DNA of 53,802 nt, from positions 1-53,802 of the IMG/VR virus record IMGVR_UViG_3300024344_000017; one strand, 5' to 3'. Under the pieces are notes generated by a model. That model ran no database searches and was not told the origin of the DNA. It saw only the letters and a program-made list of their open reading frames with translations. This DNA is from a virus. Taxonomy: Duplodnaviria; Caudoviricetes. Of this stretch, positions 1-53,802 are shown in pieces. Made by a program: the position numbers and the translations under genes. Every line of letters begins with the position of its first letter. Positions within the stretch are counted from its first letter, which is position 1.

Positions 1-163
1 CCAACCTTCCCACAAAGGGTCTTGTGTATCGTCAAAACCATCTAGAAACAAAGTATATGTAGTAGGCATTAGCGTCCTACCTGTGTGTTCTTCTGCTGTT
101 ACTCTCGCTGTTTCAATAAAAGGTCTTATTACCCTTTCGTCTGTGCTATCTTCAACACGCAGA
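1..163. repeat. Terminal direct repeat / circular overlap, copy 1
   Basis: Bases 1-163 match 53640-53802 except A37 vs C53676. Confidence 0.97.
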
Positions 164-231
164 TACTCTTTCACCTCTTGTAGAGAAAGAGGCTCTTGTG
201 TTGGTGCTGTTGTTACTTGTAATCCTGCCAT
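1..231 (-). CDS. Head-tail connector (HK97 gp6-like), N-terminal part; continues across the circular junction into 53214-53802
   Basis: ATG at 231 (TAATG coupling) reads MAGLQVTTAPTQEPLSLQEVKEYLRVED...ARVTAEEHTGRTLMPTTY, in frame with the ORF 53214..53708; EP(L/V)SL.E.K.YLRV is typical of gp6-like adaptors. Confidence 0.85.
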   Translation of the reverse strand, partial: MAGLQVTTAPTQEPLSLQEVKEYLRVEDSTDERVIRPFIETARVTAEEHTGRTLMPTTYTLFLDGFDDTQDPLWEGW

Positions 232-446
232 TATCCGAATACCTGTGCTATAACTTGTGTGCTTATAATCAAAACATATATGCCAATTATCATAGCTTCA
301 ATTCTAACGAACTTTTGACTACCTGCTTCTAAGCGTTTTTCAATATTCTCATACCGCATGGCACAAATCTGCTCATGCTGCTCTAACGCATTAGCTACTG
401 CATTATCAGTTTGCGTCTGTTTCTTCTTCGCTTGGCGGTTGTTCAT
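231..446 (-). CDS. Small hypothetical membrane protein (coiled coil plus C-terminal TM helix)
   Basis: HEQICAMRYENIEKRL followed by hydrophobic AMIIGIYVLIISTQVIAQVF; GAGG RBS. Confidence 0.55.
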   Translation of the reverse strand: MNNRQAKKKQTQTDNAVANALEQHEQICAMRYENIEKRLEAGSQKFVRIEAMIIGIYVLIISTQVIAQVFG

Positions 447-720
447 CAGCCTCTACTTCCTCAGTCGTTTCATCATCTGATTCCAATAGAGGTTTAATCG
501 CCTCTAAATAATGCCTCTGCAGTATTTCGTTTTTCTCTACAGCAAACTCTAAATTTGCTCTCGTATTCATCGTTTCTTTGCTTATTATGTCTAATTTAGT
601 GTATATTACTTTTGCTTCATCAGACATATCTGCGACTTTATAGATATCTTCATTGCCATTATCATCATTTCTCAACACTAAAGTTCTTTCGTCTTTCATT
701 TCATTGTTAGCTTCTGCCAT
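406..720 (-). CDS. Hypothetical acidic protein
   Basis: ORF with AGGAG RBS, co-oriented with the late genes. Confidence 0.65.
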   Translation of the reverse strand: MAEANNEMKDERTLVLRNDDNGNEDIYKVADMSDEAKVIYTKLDIISKETMNTRANLEFAVEKNEILQRHYLEAIKPLLESDDETTEEVEADEQPPSEEETDAN

Positions 721-779
721 ATTATTCTCCTTTCTAGGTTTTTGAGCATATTAGAGTATATCATACCATTTGTAATCTA

Positions 780-2708
780 CTAAGCATCCTCAAGTGTTTT
801 GATTCGTGTTTCTAGTGCATCGTTCTTAGCACTTAATTCTTGAATACATTTAACTAAAATGGGTATTAATCCACCTTGTTTAATACCTTTTTTCATATTA
901 GGTTCTTCATCATGTCTAGCTATATTGTTTTCTACTATTAAAGCTGGAAATACTGTTTCAAGTTCTTGTGCTATAAAACCAATGTGTTTATGTTGTTTAA
1001 CAGGGTGATAATCTGATTTCCATTTGAAATTTCTAACCTTCAGATTCATAACATCAGATAACTTGCTAGTAGCATCTACGATGTCTGTTTTTAAAGTTTC
1101 ATCAGAGGACAGAGTACCAGCATCGGATGTCCATACATCTCCATCAGTAAAGACTTGCATCCTTGCAGCAGAAGAATCATCACATTTCAGAAATACTTGG
1201 CTATTATTATCGGAAGATACAGCCGAAGTATCTATAAGCAATCCTTGCGGTTGATCTACAGTGCTTCTATCATTACTAAGCAACATGGCATAGCCATTGG
1301 AATCACCGAATACTCTTAATATTTGATCTTCGTGACCTGCCTGCGCACCAGTTCCAATACTTAAATGACCGCCTTGACTCATAGCATAAGTTACTGTTCC
1401 TGAAGGTCTAAAACTTAAAGCGTCACCTGAACCTGCTGAAACAGCATCATCATTATAGATTTCCCACTTTCTGTTTCCGTTTTGATAAATTTCAAAACCA
1501 GTATCGTGTCCATCTGCTGAATTATCTGCTCTAATGTAGCTACTTGCTGAACCGCCTTTTGCGTGAAGCGTAGTGCTTGGGGAAGCTGTCCCTATACCGA
1601 CCAGTCCGTCAGACTTAATAAAGAGTCTTGTAGCAGATGCAGCAGCATCCCAAATATAAAAATTTTGTCCTGAGTTAGCAAGTTGAAACTCACCATCTGT
1701 AACATCGCTATCTTTGAAAGATAATAATGGTTGTGTGCCTGAAATCTGCACAACTGGTGAAGCACTACCCCAATCTGTGGCACTAGGAGAATTGGTTCCT
1801 ACGCCTACTAATGGACCATTTTTAACTACTAAATCATCACTCATTGTAGAACCACCAGAGAACATGAATCCTAATGAATCATTGACTCTCATTCTTCCTA
1901 TAGTGCTTCCATTACCTTTAAATAATATTGCTGGTACTTTACTTCCTGCTGTAGTATCTAAATCTTCAACAACAATCATACAATCTTCATCAGATGTATC
2001 TGAATTACCCTCTATGTGTAATTTAGCATCTGGGGAAGTAGTTCCTATACCAACAAAACCAGTAGAAGTAATACGCATTCTTTCAGTACCATTATTAGTA
2101 CCAAATCTCAAATCTTCGCCATCAAACTTCAATGCGACATAATCACTAGCGTTTCTATCATAAGATTGAATATAGTTTAAAGAAGCCCCCATTGAAAATT
2201 CAATACCGCTTTCTCCATCGGTATGTTGAACTACAAATTTAGTTGCTGGACTTGTTGAATTTACACCGAAATTAGCACCTAATACGCTTATATCACCTGC
2301 ACCATCAAACTCAATTCTTTCTGCACTGTCACCAATACCTATAGAAGTATCGTCGCCCATGACTATGTTGCCTGTCATAGTTCCACCTGCTAGTGGGAGT
2401 TTTGCTGCTATAGAGTTTGTTACTGTAGTAGAGAAGTTAGCATCATCTCCCAATGCTGCTGCAAGTTCATTTAGGGTATTTAATGCACTAGGCGAACTAT
2501 CTACTAGGTTAGATATTGCAGTAGATACAAAAGCGGTTGTGGCAATCCTAGTAGTGTCATTACCTGCACTCTGTGTAGTAGTTGTTGGGTTTCCTGCTAA
2601 CGCAACATCATCAGCTACTTTATCGCCAGTAACAGCGTTATCTGCAATAGCTGCTGTCAGAATGTTCGCATCTGCTATTACTTTTGATGTTATCTTAGTA
2701 TTTGCCAT
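780..2708 (-). CDS. Tail fibre / receptor-binding protein with C-terminal intramolecular chaperone (peptidase S74-like)
   Basis: LNTLNELAAALGDD anchor, VGIGT.SP repeats, SSDETLK...GFIAQE...LVKCIQEL chaperone signature. Confidence 0.88.
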   Translation of the reverse strand: MANTKITSKVIADANILTAAIADNAVTGDKVADDVALAGNPTTTTQSAGNDTTRIATTAFVSTAISNLVDSSPSALNTLNELAAALGDDANFSTTVTNSIAAKLPLAGGTMTGNIVMGDDTSIGIGDSAERIEFDGAGDISVLGANFGVNSTSPATKFVVQHTDGESGIEFSMGASLNYIQSYDRNASDYVALKFDGEDLRFGTNNGTERMRITSTGFVGIGTTSPDAKLHIEGNSDTSDEDCMIVVEDLDTTAGSKVPAILFKGNGSTIGRMRVNDSLGFMFSGGSTMSDDLVVKNGPLVGVGTNSPSATDWGSASPVVQISGTQPLLSFKDSDVTDGEFQLANSGQNFYIWDAAASATRLFIKSDGLVGIGTASPSTTLHAKGGSASSYIRADNSADGHDTGFEIYQNGNRKWEIYNDDAVSAGSGDALSFRPSGTVTYAMSQGGHLSIGTGAQAGHEDQILRVFGDSNGYAMLLSNDRSTVDQPQGLLIDTSAVSSDNNSQVFLKCDDSSAARMQVFTDGDVWTSDAGTLSSDETLKTDIVDATSKLSDVMNLKVRNFKWKSDYHPVKQHKHIGFIAQELETVFPALIVENNIARHDEEPNMKKGIKQGGLIPILVKCIQELSAKNDALETRIKTLEDA

Positions 2709-2726
2709 ATTTATCTCGTATTTAAT

Positions 2727-3053
2727 TTATGCGTTTGGTGTTATCTCATAATCTCCAGACCTAGAATCTATGGTGTTTTCTAGTTCTGATTTCATTTCAT
2801 TTATTCTTGTAGTACCTACTCTTGCTTCTATCCAAGACTGTAATGTTGATTTTGTGATGTCAGTTATTTCAGAAAAAGTATCGGACGACACACCTTGTTC
2901 TAAATCAAAATCTAAACATCCCCCTACTTCAGCAGACTTACCATCTTTAGTTCCAGTAATAGTCCATTCTATGGTTTGAACAAGGTCTTTTTGTTTACTC
3001 TCTATATTATAAGGGGTTATTTTGATTATTTTTATGTTCCACGTGTATTCCAT
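2727..3053 (-). CDS. Hypothetical protein, probable fibre assembly factor
   Basis: Lies between two fibre genes, directly after the one fibre that lacks an S74 domain. Confidence 0.5.
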   Translation of the reverse strand: MEYTWNIKIIKITPYNIESKQKDLVQTIEWTITGTKDGKSAEVGGCLDFDLEQGVSSDTFSEITDITKSTLQSWIEARVGTTRINEMKSELENTIDSRSGDYEITPNA

Positions 3054-3062
3054 ATCTACCTC

Positions 3063-4676
3063 CTATGACCAAGCTACTGTTAAGTCTTTCATATCTGTTT
3101 CGTGGTCTGACGAGTTGTCGCCTGCTTTAGTTATTCTATAAAAAGCTGATGGGTGTGTATAAGAAGGTATATCAATATCAAAGTAAAAACCTTGAGCCCC
3201 CTCCGAACCATAAGTTACAGAATGTGAACCTCCTGATCTTATGACAACTGCCTCACCTATATTTATACCACTATTTTGATACCCAGACAGCATAGCGTGA
3301 CAAAATGCTCCGTTGTAACCTGATAAATAAACTTCTACTTGAAAACTACCATATCCAATATTAGATGCTCCATTATTACAATTAGGAACTGTTATTCTAA
3401 AGCTACCAGAGTAACCACCTGACTTGCCGCTTGTGCCAAAGTATGTCCAGTAATTGGATTGGAAAGCAGCTGTATGAAAATCGGTTGCATTTTCAGTTCC
3501 ATTTATAAGCAAGCCACCGCTTTGTACTTGTAAACCTGCCATATTGGTTGGAACAGTTGAATTACTTGCAACCATTACAAAACCATCAGAAGTAATACGC
3601 ATAGCTTCATCTAAAGTTTCATCATTTTGTGAGATTGCAAAAGTCATTGCAGCAGAACTATCACTATCATCAGCACTTTCTTTTACTACTGCTATACCGC
3701 CACCTAAACTTGGGTTATCTTCATCATCAGGTATTTTAAAAGCCAGTCTTGGACCCAAACCTGCAACACCATTTGCCCCACTTGAAGCATAAGCTAAAGC
3801 TAGAGTTAAAGTATCATGTGGTGTTGATTGTGTATCATCAGCAGGATTAGAACTCATTAAAATTTTGTTATTTCCTGCATCTACATGAAACATATGTGTA
3901 GAGCCATTAGATTCAATTCTAAAGTCAATATCATCACTATTCTCATTAAAGATAAAACCATTACTGCCAAGACTTGCAATAGTATTACTTGCTTGTCTAA
4001 GAGCTAGTATTTGTCCTGCTCCACCTGTTGATGTTCTACCCAACTGCATAGCTGTTGAATCAGAAGATACTTGTAGTTCTGGAACTGTAGCTGAATTTTT
4101 TAATGCTATTCCTGTTTGATCTGCGAAGTTTGATACAGGGTTAGTAACAGTATTGCCTAAAAGAATGTGACTATTAAATGTAGCTGTTCCTGCATCTGAC
4201 ATATCAAGGGTAAGGGCAGTAATACCTGTTCCACCATCTTCGCCTTTAAATACAACGCTACCATCATTTCCTGCATTGTAAATATCTAAATTAGCACTAG
4301 CTTTGCTTAATATTGCAAAATTTGTACCACCATCTTTTAGTATTACATCTCCACCATCTGCATCAAGAATAATATCCCCACCAACATCTAGTGTTAAATC
4401 ACCTGCATGAGAAATATTACCAGTCATCGTGCCACCAGATAATGGCAATACTGTGCTAAAGAATGAGGCATTGTCATTCATAGCTGCTGCTAACTCATTT
4501 AGTGTGTTTAAGCTAGATGGTGCAGAGTCAACCAAGTCTGATACCGCAGTAGTAACAAAAGCAGTAGTCGCAACTCTTGTTGTGTTGTTTCCTGCTGATT
4601 GTGTAGTTGTAGTAGGATTACCTGCTAAAGCTACATCATCTATTATTTGTTCACTGCTTACTTTAGTATTCGCCAT
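3063..4676 (-). CDS. Second tail fibre / receptor-binding protein
   Basis: N-terminus nearly identical to the 780-2708 fibre (DDVALAGNPTTTTQSAGN...LNTLNELAAA); distinct C-terminal domain. Confidence 0.85.
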   Translation of the reverse strand: MANTKVSSEQIIDDVALAGNPTTTTQSAGNNTTRVATTAFVTTAVSDLVDSAPSSLNTLNELAAAMNDNASFFSTVLPLSGGTMTGNISHAGDLTLDVGGDIILDADGGDVILKDGGTNFAILSKASANLDIYNAGNDGSVVFKGEDGGTGITALTLDMSDAGTATFNSHILLGNTVTNPVSNFADQTGIALKNSATVPELQVSSDSTAMQLGRTSTGGAGQILALRQASNTIASLGSNGFIFNENSDDIDFRIESNGSTHMFHVDAGNNKILMSSNPADDTQSTPHDTLTLALAYASSGANGVAGLGPRLAFKIPDDEDNPSLGGGIAVVKESADDSDSSAAMTFAISQNDETLDEAMRITSDGFVMVASNSTVPTNMAGLQVQSGGLLINGTENATDFHTAAFQSNYWTYFGTSGKSGGYSGSFRITVPNCNNGASNIGYGSFQVEVYLSGYNGAFCHAMLSGYQNSGINIGEAVVIRSGGSHSVTYGSEGAQGFYFDIDIPSYTHPSAFYRITKAGDNSSDHETDMKDLTVAWS

Positions 4677-7600
4677 CTATGCGTCCTCTAATGTTTTGAT
4701 TCTTGCTTCTAATTCTTGGATTGCTTTAACAAGCATAGGTACTAAGAATTTTTCCCTTACTGTTAATGGGTTTTCAATAACTTTATCATCTACCTTTACT
4801 GATGAACCATCACCAAAAGACTCTACGATATCAGGGGAAACCTTTTGTACCTCTTGTGCTACAAAACCATATAGTGTTTTATCATTTTCCGATTCTGAAA
4901 AATTGTCTATCCAATTAAATTTAACAGGGTTTAGATTTTTAATCGTTTCTAATGAATTATCTAAAGAAGTAATATTCTTTTTGAGTCTTTCATCTGATGC
5001 GTTATAAATATTTGTTCCTGTTGGCGCACCTATGTTTCCAGAGCCATCAATAGTCATTCTGTGACCAGTATTGTCTGTGAAAAACTTTAGACTACTAATA
5101 CCACTACTAAATGCTCTTATATAAGGACCATCACTAGCATCATATCCAATTTCACAAGCTCTATTATTATTACCCTCACCACTTACTCTTATTGAAGCTG
5201 TACTACTACCATGATAAACGTGAAGTTTTTCTTGTGGTGATGAAGTTGATATACCCACGTTTCCATTATTAGCAATAGTCATAGCTGTAGCTGGTGCGCC
5301 ATTGTCTGATACTTGGAAAAGTATTTCCCCTTTACGAGAGCCACCGTCACCAGAGCCTTGTTGCATTTTTATATTAGCTACTGATTGGTCTGTTGATGCA
5401 CCATCTGTATTGAATGTAATATTTGCACTTCCTTCTGAGCTTCCTGAGTCTGCAAATAAAGTTTGTGTTAGTGCTGTGCCAGCACCGCTTAACTTTGCAT
5501 CACCTACTGTATCAATCTTGAATCTTTCTGTGCTACCACCTGTGCTAACCACAAAGTTAGCTTGAGCTCTAATAGCTAGATCAGCAGCAGTGCCACTTGC
5601 TATAAGGGCTTGAGAATCACCTATATAACCAGTAAGTGAACCCGCACCTCCACTGTCACTTAGTTGAAGTTCTATATATCCACCATCTCCATGTGTGCTT
5701 TCAACAAGCATCGGAGAATTAGTTGATGTATTAATATGTAAAGAAGCTGCAGGACTTGTGGTTCCTATACCAACATTTCCACCATTTTTAACAGTAAGTA
5801 AAGTATTATAAGTATCGTCGCCATAGGCAGTATCTTGTGCACCAACATCTATAGTAAAAGCAGCATCTACATTTTCTTGTGCTGCTATTCTCCAGTTATA
5901 ATGATTTCCTGTAGTGCCGAAATAAAGCTCAGGAGAACCATTGTTGATAGCTACATCATCTGTAAAAGTTGCTGATGTTGCCGTAATACCTGCATTAAAA
6001 GTAGCTGCTCCTGCTTCTGACATATCAAGAGTAAGAGCATCAACAGCAGAACCATTATCATCTCCTCTCAAGATTAAATCATTGTCTGTTACATTAGATT
6101 TAATAATAAAACTAGATGAGGCATGTCTAAACTGACCAATAGCTGTTCCACCATCTTTAAACCAGATATCACCACCATCTGCATCAAGAGTAATGTCTCC
6201 TGCTACATCTACTGTTAGGTCTCCAGAAGATAAATCTATCTCTGTGCCAGATATAGTTAGGTTGCCTTTGACTATGTTTCCTGCGAATGTTGCGTTTTCA
6301 CTACTATCAAAGGTCAAAGCTACTGCATCTGCTGCAGAAGTAATACTGACCGCTGTAGCCATGATATCGTCAACATCTGCTTTTTTGAGTGCGCTATCTG
6401 TAGCATCAAGAATCATCATCTTGTCGCCAGATACTGGTGTTACTTCAGTTAAGCCTGAGATTACATTCGCATTAAGGTGAGCAGCATCTATTGAGCCATC
6501 TGTATAGTGTTCACTATCTACTGCGTTGTCTGCAAGTTTCGCACCTGTTATGGCATCTGCTGCAATCTTCCCTGTCGTGACATTAAGGTCAACTAGCTTG
6601 GCGGTTGTGATAGTGTCGTCAACTGGCACATTTATATCTGTTTGTGTAAATGTATTTACTTCTAAAATTGCACCATTTGCAGGTGCTGTGTCCATAGTTA
6701 AAGTAGTACCGCTTACTGCATAATCTGTTTTTTGTTGATAGACACCATCTAAGAATACCTGTGTATTCTTTTCATCTACTGGTGCTATGGTTAAAGTAAA
6801 CGCAGTTGTTGAGCCATTACAAGTGAACTGGTCATTGTTTAAGTTGCTACCTGATACTGCTGCTCTGACAGAATAAACGATAATCCTTGTGCCACTTGGT
6901 GGTGCTTCATCAAGTGTTAGGGTAGTCCCATTGAGCGTATAATCATTAGGATTCTGGAATACCCCACCGACAAATACGAATAAGTTATCTTCACTATTTG
7001 GTGTTTGACTTAATGTGAACGCTGTTGTTGAGTTATTAGCTGTTGTGTAGTTATCAACAGAGAATGTGTTAGTACCGCCACCACCAATCTCGCCCCAAGC
7101 ATCTGTATATCCTTCAAAACGACCTAGTGTAGTGTTATATCTGAATACACCTGCTGCTCCAGTAGGTCTTTGTGCAGTAGTTCCTTTTGCTATCAAAATA
7201 CCATCTGTGGCAGTTCCGACATCTAATGTATAACTTGGCGATGCAGTTTTTACACCTACTCTATTGTTTGTTGTATCTACCTTAAGAACATTGGTATTGA
7301 CTGTTAAATCATTAGTTATTGCCAATGATGTTAATGTTCCAAGACTAGTAACATTTGTTTGTGCTGCTGTTTGTAATGTTCCTGTTAAGTTTCCTGAGAA
7401 ACCTGTTGATGTTAGCAGTCCAGTAGATGGGTTATAGGTTAAACCAGTATCAGTTTCTGCGCCTTGCGTCCCAGTAGCACCATCTACGAATACTGGATAA
7501 ACTGTTTCGTCTGTGCTGTTATTAGCACTAACAGTTATTGAAGTGGCTAAAGCTGCAGTTCCTGAGGTGTCTTGGTTTAGCGTAGCGATTACGAAGTCTA

Positions 7601-10600
7601 AGGTATTATCACTATCATCATAAGATACAGTAATCCCTGTTTCCGTATTTGAACCTACCATCGCACCGACTGTGTCGGCTATGGTTTCAGATAAAGTAGT
7701 ACCATTGATAGTTAAAGCATCTGTTTCTAGTGTGCCATCTATATCAACATTTCCAGAAATATCTAAAGTCGCTGCAACTAATTCACCGCCTATCGTTAAA
7801 TCACCGCTTGATGGGTTGTAAGTAAGTCCTGTATCTGTTTCTATTCCTTGCGTTCCTGTCGCACCATCAACAAAGGTCAAATAAACAGTTTCATCAGTAG
7901 AATTATTAGCAGAAGCTGTAATGTTTGTCGCTTCTGTTGATAATGCTACCGCTATATTGCTAGTTCCATCAAAGCTAGTGCCACCAATGGTTCTCGCTGT
8001 TGCTAATGCTGTTGCTGTAGCTGCATTTCCTGTCGTATCTTGGTTCAATGTTCCAATAACGAAATCAAGCGTGTTATCAGAGTCTTGATATGTGACTGTA
8101 ATGCCTGTTTCGGTATTAGAGCCAACCATACCGCCTATGATGTCGGCAATCCTTTCTACATTGATAGTGACATCACCGCTTGATACTGAGAAATCAGTAC
8201 CATCAAATGTGGCTACACCTGCATTAGTTTCTGTTGCAAGTTCTGCTGCGATAGTTATTGTGTCGTCAGATACAGTAGTATCAATACCTTCGCCACCTGT
8301 AAATGTTAATGTTCCGCCTGTTGCGAATGTGTCGTTAGAACCGCTATCTGCTGATAAAGTAAATGATGTTGATATATTGTTGGTAGAAATTGATGTAATT
8401 CTACCTTTTGCATCTACAGTCACTGCAGGGATAGCTGTAGCAGTCCCATAAGAGCCTGCAGACGCTCCTGAATTAGAAAGTGCTACAGCACCACTACTTA
8501 CACTGAAATCGCTTCCAAATGAAGCAATCCCTTTGTTTGACGATGTGGCATCTTCTCCTGCTATCGTTAGAGTTCCTGAACTTTCTGTTATATCTACACC
8601 TTCACCTGCTGTGTAGGTTATTGTTCCGCCTAACGCAATCGCTGTGGTGTTACTACCATCAGAAACAGTTATTGCTGAATTTGCTAATTTGGCATTAGCT
8701 ATAGAACCTGCCAACATAGCGTTAGTTATATCGCCAGAGCCTATAACCAAATCTATGGTTCCATCGCCATCTTCATATGTTGCTGTGATACCAGTTTCAG
8801 TATTACTACCGAACATAGCACCTACTGTATCTTGCACAACCTCAGATAAATCTATATTGGCAGTACCATCAAAACTGACACCATGAATTGTTCTGGCAGT
8901 TTCAAGTGCTGTAGCTGTCGCTGAGTTTCCTGTTGTGTCCTGATTGAGTGTGCCGATTACTAAATCAATGGTATTGTCGCTGTCTTGGTAAGTTGCAGTA
9001 ATTCCAGTTTCTGTGTTGGAACTGAACATTGCACCGACTGTATCTGATATAACTTCAGACAGGTCTATATTAGCCGAACCATCAAAGCTAACACCATGTA
9101 TAGTTCTCGCTGTTTCTAAAGCAGTAGCAGTAGTAGAATTACCAGTTAAAGCACCTACTAAAGAAGCTGCATAAAATGTTTTATTAGAAGATAATCTAGA
9201 GTTTCCATTGTCCCATGTTATAGTCGGTTTTCCGCTAGAAGCACCAAACTCTAGTCCTGCGCCATCTGTATTAGCTAATGTGGTAGCACCTTTGCCTACT
9301 CTGATGGTTAAATCTTCTACTGTAAGCGTTGAAGTGTTTAGTGTTACTGTATCTCCATTTACAGTTAAATCACCTGTTACTGTTAAATCATTTCCAATTG
9401 TTACATCATCAGGTAGCGAGATAGTCACTGCTGCAGTTTCTGAACCTGAGCCTGAAACAGTTATCTCGTTTGAGGTACCTGCTATCGTGGCAATATAATT
9501 ACCAGTTGATTGTGTTCCTAGTGCGACAGCATTGTTTGCAATTTGATCTGTGCCTATAGCATCGTCTGTAATGTTTAAAGTGATAGCTGCATTTTCAGAG
9601 CCTGAGTTAGCTACAGTTATATGTGAATTACCTGCATCAGCTATAGTTGCGACATAATTTCCTGTGGTATCAGTACCTAAAGCTACCGAATCCGCTGCGA
9701 CTGTTAGTGCAATAGATGTATTGCCTAAATTAGTCATAGTGCCTGAGCCAGTAACATCTCCTGTAAATGTTAGTGTCGGGTCAGCTACATTGAAGTCTAA
9801 AGTGCCATCACCATCTTCATAAGTGACTGCTATGCCTGATTCAGTATTAGAACTGACCATCGCACCAACAATGTCTTGAACTCTTTCTGCATTAAGTGTT
9901 ACATCGCCACTAGAAACTGTAAAATCTGTTCCATCAAAAGTAGCTATACCTTTGTTAGTTTCAGTAGCATCTTCAACACTAACTGTTATCGTGGCATTCT
10001 CTGAACCGCCACCAGAAACATCAATACCTTCACCTGCGGTCAAATCAGCTACATAATTTCCTGTTGTGTCTGTTCCTAATGCTATTGAGTTAGCTTGTAT
10101 TGTGGTCGTTATTGTTACATCACCAAGATTGGTCATAGTCGCACTACCTGCAACATCACCGCTCAAGGTTATAACTGGGTCACTAACATTGAAGTCAAGT
10201 GTTCCATCGCTATCTTCGTATGTTACTGCGATACCGCTTTCGGTGTTGGAAGATACCATTGCACCGACTAAATCTTGTATTCTTTCTGTTTGTAGTGTTA
10301 CTGCACCGCTAGATACAGAGAAGTCAGTAGCATCAAAACTTGCAATACCTTTATTGCTGTCTGTTGCATCTTCTGCGCTTATGGTAATCGTAGCTGTTTC
10401 TGAGCCACCGCCACTTACATCTATGCCCTCTCCTGCTGTAAGGTCGGCTACATAGTTTCCAGTAGTATCTGTGCCTAAAGCAACTGAATTAGCTTGTATG
10501 GTTGCTGTGAGCGTTCCTGAAGCCAAATCAGTTATTGTTACTGAACCACCTAAATCTCCTGCTAGAGTTATAGTGAAGTCAGCAACATCAAAATCTAATG

Positions 10601-11654
10601 TGTTGTCTGAATCTTGATAAGCTACAGTTATACCGCTTTCGGCATTACTGCTTACCATAGCACCTACAGTATCAGATATAAATTCGTCTAAAGCTGTTCC
10701 ATCAACAGTTATCGCATCAGCTTCTAAAGTTCCATCTATATCGGCATTGCCTGATACATCTAATGAAGCTGCATCTAATTCGCCAGTTAAGGTTATATTT
10801 CTAAATCCTGTTATGTCTTTATCGCTATCTACCGCAAGGACTTTAGAGGCAACTACTGTTCCTAGAGTTGTGCCATCAAGATAGTTTATTTCTGTAGTTG
10901 ATAGAGTCGCTCCATCAAGTATTTCTAATTCTGCTTCATTTATATCGGCACTACCTATAACGAAACTCGTTCCAGTTATTGCAGTACCTGTTATGGTAGT
11001 CCCTGTTATAGCTGCTGCTGTATTTGCACCTATTATTGAGTTATCTATAGCTGAACCAGTTATAGTTCCGCCATCTAAATCAGGGTTATTTATATCACCT
11101 GTGTTTATAACTGGTGATGTAAGTGTTTTATTCGTTAATGTTTGTGTTCCTGTGAGCGTAGCTACAGTGCTATCAATACTTATAGTGACTGCGTTGCTTG
11201 AACCTACTGATGCTAGACCAGTACCGCCTGCGATAGTCAATGTTTCAGAGTTTATTGTTACGCTTTGCGCACCACCTGTATCGCCTTGAAAATTAACTGC
11301 TTGTGCTGCATTTTGAACATCTACATAAGATTTAATTGATTGTTGTGTAGCTAACCCAGTATTACTGTTGCTACCCATATTATCTTCGTCATAAATCTGT
11401 GTTACTGATGCACCACCAGATGTGAACTGTAGATTGTATAGTTTAGCTGTTAGGGATTGTGATCTTGTTGATTGACTATCTTCCCATTGCGTATTAGCGT
11501 GGTCATATACAAGCAAAGAACCAGAAGTTCCTGCTGTTGATGTGGCAACACTTCTACCTAGAATAGTATTCGGACCTGCTACACCTTGAGTTCCTGCTGT
11601 TACTACAGATATATTACTGGTATCTGTTATTGTTATAGAGTTTACAGTGCTCAT
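4677..11654 (-). CDS. Very long tail fibre (2325 aa) with internal repeats and C-terminal S74-like chaperone
   Basis: Thr/Gly/Asp-rich repeats, VGIGTTSP motifs, ASDERLKKNI...GFVAQEV...LVKAIQEL. Confidence 0.9.
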   Translation of the reverse strand: MSTVNSITITDTSNISVVTAGTQGVAGPNTILGRSVATSTAGTSGSLLVYDHANTQWEDSQSTRSQSLTAKLYNLQFTSGGASVTQIYDEDNMGSNSNTGLATQQSIKSYVDVQNAAQAVNFQGDTGGAQSVTINSETLTIAGGTGLASVGSSNAVTISIDSTVATLTGTQTLTNKTLTSPVINTGDINNPDLDGGTITGSAIDNSIIGANTAAAITGTTITGTAITGTSFVIGSADINEAELEILDGATLSTTEINYLDGTTLGTVVASKVLAVDSDKDITGFRNITLTGELDAASLDVSGNADIDGTLEADAITVDGTALDEFISDTVGAMVSSNAESGITVAYQDSDNTLDFDVADFTITLAGDLGGSVTITDLASGTLTATIQANSVALGTDTTGNYVADLTAGEGIDVSGGGSETATITISAEDATDSNKGIASFDATDFSVSSGAVTLQTERIQDLVGAMVSSNTESGIAVTYEDSDGTLDFNVSDPVITLSGDVAGSATMTNLGDVTITTTIQANSIALGTDTTGNYVADLTAGEGIDVSGGGSENATITVSVEDATETNKGIATFDGTDFTVSSGDVTLNAERVQDIVGAMVSSNTESGIAVTYEDGDGTLDFNVADPTLTFTGDVTGSGTMTNLGNTSIALTVAADSVALGTDTTGNYVATIADAGNSHITVANSGSENAAITLNITDDAIGTDQIANNAVALGTQSTGNYIATIAGTSNEITVSGSGSETAAVTISLPDDVTIGNDLTVTGDLTVNGDTVTLNTSTLTVEDLTIRVGKGATTLANTDGAGLEFGASSGKPTITWDNGNSRLSSNKTFYAASLVGALTGNSTTATALETARTIHGVSFDGSANIDLSEVISDTVGAMFSSNTETGITATYQDSDNTIDLVIGTLNQDTTGNSATATALETARTIHGVSFDGTANIDLSEVVQDTVGAMFGSNTETGITATYEDGDGTIDLVIGSGDITNAMLAGSIANAKLANSAITVSDGSNTTAIALGGTITYTAGEGVDITESSGTLTIAGEDATSSNKGIASFGSDFSVSSGAVALSNSGASAGSYGTATAIPAVTVDAKGRITSISTNNISTSFTLSADSGSNDTFATGGTLTFTGGEGIDTTVSDDTITIAAELATETNAGVATFDGTDFSVSSGDVTINVERIADIIGGMVGSNTETGITVTYQDSDNTLDFVIGTLNQDTTGNAATATALATARTIGGTSFDGTSNIAVALSTEATNITASANNSTDETVYLTFVDGATGTQGIETDTGLTYNPSSGDLTIGGELVAATLDISGNVDIDGTLETDALTINGTTLSETIADTVGAMVGSNTETGITVSYDDSDNTLDFVIATLNQDTSGTAALATSITVSANNSTDETVYPVFVDGATGTQGAETDTGLTYNPSTGLLTSTGFSGNLTGTLQTAAQTNVTSLGTLTSLAITNDLTVNTNVLKVDTTNNRVGVKTASPSYTLDVGTATDGILIAKGTTAQRPTGAAGVFRYNTTLGRFEGYTDAWGEIGGGGTNTFSVDNYTTANNSTTAFTLSQTPNSEDNLFVFVGGVFQNPNDYTLNGTTLTLDEAPPSGTRIIVYSVRAAVSGSNLNNDQFTCNGSTTAFTLTIAPVDEKNTQVFLDGVYQQKTDYAVSGTTLTMDTAPANGAILEVNTFTQTDINVPVDDTITTAKLVDLNVTTGKIAADAITGAKLADNAVDSEHYTDGSIDAAHLNANVISGLTEVTPVSGDKMMILDATDSALKKADVDDIMATAVSITSAADAVALTFDSSENATFAGNIVKGNLTISGTEIDLSSGDLTVDVAGDITLDADGGDIWFKDGGTAIGQFRHASSSFIIKSNVTDNDLILRGDDNGSAVDALTLDMSEAGAATFNAGITATSATFTDDVAINNGSPELYFGTTGNHYNWRIAAQENVDAAFTIDVGAQDTAYGDDTYNTLLTVKNGGNVGIGTTSPAASLHINTSTNSPMLVESTHGDGGYIELQLSDSGGAGSLTGYIGDSQALIASGTAADLAIRAQANFVVSTGGSTERFKIDTVGDAKLSGAGTALTQTLFADSGSSEGSANITFNTDGASTDQSVANIKMQQGSGDGGSRKGEILFQVSDNGAPATAMTIANNGNVGISTSSPQEKLHVYHGSSTASIRVSGEGNNNRACEIGYDASDGPYIRAFSSGISSLKFFTDNTGHRMTIDGSGNIGAPTGTNIYNASDERLKKNITSLDNSLETIKNLNPVKFNWIDNFSESENDKTLYGFVAQEVQKVSPDIVESFGDGSSVKVDDKVIENPLTVREKFLVPMLVKAIQELEARIKTLEDA

Positions 11655-12004
11655 CTACTTGTGTTTCCCCTAACGCTATAAGTTCCTTCCATAATTCTAT
11701 AAACATTACCACTGGAATTGCCTATCTCCAAGTCATAGTGACCATCGCCAACTGATAATGCTGCTGTTTCTGATGGTGTTAGGGTTAGAGTTACTGTTCC
11801 TGCAGTACCGCCTAAAGCGATTCTGCTATTAGCAACTGTGAGTGTTAGTGTTGTCGTGCTGCTTTCTGGATTGTCTCTTAAATCCATTTCTGCAGAATTG
11901 TAGCCAGTAAGGTTAACTAAAGCGTCGTCAGAGTCTTTGAGCGTTAGCGTCTGCCCAAATGTTGCTCCTTGTTCTATTATAAAATGATGATAACCTGCAC
12001 TCAT
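11651..12004 (-). CDS. Putative fibre adaptor / small Ig-like baseplate protein
   Basis: IEQGATF...YDLEI...RIMEG pattern seen in small fibre-associated proteins; ATGA-coupled to the long fibre. Confidence 0.55.
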   Translation of the reverse strand: MSAGYHHFIIEQGATFGQTLTLKDSDDALVNLTGYNSAEMDLRDNPESSTTTLTLTVANSRIALGGTAGTVTLTLTPSETAALSVGDGHYDLEIGNSSGNVYRIMEGTYSVRGNTSR

Positions 12005-12079
12005 TAAAACATATTCCTATAGTTTGCGTGGTATCTACCATCTCAAAGCATCTGCTTGTGTTTATCTTACCACTTTTTA

Positions 12080-12451
12080 CTATGAAGATGCTTTCTTTGT
12101 GCTTTTCTTCGCAGTCTTTTTTGTGGTTTTCTTCTTAGTTGTTTTCTTAGCGGTTTTTGGTGCTTCTCCACCTTCCCACGCTTCATTTACATCAGGTGTG
12201 TCAGGGTTATCGCCTACTAATTGTCCTTTATCATTTCTTGCTCTAACAGGCTCTGCTTGTTCTACATCAGAAGTGTTTTCTACTTTCACTTCCATCGCCC
12301 ATTGATTTTCAACAAATGCTGACATTAATTCTTTTTGCCAGTCCTCTTTTGCTTCTACAATTTCATTATGAACATATAGTTTTGTATCTGTGCCTGTTTT
12401 ATTAGCCGAACCAACTTTTGGGACAACAATTTTATAACTTTTACCTGCCAT
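12080..12451 (-). CDS. Hypothetical head-region protein with Lys/Thr-rich C-terminal tail
   Basis: RARNDKGQLVGDNPDTPDVNEAW motif and KKTTKKKTTKK tail; GGAGG RBS. Confidence 0.65.
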   Translation of the reverse strand: MAGKSYKIVVPKVGSANKTGTDTKLYVHNEIVEAKEDWQKELMSAFVENQWAMEVKVENTSDVEQAEPVRARNDKGQLVGDNPDTPDVNEAWEGGEAPKTAKKTTKKKTTKKTAKKSTKKASS

Positions 12452-12469
12452 AAAAATCCTCCATTAAAA

Positions 12470-12500
12470 TGAGAGGGTAGGAATACACCTACCCATCTCA
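12470..12500 (-). terminator. Putative intrinsic terminator after the capsid operon genes
   Basis: Minus strand TGAGATGGGTAGG-TGTATT-CCTACCCTCTCA followed by TTTT. Confidence 0.55.
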
Positions 12501-12512
12501 AAGTTAAAGCAT

Positions 12513-12977
12513 TTAAGCATCATGTGCTGTAAAAGCATTGTCTGCACTATGTCTAGCATCTCCTCTAACAATCATAGCACCCAAAGGTGTTCCGTTAGAA
12601 TGAGTTCCAGTTTTAGCGAGGACGACTCTCAAATACCTCTTACCGCCAACATAACCTACTCGGTATATTTCACCTGCGGTATCAGGGTTTCCACCTGCAG
12701 TACCATCAAGTTTAAGGAATATACCACCAGCAGAGATAGTGCCATCTACGATATCTGCTTGTGCGCAGTCAGTGTATGTGGAGTTATCATCAGAATGCTC
12801 TAATGAAACTTCAAAATATACTGAACTAGAGAGAGTATCTCCTTCCGCACCAACTTCTACCATAGCAGTTGCACTTTCGTACCCTTGTAGGTCAACGCCA
12901 GTACCATTAGCTGCTGCAGTTTTAACTGCGTTGATAATGCTGACAGCAGGATTGATATTATTTGATAAATCTTTCAT
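12513..12977 (-). CDS. Putative capsid decoration / head-associated protein
   Basis: Directly after the capsid gene; GVDLQGY...GYVGGKRYLRV pattern. Confidence 0.55.
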   Translation of the reverse strand: MKDLSNNINPAVSIINAVKTAAANGTGVDLQGYESATAMVEVGAEGDTLSSSVYFEVSLEHSDDNSTYTDCAQADIVDGTISAGGIFLKLDGTAGGNPDTAGEIYRVGYVGGKRYLRVVLAKTGTHSNGTPLGAMIVRGDARHSADNAFTAHDA

Positions 12978-12989
12978 ATTTCACCTACC

Positions 12990-14204
12990 TTATGTTGAAC
13001 ATTTTTGTTTAACGATAGCCTCAGCTTGAACCACTTGACCACCAACTCGCCTTCTTGCAACATATCTAACATTGCCTGAAGTAGCTTGTGTAAATGGGTC
13101 ACGCAAGACCGCCATGCTGACTCTGTCAACAATCATGTATGCTCTACGGAAATCACCGAATGCTACTGGATAGGTATTGCTACCCTCAGATGGCATATCA
13201 GTCGCTTCCACATAAGCATGACCGAGAACAGTATTAGTCACTCCGCCTTGCAACGACATTCCTGCTTGGAATACATATTGCCCTGCGGTGTCTTTCAGCT
13301 TTCTGATGCTAGAAAGTGAAGTTCTGTTGAAAACAAATACTCCATTTCTTGCGTACTCAGACTTGATGCCATGCACCAAACTGATTAGACCATCAGCAGT
13401 AAGAGCAGCAGCACTACCTGAAACGACTTCACCAACATCTCCATTGGTCATAAATCCTTCTGGTTTTCCTACAGCGTCACCACTAACGAATGCTGCACCT
13501 TCTGCTTTTGCCATTTGTTCAGCAAACTCAGACTGCATTTCAGCTTCTAGGTCAAAAACTGTGTCTTCAAGGTCTTGTTCAGAAATGTCCACAAGTGCAT
13601 AATGCTCATGTGCAGGGATTTCTTCTAATCCTACTTGCCAACCAGTTGTTTCACTTCTTGTTCCGCTTTCTGCGACCCAAGATGCTGAGAATTGTCCAGT
13701 TCTTTTAGGGACTTGGATGCTTCTCTGACCTGTTGAGCGGATTCTAGCTATAGTCCTAATAGGCGAGATTTCTGTTACTGTTTTGAGCAACTCTCTCACA
13801 TATTCAGGCGGTGCTAAATATCCACCAGTTGTATCGTTAGATACAGTTAATGCTTTCTTCTCTATGTCCGTCAGTCCTTCCAGACCTTTACGACAATAGA
13901 CTTCAAAAGCCGAACAAGTATCGTCAACAGATTTAGTATCATAGGCTGATTCTGGTCTTTTCATCACAGTTTCAAGCTGTTCTACCTTTTCTGCTACACC
14001 CTCTTGTTGCGATTTGGTGCTGTCAATTTGTGCTTTGACATCTTCCAACGAATCAAGTTTTGACTCTATCTTCGCTAGTTTCTCATCAAGCATTCCATCG
14101 TTAACACCTTTTTCAAGGTTCTCAAGTTTCTCGTCATTTGCTTTTTTGAATTCCTCAAAAGCCTGACCAAACTCTTGCATAACCTTTTTCACATCTTCCG
14201 ACAT
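12990..14204 (-). CDS. Major capsid protein (HK97 fold, with delta/scaffold N-terminus)
   Basis: Coiled-coil N-terminus, GGYLAPPE, G.G.KPEG, FGDF..AY.IVDR, RRVGG motifs. Confidence 0.96.
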   Translation of the reverse strand: MSEDVKKVMQEFGQAFEEFKKANDEKLENLEKGVNDGMLDEKLAKIESKLDSLEDVKAQIDSTKSQQEGVAEKVEQLETVMKRPESAYDTKSVDDTCSAFEVYCRKGLEGLTDIEKKALTVSNDTTGGYLAPPEYVRELLKTVTEISPIRTIARIRSTGQRSIQVPKRTGQFSASWVAESGTRSETTGWQVGLEEIPAHEHYALVDISEQDLEDTVFDLEAEMQSEFAEQMAKAEGAAFVSGDAVGKPEGFMTNGDVGEVVSGSAAALTADGLISLVHGIKSEYARNGVFVFNRTSLSSIRKLKDTAGQYVFQAGMSLQGGVTNTVLGHAYVEATDMPSEGSNTYPVAFGDFRRAYMIVDRVSMAVLRDPFTQATSGNVRYVARRRVGGQVVQAEAIVKQKCST

Positions 14205-14214
14205 AATTGCCTCC

Positions 14215-15195
14215 TTATGATGTATTTTTAAGGGTTAATGTTAAGTTTTTTAAGGCATCTACCAATTCAGCACTTGATTCTATAACATCTAGCGTCTCGC
14301 TATGTGTAGTAAAGTCAAACGCATCGTGAACTGCTTTTGCAGCCACTTTCGCTTCTGAACGAGATAACGAGAAAGCATCTCGCATTCCATTTTCCCATTC
14401 TCTAATAGTCACCTCTGTTCCTTTCACACTACGAATCTTCGCTTGAGGATTCATAGGGAAAGTCACTAAAGAGATTTCCATTAAATCTACTTCTCCGATT
14501 AAGCGTTTGTTTGTCCGCTTATCGTATGAAACTTCTTCAGGGTTTGCTCTAAATCCAATAGACATTGCATCTAGTGCACCCATTTTTAATAATTCGTATG
14601 CTTCCTGACCTGCCTGTGTTTTAAGTGCCAATGTTCCTTTTACATAAAGACCATTATCATCTTCTTTTATAGAGTCAAAGACACCGATAGGCATATCGGA
14701 CTTATGTTGATATAAAAGTTTTACTCCTTTTACACCTCTTTTGCGCAAACTTTTTTTGAAAGCACCAGTCTTAATGACATCATTGCCTAAATCTGTGTTT
14801 TCAAAAACAGACGCATATCCCTCAAACTTACCATATTCTTCTTCATCGCCTTCCTCATTATACGCTTTGATATCAGACTGGAATTCTATGTAATCGTTTT
14901 CTTCGGATTTTTGTTTGGGTTTTTTAGGTTTATAACCTTCTACTTCACGACCTGTTAATTCTGTATATGCTTCGTGTGATTCACATGGCATATATACAGT
15001 GTTGCCATCTTCGTCGTGCGAATGAGTACCATCGCAACCTATTTCTTGCGCTCTTTCCTCTGCTTCACTTTCCGTAGTGAATACATCTTCTCTTATTTCT
15101 TCTTTCGTATCATTCTCAATAGAACCTTCTTCCGAAGTGAACAAGTTTGTTCTGACAGCGAGTATATTCTCGGCTTCTGTATATTCAGTAGTCAT
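14215..15195 (-). CDS. HK97-family prohead protease with acidic N-terminal extension
   Basis: FEGYASVF, LLYQH, MSIGF, EISLVTFPMNP motifs. Confidence 0.93.
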   Translation of the reverse strand: MTTEYTEAENILAVRTNLFTSEEGSIENDTKEEIREDVFTTESEAEERAQEIGCDGTHSHDEDGNTVYMPCESHEAYTELTGREVEGYKPKKPKQKSEENDYIEFQSDIKAYNEEGDEEEYGKFEGYASVFENTDLGNDVIKTGAFKKSLRKRGVKGVKLLYQHKSDMPIGVFDSIKEDDNGLYVKGTLALKTQAGQEAYELLKMGALDAMSIGFRANPEEVSYDKRTNKRLIGEVDLMEISLVTFPMNPQAKIRSVKGTEVTIREWENGMRDAFSLSRSEAKVAAKAVHDAFDFTTHSETLDVIESSAELVDALKNLTLTLKNTS

Positions 15196-15236
15196 ACGCT
15201 ATCCTCATTTGCTTACATATAGTAATGCATTGTTAA

Positions 15237-16082
15237 TCATAGCACAATATCTTGCGAATCTGCATAAACAATTACACATCTACAATTCACATTGTTTTTT
15301 GCGCCACCATTTGGGTCACCTGCATGCATCATCGCAGTTCCACCCACTTCAAATGGTTCGTCCATTTGTCTTATTTGCCCATTTGCATCAATATGTGCAG
15401 ACCTTGTTCTCAAGTCGCTAGTTGCAACCCACTTTTTCATCATATTGATATCTAAATCTTTTTTCAATATTTCATGATATTGATGATTGGCGAAAGAAGC
15501 TGCGTTATGTGTTTCTGTCCTTGCTATGAGTGCTGCTCTACTTCTCCCTATAGGTAATACTTTATCGCTAATTTTTTCAGCTAATTGCGTTAGACTCAAC
15601 CCTTCCTCTCTGCCTTCTGTTATAATTCTTTCTATTCGCTTCGCCATAGATACGGATATGTTAGTTAAATACAATAGTCTGTTTCTATTATAAATATCAA
15701 TTAAATCTTCAATATCCATGTTTCGTCCGAATACTAATGCTTCTTCTGATTTCTTGATTTTGTCGTAATTGTTTTCGTTCATAGAGAATATAGTTCTATA
15801 AACTTTTTTGTAATGCATATACATAACAGGCAAAAGTTCCGCATCTAAATCTCTTGTGGCTGTATCAACATCGTATAGGTTGAATTCTTTTATTAGATAC
15901 GCTTGTGTGTTTACGAACTTACTGAACACCGCTCTGATTTGTTTGAATGCCAATCTTTCTAAGTTTCTCCTTATTACATTTTGACGGACAAATTCTTTTC
16001 GTGTGTTTATTCTGCCTTGTCTAAAGTCCCGCAATCCTTTGTGTTCATTCCTGTGGACTATTTTGAGATTTGTTTTTGGCAT
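15237..16082 (-). CDS. Minor capsid / head morphogenesis protein (Mu gpF / SPP1 gp7-like)
   Basis: RAALIARTETH, KKW...D.RTR.AH, NCRC motifs. Confidence 0.88.
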   Translation of the reverse strand: MPKTNLKIVHRNEHKGLRDFRQGRINTRKEFVRQNVIRRNLERLAFKQIRAVFSKFVNTQAYLIKEFNLYDVDTATRDLDAELLPVMYMHYKKVYRTIFSMNENNYDKIKKSEEALVFGRNMDIEDLIDIYNRNRLLYLTNISVSMAKRIERIITEGREEGLSLTQLAEKISDKVLPIGRSRAALIARTETHNAASFANHQYHEILKKDLDINMMKKWVATSDLRTRSAHIDANGQIRQMDEPFEVGGTAMMHAGDPNGGAKNNVNCRCVIVYADSQDIVL

Positions 16083-17780
16083 TTAAGATGATTCGGCTTT
16101 GCTTTCGTTTTCTATCTGGTCTCTTTTCTTTTTTGACCAACTATATCCTGCATCACCACCCCACAATGCCCATGCTATTCTTCCATTAGATGGATAACCT
16201 TTTTCTCCTTGTTTAAATCCTTCTGCTTGTTTATCTACTTCATGTCTTGAGAAAAAACTATACATTCGTTTTACTGTGTCTGGTGATAGGTTTTGTCTTT
16301 TCACTAACTGACTGGCTCTGGTTGAGCCTACATTAGTTCCGCCTCTGCCAAACTCTTTCCGCCAATCTAATCCTCTTTGTGCTTCTTCCGCCATACTTGC
16401 TGTCGGTTTAAAGTCAATATCTGCTATAGCTTTTGAACCAACAATACCATCCCAAAACTTGTCATCTTCCACTTCATCATAATCTTCTAAATCTTCTTCA
16501 TTGTCAGGTATCTCTGGTTCAGGCGGACTATCACTTCCTAATGGGAACAAAGAAGCGTTTATATATATCTCGTCTCCCCCATCTATTGGACTTAGACCAA
16601 TTTGCTCTCTAGCTTCATTCCTAGTCATAATGCCTTCTCTTACAGCACTAGTAATGTTTTCGTATGTTTTCCTTTTCCTTTCTGCTAATGCAGGAATAGA
16701 TTCAGTATCAAATTCTATGTAATACCTTTCGTCAAACATAGGCAACAACCATTCGTTTAGGTCAGACTCTAAAAGTCTTATGTGTGGTATTATCGTTTCT
16801 TCATACAATGCTAGTCTGGCTTCTGCTACATTCGCATAAGTTTGTGCATCAGGCACACCGACTAACTGACTAGGCACACCAAAACACATAGCAATATCTG
16901 TAGCACTCATGTGTTTTAAGTTAATGAAATCCATATCTTTAGGAGATAATCCCATCTCTTTCCAGTCAAAATCTCCTTCAAGAAGCATTGGTCTGCCTGC
17001 ATTAGATGTCCCACTAAACCTGTTATTCAAATCAGTTAGTAATTGTTGTCTTTGTGATTCGCTTAGATTAACTGAATAACCTGCATCGTCTTTTGGTTTA
17101 AATACAACAGCACCACTAGGTCTTGCGCCATTGTTTAACAAGTTGATGTTGTGACGACTAGATAAATTGTGTTGGTCAACTTCTACTGCTGCTGCTGATA
17201 AAGGTGAACACCCATAATAATCATCTGTTGGGTTCCATAGCTTGATGTGTTTCAAGTCGCTTTCGCCAGTATCTGGATTTACAGGGTATGTATTGACTAC
17301 TTTTCCATTGATGATGTAGTCGTATCTCTGCGGTATAGGGTTTCCGCTTCCTTTTATTTGAACTCTATCAGGTCTTAACAAATGCAGTTCTCTAGGTCTG
17401 CCACCCTCTGCACCGCTTTTAATGATATAAGCATTACCGCTTAATAATAGATAACCAAATATGGCTTGGAAAAATTCGCTGTATGATTGTAATGGGTTAG
17501 GTTTGTGGAGCAAATCAATAACTGGGTGTTGCTCTATAACATCGTCTGCTACTTTTAAATTGAAATCTACTGAACTTGCGCCTTTTGCTATTTCGTTAAC
17601 ACATCTATATACAATAGCGTTCTTTTTATATCCTTCTTCCGCAAGGTCTTTGTATTTATATTCTTTGCTGCCATCACTAACACCAAAGAAACCTACCATG
17701 CTGCCTTCTCGCTTCTGTTCTGCCATTGGTCTGTTGAGCAGTCTCTGCATAAAAGTTCGGTTGTCTTTTCCTTCTGCCAT
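16083..17780 (-). CDS. Portal protein (HK97 family) with C-terminal extra domain
   Basis: VYRCV..IA, PNP.Q, LLLSGNAY, NGARPSG, FGVP..LVG, MTRNEAR motifs. Confidence 0.95.
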   Translation of the reverse strand: MAEGKDNRTFMQRLLNRPMAEQKREGSMVGFFGVSDGSKEYKYKDLAEEGYKKNAIVYRCVNEIAKGASSVDFNLKVADDVIEQHPVIDLLHKPNPLQSYSEFFQAIFGYLLLSGNAYIIKSGAEGGRPRELHLLRPDRVQIKGSGNPIPQRYDYIINGKVVNTYPVNPDTGESDLKHIKLWNPTDDYYGCSPLSAAAVEVDQHNLSSRHNINLLNNGARPSGAVVFKPKDDAGYSVNLSESQRQQLLTDLNNRFSGTSNAGRPMLLEGDFDWKEMGLSPKDMDFINLKHMSATDIAMCFGVPSQLVGVPDAQTYANVAEARLALYEETIIPHIRLLESDLNEWLLPMFDERYYIEFDTESIPALAERKRKTYENITSAVREGIMTRNEAREQIGLSPIDGGDEIYINASLFPLGSDSPPEPEIPDNEEDLEDYDEVEDDKFWDGIVGSKAIADIDFKPTASMAEEAQRGLDWRKEFGRGGTNVGSTRASQLVKRQNLSPDTVKRMYSFFSRHEVDKQAEGFKQGEKGYPSNGRIAWALWGGDAGYSWSKKKRDQIENESKAESS

Positions 17781-19088
17781 TTAACTTATTCTCCAATTTA
17801 CTTGTCCTTTTGATTTGCTTAATTCGGATAAACCCCAAACCATCGCATCTAATCTGTCAGGACTAGTTTTTATATCTCCTGTGTAAGTGCACATCTGCGA
17901 CTCTAACTCAGGAAAACTACCAACATGGTGAACTCGCTTCTGCTCATATAATGCTGCTATTGGTTCTGCTCTTACTAGCTTACCTCTAGTAGCATGGACT
18001 GACCTGTAGGGAATATCAGTATCTATATTCCTCAATAGTCTTTCCACCAAGTCGCCACCATTGTTCACTTCTGCGACAACTCTATCTGCTTCCCACTCAT
18101 AATAGGCTCGTACTGCCATTCTACCCCATTTATCTGCAGAATACTTCCCTGATATATCTTCTAATACATAATATTCATTATTTGCATCTTTGCCAACTAC
18201 AATTATACCAGTCTCATCGCTATTTTCATTCGCTGTCACTGCAGGGTCTATCGCTACTATTATGTTAGTTAATTCTCTTTCTTCATTTGCACTCAATCTT
18301 GTTTCGTCTATCATATCACTTCTCCACAAAGCACCTTCAAGATTATCTACTATTTCTGCATAAAGTTCTTGGCGACCCATTGTTGTGCCTTCATATCTTT
18401 CTTTAAGCATCGCCAATGCACTTTCAGCTAGGTTTTCTTCATTCTCAAATGTGTTTCCTTTAGTAACATGAACATCATCTCTCTCAACTAACTCTTTAAT
18501 CAGCTTTGTCGGTTTAGGTGTTGTGGTAATTACGCATTGTGGATTATTGCCAAGACGAAGTCCGAACATTAACTGGTCAAATGTTTCTGGATATCTCCAA
18601 GCTGCTAACTCATCACACCATGCTCTATGGAACTGAGGACCACGCAATCTATCAGGTTCTTGTGCTGCAAATCCTGATATTTTAGAACCATTGAATAATC
18701 GTATTTCAGATGTTGATGATGAATAACCTTTGTAATCTCTAGACTTGGCGAAACATTCTTTGGGTATGATAGATAACAAACCACTAGGACCACCGAAACA
18801 TACTCTACGCAAGTCACCATGAGTTGGTGCAACTACAGCACATTGACTGTTTGGATTTCTTAATGCATACAATACAATGTCTTGTGCGCCTGTCCTAGTT
18901 TTACCCCAACCACGACCTGCTAGTATTAGCCATATATAATGATTCCCTTCAGGTGCTACTTGTTTTGCTCTAGCAGTCTTCAGCCAACTAGTGTAAAGAC
19001 TTATCGTCTGCTTGTTGCTTTGTTCTTGCAACTTCGTCAAGCAATTCCATAGCATCTCTGAAGGCTCTTTCTTCAGTGATGTTTGCAT
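17781..19088 (-). CDS. Terminase large subunit (start uncertain, possibly 19055)
   Basis: LAGRGWGKT Walker A, LRGPQF..AWCDE Walker B, TTTPKP, AIDPA and SPDRLDA nuclease motifs. Confidence 0.95.
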   Translation of the reverse strand: MQTSLKKEPSEMLWNCLTKLQEQSNKQTISLYTSWLKTARAKQVAPEGNHYIWLILAGRGWGKTRTGAQDIVLYALRNPNSQCAVVAPTHGDLRRVCFGGPSGLLSIIPKECFAKSRDYKGYSSSTSEIRLFNGSKISGFAAQEPDRLRGPQFHRAWCDELAAWRYPETFDQLMFGLRLGNNPQCVITTTPKPTKLIKELVERDDVHVTKGNTFENEENLAESALAMLKERYEGTTMGRQELYAEIVDNLEGALWRSDMIDETRLSANEERELTNIIVAIDPAVTANENSDETGIIVVGKDANNEYYVLEDISGKYSADKWGRMAVRAYYEWEADRVVAEVNNGGDLVERLLRNIDTDIPYRSVHATRGKLVRAEPIAALYEQKRVHHVGSFPELESQMCTYTGDIKTSPDRLDAMVWGLSELSKSKGQVNWRIS

Positions 19089-19557
19089 TTAATTCCACAT
19101 TATGTGTTGTTTCTCCTAACGCTAATTTTGCCAGTCTTTGTGCTGAAAGTGCAGCATTAGCTAAAGCATTTATTTGTGAAGGTATGAAACCTTTCTTGCC
19201 ACCATTTATATCATCTGTGTTCTTTCTTATGTTCTGACCTACAGTAGCCATAAGTGCTTTTGCCAAATTGAGACTAGTATTGTCAAACTTCTTTGATTCT
19301 TCGGTTAGGTTTTTGCTACGCTCTACATCTAGTTTGTGTAAATACTCTGCTTGGAATTGTTCTTTTTCATGCTTCCAGTTTTCTTTGTTAGCTACCCTGT
19401 AAAGTGTTGATTTTGCTACCTTATGTTTCTTGTGCAGTTCTTCTAAGGTAAATACCACTCTTGCGCCACTATCATCTGTAATACCTTGCACAAACTCATT
19501 CCTTATTTTGAGTTTTAGCGTGTCAGTTAGTTTTAGATTTCTAGTTTTTTTGGTCAT
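18988..19557 (-). CDS. Putative terminase small subunit
   Basis: Directly upstream of TerL; N-terminal HTH (LEELHKKHKVAKSTLYR..W) plus helical body. Confidence 0.7.
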   Translation of the reverse strand: MTKKTRNLKLTDTLKLKIRNEFVQGITDDSGARVVFTLEELHKKHKVAKSTLYRVANKENWKHEKEQFQAEYLHKLDVERSKNLTEESKKFDNTSLNLAKALMATVGQNIRKNTDDINGGKKGFIPSQINALANAALSAQRLAKLALGETTHNVELNANITEERAFRDAMELLDEVARTKQQADDKSLH

Positions 19558-19626
19558 TTTTTCTCACTTATTCTCACAAATATAATGCAGAATGGTATAT
19601 AAATCAAAATATAACACATTAAACTT

Positions 19627-19669
19627 ATTCCGAACAGGGTTTTCTTTTTGCATATATTTAGGTTATGCT
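19627..19669 (+). promoter_or_regulatory. Operator copy (ATTCC-GAACA-GGGTT) plus putative sigma70 promoter
   Basis: Motif at 19627-19641; -10-like TATGCT at 19664-19669; TTGAAGGAG leader before ATG 19695. Confidence 0.65.
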
Positions 19670-19694
19670 TAATCTGTAAATTGAAGGAGTTAAA

Positions 19695-19958
19695 ATGAAA
19701 AAATTAATCTACACACAATGTTATCCAGTTGAAGTCAGTCAAAAATTAATGAGCAATGTGCCTGTGGTTGTTAGCTACTACGCTTTCAGTTCTTCTACCG
19801 AAATGCGAATAAATGTTCGTGATAACGCTCACGAGGTTGTGCATGTTGAAAAGTTTGCAAAAAACTTAACACAAACCGAATGTAAAGCTCATTTCAAAAA
19901 AATACTAAAAGAAGATAAAGAATACTGTAATAGTTATTCCGAAAAGGGTTGTTTTTAG
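19695..19958 (+). CDS. Early hypothetical protein
   Basis: AAGGAG RBS, downstream of promoter. Confidence 0.7.
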   Translation: MKKLIYTQCYPVEVSQKLMSNVPVVVSYYAFSSSTEMRINVRDNAHEVVHVEKFAKNLTQTECKAHFKKILKEDKEYCNSYSEKGCF

Positions 19959-19977
19959 ATCAAAAATATGTTATGAT
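19936..19977 (+). promoter_or_regulatory. Operator copy (ATTCC-GAAAA-GGGTT) overlapping a sigma70 promoter
   Basis: TTGTTT(19949)-17 bp-TATGAT(19972), with extended -10 TG. Confidence 0.75.
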
Positions 19978-20013
19978 ATGTCTTGTAATAAATAATAAAT
20001 TGAAGGAAATAAA

Positions 20014-20181
20014 ATGAAAACAATGAATCTCTACGCTTTAGGTGAAACCCCAATAGCTGAAAAAACTACCGAAGAACTTATTGACACTCTAGTAAGCATC
20101 GCTCTTAAAGGTGCTACCGATAAAGGCGATATGTTCTTGTTGTTTCGTGTTGAAGAAGAACTAAAAAAGAGGTGTGCGTAA
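20014..20181 (+). CDS. Small early hypothetical protein (55 aa, MKTMNLYALGETP...KKRCA), below the ORF-track cutoff
   Basis: Translated by hand; GAAGGA RBS and the same leader as other operator-linked genes. Confidence 0.7.
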   Translation: MKTMNLYALGETPIAEKTTEELIDTLVSIALKGATDKGDMFLLFRVEEELKKRCA

Positions 20182-20193
20182 GCGCACTTCTTT
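20167..20193 (+). terminator. Stem-loop with GTAA tetraloop (weak terminator or processing site)
   Basis: AAGAGGTGTGC-GTAA-GCGCACTTCTT-T. Confidence 0.45.
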
Positions 20194-20204
20194 AGGAGTA
20201 TAAA

Positions 20205-21014
20205 ATGAAGATAATAAAAAATACCTCTGGCTTTGAAACCAAAAAACTGAAATCACTTTACTGTTATATCCATGCTTTAATGTCAAAAGCTGAAGGACGA
20301 CTACCGCAATGGAAAACACTTAAAGTAGAAATAAGGTCTAAGTCTTTTGGGTATAGTGGTCGTGCCTATCTTGGAAAAGTTTTTGGAACTGGTTGGGATA
20401 TGTTCTTATCAATGAGTAATAAATTGAGCATTGAGGAAATAAGCCAGTTGTTTGCCCACGAACTAATGCATAGCTACGGATATGAACATAACCAATATCG
20501 TACTAACCCACTTGATGACAAACAAATTGAATTGATTAAGAGTAAATACAATGTTGAAGATTTACTAATAAAAGATTCGCCTAAAGAAACGCAAGTCAAT
20601 GTTGTAGCTAAAAACTATAAACAGCTAAAACTACGAAAAGCTAACTTGCTCAAAAAACAAAAACAGTATCAGTCTAATCTAAAGCGTATTGATAACAGTA
20701 TGAAAAAGGTTGAGCGTTCAATAGCACAGTATGAAAAGAAATACGACAATGAACGATTGGTAGCCGAGCGTGTGCCAATGACCCAACGCAAAAAAGGTAA
20801 ACACCCAAAACAAGTATGCAAAGAATTGTGTGAGAAACATGATTGGCTTCATATCTATCACGATGATTGGTTTGAAGACGAATTAGTCATTGAAGTCTAT
20901 GACAAAGATAACTATGACGATAGTAATGGAGTTGATTGGGACGATAGATACGAAACATGGAAACAAGCAAAAGAAGTAGCGTTGAAACTAATCAAGGAAA
21001 AGAACAATGCGTAA
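20205..21014 (+). CDS. SprT-like zincin metallopeptidase domain plus coiled coil
   Basis: FAHELMHSYGYEH (HExxH..G..H) motif. Confidence 0.65.
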   Translation: MKIIKNTSGFETKKLKSLYCYIHALMSKAEGRLPQWKTLKVEIRSKSFGYSGRAYLGKVFGTGWDMFLSMSNKLSIEEISQLFAHELMHSYGYEHNQYRTNPLDDKQIELIKSKYNVEDLLIKDSPKETQVNVVAKNYKQLKLRKANLLKKQKQYQSNLKRIDNSMKKVERSIAQYEKKYDNERLVAERVPMTQRKKGKHPKQVCKELCEKHDWLHIYHDDWFEDELVIEVYDKDNYDDSNGVDWDDRYETWKQAKEVALKLIKEKNNA

Positions 21015-21309
21015 ATTAGAAACTTGGGAAGTAGCTATACAAAGGTTTACAGAAACCGCAAATAAAGAATTCGGTGAGGACTACGATAAAATTCCTAGTA
21101 GGGAGTTATCTTCCTCAAGAATGGGTGGTTGGCTAATCAAAGACACTGAAGACATGATGATTGGCTTTGTGCCAATACTTGGTCATGTGAATGTTTATGA
21201 TTACGAACCACAAACGAGTGAAACTGTTAAAGAAAACAGATATTACTCAGCTTTGGCAGAAGAAAACGAAAACCAGTCAAGACAATGGGAGAACATTGAA
21301 GATGAATGA
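21007..21309 (+). CDS. Hypothetical protein
   Basis: Coupled ORF with AAGGA RBS. Confidence 0.6.
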   Translation: MRKLETWEVAIQRFTETANKEFGEDYDKIPSRELSSSRMGGWLIKDTEDMMIGFVPILGHVNVYDYEPQTSETVKENRYYSALAEENENQSRQWENIEDE

Positions 21310-21571
21310 TGATAAATTGAAGATTGAGCATAACATTGAAATGCCTTATTCAAAGCATGGTGGCAAAAACAAAAAGTGGGACAACATAAGAAAAACCATT
21401 TTGTTAATGCAAGTAGGCGATAGTGTCGCCTTTACTAATAGGCATGAGGCTATGCGCTTTAGGACTAGGGCATACACAATGAGCAAGACACAGGAAGTCA
21501 CAGGTAAATGGGTTATAAGGACATTGCATGATGCTGAACCAGTAGCTTGGCGAGTATGGAGAGTAGAATGA
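21302..21571 (+). CDS. Hypothetical small basic protein, possibly DNA-binding
   Basis: KIEHNIEMP...MQVGDSV...WRVWRV pattern common in small phage proteins; start corrected to 21302. Confidence 0.6.
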   Translation: MNDDKLKIEHNIEMPYSKHGGKNKKWDNIRKTILLMQVGDSVAFTNRHEAMRFRTRAYTMSKTQEVTGKWVIRTLHDAEPVAWRVWRVE

Positions 21572-21726
21572 CAAGATTGCGTGTAAAGAACAAATGTATT
21601 TTTGGAGCATTCTTGGGTTATACCGATGAAACAAAAAAGAAAGTGCGGTTTCTTGACGAAGAAACAAATGAAATCGTGGTCTATAAATCAAACCGAGTAG
21701 AGAAAACTTATGATAAATGGAACTAG
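21568..21726 (+). CDS. Small hypothetical protein (52 aa, MTRLRVKNK...DKWN)
   Basis: Hand-translated; ATGA coupling, GGAG RBS. Confidence 0.55.
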   Translation: MTRLRVKNKCIFGAFLGYTDETKKKVRFLDEETNEIVVYKSNRVEKTYDKWN

Positions 21727-21727
21727 T

Positions 21728-21768
21728 ATTCCGATAAGGGTTTTCTTTATAGAGTAAGGAGTTATACT
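21728..21768 (+). promoter_or_regulatory. Operator copy (ATTCC-GATAA-GGGTT) plus promoter of the replication genes
   Basis: Motif at 21728-21742; TATACT at 21763-21768, 6 nt before ATG 21775. Confidence 0.7.
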
Positions 21769-21774
21769 TAAATT

Positions 21775-22419
21775 ATGTCTATAAAATGTCTTAATCAAGC
21801 ACTAAACCAACAAGGACTAACACCAACAAAGAAATTTATATTAGTAATACTAGGCAATTACGCTGACGAACAAGGCACTTGCTATCCATCTTACAGACAC
21901 ATAGCAGATATAGTCGGACTTGCCGACACCAAAGGTGTTCAAAGAGCCATAAAGGAATTTGAGCAAATGGGTTTGCTATACATAGAGCATCGTAAAGCTG
22001 AAAATGGCGGAAACACTAGCAATAGATACCATTTGCGGTTAGGTGAGGGTGTAGAAACCCCCAAGGGTGCAAAAGCGTGGAAGGAGAGGGTGGAGAAACC
22101 CACCAATACTAAAGATAATACTAAAGATAAATATAATGATGCGTTTCTAGAGTTTTGGTCTTTATATCCAAGAAAGCTAGGAAAGAAGATGGCTTATAAA
22201 TCGTTTATCAAGTTTGATGAAAAACATTACAACAAGATTGTTTATGGTGCAGGTAGATTTGCAGAAAGTCAAAAAGCGACAGAAGTAAGATTTATACCGC
22301 ACCCTACAACATGGTTGAACCAAGAGAGATGGCTTGATTGGTTCATAACTGATGAGTATGGGTATGTAATACGACCTAAAGAAGATAAAACCAAAGGAGC
22401 AAATCAGCTTGCAGGATAA
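21775..22419 (+). CDS. Replication initiator (N-terminal HTH, lambdoid O-like organisation)
   Basis: CYPSYRHIA wHTH, SNRY, FW..YP.K..K, P.TWLN..RW motifs. Confidence 0.82.
   Translation: MSIKCLNQALNQQGLTPTKKFILVILGNYADEQGTCYPSYRHIADIVGLADTKGVQRAIKEFEQMGLLYIEHRKAENGGNTSNRYHLRLGEGVETPKGAKAWKERVEKPTNTKDNTKDKYNDAFLEFWSLYPRKLGKKMAYKSFIKFDEKHYNKIVYGAGRFAESQKATEVRFIPHPTTWLNQERWLDWFITDEYGYVIRPKEDKTKGANQLAG
22045..22140. promoter_or_regulatory. Putative replication origin (iterons plus AT-rich tandem repeat) inside the initiator gene
   Basis: GAGGGTG(T/G)AGAAACCC at 22045 and 22086, partial copy at 22063; AATACTAAAGAT x2 at 22105-22128. Confidence 0.55.
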
Positions 22420-22431
22420 CAGGAGAGTAAA

Positions 22432-24129
22432 ATGAAGCAAGAAACACCAGAAGAACATGGTATAAAATTGAAGAAATATGACTACGGAACACAAAAGGTT
22501 AAGTGTCCACAATGTCAACCACCACACAACATGAAAGACAATCCTTTATCGGTGACCATCAATGAAGAAGGAACAGTTTGGTTCTGTCATCATTGCGACT
22601 GGAAAGGCTCATACTATAAAAACACAGATAGGTATTATGTGCCAAAGAAACCTGTATATCAAAAACCTATAACACCGAAATTGAGCAAGAATCAAAGAAT
22701 GTATGATTACTTCAACAAGCGTGGCATAACTAATACTATCGTTGATGAATTCAAAATCTTTGATGAAAAAGGGTGGTATGGATTTCAGTATTTCAACTTG
22801 AACAATGAATTAATCAACATCAAATACCGAAACGAAAACAAAGAGTTCAGGCAAACGCAAGGTGCAGAACAGATACTTTACAATTATAAAAATGTAGCAA
22901 AACAAGAAGTGGTGGTATTCACTGAAGGCGAGATGGATGTATTGAGTATTGCTGAAGTAGGCTACCAAGCTACAACATTGCCTAATGGTGCACCAAAAGA
23001 AGCTAAATTCAACAAAAACGATGCTAGATACAAAGCATTAGCTAATTGCCCTTTAGATGCTAAGAAGATTATATTGTTCACTGACAACGATGTTGCAGGA
23101 AAAGCATTACACAAAGAGTTGCTACACAGGTTCGGTAAAGATGTTTGTTGGTTTGTTAGAATGCCGAAAGACTGCAAAGATGCAAACGACATACTAAACA
23201 TACATGGTGCGGTAGAGTTAAAACGAATACTAGACGAAGCTGAACCATACCCAATAGATGGTCTATATACCGCTAACGACTATTATTCTCAGATACAAGA
23301 CCTTTATGATGGGAATTATGAAAGACCTATAGAAATAGGCATGAAAGGTCTAGATGATATATATAAGATTATGACTGGGACATTCCACACGATAACAGGC
23401 ATACCAAATCATGGTAAAAGTATTTTCCTAGACCAAATACTGCTTAAATTGGCTATCAATCACGATTGGAAGTTCGCAGTCTTTTCGCCTGAACACTCAA
23501 CCAGTATGCACATACGCAGATTAACGCAAATGTTTACGCAGAAAGGTTTTGACATCGGCTTTGATAACAGAATGGATAAAGATGACTTAAACAAAGCATT
23601 AAAGTTTATACATAAACATTTCTATTTTATAGAAACCAGAGATAGTGTGCCGACTATAGATACTATATTAGATATAGCTAAGAGTAGTATCTTCAAGTAT
23701 GGCATAAATGGTTTAGTCATTGACCCTTATAACGAAGTTGACGCAAAACGCACAGGAAACGCTAGAGAAGATGAGCATATAAGAGATTTTATTTCACTAT
23801 GTAAAAGATTTTCAAGGATATACGAAATAGTGACATGGGTGGTCGCACACCCTACCAAGTTGCCTAAGAGTAATGATGGTGGCTATTTACCGCCTACTGC
23901 CTATGATATTAGTGGTGCAGCACATTGGCACAACCAAGCTGACGCAGTATTAACAATTCATAGAGATTTTGACGAAAACACTACTAGCGTTATAACAAGG
24001 AAAATAAGGGAACAAGACTTGTATGGTAAAATCGGTGAGGCAAAGTTCCAATACAATTTCAAAACTAGGGATTTCCAACCATACGAAAAAAAGATTAGCG
24101 ATACAGATTGGGCAAAAGAGTCATGGTAG
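22432..24129 (+). CDS. Primase-helicase (Twinkle / T7 gp4-like)
   Basis: CPQC...CHHC zinc finger, EGEMD and D.D..G TOPRIM, KDAND, GIPNHGKS Walker A, VIDPY, VVAHP, DISGA motifs. Confidence 0.92.
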   Translation: MKQETPEEHGIKLKKYDYGTQKVKCPQCQPPHNMKDNPLSVTINEEGTVWFCHHCDWKGSYYKNTDRYYVPKKPVYQKPITPKLSKNQRMYDYFNKRGITNTIVDEFKIFDEKGWYGFQYFNLNNELINIKYRNENKEFRQTQGAEQILYNYKNVAKQEVVVFTEGEMDVLSIAEVGYQATTLPNGAPKEAKFNKNDARYKALANCPLDAKKIILFTDNDVAGKALHKELLHRFGKDVCWFVRMPKDCKDANDILNIHGAVELKRILDEAEPYPIDGLYTANDYYSQIQDLYDGNYERPIEIGMKGLDDIYKIMTGTFHTITGIPNHGKSIFLDQILLKLAINHDWKFAVFSPEHSTSMHIRRLTQMFTQKGFDIGFDNRMDKDDLNKALKFIHKHFYFIETRDSVPTIDTILDIAKSSIFKYGINGLVIDPYNEVDAKRTGNAREDEHIRDFISLCKRFSRIYEIVTWVVAHPTKLPKSNDGGYLPPTAYDISGAAHWHNQADAVLTIHRDFDENTTSVITRKIREQDLYGKIGEAKFQYNFKTRDFQPYEKKISDTDWAKESW

Positions 24130-24142
24130 TAAGGGAGGAAGC

Positions 24143-24358
24143 ATGAATAAAACATTAGAAGCAGTAAGGGAAGCTAGTATATCTATAGCTTGTTTGTTAG
24201 ATGATGTTGCAGTTAATGATAGTAGTGAACTAAACTTATCTGAATTGCAAAAAGATATAGAACACATACAGGACAAGATAACGATTATAGAAAACTTTTT
24301 AGAACCTTTTGTAATTGAAGAATTTGAAAACATGAAAACGACAAACGAGGAAGCATGA
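24143..24358 (+). CDS. Hypothetical protein
   Basis: GGGAGG RBS before ATG 24143. Confidence 0.6.
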   Translation: MNKTLEAVREASISIACLLDDVAVNDSSELNLSELQKDIEHIQDKITIIENFLEPFVIEEFENMKTTNEEA

Positions 24359-24370
24359 ACATATTTTATT

Positions 24371-24913
24371 TTAATGACTGGATATATCTAGCCAATCATT
24401 TAGTTCTTTCGCCAAAGACTCAGTTTCTTTCGGTGTGTTCAAAGAATAATGTTCTATGTTTTTAGCTAGTCTTTGATTAGTGCATATATTGTTTATCTTT
24501 GTTATTCTTGATTTCTTGAATTTTTCTGATTGATTGTCGCCTCTGTGATTATGCCTAAAGTCTAGCGTTTCAGGTATATTCTCTAACACTATAATTCTTG
24601 TGTCATAAGAATTACATAATTTCTCTAAGTTTGTGCCAGTAAATAACCTATCACCCTCAAACAGTATGTTCTTTTCAAACTTATCTATGTATTTATCAAA
24701 GTCGCTTTGAACCGCCATAGAAAGTTTATCTGTCCCTGCGAACACTTCTTGTCTTTCGTATATACCTAAAATACTGATATTCCTTTTAGTTTCAACATAT
24801 CCACGCAACAAACCATACTTAAATTTTGTTTTCGGTTGTATAAACCCCAATAAAGACCTAACTAGTGTTGTCTTACCAGTTGCAGGGACACCGCCTATAG
24901 CTACGCATTTCAT
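24371..24913 (-). CDS. P-loop nucleotide/DNA kinase (putative 5-hydroxymethyluracil-DNA kinase role)
   Basis: GGVPATGKTT Walker A, GTDKLSM, ILFEGDRL; last gene of the modification operon. Confidence 0.75.
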   Translation of the reverse strand: MKCVAIGGVPATGKTTLVRSLLGFIQPKTKFKYGLLRGYVETKRNISILGIYERQEVFAGTDKLSMAVQSDFDKYIDKFEKNILFEGDRLFTGTNLEKLCNSYDTRIIVLENIPETLDFRHNHRGDNQSEKFKKSRITKINNICTNQRLAKNIEHYSLNTPKETESLAKELNDWLDISSH

Positions 24914-25890
24914 AATGTTCCATACTCCAATGTTCCTGTATCTAAGAAAACCTCATATAATTCTTTCCTTATAGCTTTGCTTTCATGTAATGGTTGTTCA
25001 AGCGTTTCTTCTCTTGCGTCCCAAAACACTTGCCAATCTATACCTGCCCAATCATCAGCTTCTACTTTCTTAATTTCTTCTGCTTGTCTATCTAGATAAT
25101 ACCCTAAATATCTACCTTGTTTTTTTCTAAATATCTTTTTGAAGCTACACAAAAGAGTTTCCATTTGGTATAAATCCATATCCACTTTGTATTCTTTTCC
25201 AATTTCTTCTCTAATTCTTAATGCCTGTATTTCTAAGTGCTGTGTAGTTATAGGTTTTAGTTTTTTATTAATAAGTTCATCGTGGCACAAAGCATATAAC
25301 AATCCATTACGATGCGACTTGCTACCGCTATAATCAGATAGTTTTAAGTTATCAGGTAAGACATTTACACCCACACAATCTTTCAATGTTTGCAAATAAT
25401 ACCAAGTAGAGTATCTGCCGAACTTGTGCATATTGAGAATTATGCTTTGCCAAACGAAATCAAAAGACTTTTCTTGTAGCTTATCAAACCTATGTCGCTG
25501 TGTTTTCTCTGGGTTATTGTGCATAATCCATCGTTTATAACTGGCAAATTGGTCTGGTAAATGCCCTTTATTCCATTTCGTGTCAGTTTGATAACGCAAC
25601 CTGTGATAGTTTTCATTGTTCCATTTTTTTAATCTGTTTTGGTCAACCAACTCAAAATCAGGGAACTCATTCCATATAATCCAAGCTGTAGGCAAATGAT
25701 AAGTAGTGCCATATATCCAAGCTATCCAATACTTTTGTTCTATATTGTGCTCATACCTGTCAAATAAATAATTCAACAACCACAATGCAGGGTCGCAGTC
25801 TTTGTGTTCTATAGACCAAACGCACCATTCTTTGAATGCTAATTCTCTATTTTCCTGCAACCTATAATCCACGATACCCTGACTCATCAA
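24910..25890 (-). CDS. Amino acid:DNA transferase / aGPT-pyrophosphorylase-like protein (HhH glycosylase fold)
   Basis: D.DPA..LL, FGRYS.W.Y, ETLLCSFKK, RY.GYY.DR motifs resemble aGPT-Pplase clade 2; sits next to a kinase and a TET/JBP gene. Confidence 0.72.
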   Translation of the reverse strand: MMSQGIVDYRLQENRELAFKEWCVWSIEHKDCDPALWLLNYLFDRYEHNIEQKYWIAWIYGTTYHLPTAWIIWNEFPDFELVDQNRLKKWNNENYHRLRYQTDTKWNKGHLPDQFASYKRWIMHNNPEKTQRHRFDKLQEKSFDFVWQSIILNMHKFGRYSTWYYLQTLKDCVGVNVLPDNLKLSDYSGSKSHRNGLLYALCHDELINKKLKPITTQHLEIQALRIREEIGKEYKVDMDLYQMETLLCSFKKIFRKKQGRYLGYYLDRQAEEIKKVEADDWAGIDWQVFWDAREETLEQPLHESKAIRKELYEVFLDTGTLEYGTL

Positions 25891-26419
25891 ATACTTTTAT
25901 ACAACCGCCTCGCCCATTTTTATAAACAGCAGAATTGATAACAGGGTCTTTTATGTCATATATACCATCAGAGAAAGTTTTACCTGCTATAAGGAACATT
26001 GATAACTGACTTTTAGATTTTTGCTCACCTAACATTATGAAACCTATATTCTTATAAAAATCTACCGCTTCAGGCTCTGCTGATACTCTGAAATATCTAG
26101 CTTTATTTTGAATGGCATACAAAAGACTGTAATTGCAGAGTTTCCTAGCTACACCTTTCCTGCGATGTTTAGCAAAAGTGTGTAGTAGTTGTAAATTAGC
26201 TACTTTTGGCTCTTTTTTAGATATGGTTGTTATAATCGCACCACACAATTCGTTATCTTCTGAATAACCAACACACCTGTTCCAATACTTACCCATGTTA
26301 GCTTTAGAAACGAATGTATGTGCAAATTTATCAGCAACATCTTCTGTAATTGATTCACAGAATGCTTTTTTACTACACCTTGATAAACTCACGAACTTTA
26401 TTGCCTCTGCTTTTATCAT
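25862..26419 (-). CDS. GNAT-family acetyltransferase
   Basis: HRRKGVARKL acetyl-CoA motif A and AVDFYKNIGF motif B. Confidence 0.82.
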   Translation of the reverse strand: MIKAEAIKFVSLSRCSKKAFCESITEDVADKFAHTFVSKANMGKYWNRCVGYSEDNELCGAIITTISKKEPKVANLQLLHTFAKHRRKGVARKLCNYSLLYAIQNKARYFRVSAEPEAVDFYKNIGFIMLGEQKSKSQLSMFLIAGKTFSDGIYDIKDPVINSAVYKNGRGGCIKVFDESGYRGL

Positions 26420-27248
26420 GTTTGGTCTTTTGCCAACCATTGTATTCTTTAATATCCCACACGAATGGTGGGAATTTATAGTCGTAAGAACTCAATATCT
26501 CATATACATTGGGTCCATCATTCAGTGCAGCATCAATGAAGTTTTCAGCAAATTTGAATTGGTCATGTATTTCCCTTTTGTTAGTTGTAGAGCGAAAGCA
26601 CCTAAATTCAATAGTTTCAGTATGTTTTAAACAATAAGTATTGATTGCATATCTGAAAGGTCTGCCCATAGAAACACCATCTTTTCCTGCAGCGTGTAAT
26701 TTAATGTAATGTTCAAAGTTTTCAGCTAAATTTATAATGTTGTTGCACATATATGGTGGCATTTCTCTACCGCCATCATATTTAAGATACATCTTGGCTC
26801 CTTTTGACTTTTGCATAGCTATTCCTGCATCGTAGAAGTTATAAAGCGTAGCTATAGTAAGTGCTTGGTTAGACATAATGTATTTGGTTAGTCGTTTCAA
26901 CGCTTCTATGTCGTTTATCAATTCAGGCACATGAACATGAAGGTGACCATGATTAACACAAGCAGCAGTCGGTGTGTCGCCCTTCTCAACGAAAAAATTG
27001 AACAAATCCATAATAAGTTCTACTTGTTCTTGCCAAGTAGCTGTGGGTTTTGTATTTATCTCACCGCCCATGTGTGGAGTTTCACCTAATGGGTCACATG
27101 CAACATATTGAAAAGGTTCTATAATGTTTACTATATCGGTTTCAGCATATTCCCATTTACCAAACTTTTCAGGTATCTCATGTTTCCTGTTTATATCACC
27201 CCATTCAACCTCATATCCCCATGTAAATTTCTTTTTGTCGTAATTCAT
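26373..27248 (-). CDS. Putative amidoligase (COOH-NH2 ligase, glutamine-synthetase-like fold)
   Basis: TWGYEVE, GGEINT, HGHLHVHV, TIEFRCF motifs. Confidence 0.8.
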   Translation of the reverse strand: MNYDKKKFTWGYEVEWGDINRKHEIPEKFGKWEYAETDIVNIIEPFQYVACDPLGETPHMGGEINTKPTATWQEQVELIMDLFNFFVEKGDTPTAACVNHGHLHVHVPELINDIEALKRLTKYIMSNQALTIATLYNFYDAGIAMQKSKGAKMYLKYDGGREMPPYMCNNIINLAENFEHYIKLHAAGKDGVSMGRPFRYAINTYCLKHTETIEFRCFRSTTNKREIHDQFKFAENFIDAALNDGPNVYEILSSYDYKFPPFVWDIKEYNGWQKTKHDKSRGNKVREFIKV

Positions 27249-27910
27249 TGTAAATCCTCAATAACATCTCTAATTCTTATTTGTTTTAAAGCGTTATTCT
27301 GTATAACATAATCAACACAAGACTCGGTTTTTTCTATTCCGAACCCACTAATACCTGCTCTTTCCAATATATCTTTAGTACTTGCTATGAATGTATCTTT
27401 GTTCGTTTGTGCATAATATAAAGGTCTTTGTTCGTTTCTAAAGAAATGCATAGAAGCTGTGCCTCTTGCATCTATAACTACTGCTGACATAGAACCTTCT
27501 AACCACAAAGCATGAGATTGGTTTTCCCATGCACGCAAGATAATTTCACTATCGCATTTCGTTTCAAATTTGTAGTTGTAGGTATCTTCCCATGTGCTAG
27601 GGTCTGCCTGTGTTATCACACCATTATGAACAACAGCTATATCTTGACTAACTATGGGTTGATTCCACTCAATATCGGAAGTGCTATAACGACAATGCGC
27701 TATCAGCATTTTTGTATATATATTATCAGGTATATCAAATGCATCAGCTGATTTAGGCAAAATGAAATGTTTTATTTTATTAGCATCTTTGTAGTCTATA
27801 TAAGCTAGTCCAGTAGCGTGTTTGCCTCTTATCATTGACTGGTCTAATAGTTTTCTAAATGAATCTATATCTACTCCATCGTTATTATGGACACCTATAA
27901 CTGCACACAT
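27245..27910 (-). CDS. Class II (Ntn) glutamine amidotransferase
   Basis: N-terminal Cys (MCAVIG), RG.HATG, HCRYST, NQP, HNGVI, DSE. Confidence 0.9.
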   Translation of the reverse strand: MCAVIGVHNNDGVDIDSFRKLLDQSMIRGKHATGLAYIDYKDANKIKHFILPKSADAFDIPDNIYTKMLIAHCRYSTSDIEWNQPIVSQDIAVVHNGVITQADPSTWEDTYNYKFETKCDSEIILRAWENQSHALWLEGSMSAVVIDARGTASMHFFRNEQRPLYYAQTNKDTFIASTKDILERAGISGFGIEKTESCVDYVIQNNALKQIRIRDVIEDLQ

Positions 27911-27918
27911 ATAATCCT

Positions 27919-28839
27919 CTACTTATCTATTAGACTTTCACCCTTTTGTCTAGTTTGTGCTCTTTCTATTTCCGCATCTGCGTCTAAACAATGGTGCATT
28001 TTTTCTCTGTAATAACAAACGATTGATATTCTTTCGTATGCTAGTTTTGCTTTAGTTTCTGTATTAGCGTGGTATTCGTGAACATTGAAGAAACAAACAT
28101 CGCCTGAACGAACATCAAACGCTACTCTGTATCTTGGTATTACTGTGTAAGCACCTTCATATTGACCTGCTTCTAATACAGCTAAATTTCCTAAACCTTC
28201 TGCATAATCTCCTGCATCTACATGCAATGCAGTTCTGAAGTTTTTGTTAACAGTTATAGTCGTGAATACAGTATCTTTGATAAGAAAATCTTTGCTTGTT
28301 TTTTCTGCCATAGCTTTTTGATTGGCATATCTTTCAGGACAGGCTTCTGCAAAAAGTTTATCTATATAGTGTATGTATGGATAAGCGTCTTTGAACTGTT
28401 GAAAATTCTTTTCATACCAAGATGTTTGTCGGCAGTAAGGAAACCTAGCGTTCCTATCAAAAAACCCTACAACACCTGAGTTTACTGTATTGGCTCTTGA
28501 GGTATTGCTCAAAGTTCCATCTTTTTTGATACCGCTAAACCTTATTTTACTTAAATCGCCTATGTCCCAATCGGTTTTGGTTTGTTCAGATATTATTCCG
28601 CCTGCAGCACCTCTGTTGTTAGTTGGCGCAGCAGCATTTCTTAATGCTTTCCATGCATCTTTGCATAAACTAGAAGGTATTTTGTTTTTTCTGAAAAAAA
28701 ATAATGGCTCACCATTTTCACCATAGGCATCACAATCATCTCTTATGACTGTGTCGTAGTCTTTTTCTGTTATCCACTCTCCTTTACGCTTTGCTATCTC
28801 TTGTTTTGTGTAGTGTGGTTTTAAATTATAAACTTTCAT
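27919..28839 (-). CDS. TET/JBP-family 2-oxoglutarate/Fe(II) 5-methylpyrimidine dioxygenase
   Basis: FTTITVNKNFRTALHVD (HxD), GD.....H..H.N distal His, RISIVCY (Rx5-aromatic). Confidence 0.88.
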   Translation of the reverse strand: MKVYNLKPHYTKQEIAKRKGEWITEKDYDTVIRDDCDAYGENGEPLFFFRKNKIPSSLCKDAWKALRNAAAPTNNRGAAGGIISEQTKTDWDIGDLSKIRFSGIKKDGTLSNTSRANTVNSGVVGFFDRNARFPYCRQTSWYEKNFQQFKDAYPYIHYIDKLFAEACPERYANQKAMAEKTSKDFLIKDTVFTTITVNKNFRTALHVDAGDYAEGLGNLAVLEAGQYEGAYTVIPRYRVAFDVRSGDVCFFNVHEYHANTETKAKLAYERISIVCYYREKMHHCLDADAEIERAQTRQKGESLIDK

Positions 28840-29452
28840 CTTTATAACACTTCTCCACAGCCATATATATTGTGTCTGTGAGGTTTTCTTGACCCCACTT
28901 TTCTTTCAATCCTGCGACCATTTCCTGAAATACTGGCTCTGTTTCTTGTGTTAAAAAGATATTGACCATACGGACATTGCTCGTTTGTATATCGTCAAAG
29001 TCAGCAATATTAGTTTCTGTTATTATTTCTTCTGGTTCTGTGAACTCTATTAAGTTTTCAGTTAATTTTTCTATTTCTCTAAAATCAAATCCAGTTAAAT
29101 CCATATCAAAATTAGCTTCTGCTAGTTTCGCAAATTCTTCTGATAACATTTCTGTGTCCCACTCAGACGAGTCTTGGCTTTTGTTGTCCATTATCCTGTA
29201 AGCAGTTTTTTGTGCTTCTGTCAGACCTTTTGCTATATGAACAGGTACTTCTTCCATTTCCAACAATCTTGCAGCTTTAATTCTAGTGTGCCCTGCTAGT
29301 ATCACATTTTCTTCATCTACGATAATCGGCACTTTCCAACCGACTTCTTTGATGCTCATAATAACTTTCTCAACAGACTCTTTATTTATACGAGGGTTAT
29401 TCTCATATTCTTTTAATGCCTCTGTTTTCATCATTTGAACATCGTATGCCAT
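28826..29452 (-). CDS. ParB/Srx N-terminal domain protein (no methyltransferase domain)
   Basis: NPR, SI...G...PI.VD, ILAGHTR..AA, AYRI.DNK motifs; GGAG RBS before ATG 29452. Confidence 0.85.
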   Translation of the reverse strand: MAYDVQMMKTEALKEYENNPRINKESVEKVIMSIKEVGWKVPIIVDEENVILAGHTRIKAARLLEMEEVPVHIAKGLTEAQKTAYRIMDNKSQDSSEWDTEMLSEEFAKLAEANFDMDLTGFDFREIEKLTENLIEFTEPEEIITETNIADFDDIQTSNVRMVNIFLTQETEPVFQEMVAGLKEKWGQENLTDTIYMAVEKCYKDESL

Positions 29453-29453
29453 A

Positions 29454-29663
29454 TTATTTCTCCAAATAAAAATCATTGGGCGACACTTGTTCTTTGGTCG
29501 CTATGTAGATTATGTTTAATTCCTTCTTTCTAGGTATGCGTTGACCTAGAATGTATTTAGCTAATGTGCCTTGTGGTAGCGTGTGCCCTGTTTGCTCTTT
29601 CACTTCTTTTATAAAGGCAGACTGGGTGTATTTATTGTCTTTTAAATATTCTGTTAAAGTCAT
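29454..29663 (-). CDS. Cro/XRE-like helix-turn-helix regulator
   Basis: 69 aa; TQ.AF...QGTLAKY..G.RIP...I..AT...V.PNDFY pattern; divergent arrangement with operators upstream. Confidence 0.78.
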   Translation of the reverse strand: MTLTEYLKDNKYTQSAFIKEVKEQTGHTLPQGTLAKYILGQRIPRKKELNIIYIATKEQVSPNDFYLEK

Positions 29664-29671
29664 GTTTTCAC

Positions 29672-29748
29672 TTGCTTATATTCCAATAAGGGATTATACT
29701 TGCTTTATTCCTAAATGGAATTATAGTTAAGAACATTAAATTCGTCAA
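29672..29748. promoter_or_regulatory. Bidirectional control region with two operators and overlapping promoters
   Basis: Operators at 29680-29694 and 29707-29721 (perfect ATTCC-N5-GGAAT); rightward TTGCTT-17-TATACT (29672-29700); leftward TTGACG(29748-29743)-17-TATAAT(29725-29720). Confidence 0.75.
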
Positions 29749-29773
29749 ATGATATTAAAATGAGGAGAATAAA

Positions 29774-30565
29774 ATGAACGATCCATTTCAAATTCATGAA
29801 ATAGAACACCTTTCCCCATCGTCTATCAATACTTTTATTGATGATGTGCCTATGTGGATAATGCGTTATCTTTTTAAGTACAGACATGGTGGAAATCCTG
29901 CAATGTGGAGAGGAACTGTCGTTGACCACGCTGTAGGGAACTTGTATGGCTATAATGAGAAGAATAAGCACCTAACCATACCTGAAGCGTTAAAAGAGTC
30001 TGAGAGAGAGTTTAAGACGCTTAAACACTACTGTAAAAAAGAATACCCTTCACAAACGATAGACGACACAAAATATAAGCGTGAAGGAGCAACAGTAAGC
30101 ACTTATGCAAAAACTGCGCTAGATTTCTATAAGAAGATGGGTAAACCTACTGCTTATCAGAAACAAGTAAACCTATTCATTGAAGATATACCTGTTCCAA
30201 TTATGGGTTATATAGACCTTCAATACCAAGACATTATTAGGGATATAAAGACCACAGGTCGTTTGCCTAGTAAAGTATCTGACGCTCATGCTAGACAGGT
30301 TTCTGTCTATGCTAAAGCAGAAGGATGTTCGCCAGTATTAGACTATGTCTATGTTTCATCTAAGGGAAACGAAGTTGTTACTAGACCTGTTGATAATGTT
30401 GATGAACATATAAATGTGGTAAGAAAAGTATCATTAGCAATAATGAATTTCTTATCTTTTTCAAATGATAAATATGTTTTAGCACAATCTGTTTATCCAA
30501 ATTTTGACGATTGGAAATGGTCAGAAGATGAAATCAAATTCGCTAAAACAATATGGAGTAAATAA
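29774..30565 (+). CDS. PD-(D/E)XK exonuclease (RecB/Cas4-like fold, recombination)
   Basis: HLSPSSIN, RGT.V, GYIDL, DIKTT, Q...Y motifs. Confidence 0.82.
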   Translation: MNDPFQIHEIEHLSPSSINTFIDDVPMWIMRYLFKYRHGGNPAMWRGTVVDHAVGNLYGYNEKNKHLTIPEALKESEREFKTLKHYCKKEYPSQTIDDTKYKREGATVSTYAKTALDFYKKMGKPTAYQKQVNLFIEDIPVPIMGYIDLQYQDIIRDIKTTGRLPSKVSDAHARQVSVYAKAEGCSPVLDYVYVSSKGNEVVTRPVDNVDEHINVVRKVSLAIMNFLSFSNDKYVLAQSVYPNFDDWKWSEDEIKFAKTIWSK

Positions 30566-30566
30566 A

Positions 30567-31244
30567 ATGAACGATACATTATTAAATTGTATAAGTGAGA
30601 TAGCTAACCTTACCAACGCTGATAAGGTTAATATCAAAGGCAAGTTCTACACTACTGTTGACACTAGGGTAGATATTTTTAGAAAACATTTCGGCACGAA
30701 TGCTTTTGTTCTAACCGAAATAGTCACTGACGACCTAGAGCGTGTTGTTGTGAAAGCTACAATATCGGTTAAAAACGATGGTGTATATCACGAGATAGGA
30801 ACTGGTTTTGCAGAAGAATTCAGAGGTGTAGGAATGGTCAATAAGACATCTGCCTTAGAAAACTGCGAAACATCTGCTATCGGCAGAGCATTAGCTTCTT
30901 GTGGTCTTGGTGGTGGTGCGTATGCTTCCTCTTTTGAAGTTGACAATGCTATTAATAACAAAGAAGAAGCACCTGACCTTTCTAGTGGTTATGTGTTAAG
31001 ACGACCAAGCGGAACTGTATTGCAACATTGTGTTGATGAAAAGTTGTTCCTTAAGACTTTGAGAGAGTTTTTAGGCGACCCAACAAATGACGAACACAGA
31101 GCATTATATGAAACTAATGCTAGTGAGATACAAAAAGCGTCCGAACACGCTACATTAAAGAAAGATAAAGATGCCTATGCAAAACTCATCTCTCTTTATG
31201 ATGATGCGAACCAAGCACCAGAAGAAAATGAACAAAGCAAATAG
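30567..31244 (+). CDS. Putative single-strand annealing protein (Rad52/Sak-like)
   Basis: KGK.Y..V..R, VVKATI, G.AEE, ENCETSAIGRALA; position after the exonuclease. Confidence 0.5.
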   Translation: MNDTLLNCISEIANLTNADKVNIKGKFYTTVDTRVDIFRKHFGTNAFVLTEIVTDDLERVVVKATISVKNDGVYHEIGTGFAEEFRGVGMVNKTSALENCETSAIGRALASCGLGGGAYASSFEVDNAINNKEEAPDLSSGYVLRRPSGTVLQHCVDEKLFLKTLREFLGDPTNDEHRALYETNASEIQKASEHATLKKDKDAYAKLISLYDDANQAPEENEQSK

Positions 31245-31500
31245 CATAACTGATTATGTGTTTTTGTGTATGCGAGATGGTTCTTGGTGGACTTTTTGGG
31301 ATTTGCAAAGCGTTATAAACGACAAAACTGGCAAATTCTATGGAGAACCCTCTATATCTGCAGCTATACGAGATTTAAGGAAACAACCTTATAGAGTCAA
31401 GTATAGTTTGCCGATGTTGAGGGAAATTGTAGAAAAAAAAAGAATAACTGGTAAGAAAGGTTATAAATATAGACTTATAGTAGGAGAAGATTATGTCTGA
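31228..31500 (+). CDS. Small winged-helix protein
   Basis: WWT..DL, E.SISA.IRDLRK pattern. Confidence 0.55.
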   Translation: MNKANSITDYVFLCMRDGSWWTFWDLQSVINDKTGKFYGEPSISAAIRDLRKQPYRVKYSLPMLREIVEKKRITGKKGYKYRLIVGEDYV

Positions 31501-31915
31501 TAAATTTGAAATGAAAAATAATACTGGTAGTTTCTTTCACGAAACTAGCGTCACTGTGCCACGCAAGGGTAAATTCAAACTAAACGAAGTGGAGCGTTAT
31601 GGTGCTATTCTTAAGTATGAGGATAGGAATGGCAACGAAAAATACGAACTAGTTCAATCTTTGGGACTATTGCATTACAACGCACCAGAAGATAAACAGC
31701 ATGAACGCACCCCAGATATTGGCGGTAAAATTACGCTTATTGACTCTGTTGATGAAAATAGCAAAGTGTTTAAGTGTGGCGGATATGCCAACCAAACACA
31801 GCAAGGTGTTGATTTCACAAAACTGTTATTCACACCTTACGATAGTGAAGGCAATTTGCAAATACCAGACCGCAAAGACAACGATGGAAATGTAGATAAA
31901 AAACCTGCATTCTGA
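31493..31915 (+). CDS. Putative single-stranded DNA-binding protein
   Basis: N.G.F, PD..GKI, acidic tail ending in PAF; recombination context. Confidence 0.45.
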   Translation: MSDKFEMKNNTGSFFHETSVTVPRKGKFKLNEVERYGAILKYEDRNGNEKYELVQSLGLLHYNAPEDKQHERTPDIGGKITLIDSVDENSKVFKCGGYANQTQQGVDFTKLLFTPYDSEGNLQIPDRKDNDGNVDKKPAF

Positions 31916-32253
31916 TGAGTATAGAAACTGAGTCATGGATGCACCAAATAAGGTCTTTGGCAGAACCAATACAACAAGCGGAATATGAAGTCTTTGAAGC
32001 AGAAGCTAATGTAAAGAAAACTATAGCTAGATTAAAGCTAGAAGCAACGCACAAAGGCAAAACCACAGTATCTGCACAAGAAGTGTATGCTGAAAATACA
32101 GAACAGCTTCATGCAGCAAGATTAAATGTTGGTCTTAAAAGAGGGCAATTAAGTGGGTTAAAGGTTAAACTAGATGCTATAAAAATTGGTTTTGAAGAAT
32201 GGCGAACTAAAATGGTAAACCATAGAGAAGAAAAAAAGAGGTATGGTGCATAA
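31915..32253 (+). CDS. Hypothetical coiled-coil protein
   Basis: Coupled helical ORF ending EEWRT. Confidence 0.6.
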   Translation: MSIETESWMHQIRSLAEPIQQAEYEVFEAEANVKKTIARLKLEATHKGKTTVSAQEVYAENTEQLHAARLNVGLKRGQLSGLKVKLDAIKIGFEEWRTKMVNHREEKKRYGA

Positions 32254-32262
32254 CTGATATAA

Positions 32263-32598
32263 ATGAAACCTAGTAGCGCAAAGGCGAAAGGAAGATTATT
32301 GCAACAATGGTTTGCAGATATGTTAGTGCGTGTCCTGAATATAAACCCAGAAGATTTAGAATCACGACCTATGGGTAGTGGCGGTGAAGATATCATACTA
32401 GGTGTTGAATCACGCAGAAAATTCCCTATGAGTATTGAGTGTAAGAACCAAGAAAGAGTTAATGTTTGGGAAGCGTATAGCCAAGCTGAAACTAATTGTA
32501 AGGGTTATGAACCTTGTTTAGTTATCAAAAGAAATCGCCATAAACCTTTAGTTGTTGTAGATGCTGAATTTTTTGTTGAGTTATTTAACGAAAAATGA
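32263..32598 (+). CDS. Holliday-junction-resolvase-like PD-(D/E)XK nuclease
   Basis: SAKAKGR, G..G.DI, IECKNQE motifs. Confidence 0.75.
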   Translation: MKPSSAKAKGRLLQQWFADMLVRVLNINPEDLESRPMGSGGEDIILGVESRRKFPMSIECKNQERVNVWEAYSQAETNCKGYEPCLVIKRNRHKPLVVVDAEFFVELFNEK

Positions 32599-32915
32599 AA
32601 GGCAGAAATCCAACAGTAGCAGAAAAGAAACACATGGACTCGGTTAGAGAACTTGGTTGTATAGTGTGCAGACTACAAGGAAAAGGCATAAGACCTTGCG
32701 AAATACACCACATTGAAGGCAAAACCAAACCTAACGCACATTTCTTAGTATTGCCTTTATGCTTTGAGCATCATCGTATGGGTAGCGACAAAGAACCTAT
32801 TAGCAGACACCCTTATAAAAAAAGATTTGTAGAAGCGTATGGGACAGAGCAAGAATTACTAAAACAAGTAGAAGAATTGCTACAAATAGATTATGCCGAC
32901 ACATTACCTTTTTAA
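32595..32915 (+). CDS. Ref-like (RecA-dependent) HNH nuclease
   Basis: LGCIVC, EIHHI, VLPLC..HHR zinc/HNH motifs. Confidence 0.75.
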   Translation: MKGRNPTVAEKKHMDSVRELGCIVCRLQGKGIRPCEIHHIEGKTKPNAHFLVLPLCFEHHRMGSDKEPISRHPYKKRFVEAYGTEQELLKQVEELLQIDYADTLPF

Positions 32916-32954
32916 ATACTTGCTGAAATTACTTGTTAAAATAAGCTAATTATT

Positions 32955-32995
32955 ATTCCGAAAAGGGTTGTTTTTTATCTAAAACTTGTTATAAT
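32955..32995 (+). promoter_or_regulatory. Operator copy (ATTCC-GAAAA-GGGTT) overlapping a sigma70 promoter
   Basis: TTGTTT(32968)-16 bp-TATAAT(32990), with extended TG. Confidence 0.78.
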
Positions 32996-33030
32996 ATATG
33001 TATATAAAACATAAAATGAAGGAAAATAAA

Positions 33031-33375
33031 ATGACTAAAATTAACGATAAAATGAAAGATAAAATGAAACTAGCTGAACTTCGTTTGCGTAAGAAAATGA
33101 ATAAAATAGAAGTTATTCTAGAAGCTAGAGATGAAAATGACCCAATACTTTCTAAGTATATAAACATGGGTTTTGTTAATACTCCAGAAGAAGTTGACAC
33201 TCTAATTGATACTTATGCAGAGCAGTTTCTACTTTTGGTTGAGCAAAATAGCGACTTGATGTGTGATTTCGGTATGGAGATTGAACATCTAACACCATGC
33301 CCTGTAATACAGAACTGGGAAGGAAGTCATGCTATTTTGGTTAAATACCCTAATGGAAATGTTGAGATACTTTAA
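33031..33375 (+). CDS. Early hypothetical protein
   Basis: TGAAGGAAAATAAAATG leader; start corrected to 33031. Confidence 0.68.
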   Translation: MTKINDKMKDKMKLAELRLRKKMNKIEVILEARDENDPILSKYINMGFVNTPEEVDTLIDTYAEQFLLLVEQNSDLMCDFGMEIEHLTPCPVIQNWEGSHAILVKYPNGNVEIL

Positions 33376-33416
33376 TTCCAAAAAGGGTTGTTTTTAGTAT
33401 AGATAAATGTTATAAT
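33375..33416 (+). promoter_or_regulatory. Operator copy (ATTCC-AAAAA-GGGTT) overlapping a sigma70 promoter
   Basis: TTGTTT(33388)-17 bp-TATAAT(33411), with extended TG. Confidence 0.8.
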
Positions 33417-33442
33417 ATAAGTATAAATTGAAGGGGAATAAA

Positions 33443-34321
33443 ATGAAAAAAAATGAAGTGTTCAAAAAAATCCAAACTAAGATTTTAGAACTGATGGAAA
33501 CTGAAGGTACTAATTGGACTAAATCTTGGCTCGGTTGTGGTCGTCCGACCAACGCTATAACTAAAAGACAATACAGAGGTATGAACCACTTTTGGTTATC
33601 AGTTCAAGGTTTCACATCAAACGAATGGGCAACTTTTAAACAATGGTCTAATGCAGGTCACAAAGTTAAGAAAGGTTCAACTGCCAGTCATGTCGTTTTT
33701 TGTGAAGTAAAAGACAAAAAGAAAGAATGGCTTAATGAAAAAGAAAGGGCAGAATTTCTTGAAACTGGCAAATTGCCTAAATACTGGCTTTGGAAAGTAT
33801 TCCCAGTATTCAATGCAGACCAAATAGATGGTTATGTTTCAGACAACATTGTTGAAAATCAAAAAACAGAACTAACTATTGATGAAGCATCAGAAATACA
33901 ATCTTTCATAGATAACTGCAACGCTGAAATAACTCATGGTGGTGATGTAGCTTGTTATATACCTAGTAGTGATAAAATCAATATGCCTGAAATGAAGTCT
34001 TTCTTTTCTGATGTTGATTACTTTTCCACCCTACTGCACGAACTAACTCATTGGACTAGAGAAAAGGGCAGAACTAATAGACAAGACAAAGACCTTGAGT
34101 ATGCTCAAGAAGAACTGGTCGCCGAAATTGGTTCAGCTTTCCTTTGCCAGTTGCTTGGTGTAGAAAAAACTGTAAGACCCGACCATGCTCAATACCTAAA
34201 CGCTTGGAAAGAAAGAATAGCGGATAGTGAAAAAGCAATGATAAGTGCTTTCAGCGATGCACAAAAAGCAGTAGATTTTTTAACTAATTTACAAGAGAAA
34301 AAAGAGAGAGAGGCTGCATAG
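33443..34321 (+). CDS. ardC: ArdC-like antirestriction / ssDNA-binding protein with zincin domain
   Basis: W..P.N....YRG.N, WATFKQW, VKKG, VFNADQ, TLLHELTHWT, YA.EELVAE.GSAF motifs. Confidence 0.85.
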   Translation: MKKNEVFKKIQTKILELMETEGTNWTKSWLGCGRPTNAITKRQYRGMNHFWLSVQGFTSNEWATFKQWSNAGHKVKKGSTASHVVFCEVKDKKKEWLNEKERAEFLETGKLPKYWLWKVFPVFNADQIDGYVSDNIVENQKTELTIDEASEIQSFIDNCNAEITHGGDVACYIPSSDKINMPEMKSFFSDVDYFSTLLHELTHWTREKGRTNRQDKDLEYAQEELVAEIGSAFLCQLLGVEKTVRPDHAQYLNAWKERIADSEKAMISAFSDAQKAVDFLTNLQEKKEREAA

Positions 34322-34330
34322 CCTCTCTTT
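34307..34330 (+). terminator. Putative intrinsic terminator
   Basis: AGAGAGGCT-GCAT-AGCCTCTCT-TT at the ardC stop. Confidence 0.55.
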
Positions 34331-34349
34331 ACTCTTGGGGGAGAATAAT

Positions 34350-34655
34350 ATGATTATGAACAAACTCTTAGAAATCCAGTCTATCATAGAAGATAGAGCA
34401 ATACCAAGCGACATGAATGACGAACAGTTGCCCTTCTATTTTTCTGAATCTAAAGACCAATACATCAACATACTTTTTATGGACTCTGTGCATTTGCTCA
34501 GAAGTTTCGCTAAAACATTGCAAGAAGTAGAAAGATTGAGGGAAGAAAACTGCGAATTGCAAGGTATGAATAGTGAAATACCACAAGAAGAAAAGGAAAC
34601 ACTAGTTCAAATATGGGATTTATTAAACAAAGAAAAAACAAGGAGTGCAAAATGA
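34350..34655 (+). CDS. Hypothetical protein
   Basis: GGGGAG RBS; Y.SESK...I.I..M...HL pattern. Confidence 0.6.
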   Translation: MIMNKLLEIQSIIEDRAIPSDMNDEQLPFYFSESKDQYINILFMDSVHLLRSFAKTLQEVERLREENCELQGMNSEIPQEEKETLVQIWDLLNKEKTRSAK

Positions 34656-34843
34656 CTATACCAGTAATATCTTTTAATAAACAGGTTCGTACCGACCTTG
34701 AAAACAAATATGGTATAACTAGGGACACACTTATAAAAGATGTGCAGAAACTAATGAATAAAGAAGATTATGAAACATGGGTTAACGCTTTTAAATACCC
34801 TAATCGCATAGTGCTTCGTGTTATAGATGGCGGTGTTTTATGA
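34652..34843 (+). CDS. Hypothetical protein
   Basis: AAGGAG RBS, ATGA coupling. Confidence 0.6.
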   Translation: MTIPVISFNKQVRTDLENKYGITRDTLIKDVQKLMNKEDYETWVNAFKYPNRIVLRVIDGGVL

Positions 34844-35151
34844 GTATTTCAGAATACGAATTATTCAAACGACTTGACGCTGAGTTTGATGATGTTAATT
34901 TCAGCACATATCCAGTAAGCAAACCTACATCAGAAATAATGGTCAGCTTTCCTGTAGAAAACATTGCTTCTATACGAAAAAGTGTCCCTACTTACGATGG
35001 CTACCAAGAAATACTAGAGCGTGTAATAGGCATTATAATAAATGAAAAGTTAGATGATATGGTTGAAGATAGTTTAGTAACAAAGGTGCGTATCTTTGAA
35101 GACGAAATATCTACAATGCTATCAGGACGATATGACGATGTTGATGAATAA
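34840..35151 (+). CDS. Hypothetical protein
   Basis: ATGA coupling. Confidence 0.6.
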   Translation: MSISEYELFKRLDAEFDDVNFSTYPVSKPTSEIMVSFPVENIASIRKSVPTYDGYQEILERVIGIIINEKLDDMVEDSLVTKVRIFEDEISTMLSGRYDDVDE

Positions 35152-35326
35152 TACTTACTTGGAATTACCGCAATTCATTTATGACAAAAAACAAACGCAT
35201 GAGTCTAATTTTCAAGTTTGGTATGACATGAATTGTTGGGAAAAAAAAGGATTTAATGAAGATGTTTATACTACAAAAGAAGCAAGAAAGGTTTTTAATT
35301 CTCTTTATAGTAAATCTTTATTTTAA
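35138..35326 (+). CDS. Hypothetical protein (start uncertain)
   Basis: Last plus-strand ORF; converges with the late operon. Confidence 0.5.
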   Translation: MLMNNTYLELPQFIYDKKQTHESNFQVWYDMNCWEKKGFNEDVYTTKEARKVFNSLYSKSLF

Positions 35327-35574
35327 TTTTTGACAGAAGTCAGAGATGGCTTTGATTGTTTGCTTTCAGAACTGTATTTAATGTTGAGACCTGCAAGTGT
35401 GCATAGACGATTTTTCTCATCAAGACCTTTGTCTGTTATAGCGTAGATATTATCTTTTTTTTCAGCGAACCCTAACTGCACAATCTCCAACAACGCTTCA
35501 TCAGGTACTTCCTCTTTGAACATTACAGAAAGTATCGCACCTAATCTTTTGTTTTGTTTTTTACTTAATGCCAT
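35323..35574 (-). CDS. Hypothetical protein after the endolysin
   Basis: ORF adjacent to the lysozyme stop. Confidence 0.55.
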   Translation of the reverse strand: MALSKKQNKRLGAILSVMFKEEVPDEALLEIVQLGFAEKKDNIYAITDKGLDEKNRLCTLAGLNIKYSSESKQSKPSLTSVKN

Positions 35575-35577
35575 GCC

Positions 35578-36021
35578 TTAAACATCAATCCATTCCTCAC
35601 CTTGAAACATTAAAGATTCAGCTTCCCTTCTCCTAATCAAACCATCTAAAGTGTTGCCACCTGCTTTATTCCATCTACGCATTTCTGATGGGACTTGCTC
35701 GTATTTGCCTTCATTCAATACTTTAAGCATAGTAGATGCTTTCAGATTTCCTACACCTAGATTGAATGTCCATGCCACTAAAGCGTCAAACTGATTTTGT
35801 GATAAATCTACTGTTACGCTGTCATTAACATATTGTTCAAATTCCTCTATATCTTTATCTAACATAGCTTCTGCCATGTCTTGTGAAATAGACATGCCAT
35901 CTGTAACATCTGCTGTATGCCCATATCCAATTGTTAAAACATCTGCGCTACACAAATAGCTTTCCAGACGACACCCTTCAAACTTCTTAATTAAAGATAA
36001 ACCTTCTTGACTACATTTCAT
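35578..36021 (-). CDS. Endolysin, GH24 (P21/T4-type) lysozyme
   Basis: IKKFEG (catalytic E), D..TIGYGHT, QFDALV...FNLG, W....GL.RRR..E; true start MKCSQEG at 36021. Confidence 0.93.
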   Translation of the reverse strand: MKCSQEGLSLIKKFEGCRLESYLCSADVLTIGYGHTADVTDGMSISQDMAEAMLDKDIEEFEQYVNDSVTVDLSQNQFDALVAWTFNLGVGNLKASTMLKVLNEGKYEQVPSEMRRWNKAGGNTLDGLIRRREAESLMFQGEEWIDV

Positions 36022-36022
36022 T

Positions 36023-36394
36023 TTAATAATCCCCCCAGACTTTTGATTTTTTTCCGCCATAATACTCAACTGCGTGTCCTTCTTTAATAAGTATTTGGCA
36101 AATATCTTCGCCATCAGTCGTGTGAGGTATGCCAAGTATTCTCCCATACTTGCCTTTACCTAATGAAAGTAATTGTAGGTTTTCTCCACATAACTCTATC
36201 AGTCTCGCTTTAGCTTCTAGACCTAGCTTTTTCTCTGCTAAATCTCTTGTTCTTGATTCTGGTGTATCAATGCCATGTAATCTAACCCTCTGTTTAGATA
36301 GCACGACATTGAATCCCAAATCTATATTCACATCAATGGTATCACCATCAATCACCCTATCTAGAGTGCAATTATAATAATAGGGTTTCGCCAT
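36023..36394 (-). CDS. Thermonuclease (SNase-like)
   Basis: VIDGDT, VRL.GIDTPE, KYGRIL, GHA motifs. Confidence 0.9.
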   Translation of the reverse strand: MAKPYYYNCTLDRVIDGDTIDVNIDLGFNVVLSKQRVRLHGIDTPESRTRDLAEKKLGLEAKARLIELCGENLQLLSLGKGKYGRILGIPHTTDGEDICQILIKEGHAVEYYGGKKSKVWGDY

Positions 36395-36576
36395 TATTTT
36401 TTATTGGGTGGCAACATTTTTGCCTTACCGATATTGAGAGCAAGAATTTCTATTCCTTTATACAGCTTACCCAAAAGGTCATCGTCTTTCGGTGTAGGTG
36501 TCATAGCTGCTATGAAACTTGCAGCGCATACAATAGTGGTAATGATTGATACAATATTAATAATTATGTCAAGCAT
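36394..36576 (-). CDS. Putative holin (small membrane protein)
   Basis: Hydrophobic helix, TPTPKDD turn, basic C-terminus; inside the lysis cluster. Confidence 0.55.
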   Translation of the reverse strand: MLDIIINIVSIITTIVCAASFIAAMTPTPKDDDLLGKLYKGIEILALNIGKAKMLPPNKK

Positions 36577-36614
36577 ACTTTTCTCCTATTTTTGCCAAAT
36601 CATATCCGAAAATA

Positions 36615-36998
36615 CTAATTATTTCCAGTTTCGTCCACTTCGTCTTGTTTGTCGTATTCTCTATAGTATTTGATAATTGATATTATGTTATTAGTGTATC
36701 TAGTAATTTCTGCCATATTTGTAGAGAGATTTTCGTATTGTTGTGTGGTTAATGCGTAGTATGGTCTCGCAGGTGCTTTACCTTCATCTACTAAAGCAAG
36801 ATACTCTGCCATCAATTCAGGTGTGAGTATTTCAAACTCTACATCAACCAACTGCATCTCTAAAGGCATTGGTGGGTGATACATCGGCGGTGGTTCTGCA
36901 ATAGTTCTGACTTCTACTGGCGCAACTGATTTAGGTATTAACGAACAACCGCTTATCATAAAAGTGGCAAGTAATGTGCTAATTACTATTTTCTGCAT
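36615..36998 (-). CDS. Putative o-spanin (Rz1-like lipoprotein)
   Basis: Lipobox ISGC, Pro-rich segment, overlaps the upstream i-spanin. Confidence 0.7.
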   Translation of the reverse strand: MQKIVISTLLATFMISGCSLIPKSVAPVEVRTIAEPPPMYHPPMPLEMQLVDVEFEILTPELMAEYLALVDEGKAPARPYYALTTQQYENLSTNMAEITRYTNNIISIIKYYREYDKQDEVDETGNN

Positions 36999-37392
36999 TT
37001 TCTTTTGGTTCAAACATATCTGGATTAGTCAATTCTATCAGATTTTCCATTACTTTTGCAGATGCTCTATTAACTCTAGTTTCTATCAGCTTCGGTTTCA
37101 TCAAAGCAAGATTGTTTAAATCGTGCCTAGCGAATTTGTTTCTTAGTTCTGTTACTGCCCTTTGTGCCTCTGATTTCTCTGCATTGAGTTCGTCTAACTG
37201 TGCTTCGTGTCTTTGTTGGTTCTCTAAATAATTCTTTATAGACTCGTTTTGTTCTTCTATTTTACCTTCAAGAACAATAGCATTACCACGCAAGACAGAT
37301 AACTGTTCACTTAGATATTTAATATACATACCTGAAGCACTTGCAGTTATTACCAACAGACCGCCTAATATCAGACTTAACTTAAACCCCAT
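36979..37392 (-). CDS. Putative i-spanin (Rz-like)
   Basis: N-terminal TM helix plus long coiled coil. Confidence 0.7.
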   Translation of the reverse strand: MGFKLSLILGGLLVITASASGMYIKYLSEQLSVLRGNAIVLEGKIEEQNESIKNYLENQQRHEAQLDELNAEKSEAQRAVTELRNKFARHDLNNLALMKPKLIETRVNRASAKVMENLIELTNPDMFEPKENAENSN

Positions 37393-39151
37393 ATATCCTC
37401 ACAGTATTCGCTTTTCCCTTAACTTTAATATCATTAATATATCTTAAGTCATATTGACTTACATTTGCAGTATTTTCACCGATTAATATATCTTCTTTTT
37501 GTTCTTTCGTAGCACTTTCCAACCTTGCTGCTAGATTAACGCTATCTCCTATAGCTGTGTAATCAAATCTTGTAGCACTACCCATATTGCCAATAACTGC
37601 ATCTCCTGTATTTATACCAATGCCTATAGCAATTTCTGGGAGTCCTTCTTCTAACAACTCTTTGTTTAACTCTTTCATGTTATCTATGATTTGAAACGCA
37701 CAAACGATTGCATTATCTTCATGGTTTTTTTGGTCTAAAGGTGCATTGAATACTGCCATCATGGCATCACCGATATACTTATCTACCATACCACCAGTTT
37801 GTTGCACCGCTTTTTGTTGTGCTGTTAGTGCTTTGTTCATAATATATGTCACTTGTTCAGGCGGTAATGACTCTGACATACTTGTGAACCCTCTGACATC
37901 AGTAAATAGAAAAGTCGCATATCTTTTTTCTCCGCCCAATTTCAACAATTCAGGATTAGATTGCAGTCTTTTTACTTGTTTCGGGTCTAAATAATGTTCA
38001 AATTGTTTTTTAATTTGCTGTCTTAGTAGGTATTGCTGTCTAAAATTGAGATAAAATGCTACTGAACCTGCTATAAATTGGGTTATGAGCGTGTAAGAAA
38101 CATCTATTAGTATGCCTTCTTTAGCAGTATAAACCCCATAAGAGCCTGTTAGAGCCATTATAACTACAAATGATACTAGACCTGAGGTAATGCCTAAAGA
38201 CCTCACTAAGAGCCATATAAGACCTACAGAGAGCAAATATATACACAACTCCAACGCTAAACTATAATCAGGTATATAAGGACTGTTTTGTATCAACAAA
38301 GACTCAGCTAGTGCTGCTTGTATATAATGAGGCTCTAATAATCCAACTGGAGTAGCTACTTGTGGCATTATGCCTTTAGCAGTGACACCTACGAAAACAA
38401 ATTGACCTGCGACCTGCATATCTTTCAAAGATGTTTCATGTGGAACAACCCAAGAAACCCATTTTCTTCCCATACTATCTGTTTTAACAGGCGGAACACC
38501 TTTCACAGTTATTTCTTGTATGCCATTTTGATTAGTTTTGATTATGTATGTATCAGAACCAGTCAACGATTTAAGGACTTGTGTTCCAAAAGAAGCTAAC
38601 CAACCATCAGGAGTCCTATATAACATAGGTATTCTCCTAACTAGATTGTCTATGTCTGCAGGTGCAGATGCTATGCCTTGTAAGGTGTAATCGGTTATTG
38701 GTTCTACATTTTCAACAGTTCCTGCAGAAAGATAGCCACCTATATCTTCTCCTAGAATGACAGTACCAGTAGTTTGCGGATAGTTTTGATTGTTGTTTTC
38801 AAACAAAGCAATAACTGATGGTGATAGACTTAAAGCATTGCTGAACTCTACATCACCACCCATTCTATCTTTGTGTGGGAAACCTATAACCCAACCGACA
38901 CCCATAGCACCTTTGTCTAATAACTGTTGATGTATCTCTGCTAATCTTTGTCTCGGTAAAGGATAACCACCTTCAGCATCAATATCTTCTTCAGTTAAAT
39001 TGAGTATTGCGAAATTACCTGATGGCATAGGTGTTTCTACCAAAGCGTCAAAGGTTTTTAGTTTTATGGTTTCGGTAATACTAGATTGGAATATAAATGG
39101 CAGTGATAATACTGCTAACAATAATAATCCTTGTGAATACTTATTATTCAT
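37382..39151 (-). CDS. CHASE2-domain class III adenylate cyclase (membrane receptor cyclase)
   Basis: TM, periplasmic YPLPR..LA / D.D..VRR.P CHASE2 motifs, 3 TMs, FTDVRGFT, DKYIGDA, GIGINTG, YTAIGD.VNLAARLE. Confidence 0.92.
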   Translation of the reverse strand: MNNKYSQGLLLLAVLSLPFIFQSSITETIKLKTFDALVETPMPSGNFAILNLTEEDIDAEGGYPLPRQRLAEIHQQLLDKGAMGVGWVIGFPHKDRMGGDVEFSNALSLSPSVIALFENNNQNYPQTTGTVILGEDIGGYLSAGTVENVEPITDYTLQGIASAPADIDNLVRRIPMLYRTPDGWLASFGTQVLKSLTGSDTYIIKTNQNGIQEITVKGVPPVKTDSMGRKWVSWVVPHETSLKDMQVAGQFVFVGVTAKGIMPQVATPVGLLEPHYIQAALAESLLIQNSPYIPDYSLALELCIYLLSVGLIWLLVRSLGITSGLVSFVVIMALTGSYGVYTAKEGILIDVSYTLITQFIAGSVAFYLNFRQQYLLRQQIKKQFEHYLDPKQVKRLQSNPELLKLGGEKRYATFLFTDVRGFTSMSESLPPEQVTYIMNKALTAQQKAVQQTGGMVDKYIGDAMMAVFNAPLDQKNHEDNAIVCAFQIIDNMKELNKELLEEGLPEIAIGIGINTGDAVIGNMGSATRFDYTAIGDSVNLAARLESATKEQKEDILIGENTANVSQYDLRYINDIKVKGKANTVRIYGV

Positions 39152-39196
39152 TTTTCTTATATTAGATTATACATTTTATTGATTTTCTTTTTAACA

Positions 39197-40315
39197 TTAA
39201 GAACCTTGTTGTATTTTGATAGTAGTATCACTACCGCCATTAACCTTGATAACATTAGAAACACCATCTTGTATAAAAATAATTGTATATGCACCACTTC
39301 CATCTACATCTACCCTTGCATTACTGCTGACATTTCTTCTGAAACTTATCATCTGTCCTGCAATAATCGTAGTTATCTGCGTATCAGGGTCTTGCCCTAC
39401 TAATGTTCCAGTTATATTTATGCCAGTAGCTTGTGCCAAAACATCTTCTTCGTCATCAATAGCTAAAGCGTCTAAGATATTTAACAAATCCTCAAGGAAA
39501 TTCACATCAAGGTAGTTTATATCCAATTCTGTAAATTCTAAGTCTGCCTCATTGTCCAAAAAATCTTCTGCTAAAAAATCTATATCTAAGTCTGCGAAGT
39601 CCAAATAATCAGCACTACCTGTAGAAGCACTAGCATCTATCATTTGTTCTGTTTGTGCAGGTGGGTTCACTATAAGCATATTGTCTATGAGTTCTAGAGT
39701 TAAATCTAATACGACTGGCGCAGATGGTGAAGTTTCAAACATTGTAGCAGTCGTGGCTTCATAAGGTTTATTTAAGATTACGCTACCCATAGCGGTAGAT
39801 ACCTCTATCTCTCCTGAGGAAATCCCATTAGCATCTGGCAATAAGATAATTAGACTACGACCTAGTTCATCTACAGTAGTAGTAAAATCTGTGCCACGAA
39901 TTGCTATGTTTGCAGTAGGTGTTTTTAAGATGATATTGCGTTTATCTATCTTATTTAGAGAGCCTGTTATAAAACGAGCAGTTCCACTAGCGAAATTGAT
40001 TGCCATTTTCGCTTTGCTAGGGTCTGGGTCATAGATGTATTCGTCTATAACTAAAGAAGAATGTTCAGTTAGCCTAACTACTGAGTCATCTTCAAACTCA
40101 ATAGCAATCCTGCCATTACTGGTTCTTACATCGTCATAACTTTGTATTCCAAAATTTACTGCAGGAATAAAATCGTCCCCACGAATAACTTTTGTATATC
40201 CTTTTAGTTCGCTAACTTGACCTATATCTTCAGCAAGAGGTACTTGTGCCTTGATCGTTTTGCTGAATACAGACAGTGCCATTACTACCAATAGAAATGA
40301 CTTTAAGCCAGTCAT
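39197..40315 (-). CDS. Secreted FecR-domain protein with acidic linker
   Basis: Signal peptide, D.VRT, F.D.S..RL...S, G..RF, TPTA.IAIRGTDF, G.I.V motifs; start probably 40315. Confidence 0.85.
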   Translation of the reverse strand: MTGLKSFLLVVMALSVFSKTIKAQVPLAEDIGQVSELKGYTKVIRGDDFIPAVNFGIQSYDDVRTSNGRIAIEFEDDSVVRLTEHSSLVIDEYIYDPDPSKAKMAINFASGTARFITGSLNKIDKRNIILKTPTANIAIRGTDFTTTVDELGRSLIILLPDANGISSGEIEVSTAMGSVILNKPYEATTATMFETSPSAPVVLDLTLELIDNMLIVNPPAQTEQMIDASASTGSADYLDFADLDIDFLAEDFLDNEADLEFTELDINYLDVNFLEDLLNILDALAIDDEEDVLAQATGINITGTLVGQDPDTQITTIIAGQMISFRRNVSSNARVDVDGSGAYTIIFIQDGVSNVIKVNGGSDTTIKIQQGS

Positions 40316-40940
40316 TATCCAATGTTGACGCTTGGTCAATATTAAATGTTCTGTTTCCGCCTGTATGGTCAAGATAGAAGTATCCGCCTGCATACCCATC
40401 TCCGTCATAAGTTATCGTATTATCTGAACCATCTATATCCATAAAGTTCGTCGCTCCATCTACATCTATAGCTGCTGTAATAGAGTTATCTGAACCTTGC
40501 ACAGTCCAGTCTAAGTCTAATGTTTCAGCCAATGCTGCTATTGCATGATTTAAGGTGAATGTGTTTGAACTTCCAGTAACATTTACTTGCAGATTTGACG
40601 AGTCCGCACTAAAAGTGTTCGTAGGGTCTGTTTGCATATTGAATACATTGCTATCACCAGTAAATTCAAAGAACCCAGTGTAGCTATCTGCCCATATATC
40701 ACCGAGGAATTTGTTTGACGAGCCAATCTGATTTATGTCTAGCAACATAGTTGTGCCATCTAAATCTAAAGCAGTCATAGAACCAGCTTGTGCGTTCGCA
40801 CCACCTATAATGTTTCCACTTCCCATTTGTTCTATATCTATGTTGGAAGTAGCACCACTTTGATCTATAAAGACTTCATTATCAGCTGAATATACAGACG
40901 AAACACAAAGCACCATAAACAACGCTATTATTTTCTTCAT
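40230..40940 (-). CDS. Curlin-like repeat protein (CsgA/CsgB-like)
   Basis: Signal peptide MKKIIALF; repeated (Q/x)-x-G-x-x-N units (IEQMGSGN, INQIGSSN, VQGSDN); adjacent to csgG/csgF. Confidence 0.7.
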   Translation of the reverse strand: MKKIIALFMVLCVSSVYSADNEVFIDQSGATSNIDIEQMGSGNIIGGANAQAGSMTALDLDGTTMLLDINQIGSSNKFLGDIWADSYTGFFEFTGDSNVFNMQTDPTNTFSADSSNLQVNVTGSSNTFTLNHAIAALAETLDLDWTVQGSDNSITAAIDVDGATNFMDIDGSDNTITYDGDGYAGGYFYLDHTGGNRTFNIDQASTLDNDWLKVISIGSNGTVCIQQNDQGTSTSC

Positions 40941-41725
40941 TTTTTCACGCTCCAAAGATTTGCGTCTATACCTTCACGAATTGTTTGGAGTACTGCGGTT
41001 TCTATCGCTGCTTGGAGAGCAATATTGACGGATTCGTTTTCTGTCATACCATTCTCTACTTCAACTAACTCTGTGTCGTTTGCCACAAATCTAAATATGT
41101 CTTGGCTAACTCCAACACTTAATATGTTTTTGGTCACCAAAACTTCAGTTAAAATGCGACCAGTAGATACCGATACTGTGCGTAATGATACTATAACTGT
41201 ATCTTGTCTATACTCTTTGGAACTTCCTATCCCTAAATATCTTGCACCAAATCCGCCTGATTTAACATTGCTCTCATATCCTACTACACTTCCTTCCATC
41301 AGTAAACCTGCAAATCGCAATGGCTTTAGCTGTTGATCTTCTTCAAATGATTCCCTTGTGCTTCTTATTATTTGTCGTTCTCTGGTTAAATTATCTAAAC
41401 CAGTTCGCTCTACTACATGGAAAAAACCACTATGATGTAATGCTCTTATTAGATAGGTCTGCGGTGCTTGAGTTATTGCTGTGCTGAATGTGGCGAATTG
41501 ACTGTTACTTCTTCTTTGTCCAGTATCGTCTTTGAATGAGGTTCCGTATATTGCTACAGTAGGTTTTGTAATCGGCACACCTACTTCTGCTAACTCTCCT
41601 ATTAAAAGAGCATTGATTGTAGCTTCTGTTTTCTTTGGTACTTCTTGTATTTTACCATTGATAGCGCAGCTAGAAAGTAAAACTACCGATAGGAATAGTG
41701 ATAACTGTAACACCACCTGTCTCAT
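40937..41725 (-). CDS. csgG: Curli secretion channel CsgG homologue (lipoprotein)
   Basis: Lipobox LSSC; F.D.TGQR, FSTA.TQ, F.VVER.GL.NL..ERQIIR, GG.GARYLGIG, YR.D.V.VSLR.V motifs. Confidence 0.93.
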   Translation of the reverse strand: MRQVVLQLSLFLSVVLLSSCAINGKIQEVPKKTEATINALLIGELAEVGVPITKPTVAIYGTSFKDDTGQRRSNSQFATFSTAITQAPQTYLIRALHHSGFFHVVERTGLDNLTRERQIIRSTRESFEEDQQLKPLRFAGLLMEGSVVGYESNVKSGGFGARYLGIGSSKEYRQDTVIVSLRTVSVSTGRILTEVLVTKNILSVGVSQDIFRFVANDTELVEVENGMTENESVNIALQAAIETAVLQTIREGIDANLWSVKK

Positions 41726-42182
41726 CGGTAATTGTGAGCGTAATATAATCTCCATCTGTCGTATAACTTATTGTGTTTCCTTCTAATGTTATAGTGCCTT
41801 CTGCACTGGGAGTTTCTCCAAACAAGTTTTCAACAAGCTGTCTGGATAGCTGTGCGTATATACGACTCTCAAGGTTGCGAATGAAACGAGCCAATGTAGT
41901 GTTCTCCGCTTCTCTCTTTAATTCTTCTTGATATGCTTTTATTTCATCTTTAATTGCCTGTTTGCGATTAAATTCTTGATTTTCAATAGTTAAATAATGA
42001 GAACTGGTTCCTACGCCAGAAAAACTAGGACTTTTGAACCTGAATACCATTTCATCGGCTAAAGCAGATTGTATTGATGAAATAAAGACAGCAAAAATTA
42101 TAAACGATATGCCTATAACACCGAACCAATATTCTACTTTTCTATCAGCTTCTATTTGCTTTTTTGTCCTGTTTTTTCTCAT
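41670..42182 (-). CDS. csgF: Curli assembly protein CsgF homologue
   Basis: Signal/TM then MVF.FKSPSFSG, F..NLESRIYAQLS, G...LEG, T.I.IP pattern; upstream of csgG. Confidence 0.82.
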   Translation of the reverse strand: MRKNRTKKQIEADRKVEYWFGVIGISFIIFAVFISSIQSALADEMVFRFKSPSFSGVGTSSHYLTIENQEFNRKQAIKDEIKAYQEELKREAENTTLARFIRNLESRIYAQLSRQLVENLFGETPSAEGTITLEGNTISYTTDGDYITLTITDETGGVTVITIPIGSFTF

Positions 42183-42423
42183 TTTCTAACTTTTTTTCTT
42201 CTTTCAACTCCAATACTGTATTCACTTTCTGTTGTAATCTTATCATATCTTGGTCTAATAAGCGTAATTGGTCAGTTAATCTTATGATAGTGGTTTTCAT
42301 TTCCTGCACAGCAGGGTCTATTTTATTGGTTATGGTTTGCCAAACAAAATAAACGAAATACCCTAAACCAACTACCATAACTACAGGAAATCCGAAATCC
42401 TGCACTAGTTTAACGATATCCAA
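42145..42423 (-). CDS. Small membrane protein (TM plus coiled coil)
   Basis: FGFPVV..GLGYFVYF TM; DQDMIRL. Confidence 0.7.
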   Translation of the reverse strand: MDIVKLVQDFGFPVVMVVGLGYFVYFVWQTITNKIDPAVQEMKTTIIRLTDQLRLLDQDMIRLQQKVNTVLELKEEKKLENEKKQDKKANRS

Positions 42424-42424
42424 T

Positions 42425-42718
42425 TTAGTCCCTACGAGCGTCTATCTTACCATCTTCAACAAAATTCTCTGCTCTTGCTATTCTGCTTAAGTCAGGCGAC
42501 AGATTTAATGCACTTGATACGCTTGTATCTATTCTAATCATATCGTTATTCATTATAGATGCTCTGGTTATCAACATTTTAGATATACCCTCAACAGTCT
42601 TTATCTCTGATACCAAACCATCCATTAGCTGTCGCATAATAAGAAATATAAAATATCCCATTATAAGACCACTTGCTATCGGCAAACCTAACTCAGTAAT
42701 TAGGTCAAATGCTTCCAT
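42425..42718 (-). CDS. Small membrane protein, paralogue-like of 42145-42423
   Basis: LGLPIA..MGYFIF TM; NNDMIRI. Confidence 0.7.
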   Translation of the reverse strand: MEAFDLITELGLPIASGLIMGYFIFLIMRQLMDGLVSEIKTVEGISKMLITRASIMNNDMIRIDTSVSSALNLSPDLSRIARAENFVEDGKIDARRD

Positions 42719-43096
42719 TTAATCTTCGCCTTTGAATTTCTTGCTTTGTCCAGAAGTTCCTGCATATATACCAAAGACTGCTGCCATTGCACCTACTACG
42801 ATAGATACTAGACCTGCTTGTTCTAGATTCGGTTCGTTTAAGTCCATAAACCATATAACCACCTTATAAAGCAGTACGATATAAACACTAACGAAAATTC
42901 TAGGGAATATGCGCCACGCATCTACTGTCTTTGCTAAATGAACCCATTTCTCGTATGGGTTTACACTAGCTGTATTAGGTGTAACATCAATATCCAACTC
43001 TAACTTTCTTTTCATAGGCTGCTGCGTTGTTTCAGGATTAGAAGATTTATATGTTCCTGCCATATTTTCTTCTGGATTTTGTATTTCATCACTCAT
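42719..43096 (-). CDS. Two-TM membrane protein (holin-like candidate)
   Basis: DAWRIFPR plus two hydrophobic helices and a charged C-terminus. Confidence 0.55.
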   Translation of the reverse strand: MSDEIQNPEENMAGTYKSSNPETTQQPMKRKLELDIDVTPNTASVNPYEKWVHLAKTVDAWRIFPRIFVSVYIVLLYKVVIWFMDLNEPNLEQAGLVSIVVGAMAAVFGIYAGTSGQSKKFKGED

Positions 43097-43331
43097 AATT
43101 TACCTCGCTTATCAAAACGACAACACCACTTATGTCGTCATATCCAAATTTTATCAAACTCTGCTGATATTCCATAGCGTCATCTAAACTCATTATTTTT
43201 GTAGTGGGTTCTATTTCAGGCTCGTAAGGTTTTTCTAATAATTCAGCCACAGATACTGTATCGTTTTCATGTATTGTGAATTGAACATAATGACCTTCGT
43301 GAACCCATGTCCCTGCGAAACAAACAGACAT
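43089..43331 (-). CDS. Hypothetical protein
   Basis: TAATG coupling at 43331 (MSVCFAG...). Confidence 0.5.
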   Translation of the reverse strand: MSVCFAGTWVHEGHYVQFTIHENDTVSVAELLEKPYEPEIEPTTKIMSLDDAMEYQQSLIKFGYDDISGVVVLISEVNYE

Positions 43332-43567
43332 TAGGTCGGCTTTGTGGGATATGCCCATGTAACACTAGTATCTGTATATGGACTTACTTTATCTTCATCA
43401 ACATCACTCGCCCATTTTTGTGGCAAATCTCTCAATGCCTGTCTGTAAGTCGCCCATTCTGCTTTTTTGGTATTTGACAGTTGACAATCGGGCATTTGTG
43501 TCCAATCACTTGCTTGTAGCAGTCTATCTCGCTTTGCTCTGAACTCAATCCAATGTGATTTACTCAT
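43331..43567 (-). CDS. Tail (fibre) assembly chaperone
   Basis: R..RD.LL..SDWTQ.PD...W..YRQALRDLP signature. Confidence 0.85.
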   Translation of the reverse strand: MSKSHWIEFRAKRDRLLQASDWTQMPDCQLSNTKKAEWATYRQALRDLPQKWASDVDEDKVSPYTDTSVTWAYPTKPT

Positions 43568-46500
43568 GCGTTCAATCCTGTAACAGTAATTGTTCCATCT
43601 ATAATTCCTTGACCTATAGTATGACCTGCACCGCTTACATCATCTAATCCACCAAAAACCCAAATGTAATATTCTGTGCTGCCTGACAAACTTACAATGT
43701 CTGTCAGTAGATATGGTGCACCAGAATTAGAGCCACCTATTGAAGTGCCTCTTGTAGTAACATAATCACTAGCAGTTGCTGAAGTATAAGCAGTTGAAGA
43801 ACTTGTTGCTCTCATTGCAAAAGAAAACATAGACTCTGACTGGCTTCCAAAACTTCCTACTGGGTTTACATGAACCATTACAATGAATTTCTTAGTGCCT
43901 GAGAAAGCTGCAGTCGTAAAGTTGAAACTGAAAAGCACAGGACCATTGGCATTGGCAGTCAAACCACCCATGACATTACCAGCAGTCACATCTGGGTCTG
44001 TTGAAGTAGTGGTAGTATCAGATATGTGGAATGGTGCTGTGTCCAAAAATAAACTGCTGCTATGGTTATTAACACTGGTCATTTGCACATCATTTCCGCC
44101 TGTTCCATTAATAGTTCCAATAGAACCTGAGTTAGCAAAAGCAAAAACATCATGATTGTTTAGTTTCAAACCACTTGCAGAAGCAGTTAAACTTGTGCCA
44201 TTCAAGTTCAATGTAGTTGCTGCAACCGAACCTGCTGTAATAGAACCTGCTGTTATCGTGCCCATATTTGCAGAAATAGCAGATAAAGTAGATACATCAA
44301 TTTCAGTAGCAGTAATGCTATCTGCTGCCATATTAGATGCAGTAATAGTATCTGCTGCTATTTGGGTAGCAGTTATAGTTCCAGAAGCTATGTTCCCTGC
44401 GACTATGGTTGTTGAGGCTATTTCAGTAGTAGTTATCGTTCCTGCAAGTATCTCAGTTGCTGTTACAGCATTTGCTACTATAGAATCTGAATTTACAGCA
44501 TCTGTTGCTATCAGGGCATTTGTTACTTGGTCGTTTGCTATAGCTGCTGTTAGCACCGCATCATCTGCAATTTTTGCTGCTGTAATCAAATCATCTTCTA
44601 TGTCAGCGGTTTTAACTGCTGTGAAGTTGCCTGAAGCTGAACCTGTATAACTTGAATTGACATCGCTATGATTTATAGCTTTTACCCAATAATAATAAGT
44701 AGTACCTGCTGTTAAACCATTATGTAATCCATCTAACCATGTTGAGACTGCGTTAGGTGCACCATATTGCGTATGAACTAAACCATCGCTATCGCTACTC
44801 GGTGCGGAGTTAGATGTTTTCCTATATATTTTTACTGCCTTTAAATCAGAGTTATTAGGGTTTGTGTAAGTAATTATTATGTTCAATGCTTTGCTTGTAG
44901 ATGCTGATAAGCTACTTGGTGCGTCAGGTGCACCACTTGCTGCGGTTATCGTCACATTCACAGCAGATGTATAATCTGAATACACTCCTCTTTGACTTAC
45001 ATGACGAGCCTTCACATTATATGTTTCGCCTATTGAAACATTAGGCAGATAAGCTGTGCTAGTTCCTGCACCTACAGTAATAGACCGATATAAAGAATCT
45101 GCTTCCCCATTTAGTTTGTAAGCTACCTCTGTCCCAAACAAATAAGGTGATGTGCTGTTTGTCCATGTAGCTTTGATGTTTACTTTTGAAGATGTGCCAT
45201 CTTTAACCAGTATCTGTGCTGCTGCTAAACTGGTTGGTGCTGATACAGTATAGTCACCTGTAGGAACTTCGCTTACTGCACCCTGAGTTATCGGTGTTAC
45301 ATATTCGTTTGAAGCGAAATCGTAAGTAGCTGCATCAATCTCTTTTACGACCAATCTAACCATTGCTACAGGTATTTCGCTATTTTCCTGCATACCAAAC
45401 TCTAGTTGTGTGCTCATAACCTCAAACATCTTACTAGTCCATGAGAGCCTTTCATTAGTTATATAGACAAAGTCGCATGGCTGAACTCTTAAATATTTAG
45501 TAGTCACTAAGAGAGAAACTTGTAATGTCTTTCTTTGATGCTGTAATGCTATTTTAGATAATCTTTCTGCGGTAGTGACTGTATTGGTATACGGAAGCTG
45601 AACTTCCATTCTCTTTTTGTAATTGAGATTGCTCTCACCACTAGGTGTATCTTCAGTAAGAAAGGTGGAACTAGTTATTTCAGGACTGTCTGTTCCTACA
45701 TAATTGTTATTTTTATCAACGAATAAAGATTTTACTGAGTTGAATAATTCATTTGATTGCGTATTCTTTGTAATATCTATAGGTGCGAGTATTTCATCAT
45801 CTGTTATGGTCAATGAAGGTGTTTGCGTAGCTGCTACGAATATATTGAATTTACCATTCGTGAAAGTCATTTTACCGCCACAAGAACTTAATAAACCTTC
45901 ACAAATACCCAATCCATTAGCAGACATATTTGTGAAACCATTAGCAGTGTATCTTTCTTCAGTAACACCACCTAAAGTGACAGATTGCTCACAAGTATTA
46001 GCTGCAGACATAAAACCACCTGCGTTAGCAGTTAAATTCAATTCATCTGATGTAGCTTTTATGCCATGTGTTGTATCTGCTAAATAATCTAATAAACATA
46101 ATGCAGGGTTGTCAGTCCAAGCGTAAGTAGATGCTGTGCCTAGTCTATGTGAGCCACTACCACCTACTGTTGAATCAAGTCTCGGATCATAAATCTTTTT
46201 ACCTTTAACTAAGAATGTTATTTTAGGTACTGAGGGCATTTTTTCTGAGTCGTATATCATTTCCATGTAAACATACGCACAGGTTTTTAATTTGAAATTA
46301 TCGTCTATAACTGTTGAGCCATGTGTAGTTCTTGCTAATGCATCGTAGGAAGTTTGTGAACCATCATTGATGGTGAACCTTATCAACCTACCGCTACCGA
46401 AATTATTATCGTTATCTGTATTCGTAAAATCTGAGTTAGTGACTGTATGTATTTTATCATCTGTCCCTGCACCACTAGAAGTTGCTGATGTTGTTGTTGC

Positions 46501-46902
46501 AGTCGTTTCATTCAAATTTATAGAAACTAATTCTTCTATTTCATGTCCTGCTAAAACAAAAACCATAGATAACTTATTGTTATCAGTACCAGTAGTTCTC
46601 ATAAATGTTATCGTAGAACCTACTCTAGATAAGCCATATATAACTTGTCTTGCGTGTATTGCGCCTCTAGTAGATGTTTTAGTACCAAAGTTTGCCTGAT
46701 TTGCCTCTATGCCTTTAGAGGTCATCATACCGATACCTGCTGCTACTAGCGTCGTGGCAAAAGTAAGTACTGCCATACTAGCTGCCACAGAAAGAGAGCC
46801 GATAGTAACACCTGTTACTGCGATACCTGCTGCGCCCATAGTCGCCACTACCGCAAAAACAATTACTGCTGCGATAAGTGCTTGTTTTATCGCTTTAGCC
46901 AT
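43564..46902 (-). CDS. Tail tip / host-specificity protein (lambda J-like) with FnIII domains
   Basis: VIYG..RVG, V.GKK.YDPR, WTDNPAL...DYL, NG, FnIII repeats, decapeptide IT...I repeats. Confidence 0.85.
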   Translation of the reverse strand: MAKAIKQALIAAVIVFAVVATMGAAGIAVTGVTIGSLSVAASMAVLTFATTLVAAGIGMMTSKGIEANQANFGTKTSTRGAIHARQVIYGLSRVGSTITFMRTTGTDNNKLSMVFVLAGHEIEELVSINLNETTATTTSATSSGAGTDDKIHTVTNSDFTNTDNDNNFGSGRLIRFTINDGSQTSYDALARTTHGSTVIDDNFKLKTCAYVYMEMIYDSEKMPSVPKITFLVKGKKIYDPRLDSTVGGSGSHRLGTASTYAWTDNPALCLLDYLADTTHGIKATSDELNLTANAGGFMSAANTCEQSVTLGGVTEERYTANGFTNMSANGLGICEGLLSSCGGKMTFTNGKFNIFVAATQTPSLTITDDEILAPIDITKNTQSNELFNSVKSLFVDKNNNYVGTDSPEITSSTFLTEDTPSGESNLNYKKRMEVQLPYTNTVTTAERLSKIALQHQRKTLQVSLLVTTKYLRVQPCDFVYITNERLSWTSKMFEVMSTQLEFGMQENSEIPVAMVRLVVKEIDAATYDFASNEYVTPITQGAVSEVPTGDYTVSAPTSLAAAQILVKDGTSSKVNIKATWTNSTSPYLFGTEVAYKLNGEADSLYRSITVGAGTSTAYLPNVSIGETYNVKARHVSQRGVYSDYTSAVNVTITAASGAPDAPSSLSASTSKALNIIITYTNPNNSDLKAVKIYRKTSNSAPSSDSDGLVHTQYGAPNAVSTWLDGLHNGLTAGTTYYYWVKAINHSDVNSSYTGSASGNFTAVKTADIEDDLITAAKIADDAVLTAAIANDQVTNALIATDAVNSDSIVANAVTATEILAGTITTTEIASTTIVAGNIASGTITATQIAADTITASNMAADSITATEIDVSTLSAISANMGTITAGSITAGSVAATTLNLNGTSLTASASGLKLNNHDVFAFANSGSIGTINGTGGNDVQMTSVNNHSSSLFLDTAPFHISDTTTTSTDPDVTAGNVMGGLTANANGPVLFSFNFTTAAFSGTKKFIVMVHVNPVGSFGSQSESMFSFAMRATSSSTAYTSATASDYVTTRGTSIGGSNSGAPYLLTDIVSLSGSTEYYIWVFGGLDDVSGAGHTIGQGIIDGTITVTGLNA

Positions 46903-47311
46903 CTACTCGCCACCCTCTTAGAGCTAGTTCTGTCGGTTTGACTTCTATACCATCATCTGAAGGTGCTAATATAGCACTACCATCGTATATACCTGCTAAC
47001 TCACTTTCTTCTTTAAAAATAACTAAATCACCGCACTGCAAAAACATCGGTTTGATTTTCTTTAGTTTCTTAAGTTTTGCTGCTTTATCAATAGCTTTTC
47101 CTAGTGTTCCACCATATTCTTTAATTGCTTCCATAGCTGATGCTTCGTCTTTCCATTTAAGTGATTTTGGTATCAAGTTCTCTCCTGTTATAGCTTTTAT
47201 ACAAGCGTCAGAGAAAAGACAACAATCCCACTTACCCCATACGAAAGGTTTATGATAATTTTCTTTTACGAATTCATTAAATACAGGTTGCCAATCTATA
47301 ATTTTTTTCAT
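46895..47311 (-). CDS. NlpC/P60-like tail-tip-associated protein
   Basis: PF.WG..DC..F...C...TG and GD motifs; position between hub and tip genes. Confidence 0.75.
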   Translation of the reverse strand: MKKIIDWQPVFNEFVKENYHKPFVWGKWDCCLFSDACIKAITGENLIPKSLKWKDEASAMEAIKEYGGTLGKAIDKAAKLKKLKKIKPMFLQCGDLVIFKEESELAGIYDGSAILAPSDDGIEVKPTELALRGWRVDG

Positions 47312-47937
47312 CGCATCTGCCTACCACGACCATTACTCTCACCACTATCACTACTAGAAGTATCGTCATTTGAAGGTCGTCCCCAATCTAATTGTTTGTC
47401 TTGTATAGCCATGACATATTTAAACCCTGTGTCTGAAGTGTCTATAATTTGTTGAGACGCTTGTGTATAACGCAAATTGCATGGTCTGTTTAAATCTACT
47501 AGTCTGTTCTCGGCATTGACTACAATAGTCATGCCAGTCGGTGTATCATTCACTGATAGATTGGTTATTCTGCCTGAAAAAAGAGTTATCTCGCCTGAAC
47601 TGACATTACTGCCGCCACTCAAATAACCCATATATAGGAATATCTTTCTGTTCTGTATATCTTCAGACAAAGCTAAATTCAATACAGTTTCGTTCATTCC
47701 AGAAAGAGAAAAGCTACAGTTAGTGCTTTTCATTTCTAAGGTATCTTCAATATCACCTACATTAAGCAAATCACCTGCGCCAGTATAGGTTTCGCTGTTT
47801 ATTGTTATGTCATCAATACCTGTCCAGACTCTAATTGTGTCTGAATCAAATTGTGCCTTTACTGCAAAAAATAGTAATTGATGTTCTGCGCCAAGACGAT
47901 TTATTATATTGGCATCTATACCAGTTCTTGAAGCCAT
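47308..47937 (-). CDS. Minor tail / tail hub protein
   Basis: WTG...Y.GAG, RYT..SQ, D.GF, WG pattern; position. Confidence 0.7.
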   Translation of the reverse strand: MASRTGIDANIINRLGAEHQLLFFAVKAQFDSDTIRVWTGIDDITINSETYTGAGDLLNVGDIEDTLEMKSTNCSFSLSGMNETVLNLALSEDIQNRKIFLYMGYLSGGSNVSSGEITLFSGRITNLSVNDTPTGMTIVVNAENRLVDLNRPCNLRYTQASQQIIDTSDTGFKYVMAIQDKQLDWGRPSNDDTSSSDSGESNGRGRQMR

Positions 47938-48818
47938 TAGGTATTACTCGCTGCAATGTCCTCAACCGCATGTATAGACAAACTATAGGTACTTGCTCTA
48001 TCTGCCTTCCAATTAAAATTAGATTCAACTAACCTAAACAATCCTTTTGGACTGCTAAACATGACAAAATATCCATCAGTTAAGTCTTTTCTAAGTCTTG
48101 GCTGAGTTTTAACTGCTATGCTAGTTCCTGACTGCGTAGCATCTTCTGTTACTAACAAAAGCTGAAAAGGTTGATGAGATGTGCTGTTGCCACTCAAAAC
48201 ACCTAAATAATCGCCTTTTTTGACAGTTCCTGTTCCAGAACTAACGCTAGTCAATGCTAAACCTGTAGCACCTGCTATATTCTGCCTTACTGTGCAACTA
48301 GCTGTATTACTCTCTGTAGTTAATGTAGTCCCTACTACGATTGTTGTGTTGTTAGTTATAGAACTTATTTTATGTGTGCCATTATTTACTTCATTTGTAG
48401 CACCAGTAATATGTATAAAATCACCTGCTATCAAGCTACCGAATATAGCTGTTCCTGCAGTTATCGTAGAACCGCTAAATGAAAGAGTTTCACTTGTATC
48501 ATCTACCCTGCGTGAAGCAGTCATGTGTGTTTGATTATAAGTTCCTTGATTAGTTTTCGCATCAGGGTCGCTTAATTGAAAAGAGTTTACAGGACCTTTG
48601 CACTCTGCCAAAAATGCCTGCCACTCAACGACTTGTGTTCTACTCATGGGTGGCAAAGTTAGCTGCGCTCTCCAATAAGTATTGGCAAACTCTTGTGTGT
48701 ATTGCTGACCAGTAAATGGACTAACTGTTGTTCCTATTGTTCTTATTAACTCCCATTCACTTTGCATAAAACCTACATTTGTAGGCATTGTTACTATGTT
48801 GTTTGTGCTAGTTGTCAT
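47937..48818 (-). CDS. Distal tail-like protein with inserted domain
   Basis: SPFTG..Q, W...LTLPP, G..N.F, P.G.FRL; follows the tape measure gene. Confidence 0.65.
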   Translation of the reverse strand: MTTSTNNIVTMPTNVGFMQSEWELIRTIGTTVSPFTGQQYTQEFANTYWRAQLTLPPMSRTQVVEWQAFLAECKGPVNSFQLSDPDAKTNQGTYNQTHMTASRRVDDTSETLSFSGSTITAGTAIFGSLIAGDFIHITGATNEVNNGTHKISSITNNTTIVVGTTLTTESNTASCTVRQNIAGATGLALTSVSSGTGTVKKGDYLGVLSGNSTSHQPFQLLLVTEDATQSGTSIAVKTQPRLRKDLTDGYFVMFSSPKGLFRLVESNFNWKADRASTYSLSIHAVEDIAASNT

Positions 48819-50806
48819 GTGCCACCTAATAATCCTTTTCTATACGCACCACCTCTAGCTGCTGCTTCAAATACTGCCATTTTGGATGTTTCTGCGATTT
48901 GTGGTAGCATTTTTTGGACTTCTGCTCTAGCAGTAGCACCTACACCCAAAGCAAAGTTATTGTTTTGAACAACAGTAACACCACCACCGCCCATAGCATT
49001 CCTGCTATTCATATTGTTTAAAACTGTTCCACCAGTGTTCGGCATAAATATCTCTGGACCACGCTCTCCTACCAATACTGGTCTGTTAGCTTGTATAGTC
49101 CCACCACCTGCTGCTCCACCAGTACTCAGACCTGAGCCAGTTCTCGGTGCAGATATACCGAATGAACCCAATATAGCATCAACAATAGGTTGTATTACTA
49201 AGAGTTTCATAAAAGTAGAGATAATAGCTGCTACAATCTGTTTGCTCATATCTTTGAATGTTTCTAAAGCGTTTTGTCCTTCCATCAAAGCATTAACAAA
49301 GTTATCAGCAAAATTGTCCGATATTTGTTTTACTCTTTCTCCTATCTCAGCCATTGCTTTACCAACTGGACCAGTAGCCTCTAAAAATTCTTGATAAAGG
49401 GCATTCGCTTGTTCTTGTGATATAGTCCCATCAGCAAGTGCTGCAGTTAGCAAGTCTTGTGCTTTTGTCATATCTTCAATACCTACTGTCCCTGCTTCTA
49501 TTTCACCTCTCAAATCTGTTAGAGTTTTTAATCTTTCTTTAATTGCATCATTCCCTTCTGTAATAGTAATAGTCATTGGGTCTTTTCCATCTTCTTCTGG
49601 GAGAAAACTTTGACCTAAACCTTCAAATGCTGCATTTATTTCGGTCATAACATCTTCTATAGCACCTAGTATTTCATCTCTGAATGCATATATTGTTCCT
49701 GCACCTGCAACTACACCGACACCTGCTGCTGCTGCTGCGACAGGGTTCAACATAGCAGTCGCCATCAAACCTATCAAAGCGGTTCTAGTCGCAACGATTG
49801 CTTTCCTAGCATTAGTCATCGCTACCGCTAAAGTGCCCATAGCAGATGCTAGTGCACCAAATATAGCTTTAGTCACCATAACAGTTGCTATTACACCTAA
49901 CGCTTGAAGTCCTAGTATTACTTTGCCGATGTTTTCGTCCATCGCTTCTAGTACTGAGTTCAAAGTATCTACTGCTTTCGCCATAGTCATACCCAACATT
50001 TCAGCTAAACCATTTTTACCTGAAGTGTCAGCCAATACATCTTGAAATGTAGTAGATAATCTAATCAACGATTGATTTAGACCTGCTTCACCAACCGCAT
50101 TCTGAAATATACTGACTTTATCTGTTAAGTTTGAGAATGAACCTGTTAAAGTGTTTAGTCGGTCTGAGATAGCAGTTTCAAAATTTACTTCTCCTACCTT
50201 TGTTACGAAATCAATAACATTTTCAGTAGTGTTCTTGAAAGTTTCTTCTATAGTTCCTGCAACACCTTTCTCACCAAATCGCAGAGTAATCATGTCTCCT
50301 GCTCTTTCTCCAGTAAAACCCATTAACTGTAGGGATTCCATACTGGTAGTAGATGCTCTGAATATAGCTTTCGCCATTTCATCTATAGATTTATTTTGTG
50401 CTGCTGCTACATTACCGATACCTTCCATTTGTTTCCGTGTCATGCTGACACCAAGTCGCCTAAATTCAATGAAGGCTCTTGTTACTTCTTCAATTTGGAA
50501 TGTTGTGGTTTTTGTGAAATCTAATATATCTTCAAACGCTTTATTAGTTTCTTGTAGGTCGCCTGTGTTGGCTTGTATTGTTGCTCTTAAATCCTCAAAA
50601 GTTCTAGAGGTGGTGACGACACCTGATACAAATTTTGCTAAACCTACTCCTGCTAATACTTTTGATAGATTAGAAAAGGTGAGTAGTGATGCTCTTGCGC
50701 TTTTATTTACAGAACCTAATTGCTTATTTACTTGGTTGAGACCTTTCCTCAGACCTGCTGTTTCTGCTCGTATCTCTACTATTAGTTGATCAACTGGTGT
50801 AGCCAT
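48815..50806 (-). CDS. Tail tape measure protein
   Basis: Helical Ala-rich body, central hydrophobic segment, AGGG...LVGERGPE.F.P tail. Confidence 0.92.
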   Translation of the reverse strand: MATPVDQLIVEIRAETAGLRKGLNQVNKQLGSVNKSARASLLTFSNLSKVLAGVGLAKFVSGVVTTSRTFEDLRATIQANTGDLQETNKAFEDILDFTKTTTFQIEEVTRAFIEFRRLGVSMTRKQMEGIGNVAAAQNKSIDEMAKAIFRASTTSMESLQLMGFTGERAGDMITLRFGEKGVAGTIEETFKNTTENVIDFVTKVGEVNFETAISDRLNTLTGSFSNLTDKVSIFQNAVGEAGLNQSLIRLSTTFQDVLADTSGKNGLAEMLGMTMAKAVDTLNSVLEAMDENIGKVILGLQALGVIATVMVTKAIFGALASAMGTLAVAMTNARKAIVATRTALIGLMATAMLNPVAAAAAGVGVVAGAGTIYAFRDEILGAIEDVMTEINAAFEGLGQSFLPEEDGKDPMTITITEGNDAIKERLKTLTDLRGEIEAGTVGIEDMTKAQDLLTAALADGTISQEQANALYQEFLEATGPVGKAMAEIGERVKQISDNFADNFVNALMEGQNALETFKDMSKQIVAAIISTFMKLLVIQPIVDAILGSFGISAPRTGSGLSTGGAAGGGTIQANRPVLVGERGPEIFMPNTGGTVLNNMNSRNAMGGGGVTVVQNNNFALGVGATARAEVQKMLPQIAETSKMAVFEAAARGGAYRKGLLGGT

Positions 50807-51015
50807 TAGTCAGGGTATAACTCCATTAGATTTTGAAGTCCTTCTTTATCCATCGGCTGCTTTTCTTCTGCTGCGTGGAATTCTATAAACCCATTCATAG
50901 CACAGTTCAATTCTATAACTGAGCAATTCCAGAATTCTGTCGGAGCCATGCCTATCATTCCCATGCAAATCTCCATATATCTCCTGATTGGCAGGGTATC
51001 TTCAACCTTTACTCC
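50806..51015 (-). CDS. Tail assembly chaperone C-terminal (gpT-like) frame, reached by -1 frameshift
   Basis: Hand-translated -1 frame GVKVEDTLPIRRYMEICMG...PTEFWNCS..E...LMELYPD*, whose stop overlaps the tape measure ATG. Confidence 0.8.
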   Translation of the reverse strand, partial: GVKVEDTLPIRRYMEICMGMIGMAPTEFWNCSVIELNCAMNGFIEFHAAEEKQPMDKEGLQNLMELYPD

Positions 51016-51356
51016 TTTTTTTTTCCTGTTTCTTCTCCTTCTTCGCCTGAATCAGTCGTAAGTGATTGTGTTAAAAGTTCAGCAACTACTCTAGCTGCTT
51101 CAACTATACCTACTTCTCCTACTATTTTTTTTACATCATTTACTTGAATGTCTTGTCCACCACCACGCAATGCAGGTGTAAGAACATTTATAATGTCTGA
51201 CATCATGATATCTGCTTCAGCCATTCGTGTTGCGAGTTTGATTATTCCGCAACCACAAGACTGTTCTATTTGTATTATAGAATCAACAGTTAGTCTAGCT
51301 TTATAGCTTTTGCTACCTAATGTAACATCAACCTGTGCTTTCATTGGATTTGTCAT
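51009..51356 (-). CDS. Tail assembly chaperone (gpG / GTA-gp10-like)
   Basis: MTNP...V.LG..Y..RLT...I..IE; ends at slippery GGA AAA AAA AAG. Confidence 0.82.
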   Translation of the reverse strand: MTNPMKAQVDVTLGSKSYKARLTVDSIIQIEQSCGCGIIKLATRMAEADIMMSDIINVLTPALRGGGQDIQVNDVKKIVGEVGIVEAARVVAELLTQSLTTDSGEEGEETGKKKE

Positions 51357-51582
51357 CTGACTCTCCTAGTTTTTTCGGACTCCCCATTGGAAGTTCTAAT
51401 TTTATTTTTATTATATTATCTCTTTTGTCAACAAAAGCTGATAACACCTTAAAAGACTTGCCTTCCACCATAACGCTAGTCGGCTTATCTTTATACACAT
51501 TAGGCATCTCTAGGGAATCTTTCTGCATAAACGCAGTAATTCCTTTGTTGCCCTCTTTAACAGTGACCTTTTTCCACGCCAT
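51328..51582 (-). CDS. Hypothetical tail-region protein
   Basis: ORF between tail tube and chaperone genes. Confidence 0.6.
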   Translation of the reverse strand: MAWKKVTVKEGNKGITAFMQKDSLEMPNVYKDKPTSVMVEGKSFKVLSAFVDKRDNIIKIKLELPMGSPKKLGESDDKSNESTG

Positions 51583-51592
51583 AAGTTATTCC

Positions 51593-52000
51593 CTATGCTG
51601 ATGTAAAGGAAACTGCCCCAGAAGATTCTAAAGACACGCTATATGTCGCCTCGCCATTATACTCTCCTGCGTACTCTAATGATGTGACCATAAATGCACC
51701 TGCATAAGTTCCAAAGTCTGGAATTATGAGTTGGAACAGCTTAAAAGCTGTAGCATTCATAGCATCTTTTAGAGTAGTTTCAGACGCTGCATCTGTAAAT
51801 ACACCACTTCCTGATACAGAAACTGAGTGTATTCCACCATCAGCTAACAAAGTACGATTCCCTGAAGAATCTTTGTTAGTGACATCAACCGCTTCGTCAT
51901 TGAGAGTTATGGAAGTAGAACGCAATCCACCAACAGTAGCATAAGTACTACCACTAGTGTTTATTTTGAGCAGTAGTTCCGCTCCTTTCTGTGCTGCCAT
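51593..52000 (-). CDS. Major tail tube protein (TP901-1/GTA-like)
   Basis: MAAQKG..LLLK, GGLR, VDVTNKDS, SGSGVF, PDFG, LEYAG..NGE..Y...LES.G. Confidence 0.92.
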   Translation of the reverse strand: MAAQKGAELLLKINTSGSTYATVGGLRSTSITLNDEAVDVTNKDSSGNRTLLADGGIHSVSVSGSGVFTDAASETTLKDAMNATAFKLFQLIIPDFGTYAGAFMVTSLEYAGEYNGEATYSVSLESSGAVSFTSA

Positions 52001-52021
52001 AATTTACCTCACTTATATATA

Positions 52022-52423
52022 TTAACCTAATAATATTGCACGAAATCTCATGACACCATGTCTTGTAATCCCATCTGGGTCTCTCATTATATCACTAAAT
52101 TCCCATCTTAAGTTAATCAGATTGAAACCAGTAACACTCAAACTACTATCATGCAACAAAGTATGTATTCTGTCCATAATATTCTTCGTTTCTTTACTAC
52201 CTTTATATTCAGACCATACATGGATATTTACCGAACTATCTGCACCATTTACATCTTTTGTTCCATAATCTATCGCACTATCTTCACCTATTGCTACAAA
52301 AGGATAGCTAGTGCTTTCAGGGACATCGTCATATACAGAAGCAGAATAAGTGCTAGTTAGCGTAGAGTCATTGCTCAAAGCTGTATATACTGCTGTTTGT
52401 AAAGCGAATTGTCCGACACTCAT
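52022..52423 (-). CDS. Tail terminator / completion protein (DUF3168-like)
   Basis: LQ.A.Y..L, VYD.VP...YP...IG, HVWS...G, D.DG.T.HG..RF. Confidence 0.88.
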   Translation of the reverse strand: MSVGQFALQTAVYTALSNDSTLTSTYSASVYDDVPESTSYPFVAIGEDSAIDYGTKDVNGADSSVNIHVWSEYKGSKETKNIMDRIHTLLHDSSLSVTGFNLINLRWEFSDIMRDPDGITRHGVMRFRAILLG

Positions 52424-52884
52424 CTTCTTAACACTCCTTCTGATTTGAATATTTTTACTATTTGTTTAGAAGATTTACTCAATGCAGGTACTAAAAAAGG
52501 TCTTTCACCCATATTTGATGTGCCAAATTCCAAATGTTTAGCATAATTTCCACCAGAACCATCACTTGCGTATGCCATTATTTTGCCTACTAAATTCTTA
52601 CCTTCTTCTTCTACCGATACAGTAATACCACTTATAAGCGTACCAGTATCTGTTGCAGGTGCTTGTCCTTTGGCTGATGCTCTGTGTGTTCTTCTTGGGT
52701 TATATTTTTCATACACTTCACCAGTTTTTGCACCACTAGCTATGCTAGTTATAGCTTCGTTTCTCACTACTAACACACAACGACCTAATGCTTTAGATAT
52801 TTTATTAGGCGCATCCTTGACCAGTCTTTTGTGCATTTTCCTTTGGAATTCTTCTAAATTCTTTATCCTTGCGCCATTTTGCAT
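52420..52884 (-). CDS. HK97 gp10-like neck/tail completion protein
   Basis: H.ASA.G.AP..DTG.L, YA..LEFGT..M..RPFL.PA. Confidence 0.88.
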   Translation of the reverse strand: MQNGARIKNLEEFQRKMHKRLVKDAPNKISKALGRCVLVVRNEAITSIASGAKTGEVYEKYNPRRTHRASAKGQAPATDTGTLISGITVSVEEEGKNLVGKIMAYASDGSGGNYAKHLEFGTSNMGERPFLVPALSKSSKQIVKIFKSEGVLRR

Positions 52885-53213
52885 TATGAAACTACTCCCT
52901 CAACACACGAAAGGAGAAGGAATCTATCTCTTTCTTCAACATTTAATATGGATTTGATGTTAAATGTCCTGCTGTCATAAACAATCCTGTAGGCAGCGTC
53001 TATGTCGCTCCTATGCCTAATATAGATGTCATGTGTAACATCATCTTGTATTTTCCCTTGTCTGTAAGACTCTTTACCGCTTTTTGGGATTATATTTGCC
53101 CAAATATCAGCTACTCTAGACCATGCTTGTGTTCTTCCGCCACCTGCATCAGTTGTGTTTGTTGCAGATTGTATTTGAACTCTATATCTCATTTTACCGA
53201 TAGAGTTCGCCAT
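52884..53213 (-). CDS. Head closure / head-tail adaptor (SPP1 gp16-like)
   Basis: G.MR.RV.IQ, D..GG....W, WA.I.P..G.E, TH.I.IR, R.F.I. Confidence 0.88.
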   Translation of the reverse strand: MANSIGKMRYRVQIQSATNTTDAGGGRTQAWSRVADIWANIIPKSGKESYRQGKIQDDVTHDIYIRHRSDIDAAYRIVYDSRTFNIKSILNVEERDRFLLLSCVEGVVS

Positions 53214-53802
53214 TTATCCAACCGCATCGTATATAGAAGAACCTAGACCGCTATGTATGACAAAAGGTGCATATAAACCTTTAATCTGTGGTGGCAATGG
53301 TTGAACAGCTTCATACATATCGCCTCTGTGTTCGTAAAGATAAGCAATGTGTTGTAGCATTCCCATTCTGATAGGTTCAGGCACAGTAAAACTATTAGTA
53401 TATCCTGCGACATAAACCACTTTTATTGCATTTGCTACTCTCAATGCTGTAGGAAATGTTTCGCCATTACGCAAAACTATTCTTGCAGGCTCTCTAACGC
53501 TATCAACATAGTATTTAGTACTTGCAAAGGTAGTTTCTGTATCTGCATCATTGAAAGTGCTAACAGATGTTACGCTTGTTACAGGTGATTTCGGTAAAAC
53601 TATCTTCCTTTTGTAGTAATTCAAGTATGGACCAGTTCTCCAACCTTCCCACAAAGGGTCTTGTGTATCGTCAAACCCATCTAGAAACAAAGTATATGTA
53701 GTAGGCATTAGCGTCCTACCTGTGTGTTCTTCTGCTGTTACTCTCGCTGTTTCAATAAAAGGTCTTATTACCCTTTCGTCTGTGCTATCTTCAACACGCA
53801 GA
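53214..53802 (-). CDS. Head-tail connector (HK97 gp6-like), C-terminal part; starts at 231 across the junction
   Basis: LP..PV.SV, V.Y.AGY, VP..I...L..IA..YE.R motifs. Confidence 0.88.
   Translation of the reverse strand, partial: LRVEDSTDERVIRPFIETARVTAEEHTGRTLMPTTYTLFLDGFDDTQDPLWEGWRTGPYLNYYKRKIVLPKSPVTSVTSVSTFNDADTETTFASTKYYVDSVREPARIVLRNGETFPTALRVANAIKVVYVAGYTNSFTVPEPIRMGMLQHIAYLYEHRGDMYEAVQPLPPQIKGLYAPFVIHSGLGSSIYDAVG
53640..53802. repeat. Terminal direct repeat / circular overlap, copy 2
   Basis: Matches 1-163 with one mismatch. Confidence 0.97.

What the first reader, a model, noticed from the sequence alone, without database searches (positions are those of the whole stretch)
24371..29452. 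TET/JBP-initiated DNA hypermodification operon with GATase, amidoligase and GNAT: candidate new modified base
Seen: seven tightly packed or overlapping minus-strand genes, ParB-domain > TET/JBP dioxygenase > Ntn glutamine amidotransferase > amidoligase > GNAT > aGPT-Pplase-like amino acid:DNA transferase > P-loop kinase. Established: characterised thymidine-hypermodifying phages (e.g. M6, ViI, PaMx11) put 5hmdU into DNA via a dUMP hydroxymethylase, phosphorylate it with a kinase, displace the phosphate with an amino acid using an aGPT-Pplase, then tailor the adduct. Characterised phage TET enzymes mostly pair with a C5 cytosine methylase. I found no hydroxymethylase, cytosine methylase or polymerase here. 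Inference: the TET/JBP enzyme oxidises thymine in DNA to 5hmU after replication (JBP-like), kinase and transferase add an amine or amino acid, and GATase, amidoligase and GNAT amidate and acetylate it. An alternative is that GATase ammonia gives 5-aminomethyl-U that is then acylated. I know of no biochemically characterised pathway or product for this enzyme set.
Basis: partly seen in the sequence, partly recalled or inferred. Interest (0 to 1): 0.92.

Follow-up and report, generated by a model that had tools for sequence, protein, structure and literature searches.

The report
Phage thymine hypermodification gene cluster
A tailed phage carries a tightly packed operon that most likely oxidises thymine in its own finished DNA and then builds an amide-type side chain on it; this gene set has been noted in print but its product is unknown, and the glutamine-splitting enzyme appears to belong to the DNA transferase, not to the amide ligase.

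Summary
Five pass Pfam cut-offs (ParB_N, Tet_JBP, GATase_6, GNAT, ADDT). The amidoligase and the kinase do not, and were confirmed by remote homology, fold and context. The 53.8-kb virus record has no thymidylate-synthase-like hydroxymethylase, C5-methylase, or family A or B polymerase.

The kind is already in print. ParB-dependent phage T-dioxygenases "consistently linked" with GATases, P-loop kinases and AADTs are described in PMC13229309. TET_JBP contigs carrying amidoligase and glutaminotransferase genes of unknown function are described in PMC8989533. I found no identified product.

New here:
- Across 79 distinct GATase loci, GATase and ADDT always travel together where the contig has room (72 with ADDT; the other 7 are cut short).
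- The amidoligase is present in only 28 of those 72.
- Natural GATase-ADDT fusion proteins exist.
- A predicted GATase-ADDT complex scores 0.91 against 0.01 for the best control.

Glutamine-derived ammonia is passed to the transferase, giving 5-aminomethyluracil, which the amidoligase and GNAT then acylate. This chemistry is inferred, not shown.

The parts
29720..29748 (-). Promoter-like site (TTGACG, 17-base spacer, TATAAT) upstream of the small HTH gene; possible operon start
   Evidence: 11 of 12 consensus matches. This is a consensus match only. The region as a whole holds fewer promoter-like sites (18) than its shuffles (mean 25.7).
29454..29663 (-). Small 69-aa protein with a weak helix-turn-helix match; co-oriented and abutting ParB. 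Possible regulator and first gene of the operon.
   Evidence: HTH_3 E=0.0089, below cut-off. By tblastn it is conserved just upstream of ParB in 12 of the 36 ADDT-found loci at 48-85% identity, with two further weak hits far from ParB. Its role is inferred.
28826..29452 (-). ParB-like protein (nucleotide-binding ParB_N domain, no recognisable DNA-binding domain); probable activator of the dioxygenase
   Evidence: ParB_N 30.4 bits; phrog_620 E=8e-51. It overlaps the TET gene by 14 bases. ParB accompanies 42 of the 44 complete short-type TET genes; one of the other two has no room upstream. The function is taken from PMC13229309.
27919..28839 (-). TET/JBP-family Fe(II)/2-oxoglutarate 5-methylpyrimidine dioxygenase (5mYOX); predicted thymine to 5hmU in DNA
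   Evidence: Tet_JBP 86.2 bits; phrog_24024 E=3e-77. H206, D208, H254, H257 and R270 are invariant in 18 sequences. It is 52% identical to the ParB-adjacent TET of Pelagibacter phage HTVC112P. There is no C5-methylase in the record.
27245..27910 (-). Stand-alone class II (Ntn) glutamine amidotransferase domain; predicted glutaminase subunit of the ADDT
   Evidence: GATase_6 47.1 bits. It starts MC. C2 is kept in 0.99 of 78 sequences, and R74, N96, G97 and D120 in all of them. The complex prediction with ADDT scored 0.91 against 0.01. Fusions P0121 and P0122 join it to ADDT.
26373..27248 (-). Small glutamine-synthetase-like carboxylate-amine ligase (amidoligase); accessory tailoring enzyme
   Evidence: Amidoligase_2 scores only 16.1 bits against a cut-off of 22. 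A 30%-identical homologue in L019 scores 34.8 bits. The AF2 model has pLDDT 92.3. All listed Foldseek PDB hits are GS, gamma-GCS or YbdK ligases, but weak (best E 7e-3, TM 0.29-0.44). Atlas neighbours are Amidoligase_2 clusters, score 0.97. It is present in 28 of 72 loci.
25862..26440 (-). GNAT acyltransferase; accessory tailoring enzyme
   Evidence: Acetyltransf_10 52.4 bits. In 18 of 72 loci it is paired with the amidoligase. 40 of 72 carry a related GNAT ('X') alone. In L076 a GNAT is fused to ADDT.
24910..25890 (-). Amino acid:DNA transferase family protein (ADDT/AADT, formerly aGPT-Pplase)
   Evidence: Pfam ADDT PF18724 74.9 bits; phrog_3271 E=3e-51. It is about 28% identical over 96% of its length to ViI-type homologues in 378 phage records.
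24371..24913 (-). P-loop kinase, a distant relative of the 5-hmdU DNA kinase of phage M6
   Evidence: Walker A motif GGVPATGKT. phrog_800 E=1.9e-10; M6 gp54 falls in the same PHROG at E=2e-39. hhalign against gp54 gives probability 90.8%, E=1.2e-6, over 92 columns. No Pfam HMUDK family hit is listed. It lies next to ADDT in all 36 ADDT-found loci.

Best explanation
This is a post-replicative thymine hypermodification operon of a tailed phage that has no DNA polymerase, dUMP hydroxymethylase or cytosine methylase of its own.

Step 1 (shown for relatives in print, inferred here): the ParB-like protein activates the TET/JBP dioxygenase, which oxidises thymine in double-stranded DNA to 5-hydroxymethyluracil.

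Step 2 (family-level inference): the P-loop kinase phosphorylates the hydroxymethyl group.

Step 3 (my main inference): the stand-alone Ntn glutaminase and the ADDT form one two-subunit amidotransferase. Glutamine is hydrolysed at Cys2, and the ammonia, rather than a free amino acid, displaces the phosphate. This leaves 5-aminomethyluracil in DNA.

Step 4 (weaker inference): the amidoligase uses ATP to join a carboxylate to that amine. The most likely carboxylate is the gamma-carboxyl of glutamate, as in its glutamine-synthetase and gamma-glutamylcysteine-synthetase fold relatives. The GNAT then caps the remaining free amine.

The amidoligase and GNAT are an exchangeable tailoring cassette. 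Related phages carry the same core with a GNAT alone, with an amidoligase alone, or with nothing.
For: Family assignments:
-.

No other route to 5hmU or 5hmC in the record:
-.

Literature:
- ParB-dependent clade C1 phage 5mYOXs oxidise T to 5hmU in vivo and in vitro. They are 'consistently linked' with GATases, P-loop kinases and AADTs (PMC13229309).
- The 5-HMUDK-then-AADT chemistry, and the acetylation of 5-aminomethyl-dU by a GNAT in PaMx11, are in PMC8989533.

GATase belongs with ADDT:
1. ADDT-first search: 30 of 36 loci have the GATase, and the other 6 are cut off upstream.
2. GATase-first search: of 79 distinct GATase loci (window included), 72 have ADDT. The 7 without have at most 1821 bases left. 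Only 28 of the 72 have an amidoligase.
3. The pair also occurs with a different kinase type (HMUD2 plus HMUDK_hel) and no TET within reach (L076, L090).
4. Two fusion proteins carry an N-terminal MC-glutaminase and a C-terminal ADDT. P0121 is 37% identical to the GATase and 35% to the ADDT.
5. The predicted complex scored ipSAE 0.91, 0.91 and 0.92 against a best control of 0.01. That mark was reached by 58 of 80 solved complexes and 2 of 110 mismatched pairs. The runs agreed in 100% of contacts, and partner pLDDT was at least 92.
6. The PDB holds no sequence relative of ADDT, so the pass is unlikely to be recalled from a like complex.
7. Interface residues include residue 1 and neighbours of the catalytic R74 and N96/G97. 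They are more conserved than the rest. GATase: 0.84 against 0.41, with 0 of 10000 random sets reaching it. ADDT: 0.78 against 0.59, with 78 of 10000.
8. The glutamine-binding and catalytic residues are kept: C2 in 0.99 of 78 sequences, R74, N96, G97 and D120 in all.

The tailoring enzymes act on the same DNA base:
- ADDT-GNAT fusion in L076.
- Amidoligase-GNAT-kinase fusions P0124 and P0125.
Against: - No characterised AADT is known to use ammonia. Those in PMC8989533 use glycine, serine or putrescine.
- One fusion, P0123, joins the GATase to the amidoligase rather than to ADDT. In the window these two genes are adjacent, with a 4-base overlap.
- The complex score is the model's own confidence. 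It was obtained with my own alignments, for which the calibration holds only roughly.
- Part of the conservation of the GATase interface residues is expected anyway, because they lie near the active site.
- The kinase does not reach any Pfam 5-hmdU DNA kinase family. Pairwise, it matches M6 gp54 only at the P-loop.
- The amidoligase fold matches are weak (best E 7e-3, TM 0.29-0.44). Nothing here shows its substrates.
- I could not place the TET in the published clade C1, because the reference sequences are in closed supplements.
- No chemistry was measured.
Confidence: 0.6

Rival explanations
1. ADDT installs a free amino acid on phosphorylated 5hmU, as in M6, ViI and PaMx11. The amidoligase, fed with ammonia by the GATase, turns the adduct's carboxylate into an amide. 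The GNAT acetylates its amine.
For: - All characterised AADTs use amino acids or putrescine (PMC8989533).
- GATase and amidoligase are adjacent, with a 4-base overlap.
- They are fused in P0123, one cluster of 3 member sequences.
- A DNA-borne carboxylate is amidated by an ATP-dependent ligase in the unrelated CmoY system. Some CmoY relatives carry a glutaminase domain (PMC12783734).
Against: - 44 of 72 loci keep the GATase without any amidoligase, and 4 have no cassette at all. The GATase must therefore have a job in the core.
- GATase-ADDT fusions exist.
- The predicted docking puts the GATase active-site face on ADDT.
Confidence: 0.2
2. The TET oxidises thymine stepwise to 5-carboxyuracil. 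The amidoligase, with GATase ammonia or another amine, amidates that carboxylate. Kinase and ADDT serve a parallel branch.
For: The characterised phage T-dioxygenases support iterative oxidation (PMC13229309 abstract). ATP-dependent amidation of a base-borne carboxylate has a precedent (PMC12783734).
Against: Kinase and ADDT are the invariant partners of TET and GATase, while the amidoligase is optional. The amidoligase also occurs fused to 5-hmdU DNA kinases (P0124, P0125), which ties it to the phosphate-displacement route.
Confidence: 0.05
3. The cluster modifies cytosine (5mC to 5hmC and onward), using a host methylase to supply 5mC.
For: Phage TETs of other clades act on 5mC (PMC13229309). 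A kinase homologue sits next to a HhaI-like C5-methylase and a TET-like gene in Methylophilales phage Melnitz.
Against: There is no C5-methylase in the record, listed at completeness 100. ParB-associated 5mYOXs linked to kinase, AADT and GATase are the thymine subclass in PMC13229309. ADDT-family enzymes characterised so far act on 5hmU.
Confidence: 0.03
4. The genes are not a DNA-modification pathway. They make a small molecule or modify a protein, as other GATase/amidoligase/GNAT neighbourhoods do.
For: Amidoligase_2, GAT-II and GNAT proteins occur in metabolite and peptide-tagging systems. This is recalled from Iyer and colleagues' work, which was not read here.
Against: Three members belong to families whose characterised members act on DNA: Tet_JBP, ADDT and the 5-HMUDK-like kinase. 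The tailoring enzymes are found physically fused to ADDT or to 5-hmdU DNA kinases.
Confidence: 0.04

Closest known systems
ParB-dependent clade C1 phage 5mYOX T-dioxygenase clusters (O'Toole et al., PNAS 2026, PMC13229309)
   Same: - A ParB_N protein without a recognisable DNA-binding domain overlaps a roughly 300-aa Tet_JBP gene.
- There is no neighbouring C5-methylase.
- It is linked with a GATase, a P-loop kinase and an AADT, as that paper states for the subclass.
   Different: That paper characterises only the oxidation step and ParB dependence. It does not mention an amidoligase (0 occurrences) and names no final product. I could not test whether this TET falls in their clade C1, because the sequences are in closed supplements.
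Metavirome contigs with TET_JBP + 5-HMUDK + aGPT-Pplase2 + amidoligase/glutaminotransferase (Lee et al., NAR 2021/2022, PMC8989533)
   Same: Same enzyme set. Same proposal that TET replaces the dUMP hydroxymethylase as the source of 5hmU.
   Different: The paper calls the amidoligase and glutaminotransferase genes 'functions not yet known'. Here the GATase is assigned to the ADDT as a partner, and the amidoligase and GNAT are shown to be an optional cassette.
PaMx11 pathway to 5-acetylaminomethyl-dU (gp46 glycine:DNA transferase, gp47 FAD lyase, gp48 acetyltransferase, gp49 kinase; PMC8989533)
   Same: Kinase, then AADT, then a GNAT acting on the primary amine 5-aminomethyl-dU. The GNAT-only variants of the present family (40 of 72 loci, and the ADDT-GNAT fusion in L076) would give the same type of product.
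   Different: PaMx11 gets 5hmdU before replication and reaches the amine through glycine plus an FAD-dependent lyase. Here there is no FAD enzyme, and a glutaminase is proposed to deliver the nitrogen directly. The window's variant adds an amidoligase. The window's GNAT has no tblastn match in 50,697 phage records.
Class II (Ntn) glutamine amidotransferases such as GlmS, PurF and AsnB, and the phage Gat-QueC of 7-deazaguanine DNA modification (recalled)
   Same: - An N-terminal Cys nucleophile right after Met.
- Conserved Arg, Asn-Gly and Asp positions.
- The glutaminase sits N-terminal to the acceptor domain in the fused forms P0121 and P0122.
- The active-site face lies at the predicted subunit interface.
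   Different: The acceptor would be a phosphorylated base inside polymeric DNA, bound by an ADDT. I found no such amidotransferase described. Here the two domains are separate polypeptides.
CmoX/CmoY 5-carboxymethylcytosine-glycine amide system of Synechococcus phage S-B43 (PMC12783734)
   Same: An ATP-dependent amide-bond-forming ligase acts on a modified base in phage DNA. ParB-domain proteins are common in those contigs.
   Different: - The ligase family differs (asparagine-synthetase-like, AMP-forming).
- The base is cytosine.
- The handle is a carboxylate installed by a methyltransferase homologue.
- There is no TET, kinase or ADDT.

Membership tests
Post-replicative thymidine hypermodification pathway (5hmU, then 5-HMUDK, then AADT, then tailoring; Lee et al.) | An amino acid:DNA transferase (Pfam ADDT PF18724) | tested here: met
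   74.9 bits against a cut-off of 26.2, residues 40-256. ViI-type homologues occur in 378 phage records.
Post-replicative thymidine hypermodification pathway (5hmU, then 5-HMUDK, then AADT, then tailoring; Lee et al.) | A 5-hmdU DNA kinase (Pfam HMUDK_HMUD1 PF18748 or HMUD2 PF18747) | tested here: inconclusive
   No Pfam kinase-family hit is listed at E up to 10. The protein falls in the same PHROG as M6 gp54. hhalign probability is 90.8% over the N-terminal 92 columns. gp54 itself is PF18748.
Post-replicative thymidine hypermodification pathway (5hmU, then 5-HMUDK, then AADT, then tailoring; Lee et al.) | A source of 5hmU in DNA | tested here: met
   The dUMP hydroxymethylase family is absent and Tet_JBP is present. 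That this TET makes 5hmU is inferred from PMC13229309.
Post-replicative thymidine hypermodification pathway (5hmU, then 5-HMUDK, then AADT, then tailoring; Lee et al.) | A modified thymidine in virion DNA | not testable with these tools
   Needs LC-MS/MS of digested DNA.
ParB-dependent 5mYOX T-dioxygenase subclass (PMC13229309) | Tet_JBP domain with the iron and 2-oxoglutarate ligands (H-x-D ... H ... R; motif recalled) | tested here: met
   H206, D208, H254/H257 and R270 are invariant in 18 sequences. Tet_JBP scores 86.2 bits.
ParB-dependent 5mYOX T-dioxygenase subclass (PMC13229309) | [quoted passage not shown] | tested here: met
   ParB_N is the only significant domain in a 208-aa protein. 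The genes overlap by 14 bases. The pairing is kept in 42 loci.
ParB-dependent 5mYOX T-dioxygenase subclass (PMC13229309) | No neighbouring C5 cytosine methyltransferase | tested here: met
   PF00145 is absent from the whole record.
ParB-dependent 5mYOX T-dioxygenase subclass (PMC13229309) | Placement in clade C1 by phylogeny or sequence-similarity network with the characterised enzymes | not tested
ParB-dependent 5mYOX T-dioxygenase subclass (PMC13229309) | T to 5hmU activity that needs the ParB partner on double-stranded DNA | not testable with these tools
   An experiment is needed.
Class II (Ntn) glutamine amidotransferase | N-terminal catalytic Cys, plus the Arg, Asn-Gly and Asp that bind glutamine (positions assigned by recall of GlmS and PurF) | tested here: met
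   The protein starts MC. C2 is kept in 0.99 of 78 sequences, and R74, N96, G97 and D120 in all. GATase_6 scores 47.1 bits.
Class II (Ntn) glutamine amidotransferase | A dedicated acceptor (synthase) domain or subunit | tested here: met
   The GATase is fused to ADDT in P0121 and P0122. The predicted complex scores 0.91 against a best control of 0.01. Co-occurrence is invariant. Binding itself is predicted, not shown.
Class II (Ntn) glutamine amidotransferase | Ammonia transfer from glutamine to the acceptor | not testable with these tools
   Needs 15N tracing and a Cys2 mutant.
Amidoligase_2 / glutamine-synthetase-like COOH-NH2 ligases | Match to Pfam PF12224 above the cut-off | tested here: not met
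   The window protein scores 16.1 bits against 22, on its C-terminal 33 residues only. A 30%-identical homologue in L019 scores 34.8 bits. P0125 scores 21.7. Membership therefore rests on transitive homology.
Amidoligase_2 / glutamine-synthetase-like COOH-NH2 ligases | Glutamine-synthetase / gamma-glutamylcysteine-synthetase type fold | tested here: inconclusive
   The model has pLDDT 92.3. Every listed Foldseek hit is a GS, gamma-GCS or YbdK ligase, but none has E at or below 0.001, and TM is 0.29-0.44. Atlas neighbours are Amidoligase_2 clusters, score 0.97.
GNAT acyltransferases | GNAT domain above the Pfam cut-off, with the acyl-CoA loop (R/Q-x-x-G-x-G/A; motif recalled) | tested here: met
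   Acetyltransf_10 scores 52.4 bits. The sequence HRRKGVA is seen at residues 92-98.

The most novel reading that the evidence does not exclude
The stand-alone glutaminase and the ADDT together form a previously undescribed glutamine-dependent amidotransferase. Its acceptor is a phosphorylated base inside duplex DNA, and its product is 5-aminomethyluracil, made without the glycine and FAD-lyase detour of PaMx11. In this phage both products of glutamine hydrolysis would be used. Ammonia goes to the ADDT. Glutamate is ligated by the GS-like amidoligase to the new amine, and the GNAT then N-acetylates it. The result would be a new base such as 5-(N-acetyl-gamma-glutamyl-aminomethyl)uracil. Sister phages with other cassettes would make a graded series of related bases.
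Probability: 0.25. Interest if true: 0.8.

Novelty: new member of a known kind. Interest (0 to 1): 0.58.

Why it matters
Phage DNA hypermodifications blunt restriction and CRISPR defences and supply enzymes for DNA chemistry. The TET-initiated, GATase-bearing clusters are abundant in viromes. At least 564 GATase relatives were found in IMG/VR, and 638 amidoligase homologues were returned. They have been flagged twice in print as uncharacterised.

This analysis does not reveal a new kind of system. It turns an unexplained gene list into an ordered, testable pathway with three parts:
- a two-subunit glutamine-dependent DNA aminase as the invariant core;
- a swappable acylation cassette;
- natural fusion proteins (P0121, P0122, P0124, P0125 and the L076 ADDT-GNAT) that are convenient single-chain starting points for biochemistry.

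If the core reaction is confirmed, it would be the first amidotransferase found to act on a base in polymeric DNA.

Tried and rejected
- DNA-level search of the operon against 50,697 phage records found only the ParB-TET pair of Pelagibacter phage HTVC112P. No cultured phage with the full set was found.
- tblastn of the GNAT against phages gave no match.
- The amidoligase gave two phage matches (Vibrio phage 2.275.O and phage Simon). Neither has ADDT, kinase or TET nearby.
- Profile searches of the PDB were uninformative for the amidoligase, empty for ADDT, and gave only P-loop matches for the kinase.
- Pairwise BLAST of the kinase and the ADDT against M6 gp54 and gp51 gave only the P-loop or nothing significant.
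- A scan of 185,579 species genomes with the ADDT alignment found no relative. That gave no host or prophage lead.
- Promoter and terminator scans gave one good promoter-like site but no enrichment.
- Iyer et al. 2013 (NAR 41:7635) could not be read. What I say of it is recalled.
- Supplements are closed. Fig. 2 sequences 22-25 of PMC8989533, and Fig. 3 and Dataset S10 of PMC13229309, may include this contig or close relatives. I could not check.
- I considered and rejected the idea that the GATase serves only the amidoligase (see the rivals). I also rejected the idea that the 'X' protein is unrelated to GNATs: hhalign gives 93.5%, and 9 of 10 members hit Acetyltransf_1.

Full report
**What is there.** The window is a whole virus record of 53,802 bases, listed at completeness 100 (CheckV's estimate). 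It is a tailed phage.
- It has a portal protein, large terminase, major capsid protein, prohead protease and a tape-measure-like protein.
- It has a replication initiator and a primase-helicase.
- Between 24371 and 29452 lie seven co-oriented minus-strand genes that overlap or nearly abut.
- Pfam places five of them above curated cut-offs: ParB_N, Tet_JBP, GATase_6, GNAT (Acetyltransf_10) and ADDT, the amino acid:DNA transferase formerly called aGPT-Pplase.
- A small co-oriented gene with a weak HTH match (29454-29663) abuts ParB. It is conserved there in close relatives. It is preceded by a good promoter-like site. It may be the first gene of the operon.

**The two weak assignments: amidoligase.**
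- The 291-aa 'amidoligase' scores below the cut-off for Amidoligase_2: 16.1 bits against 22, on its C-terminal 33 residues only.
- A 30%-identical homologue in the same position in locus L019 scores 34.8 bits.
- The family has 638 homologues. Their invariant residues are acidic, histidine and arginine: E13, E15, E63, H102, H104, R196, R199, E214 and R216.
- An AlphaFold2 model with pLDDT 92.3 retrieves only glutamine synthetases, gamma-glutamylcysteine synthetases and YbdK-type ligases from the PDB. The scores are weak: best E 7e-3, TM 0.29-0.44.
- The nearest named ESM Atlas clusters are viral Amidoligase_2 clusters, score 0.97.
- I accept it as a small GS-like carboxylate-amine ligase.

**The two weak assignments: kinase.**
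- The 180-aa P-loop protein hits no Pfam 5-hmdU DNA kinase family.
- It falls in phrog_800 (E=1.9e-10). The biochemically characterised 5-hmdU DNA kinase M6 gp54 falls there too (E=2e-39).
- That PHROG, M6 gp54 and the Cr30 homologue all carry the label 'terminase small subunit', which looks like a misnomer.
- A profile of 18 relatives aligns to gp54 with hhalign probability 90.8% over 92 columns. The aligned stretch includes the P-loop motif and an LFEG motif that I read, from recall, as Walker B.

**What is absent.** The record has no thymidylate-synthase-like gene (the family of the dUMP hydroxymethylases), no C5 cytosine methylase, and no family A or B DNA polymerase. The phage must be copied by host enzymes from ordinary dTTP. 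Any 5hmU therefore has to be made on the polymer.

**What is already known.** This gene association is in print.
- Lee et al. (PMC8989533; passages read) describe metavirome contigs that lack a dUMP hydroxymethylase and carry TET_JBP next to 5-HMUDK and aGPT-Pplase2. [quoted passage not shown]
- O'Toole et al. (PMC13229309; abstract and sections 5, 12 and 13 read) show that phage clade C1 5mYOXs are thymine dioxygenases acting after replication. One subclass needs a ParB homologue lacking a DNA-binding domain. That subclass 'is consistently linked with' GATases, P-loop kinases and AADTs.
- In four literature searches I found no paper that identifies the product or assigns a role to the GATase or the amidoligase.

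**Comparative anatomy: ADDT-first search.**
- A search of IMG/VR with ADDT gave 36 loci at 59-90% identity.
- All 36 have the kinase immediately after ADDT.
- 30 have the GATase. The 6 without are cut off upstream.

**Comparative anatomy: GATase-first search.**
- A search with the GATase alignment matched at least 564 relatives, and the best 80 were kept.
- Profiles built from my alignments were run over all loci.
- This gave 79 distinct GATase loci, the window included.
- 72 of them contain ADDT. The 7 that do not have at most 1821 bases of contig left.
- 66 of the 72 have this kinase family.
- Of the other 6, 4 have at most 499 bases left after ADDT. The other two (L076, L090) carry the other kinase type, HMUD2 plus HMUDK_hel, and no TET within reach.

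**The variable cassette.** The segment between GATase and ADDT differs between loci.

| Cassette between GATase and ADDT | Loci (of 72) |
|---|---|
| Amidoligase + GNAT (as in the window) | 18 |
| Amidoligase + a weak GNAT-like match | 5 |
| Amidoligase alone | 5 |
| A single ~205-aa protein 'X' | 40 |
| Nothing | 4 |

- 'X' is itself a GNAT. 9 of 10 members hit Acetyltransf_1, and hhalign to the window's GNAT family gives 93.5%.
- In L019 the amidoligase is followed by a low-molecular-weight phosphatase instead of a GNAT.
- The core is therefore TET (with ParB), GATase, ADDT and kinase. Amidoligase and GNAT are exchangeable tailoring genes.

**Whose partner is the GATase?** Five lines point to ADDT.
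1. The co-occurrence above. 44 of 72 loci have the GATase without any amidoligase.
2. Fusions. A search for longer relatives of the GATase returned two proteins of 560 and 555 aa.
   - Each has an N-terminal MC-glutaminase and a C-terminal ADDT domain.
   - P0121 residues 1-191 are 37% identical to the GATase, and residues 227-540 are 35% identical to the ADDT.
   - This is the domain order of classical class II amidotransferases, as I recall it.
3. A complex prediction of ADDT with the GATase, both given as alignments.
   - It scored 0.91, 0.91 and 0.92, against 0.01 for the best of three controls.
   - That mark was reached by 58 of 80 solved complexes and 2 of 110 mismatched pairs.
   - The runs agree in 100% of their contacts, and partner pLDDT is at least 92.
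   - The calibration holds only roughly, because I supplied my own alignments.
   - The PDB has no sequence relative of ADDT, so a pass from memory of a like complex is unlikely.
   - This is a model's confidence, not a measurement.
4. The interface.
   - On the GATase side it contains residue 1 and residues next to the catalytic R74 and N96/G97.
   - On the ADDT side it contains R45, E47, N49, E51 and N74-D78.
   - Across 78 and 77 sequences the interface positions are more conserved than the rest.
   - GATase: 0.84 against 0.41, with 0 of 10000 random sets reaching it. ADDT: 0.78 against 0.59, with 78 of 10000.
   - In ViI-type ADDTs, whose fetched neighbourhoods show no annotated GATase, these motifs differ.
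5. The glutaminase is intact. C2 is kept in 0.99 of 78 sequences, and R74, N96, G97 and D120 in all. I match these to the Cys1, Arg, Asn-Gly and Asp of GlmS and PurF from recall. They bind free glutamine by its alpha-amino and alpha-carboxyl groups.

**Evidence the other way.**
- The same kind of search with the amidoligase found one GATase-amidoligase fusion, P0123 (527 aa, one cluster of three member sequences). The two adjacent genes are joined end to end there.
- This keeps open the possibility that the GATase also feeds the amidoligase, or that all these enzymes work as one assembly.
- The same search also found amidoligase-GNAT-kinase fusions in two arrangements, with two kinase types (P0124 with HMUDK_HMUD1, P0125 with HMUD2).
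- L076 has ADDT fused to a GNAT.
- Together these fusions tie every tailoring enzyme to the DNA-base pathway.

**Mechanism proposed.**
1. ParB-activated TET converts T to 5hmU in DNA. This is shown for relatives and inferred here.
2. The kinase makes 5-phosphomethyl-U. This is a family-level inference, with weaker homology than I would like.
3. GATase plus ADDT replace the phosphate with glutamine-derived ammonia, giving 5-aminomethyl-U. This is my main inference.
   - The amine is the same intermediate that PaMx11 reaches through glycine and an FAD lyase before its GNAT acetylates it (PMC8989533).
   - That explains why most sister loci need only a GNAT, and why some need nothing more.
4. In the window's variant the GS-like amidoligase joins a carboxylate to that amine and the GNAT caps the remaining amine.
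   - Glutamate is my guess for the carboxylate. It rests only on the fold relatives, which activate the gamma-carboxyl of glutamate.
   - Glutamate is also the other product of the glutaminase.
   - This last step is speculative.

**Verdict.** The novelty claim is reduced: this is a new member of a published but biochemically uncharacterised class. Together these make the open question of the product directly testable.

Noticed in passing
window 37382-41755 (minus strand): A CHASE2-sensor adenylate/guanylate cyclase (37382-39151), a FecR-domain protein (39197-40408) and a CsgG-family outer-membrane lipoprotein (40937-41755) sit together inside the phage genome. Each matches a PHROG of unknown function (phrog_35576, phrog_37870, phrog_20175), so the trio recurs in phages.
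   Followed up: no
window 33428-34321 (+): An ArdC-like anti-restriction protein with ArdcN and a zincin-like MPTase-PolyVal domain. This looks like a second anti-defence function beside the DNA modification.
   Followed up: no
window 4677-11654 (minus strand): A single 2325-aa ORF next to tail-region genes. I did not analyse it.
   Followed up: no
L001 (Pelagibacter phage HTVC112P, MN698246) 7947-9481: This cultured phage has the ParB-TET pair (TET 52% and ParB 42% identical to the window's). Its TET is annotated 'DnaJ chaperone / SNF2 DNA repair protein'. An FkbM-family methyltransferase follows instead of GATase, ADDT and kinase. It is a tractable isolate for the ParB-dependent oxidation step.
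   Followed up: partly
phrog_800; M6 gp54 (L040 16686-17249); Cr30 gp114 (L039 5986-6531): The characterised 5-hmdU DNA kinase M6 gp54, its PHROG and the Cr30 homologue are all labelled 'terminase small subunit'. The label looks wrong and will hide these kinases in phage annotations.
   Followed up: partly
L038 (Methylophilales phage Melnitz) 2448-6528: A HhaI-like C5 methylase, a TET-like gene (27% identical to the window's TET), a 427-aa unknown and a homologue of the window's kinase (31%) lie in a row. This looks like a cytosine-based counterpart that uses the same kinase family.
   Followed up: partly
L039 (Caulobacter phage Cr30) 664-1893 and 5986-6531: Cr30 has an ADDT homologue (28% identity; gp123, 'hypothetical') about 4 kb from the kinase homologue. 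This suggests an unrecognised thymidine hypermodification in a cultured Caulobacter phage.
   Followed up: no
L081-L119 (for example L089 4619-5998): In the more distant GATase loci the TET ORF is about 435-460 aa (stop to stop), with the Tet_JBP domain at residues 236-379. No ParB gene was detected: 8 loci have room upstream and 5 do not. The N-terminal 230 residues are unassigned and might replace ParB.
   Followed up: partly
L019 204-1570; L043 (phage Simon, PQ683277) 8028-9309: A second amidoligase type is paired with a low-molecular-weight phosphatase (LMWPc). In L019 the pair sits between GATase and ADDT. In the sewage phage Simon the pair has no ADDT, kinase or TET within 8 kb.
   Followed up: partly
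L044 (Vibrio phage 2.275.O, MG592671) 5866-11074: An amidoligase homologue (25% identity) lies next to 7-deazaguanine genes (QueF-like, queuosine biosynthesis protein, GTP cyclohydrolase I) and a 'nucleophile aminohydrolase'. The ligase family may also tailor modified guanines.
   Followed up: no
P0124 (942 aa), P0125 (697 aa), L076 3477-5060: Natural multi-enzyme fusions exist: amidoligase-GNAT-HMUDK_HMUD1 kinase, GNAT-amidoligase-HMUD2 kinase, and ADDT-GNAT.
   Followed up: partly
window 29711-29971 (minus strand) against 29774-30565 (+): An 86-aa minus-strand ORF is conserved at 41-51% in close relatives. It overlaps the predicted start of the plus-strand PD-(D/E)XK nuclease gene and contains the promoter-like site at 29720-29748. 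The gene boundaries here are unresolved.
   Followed up: no
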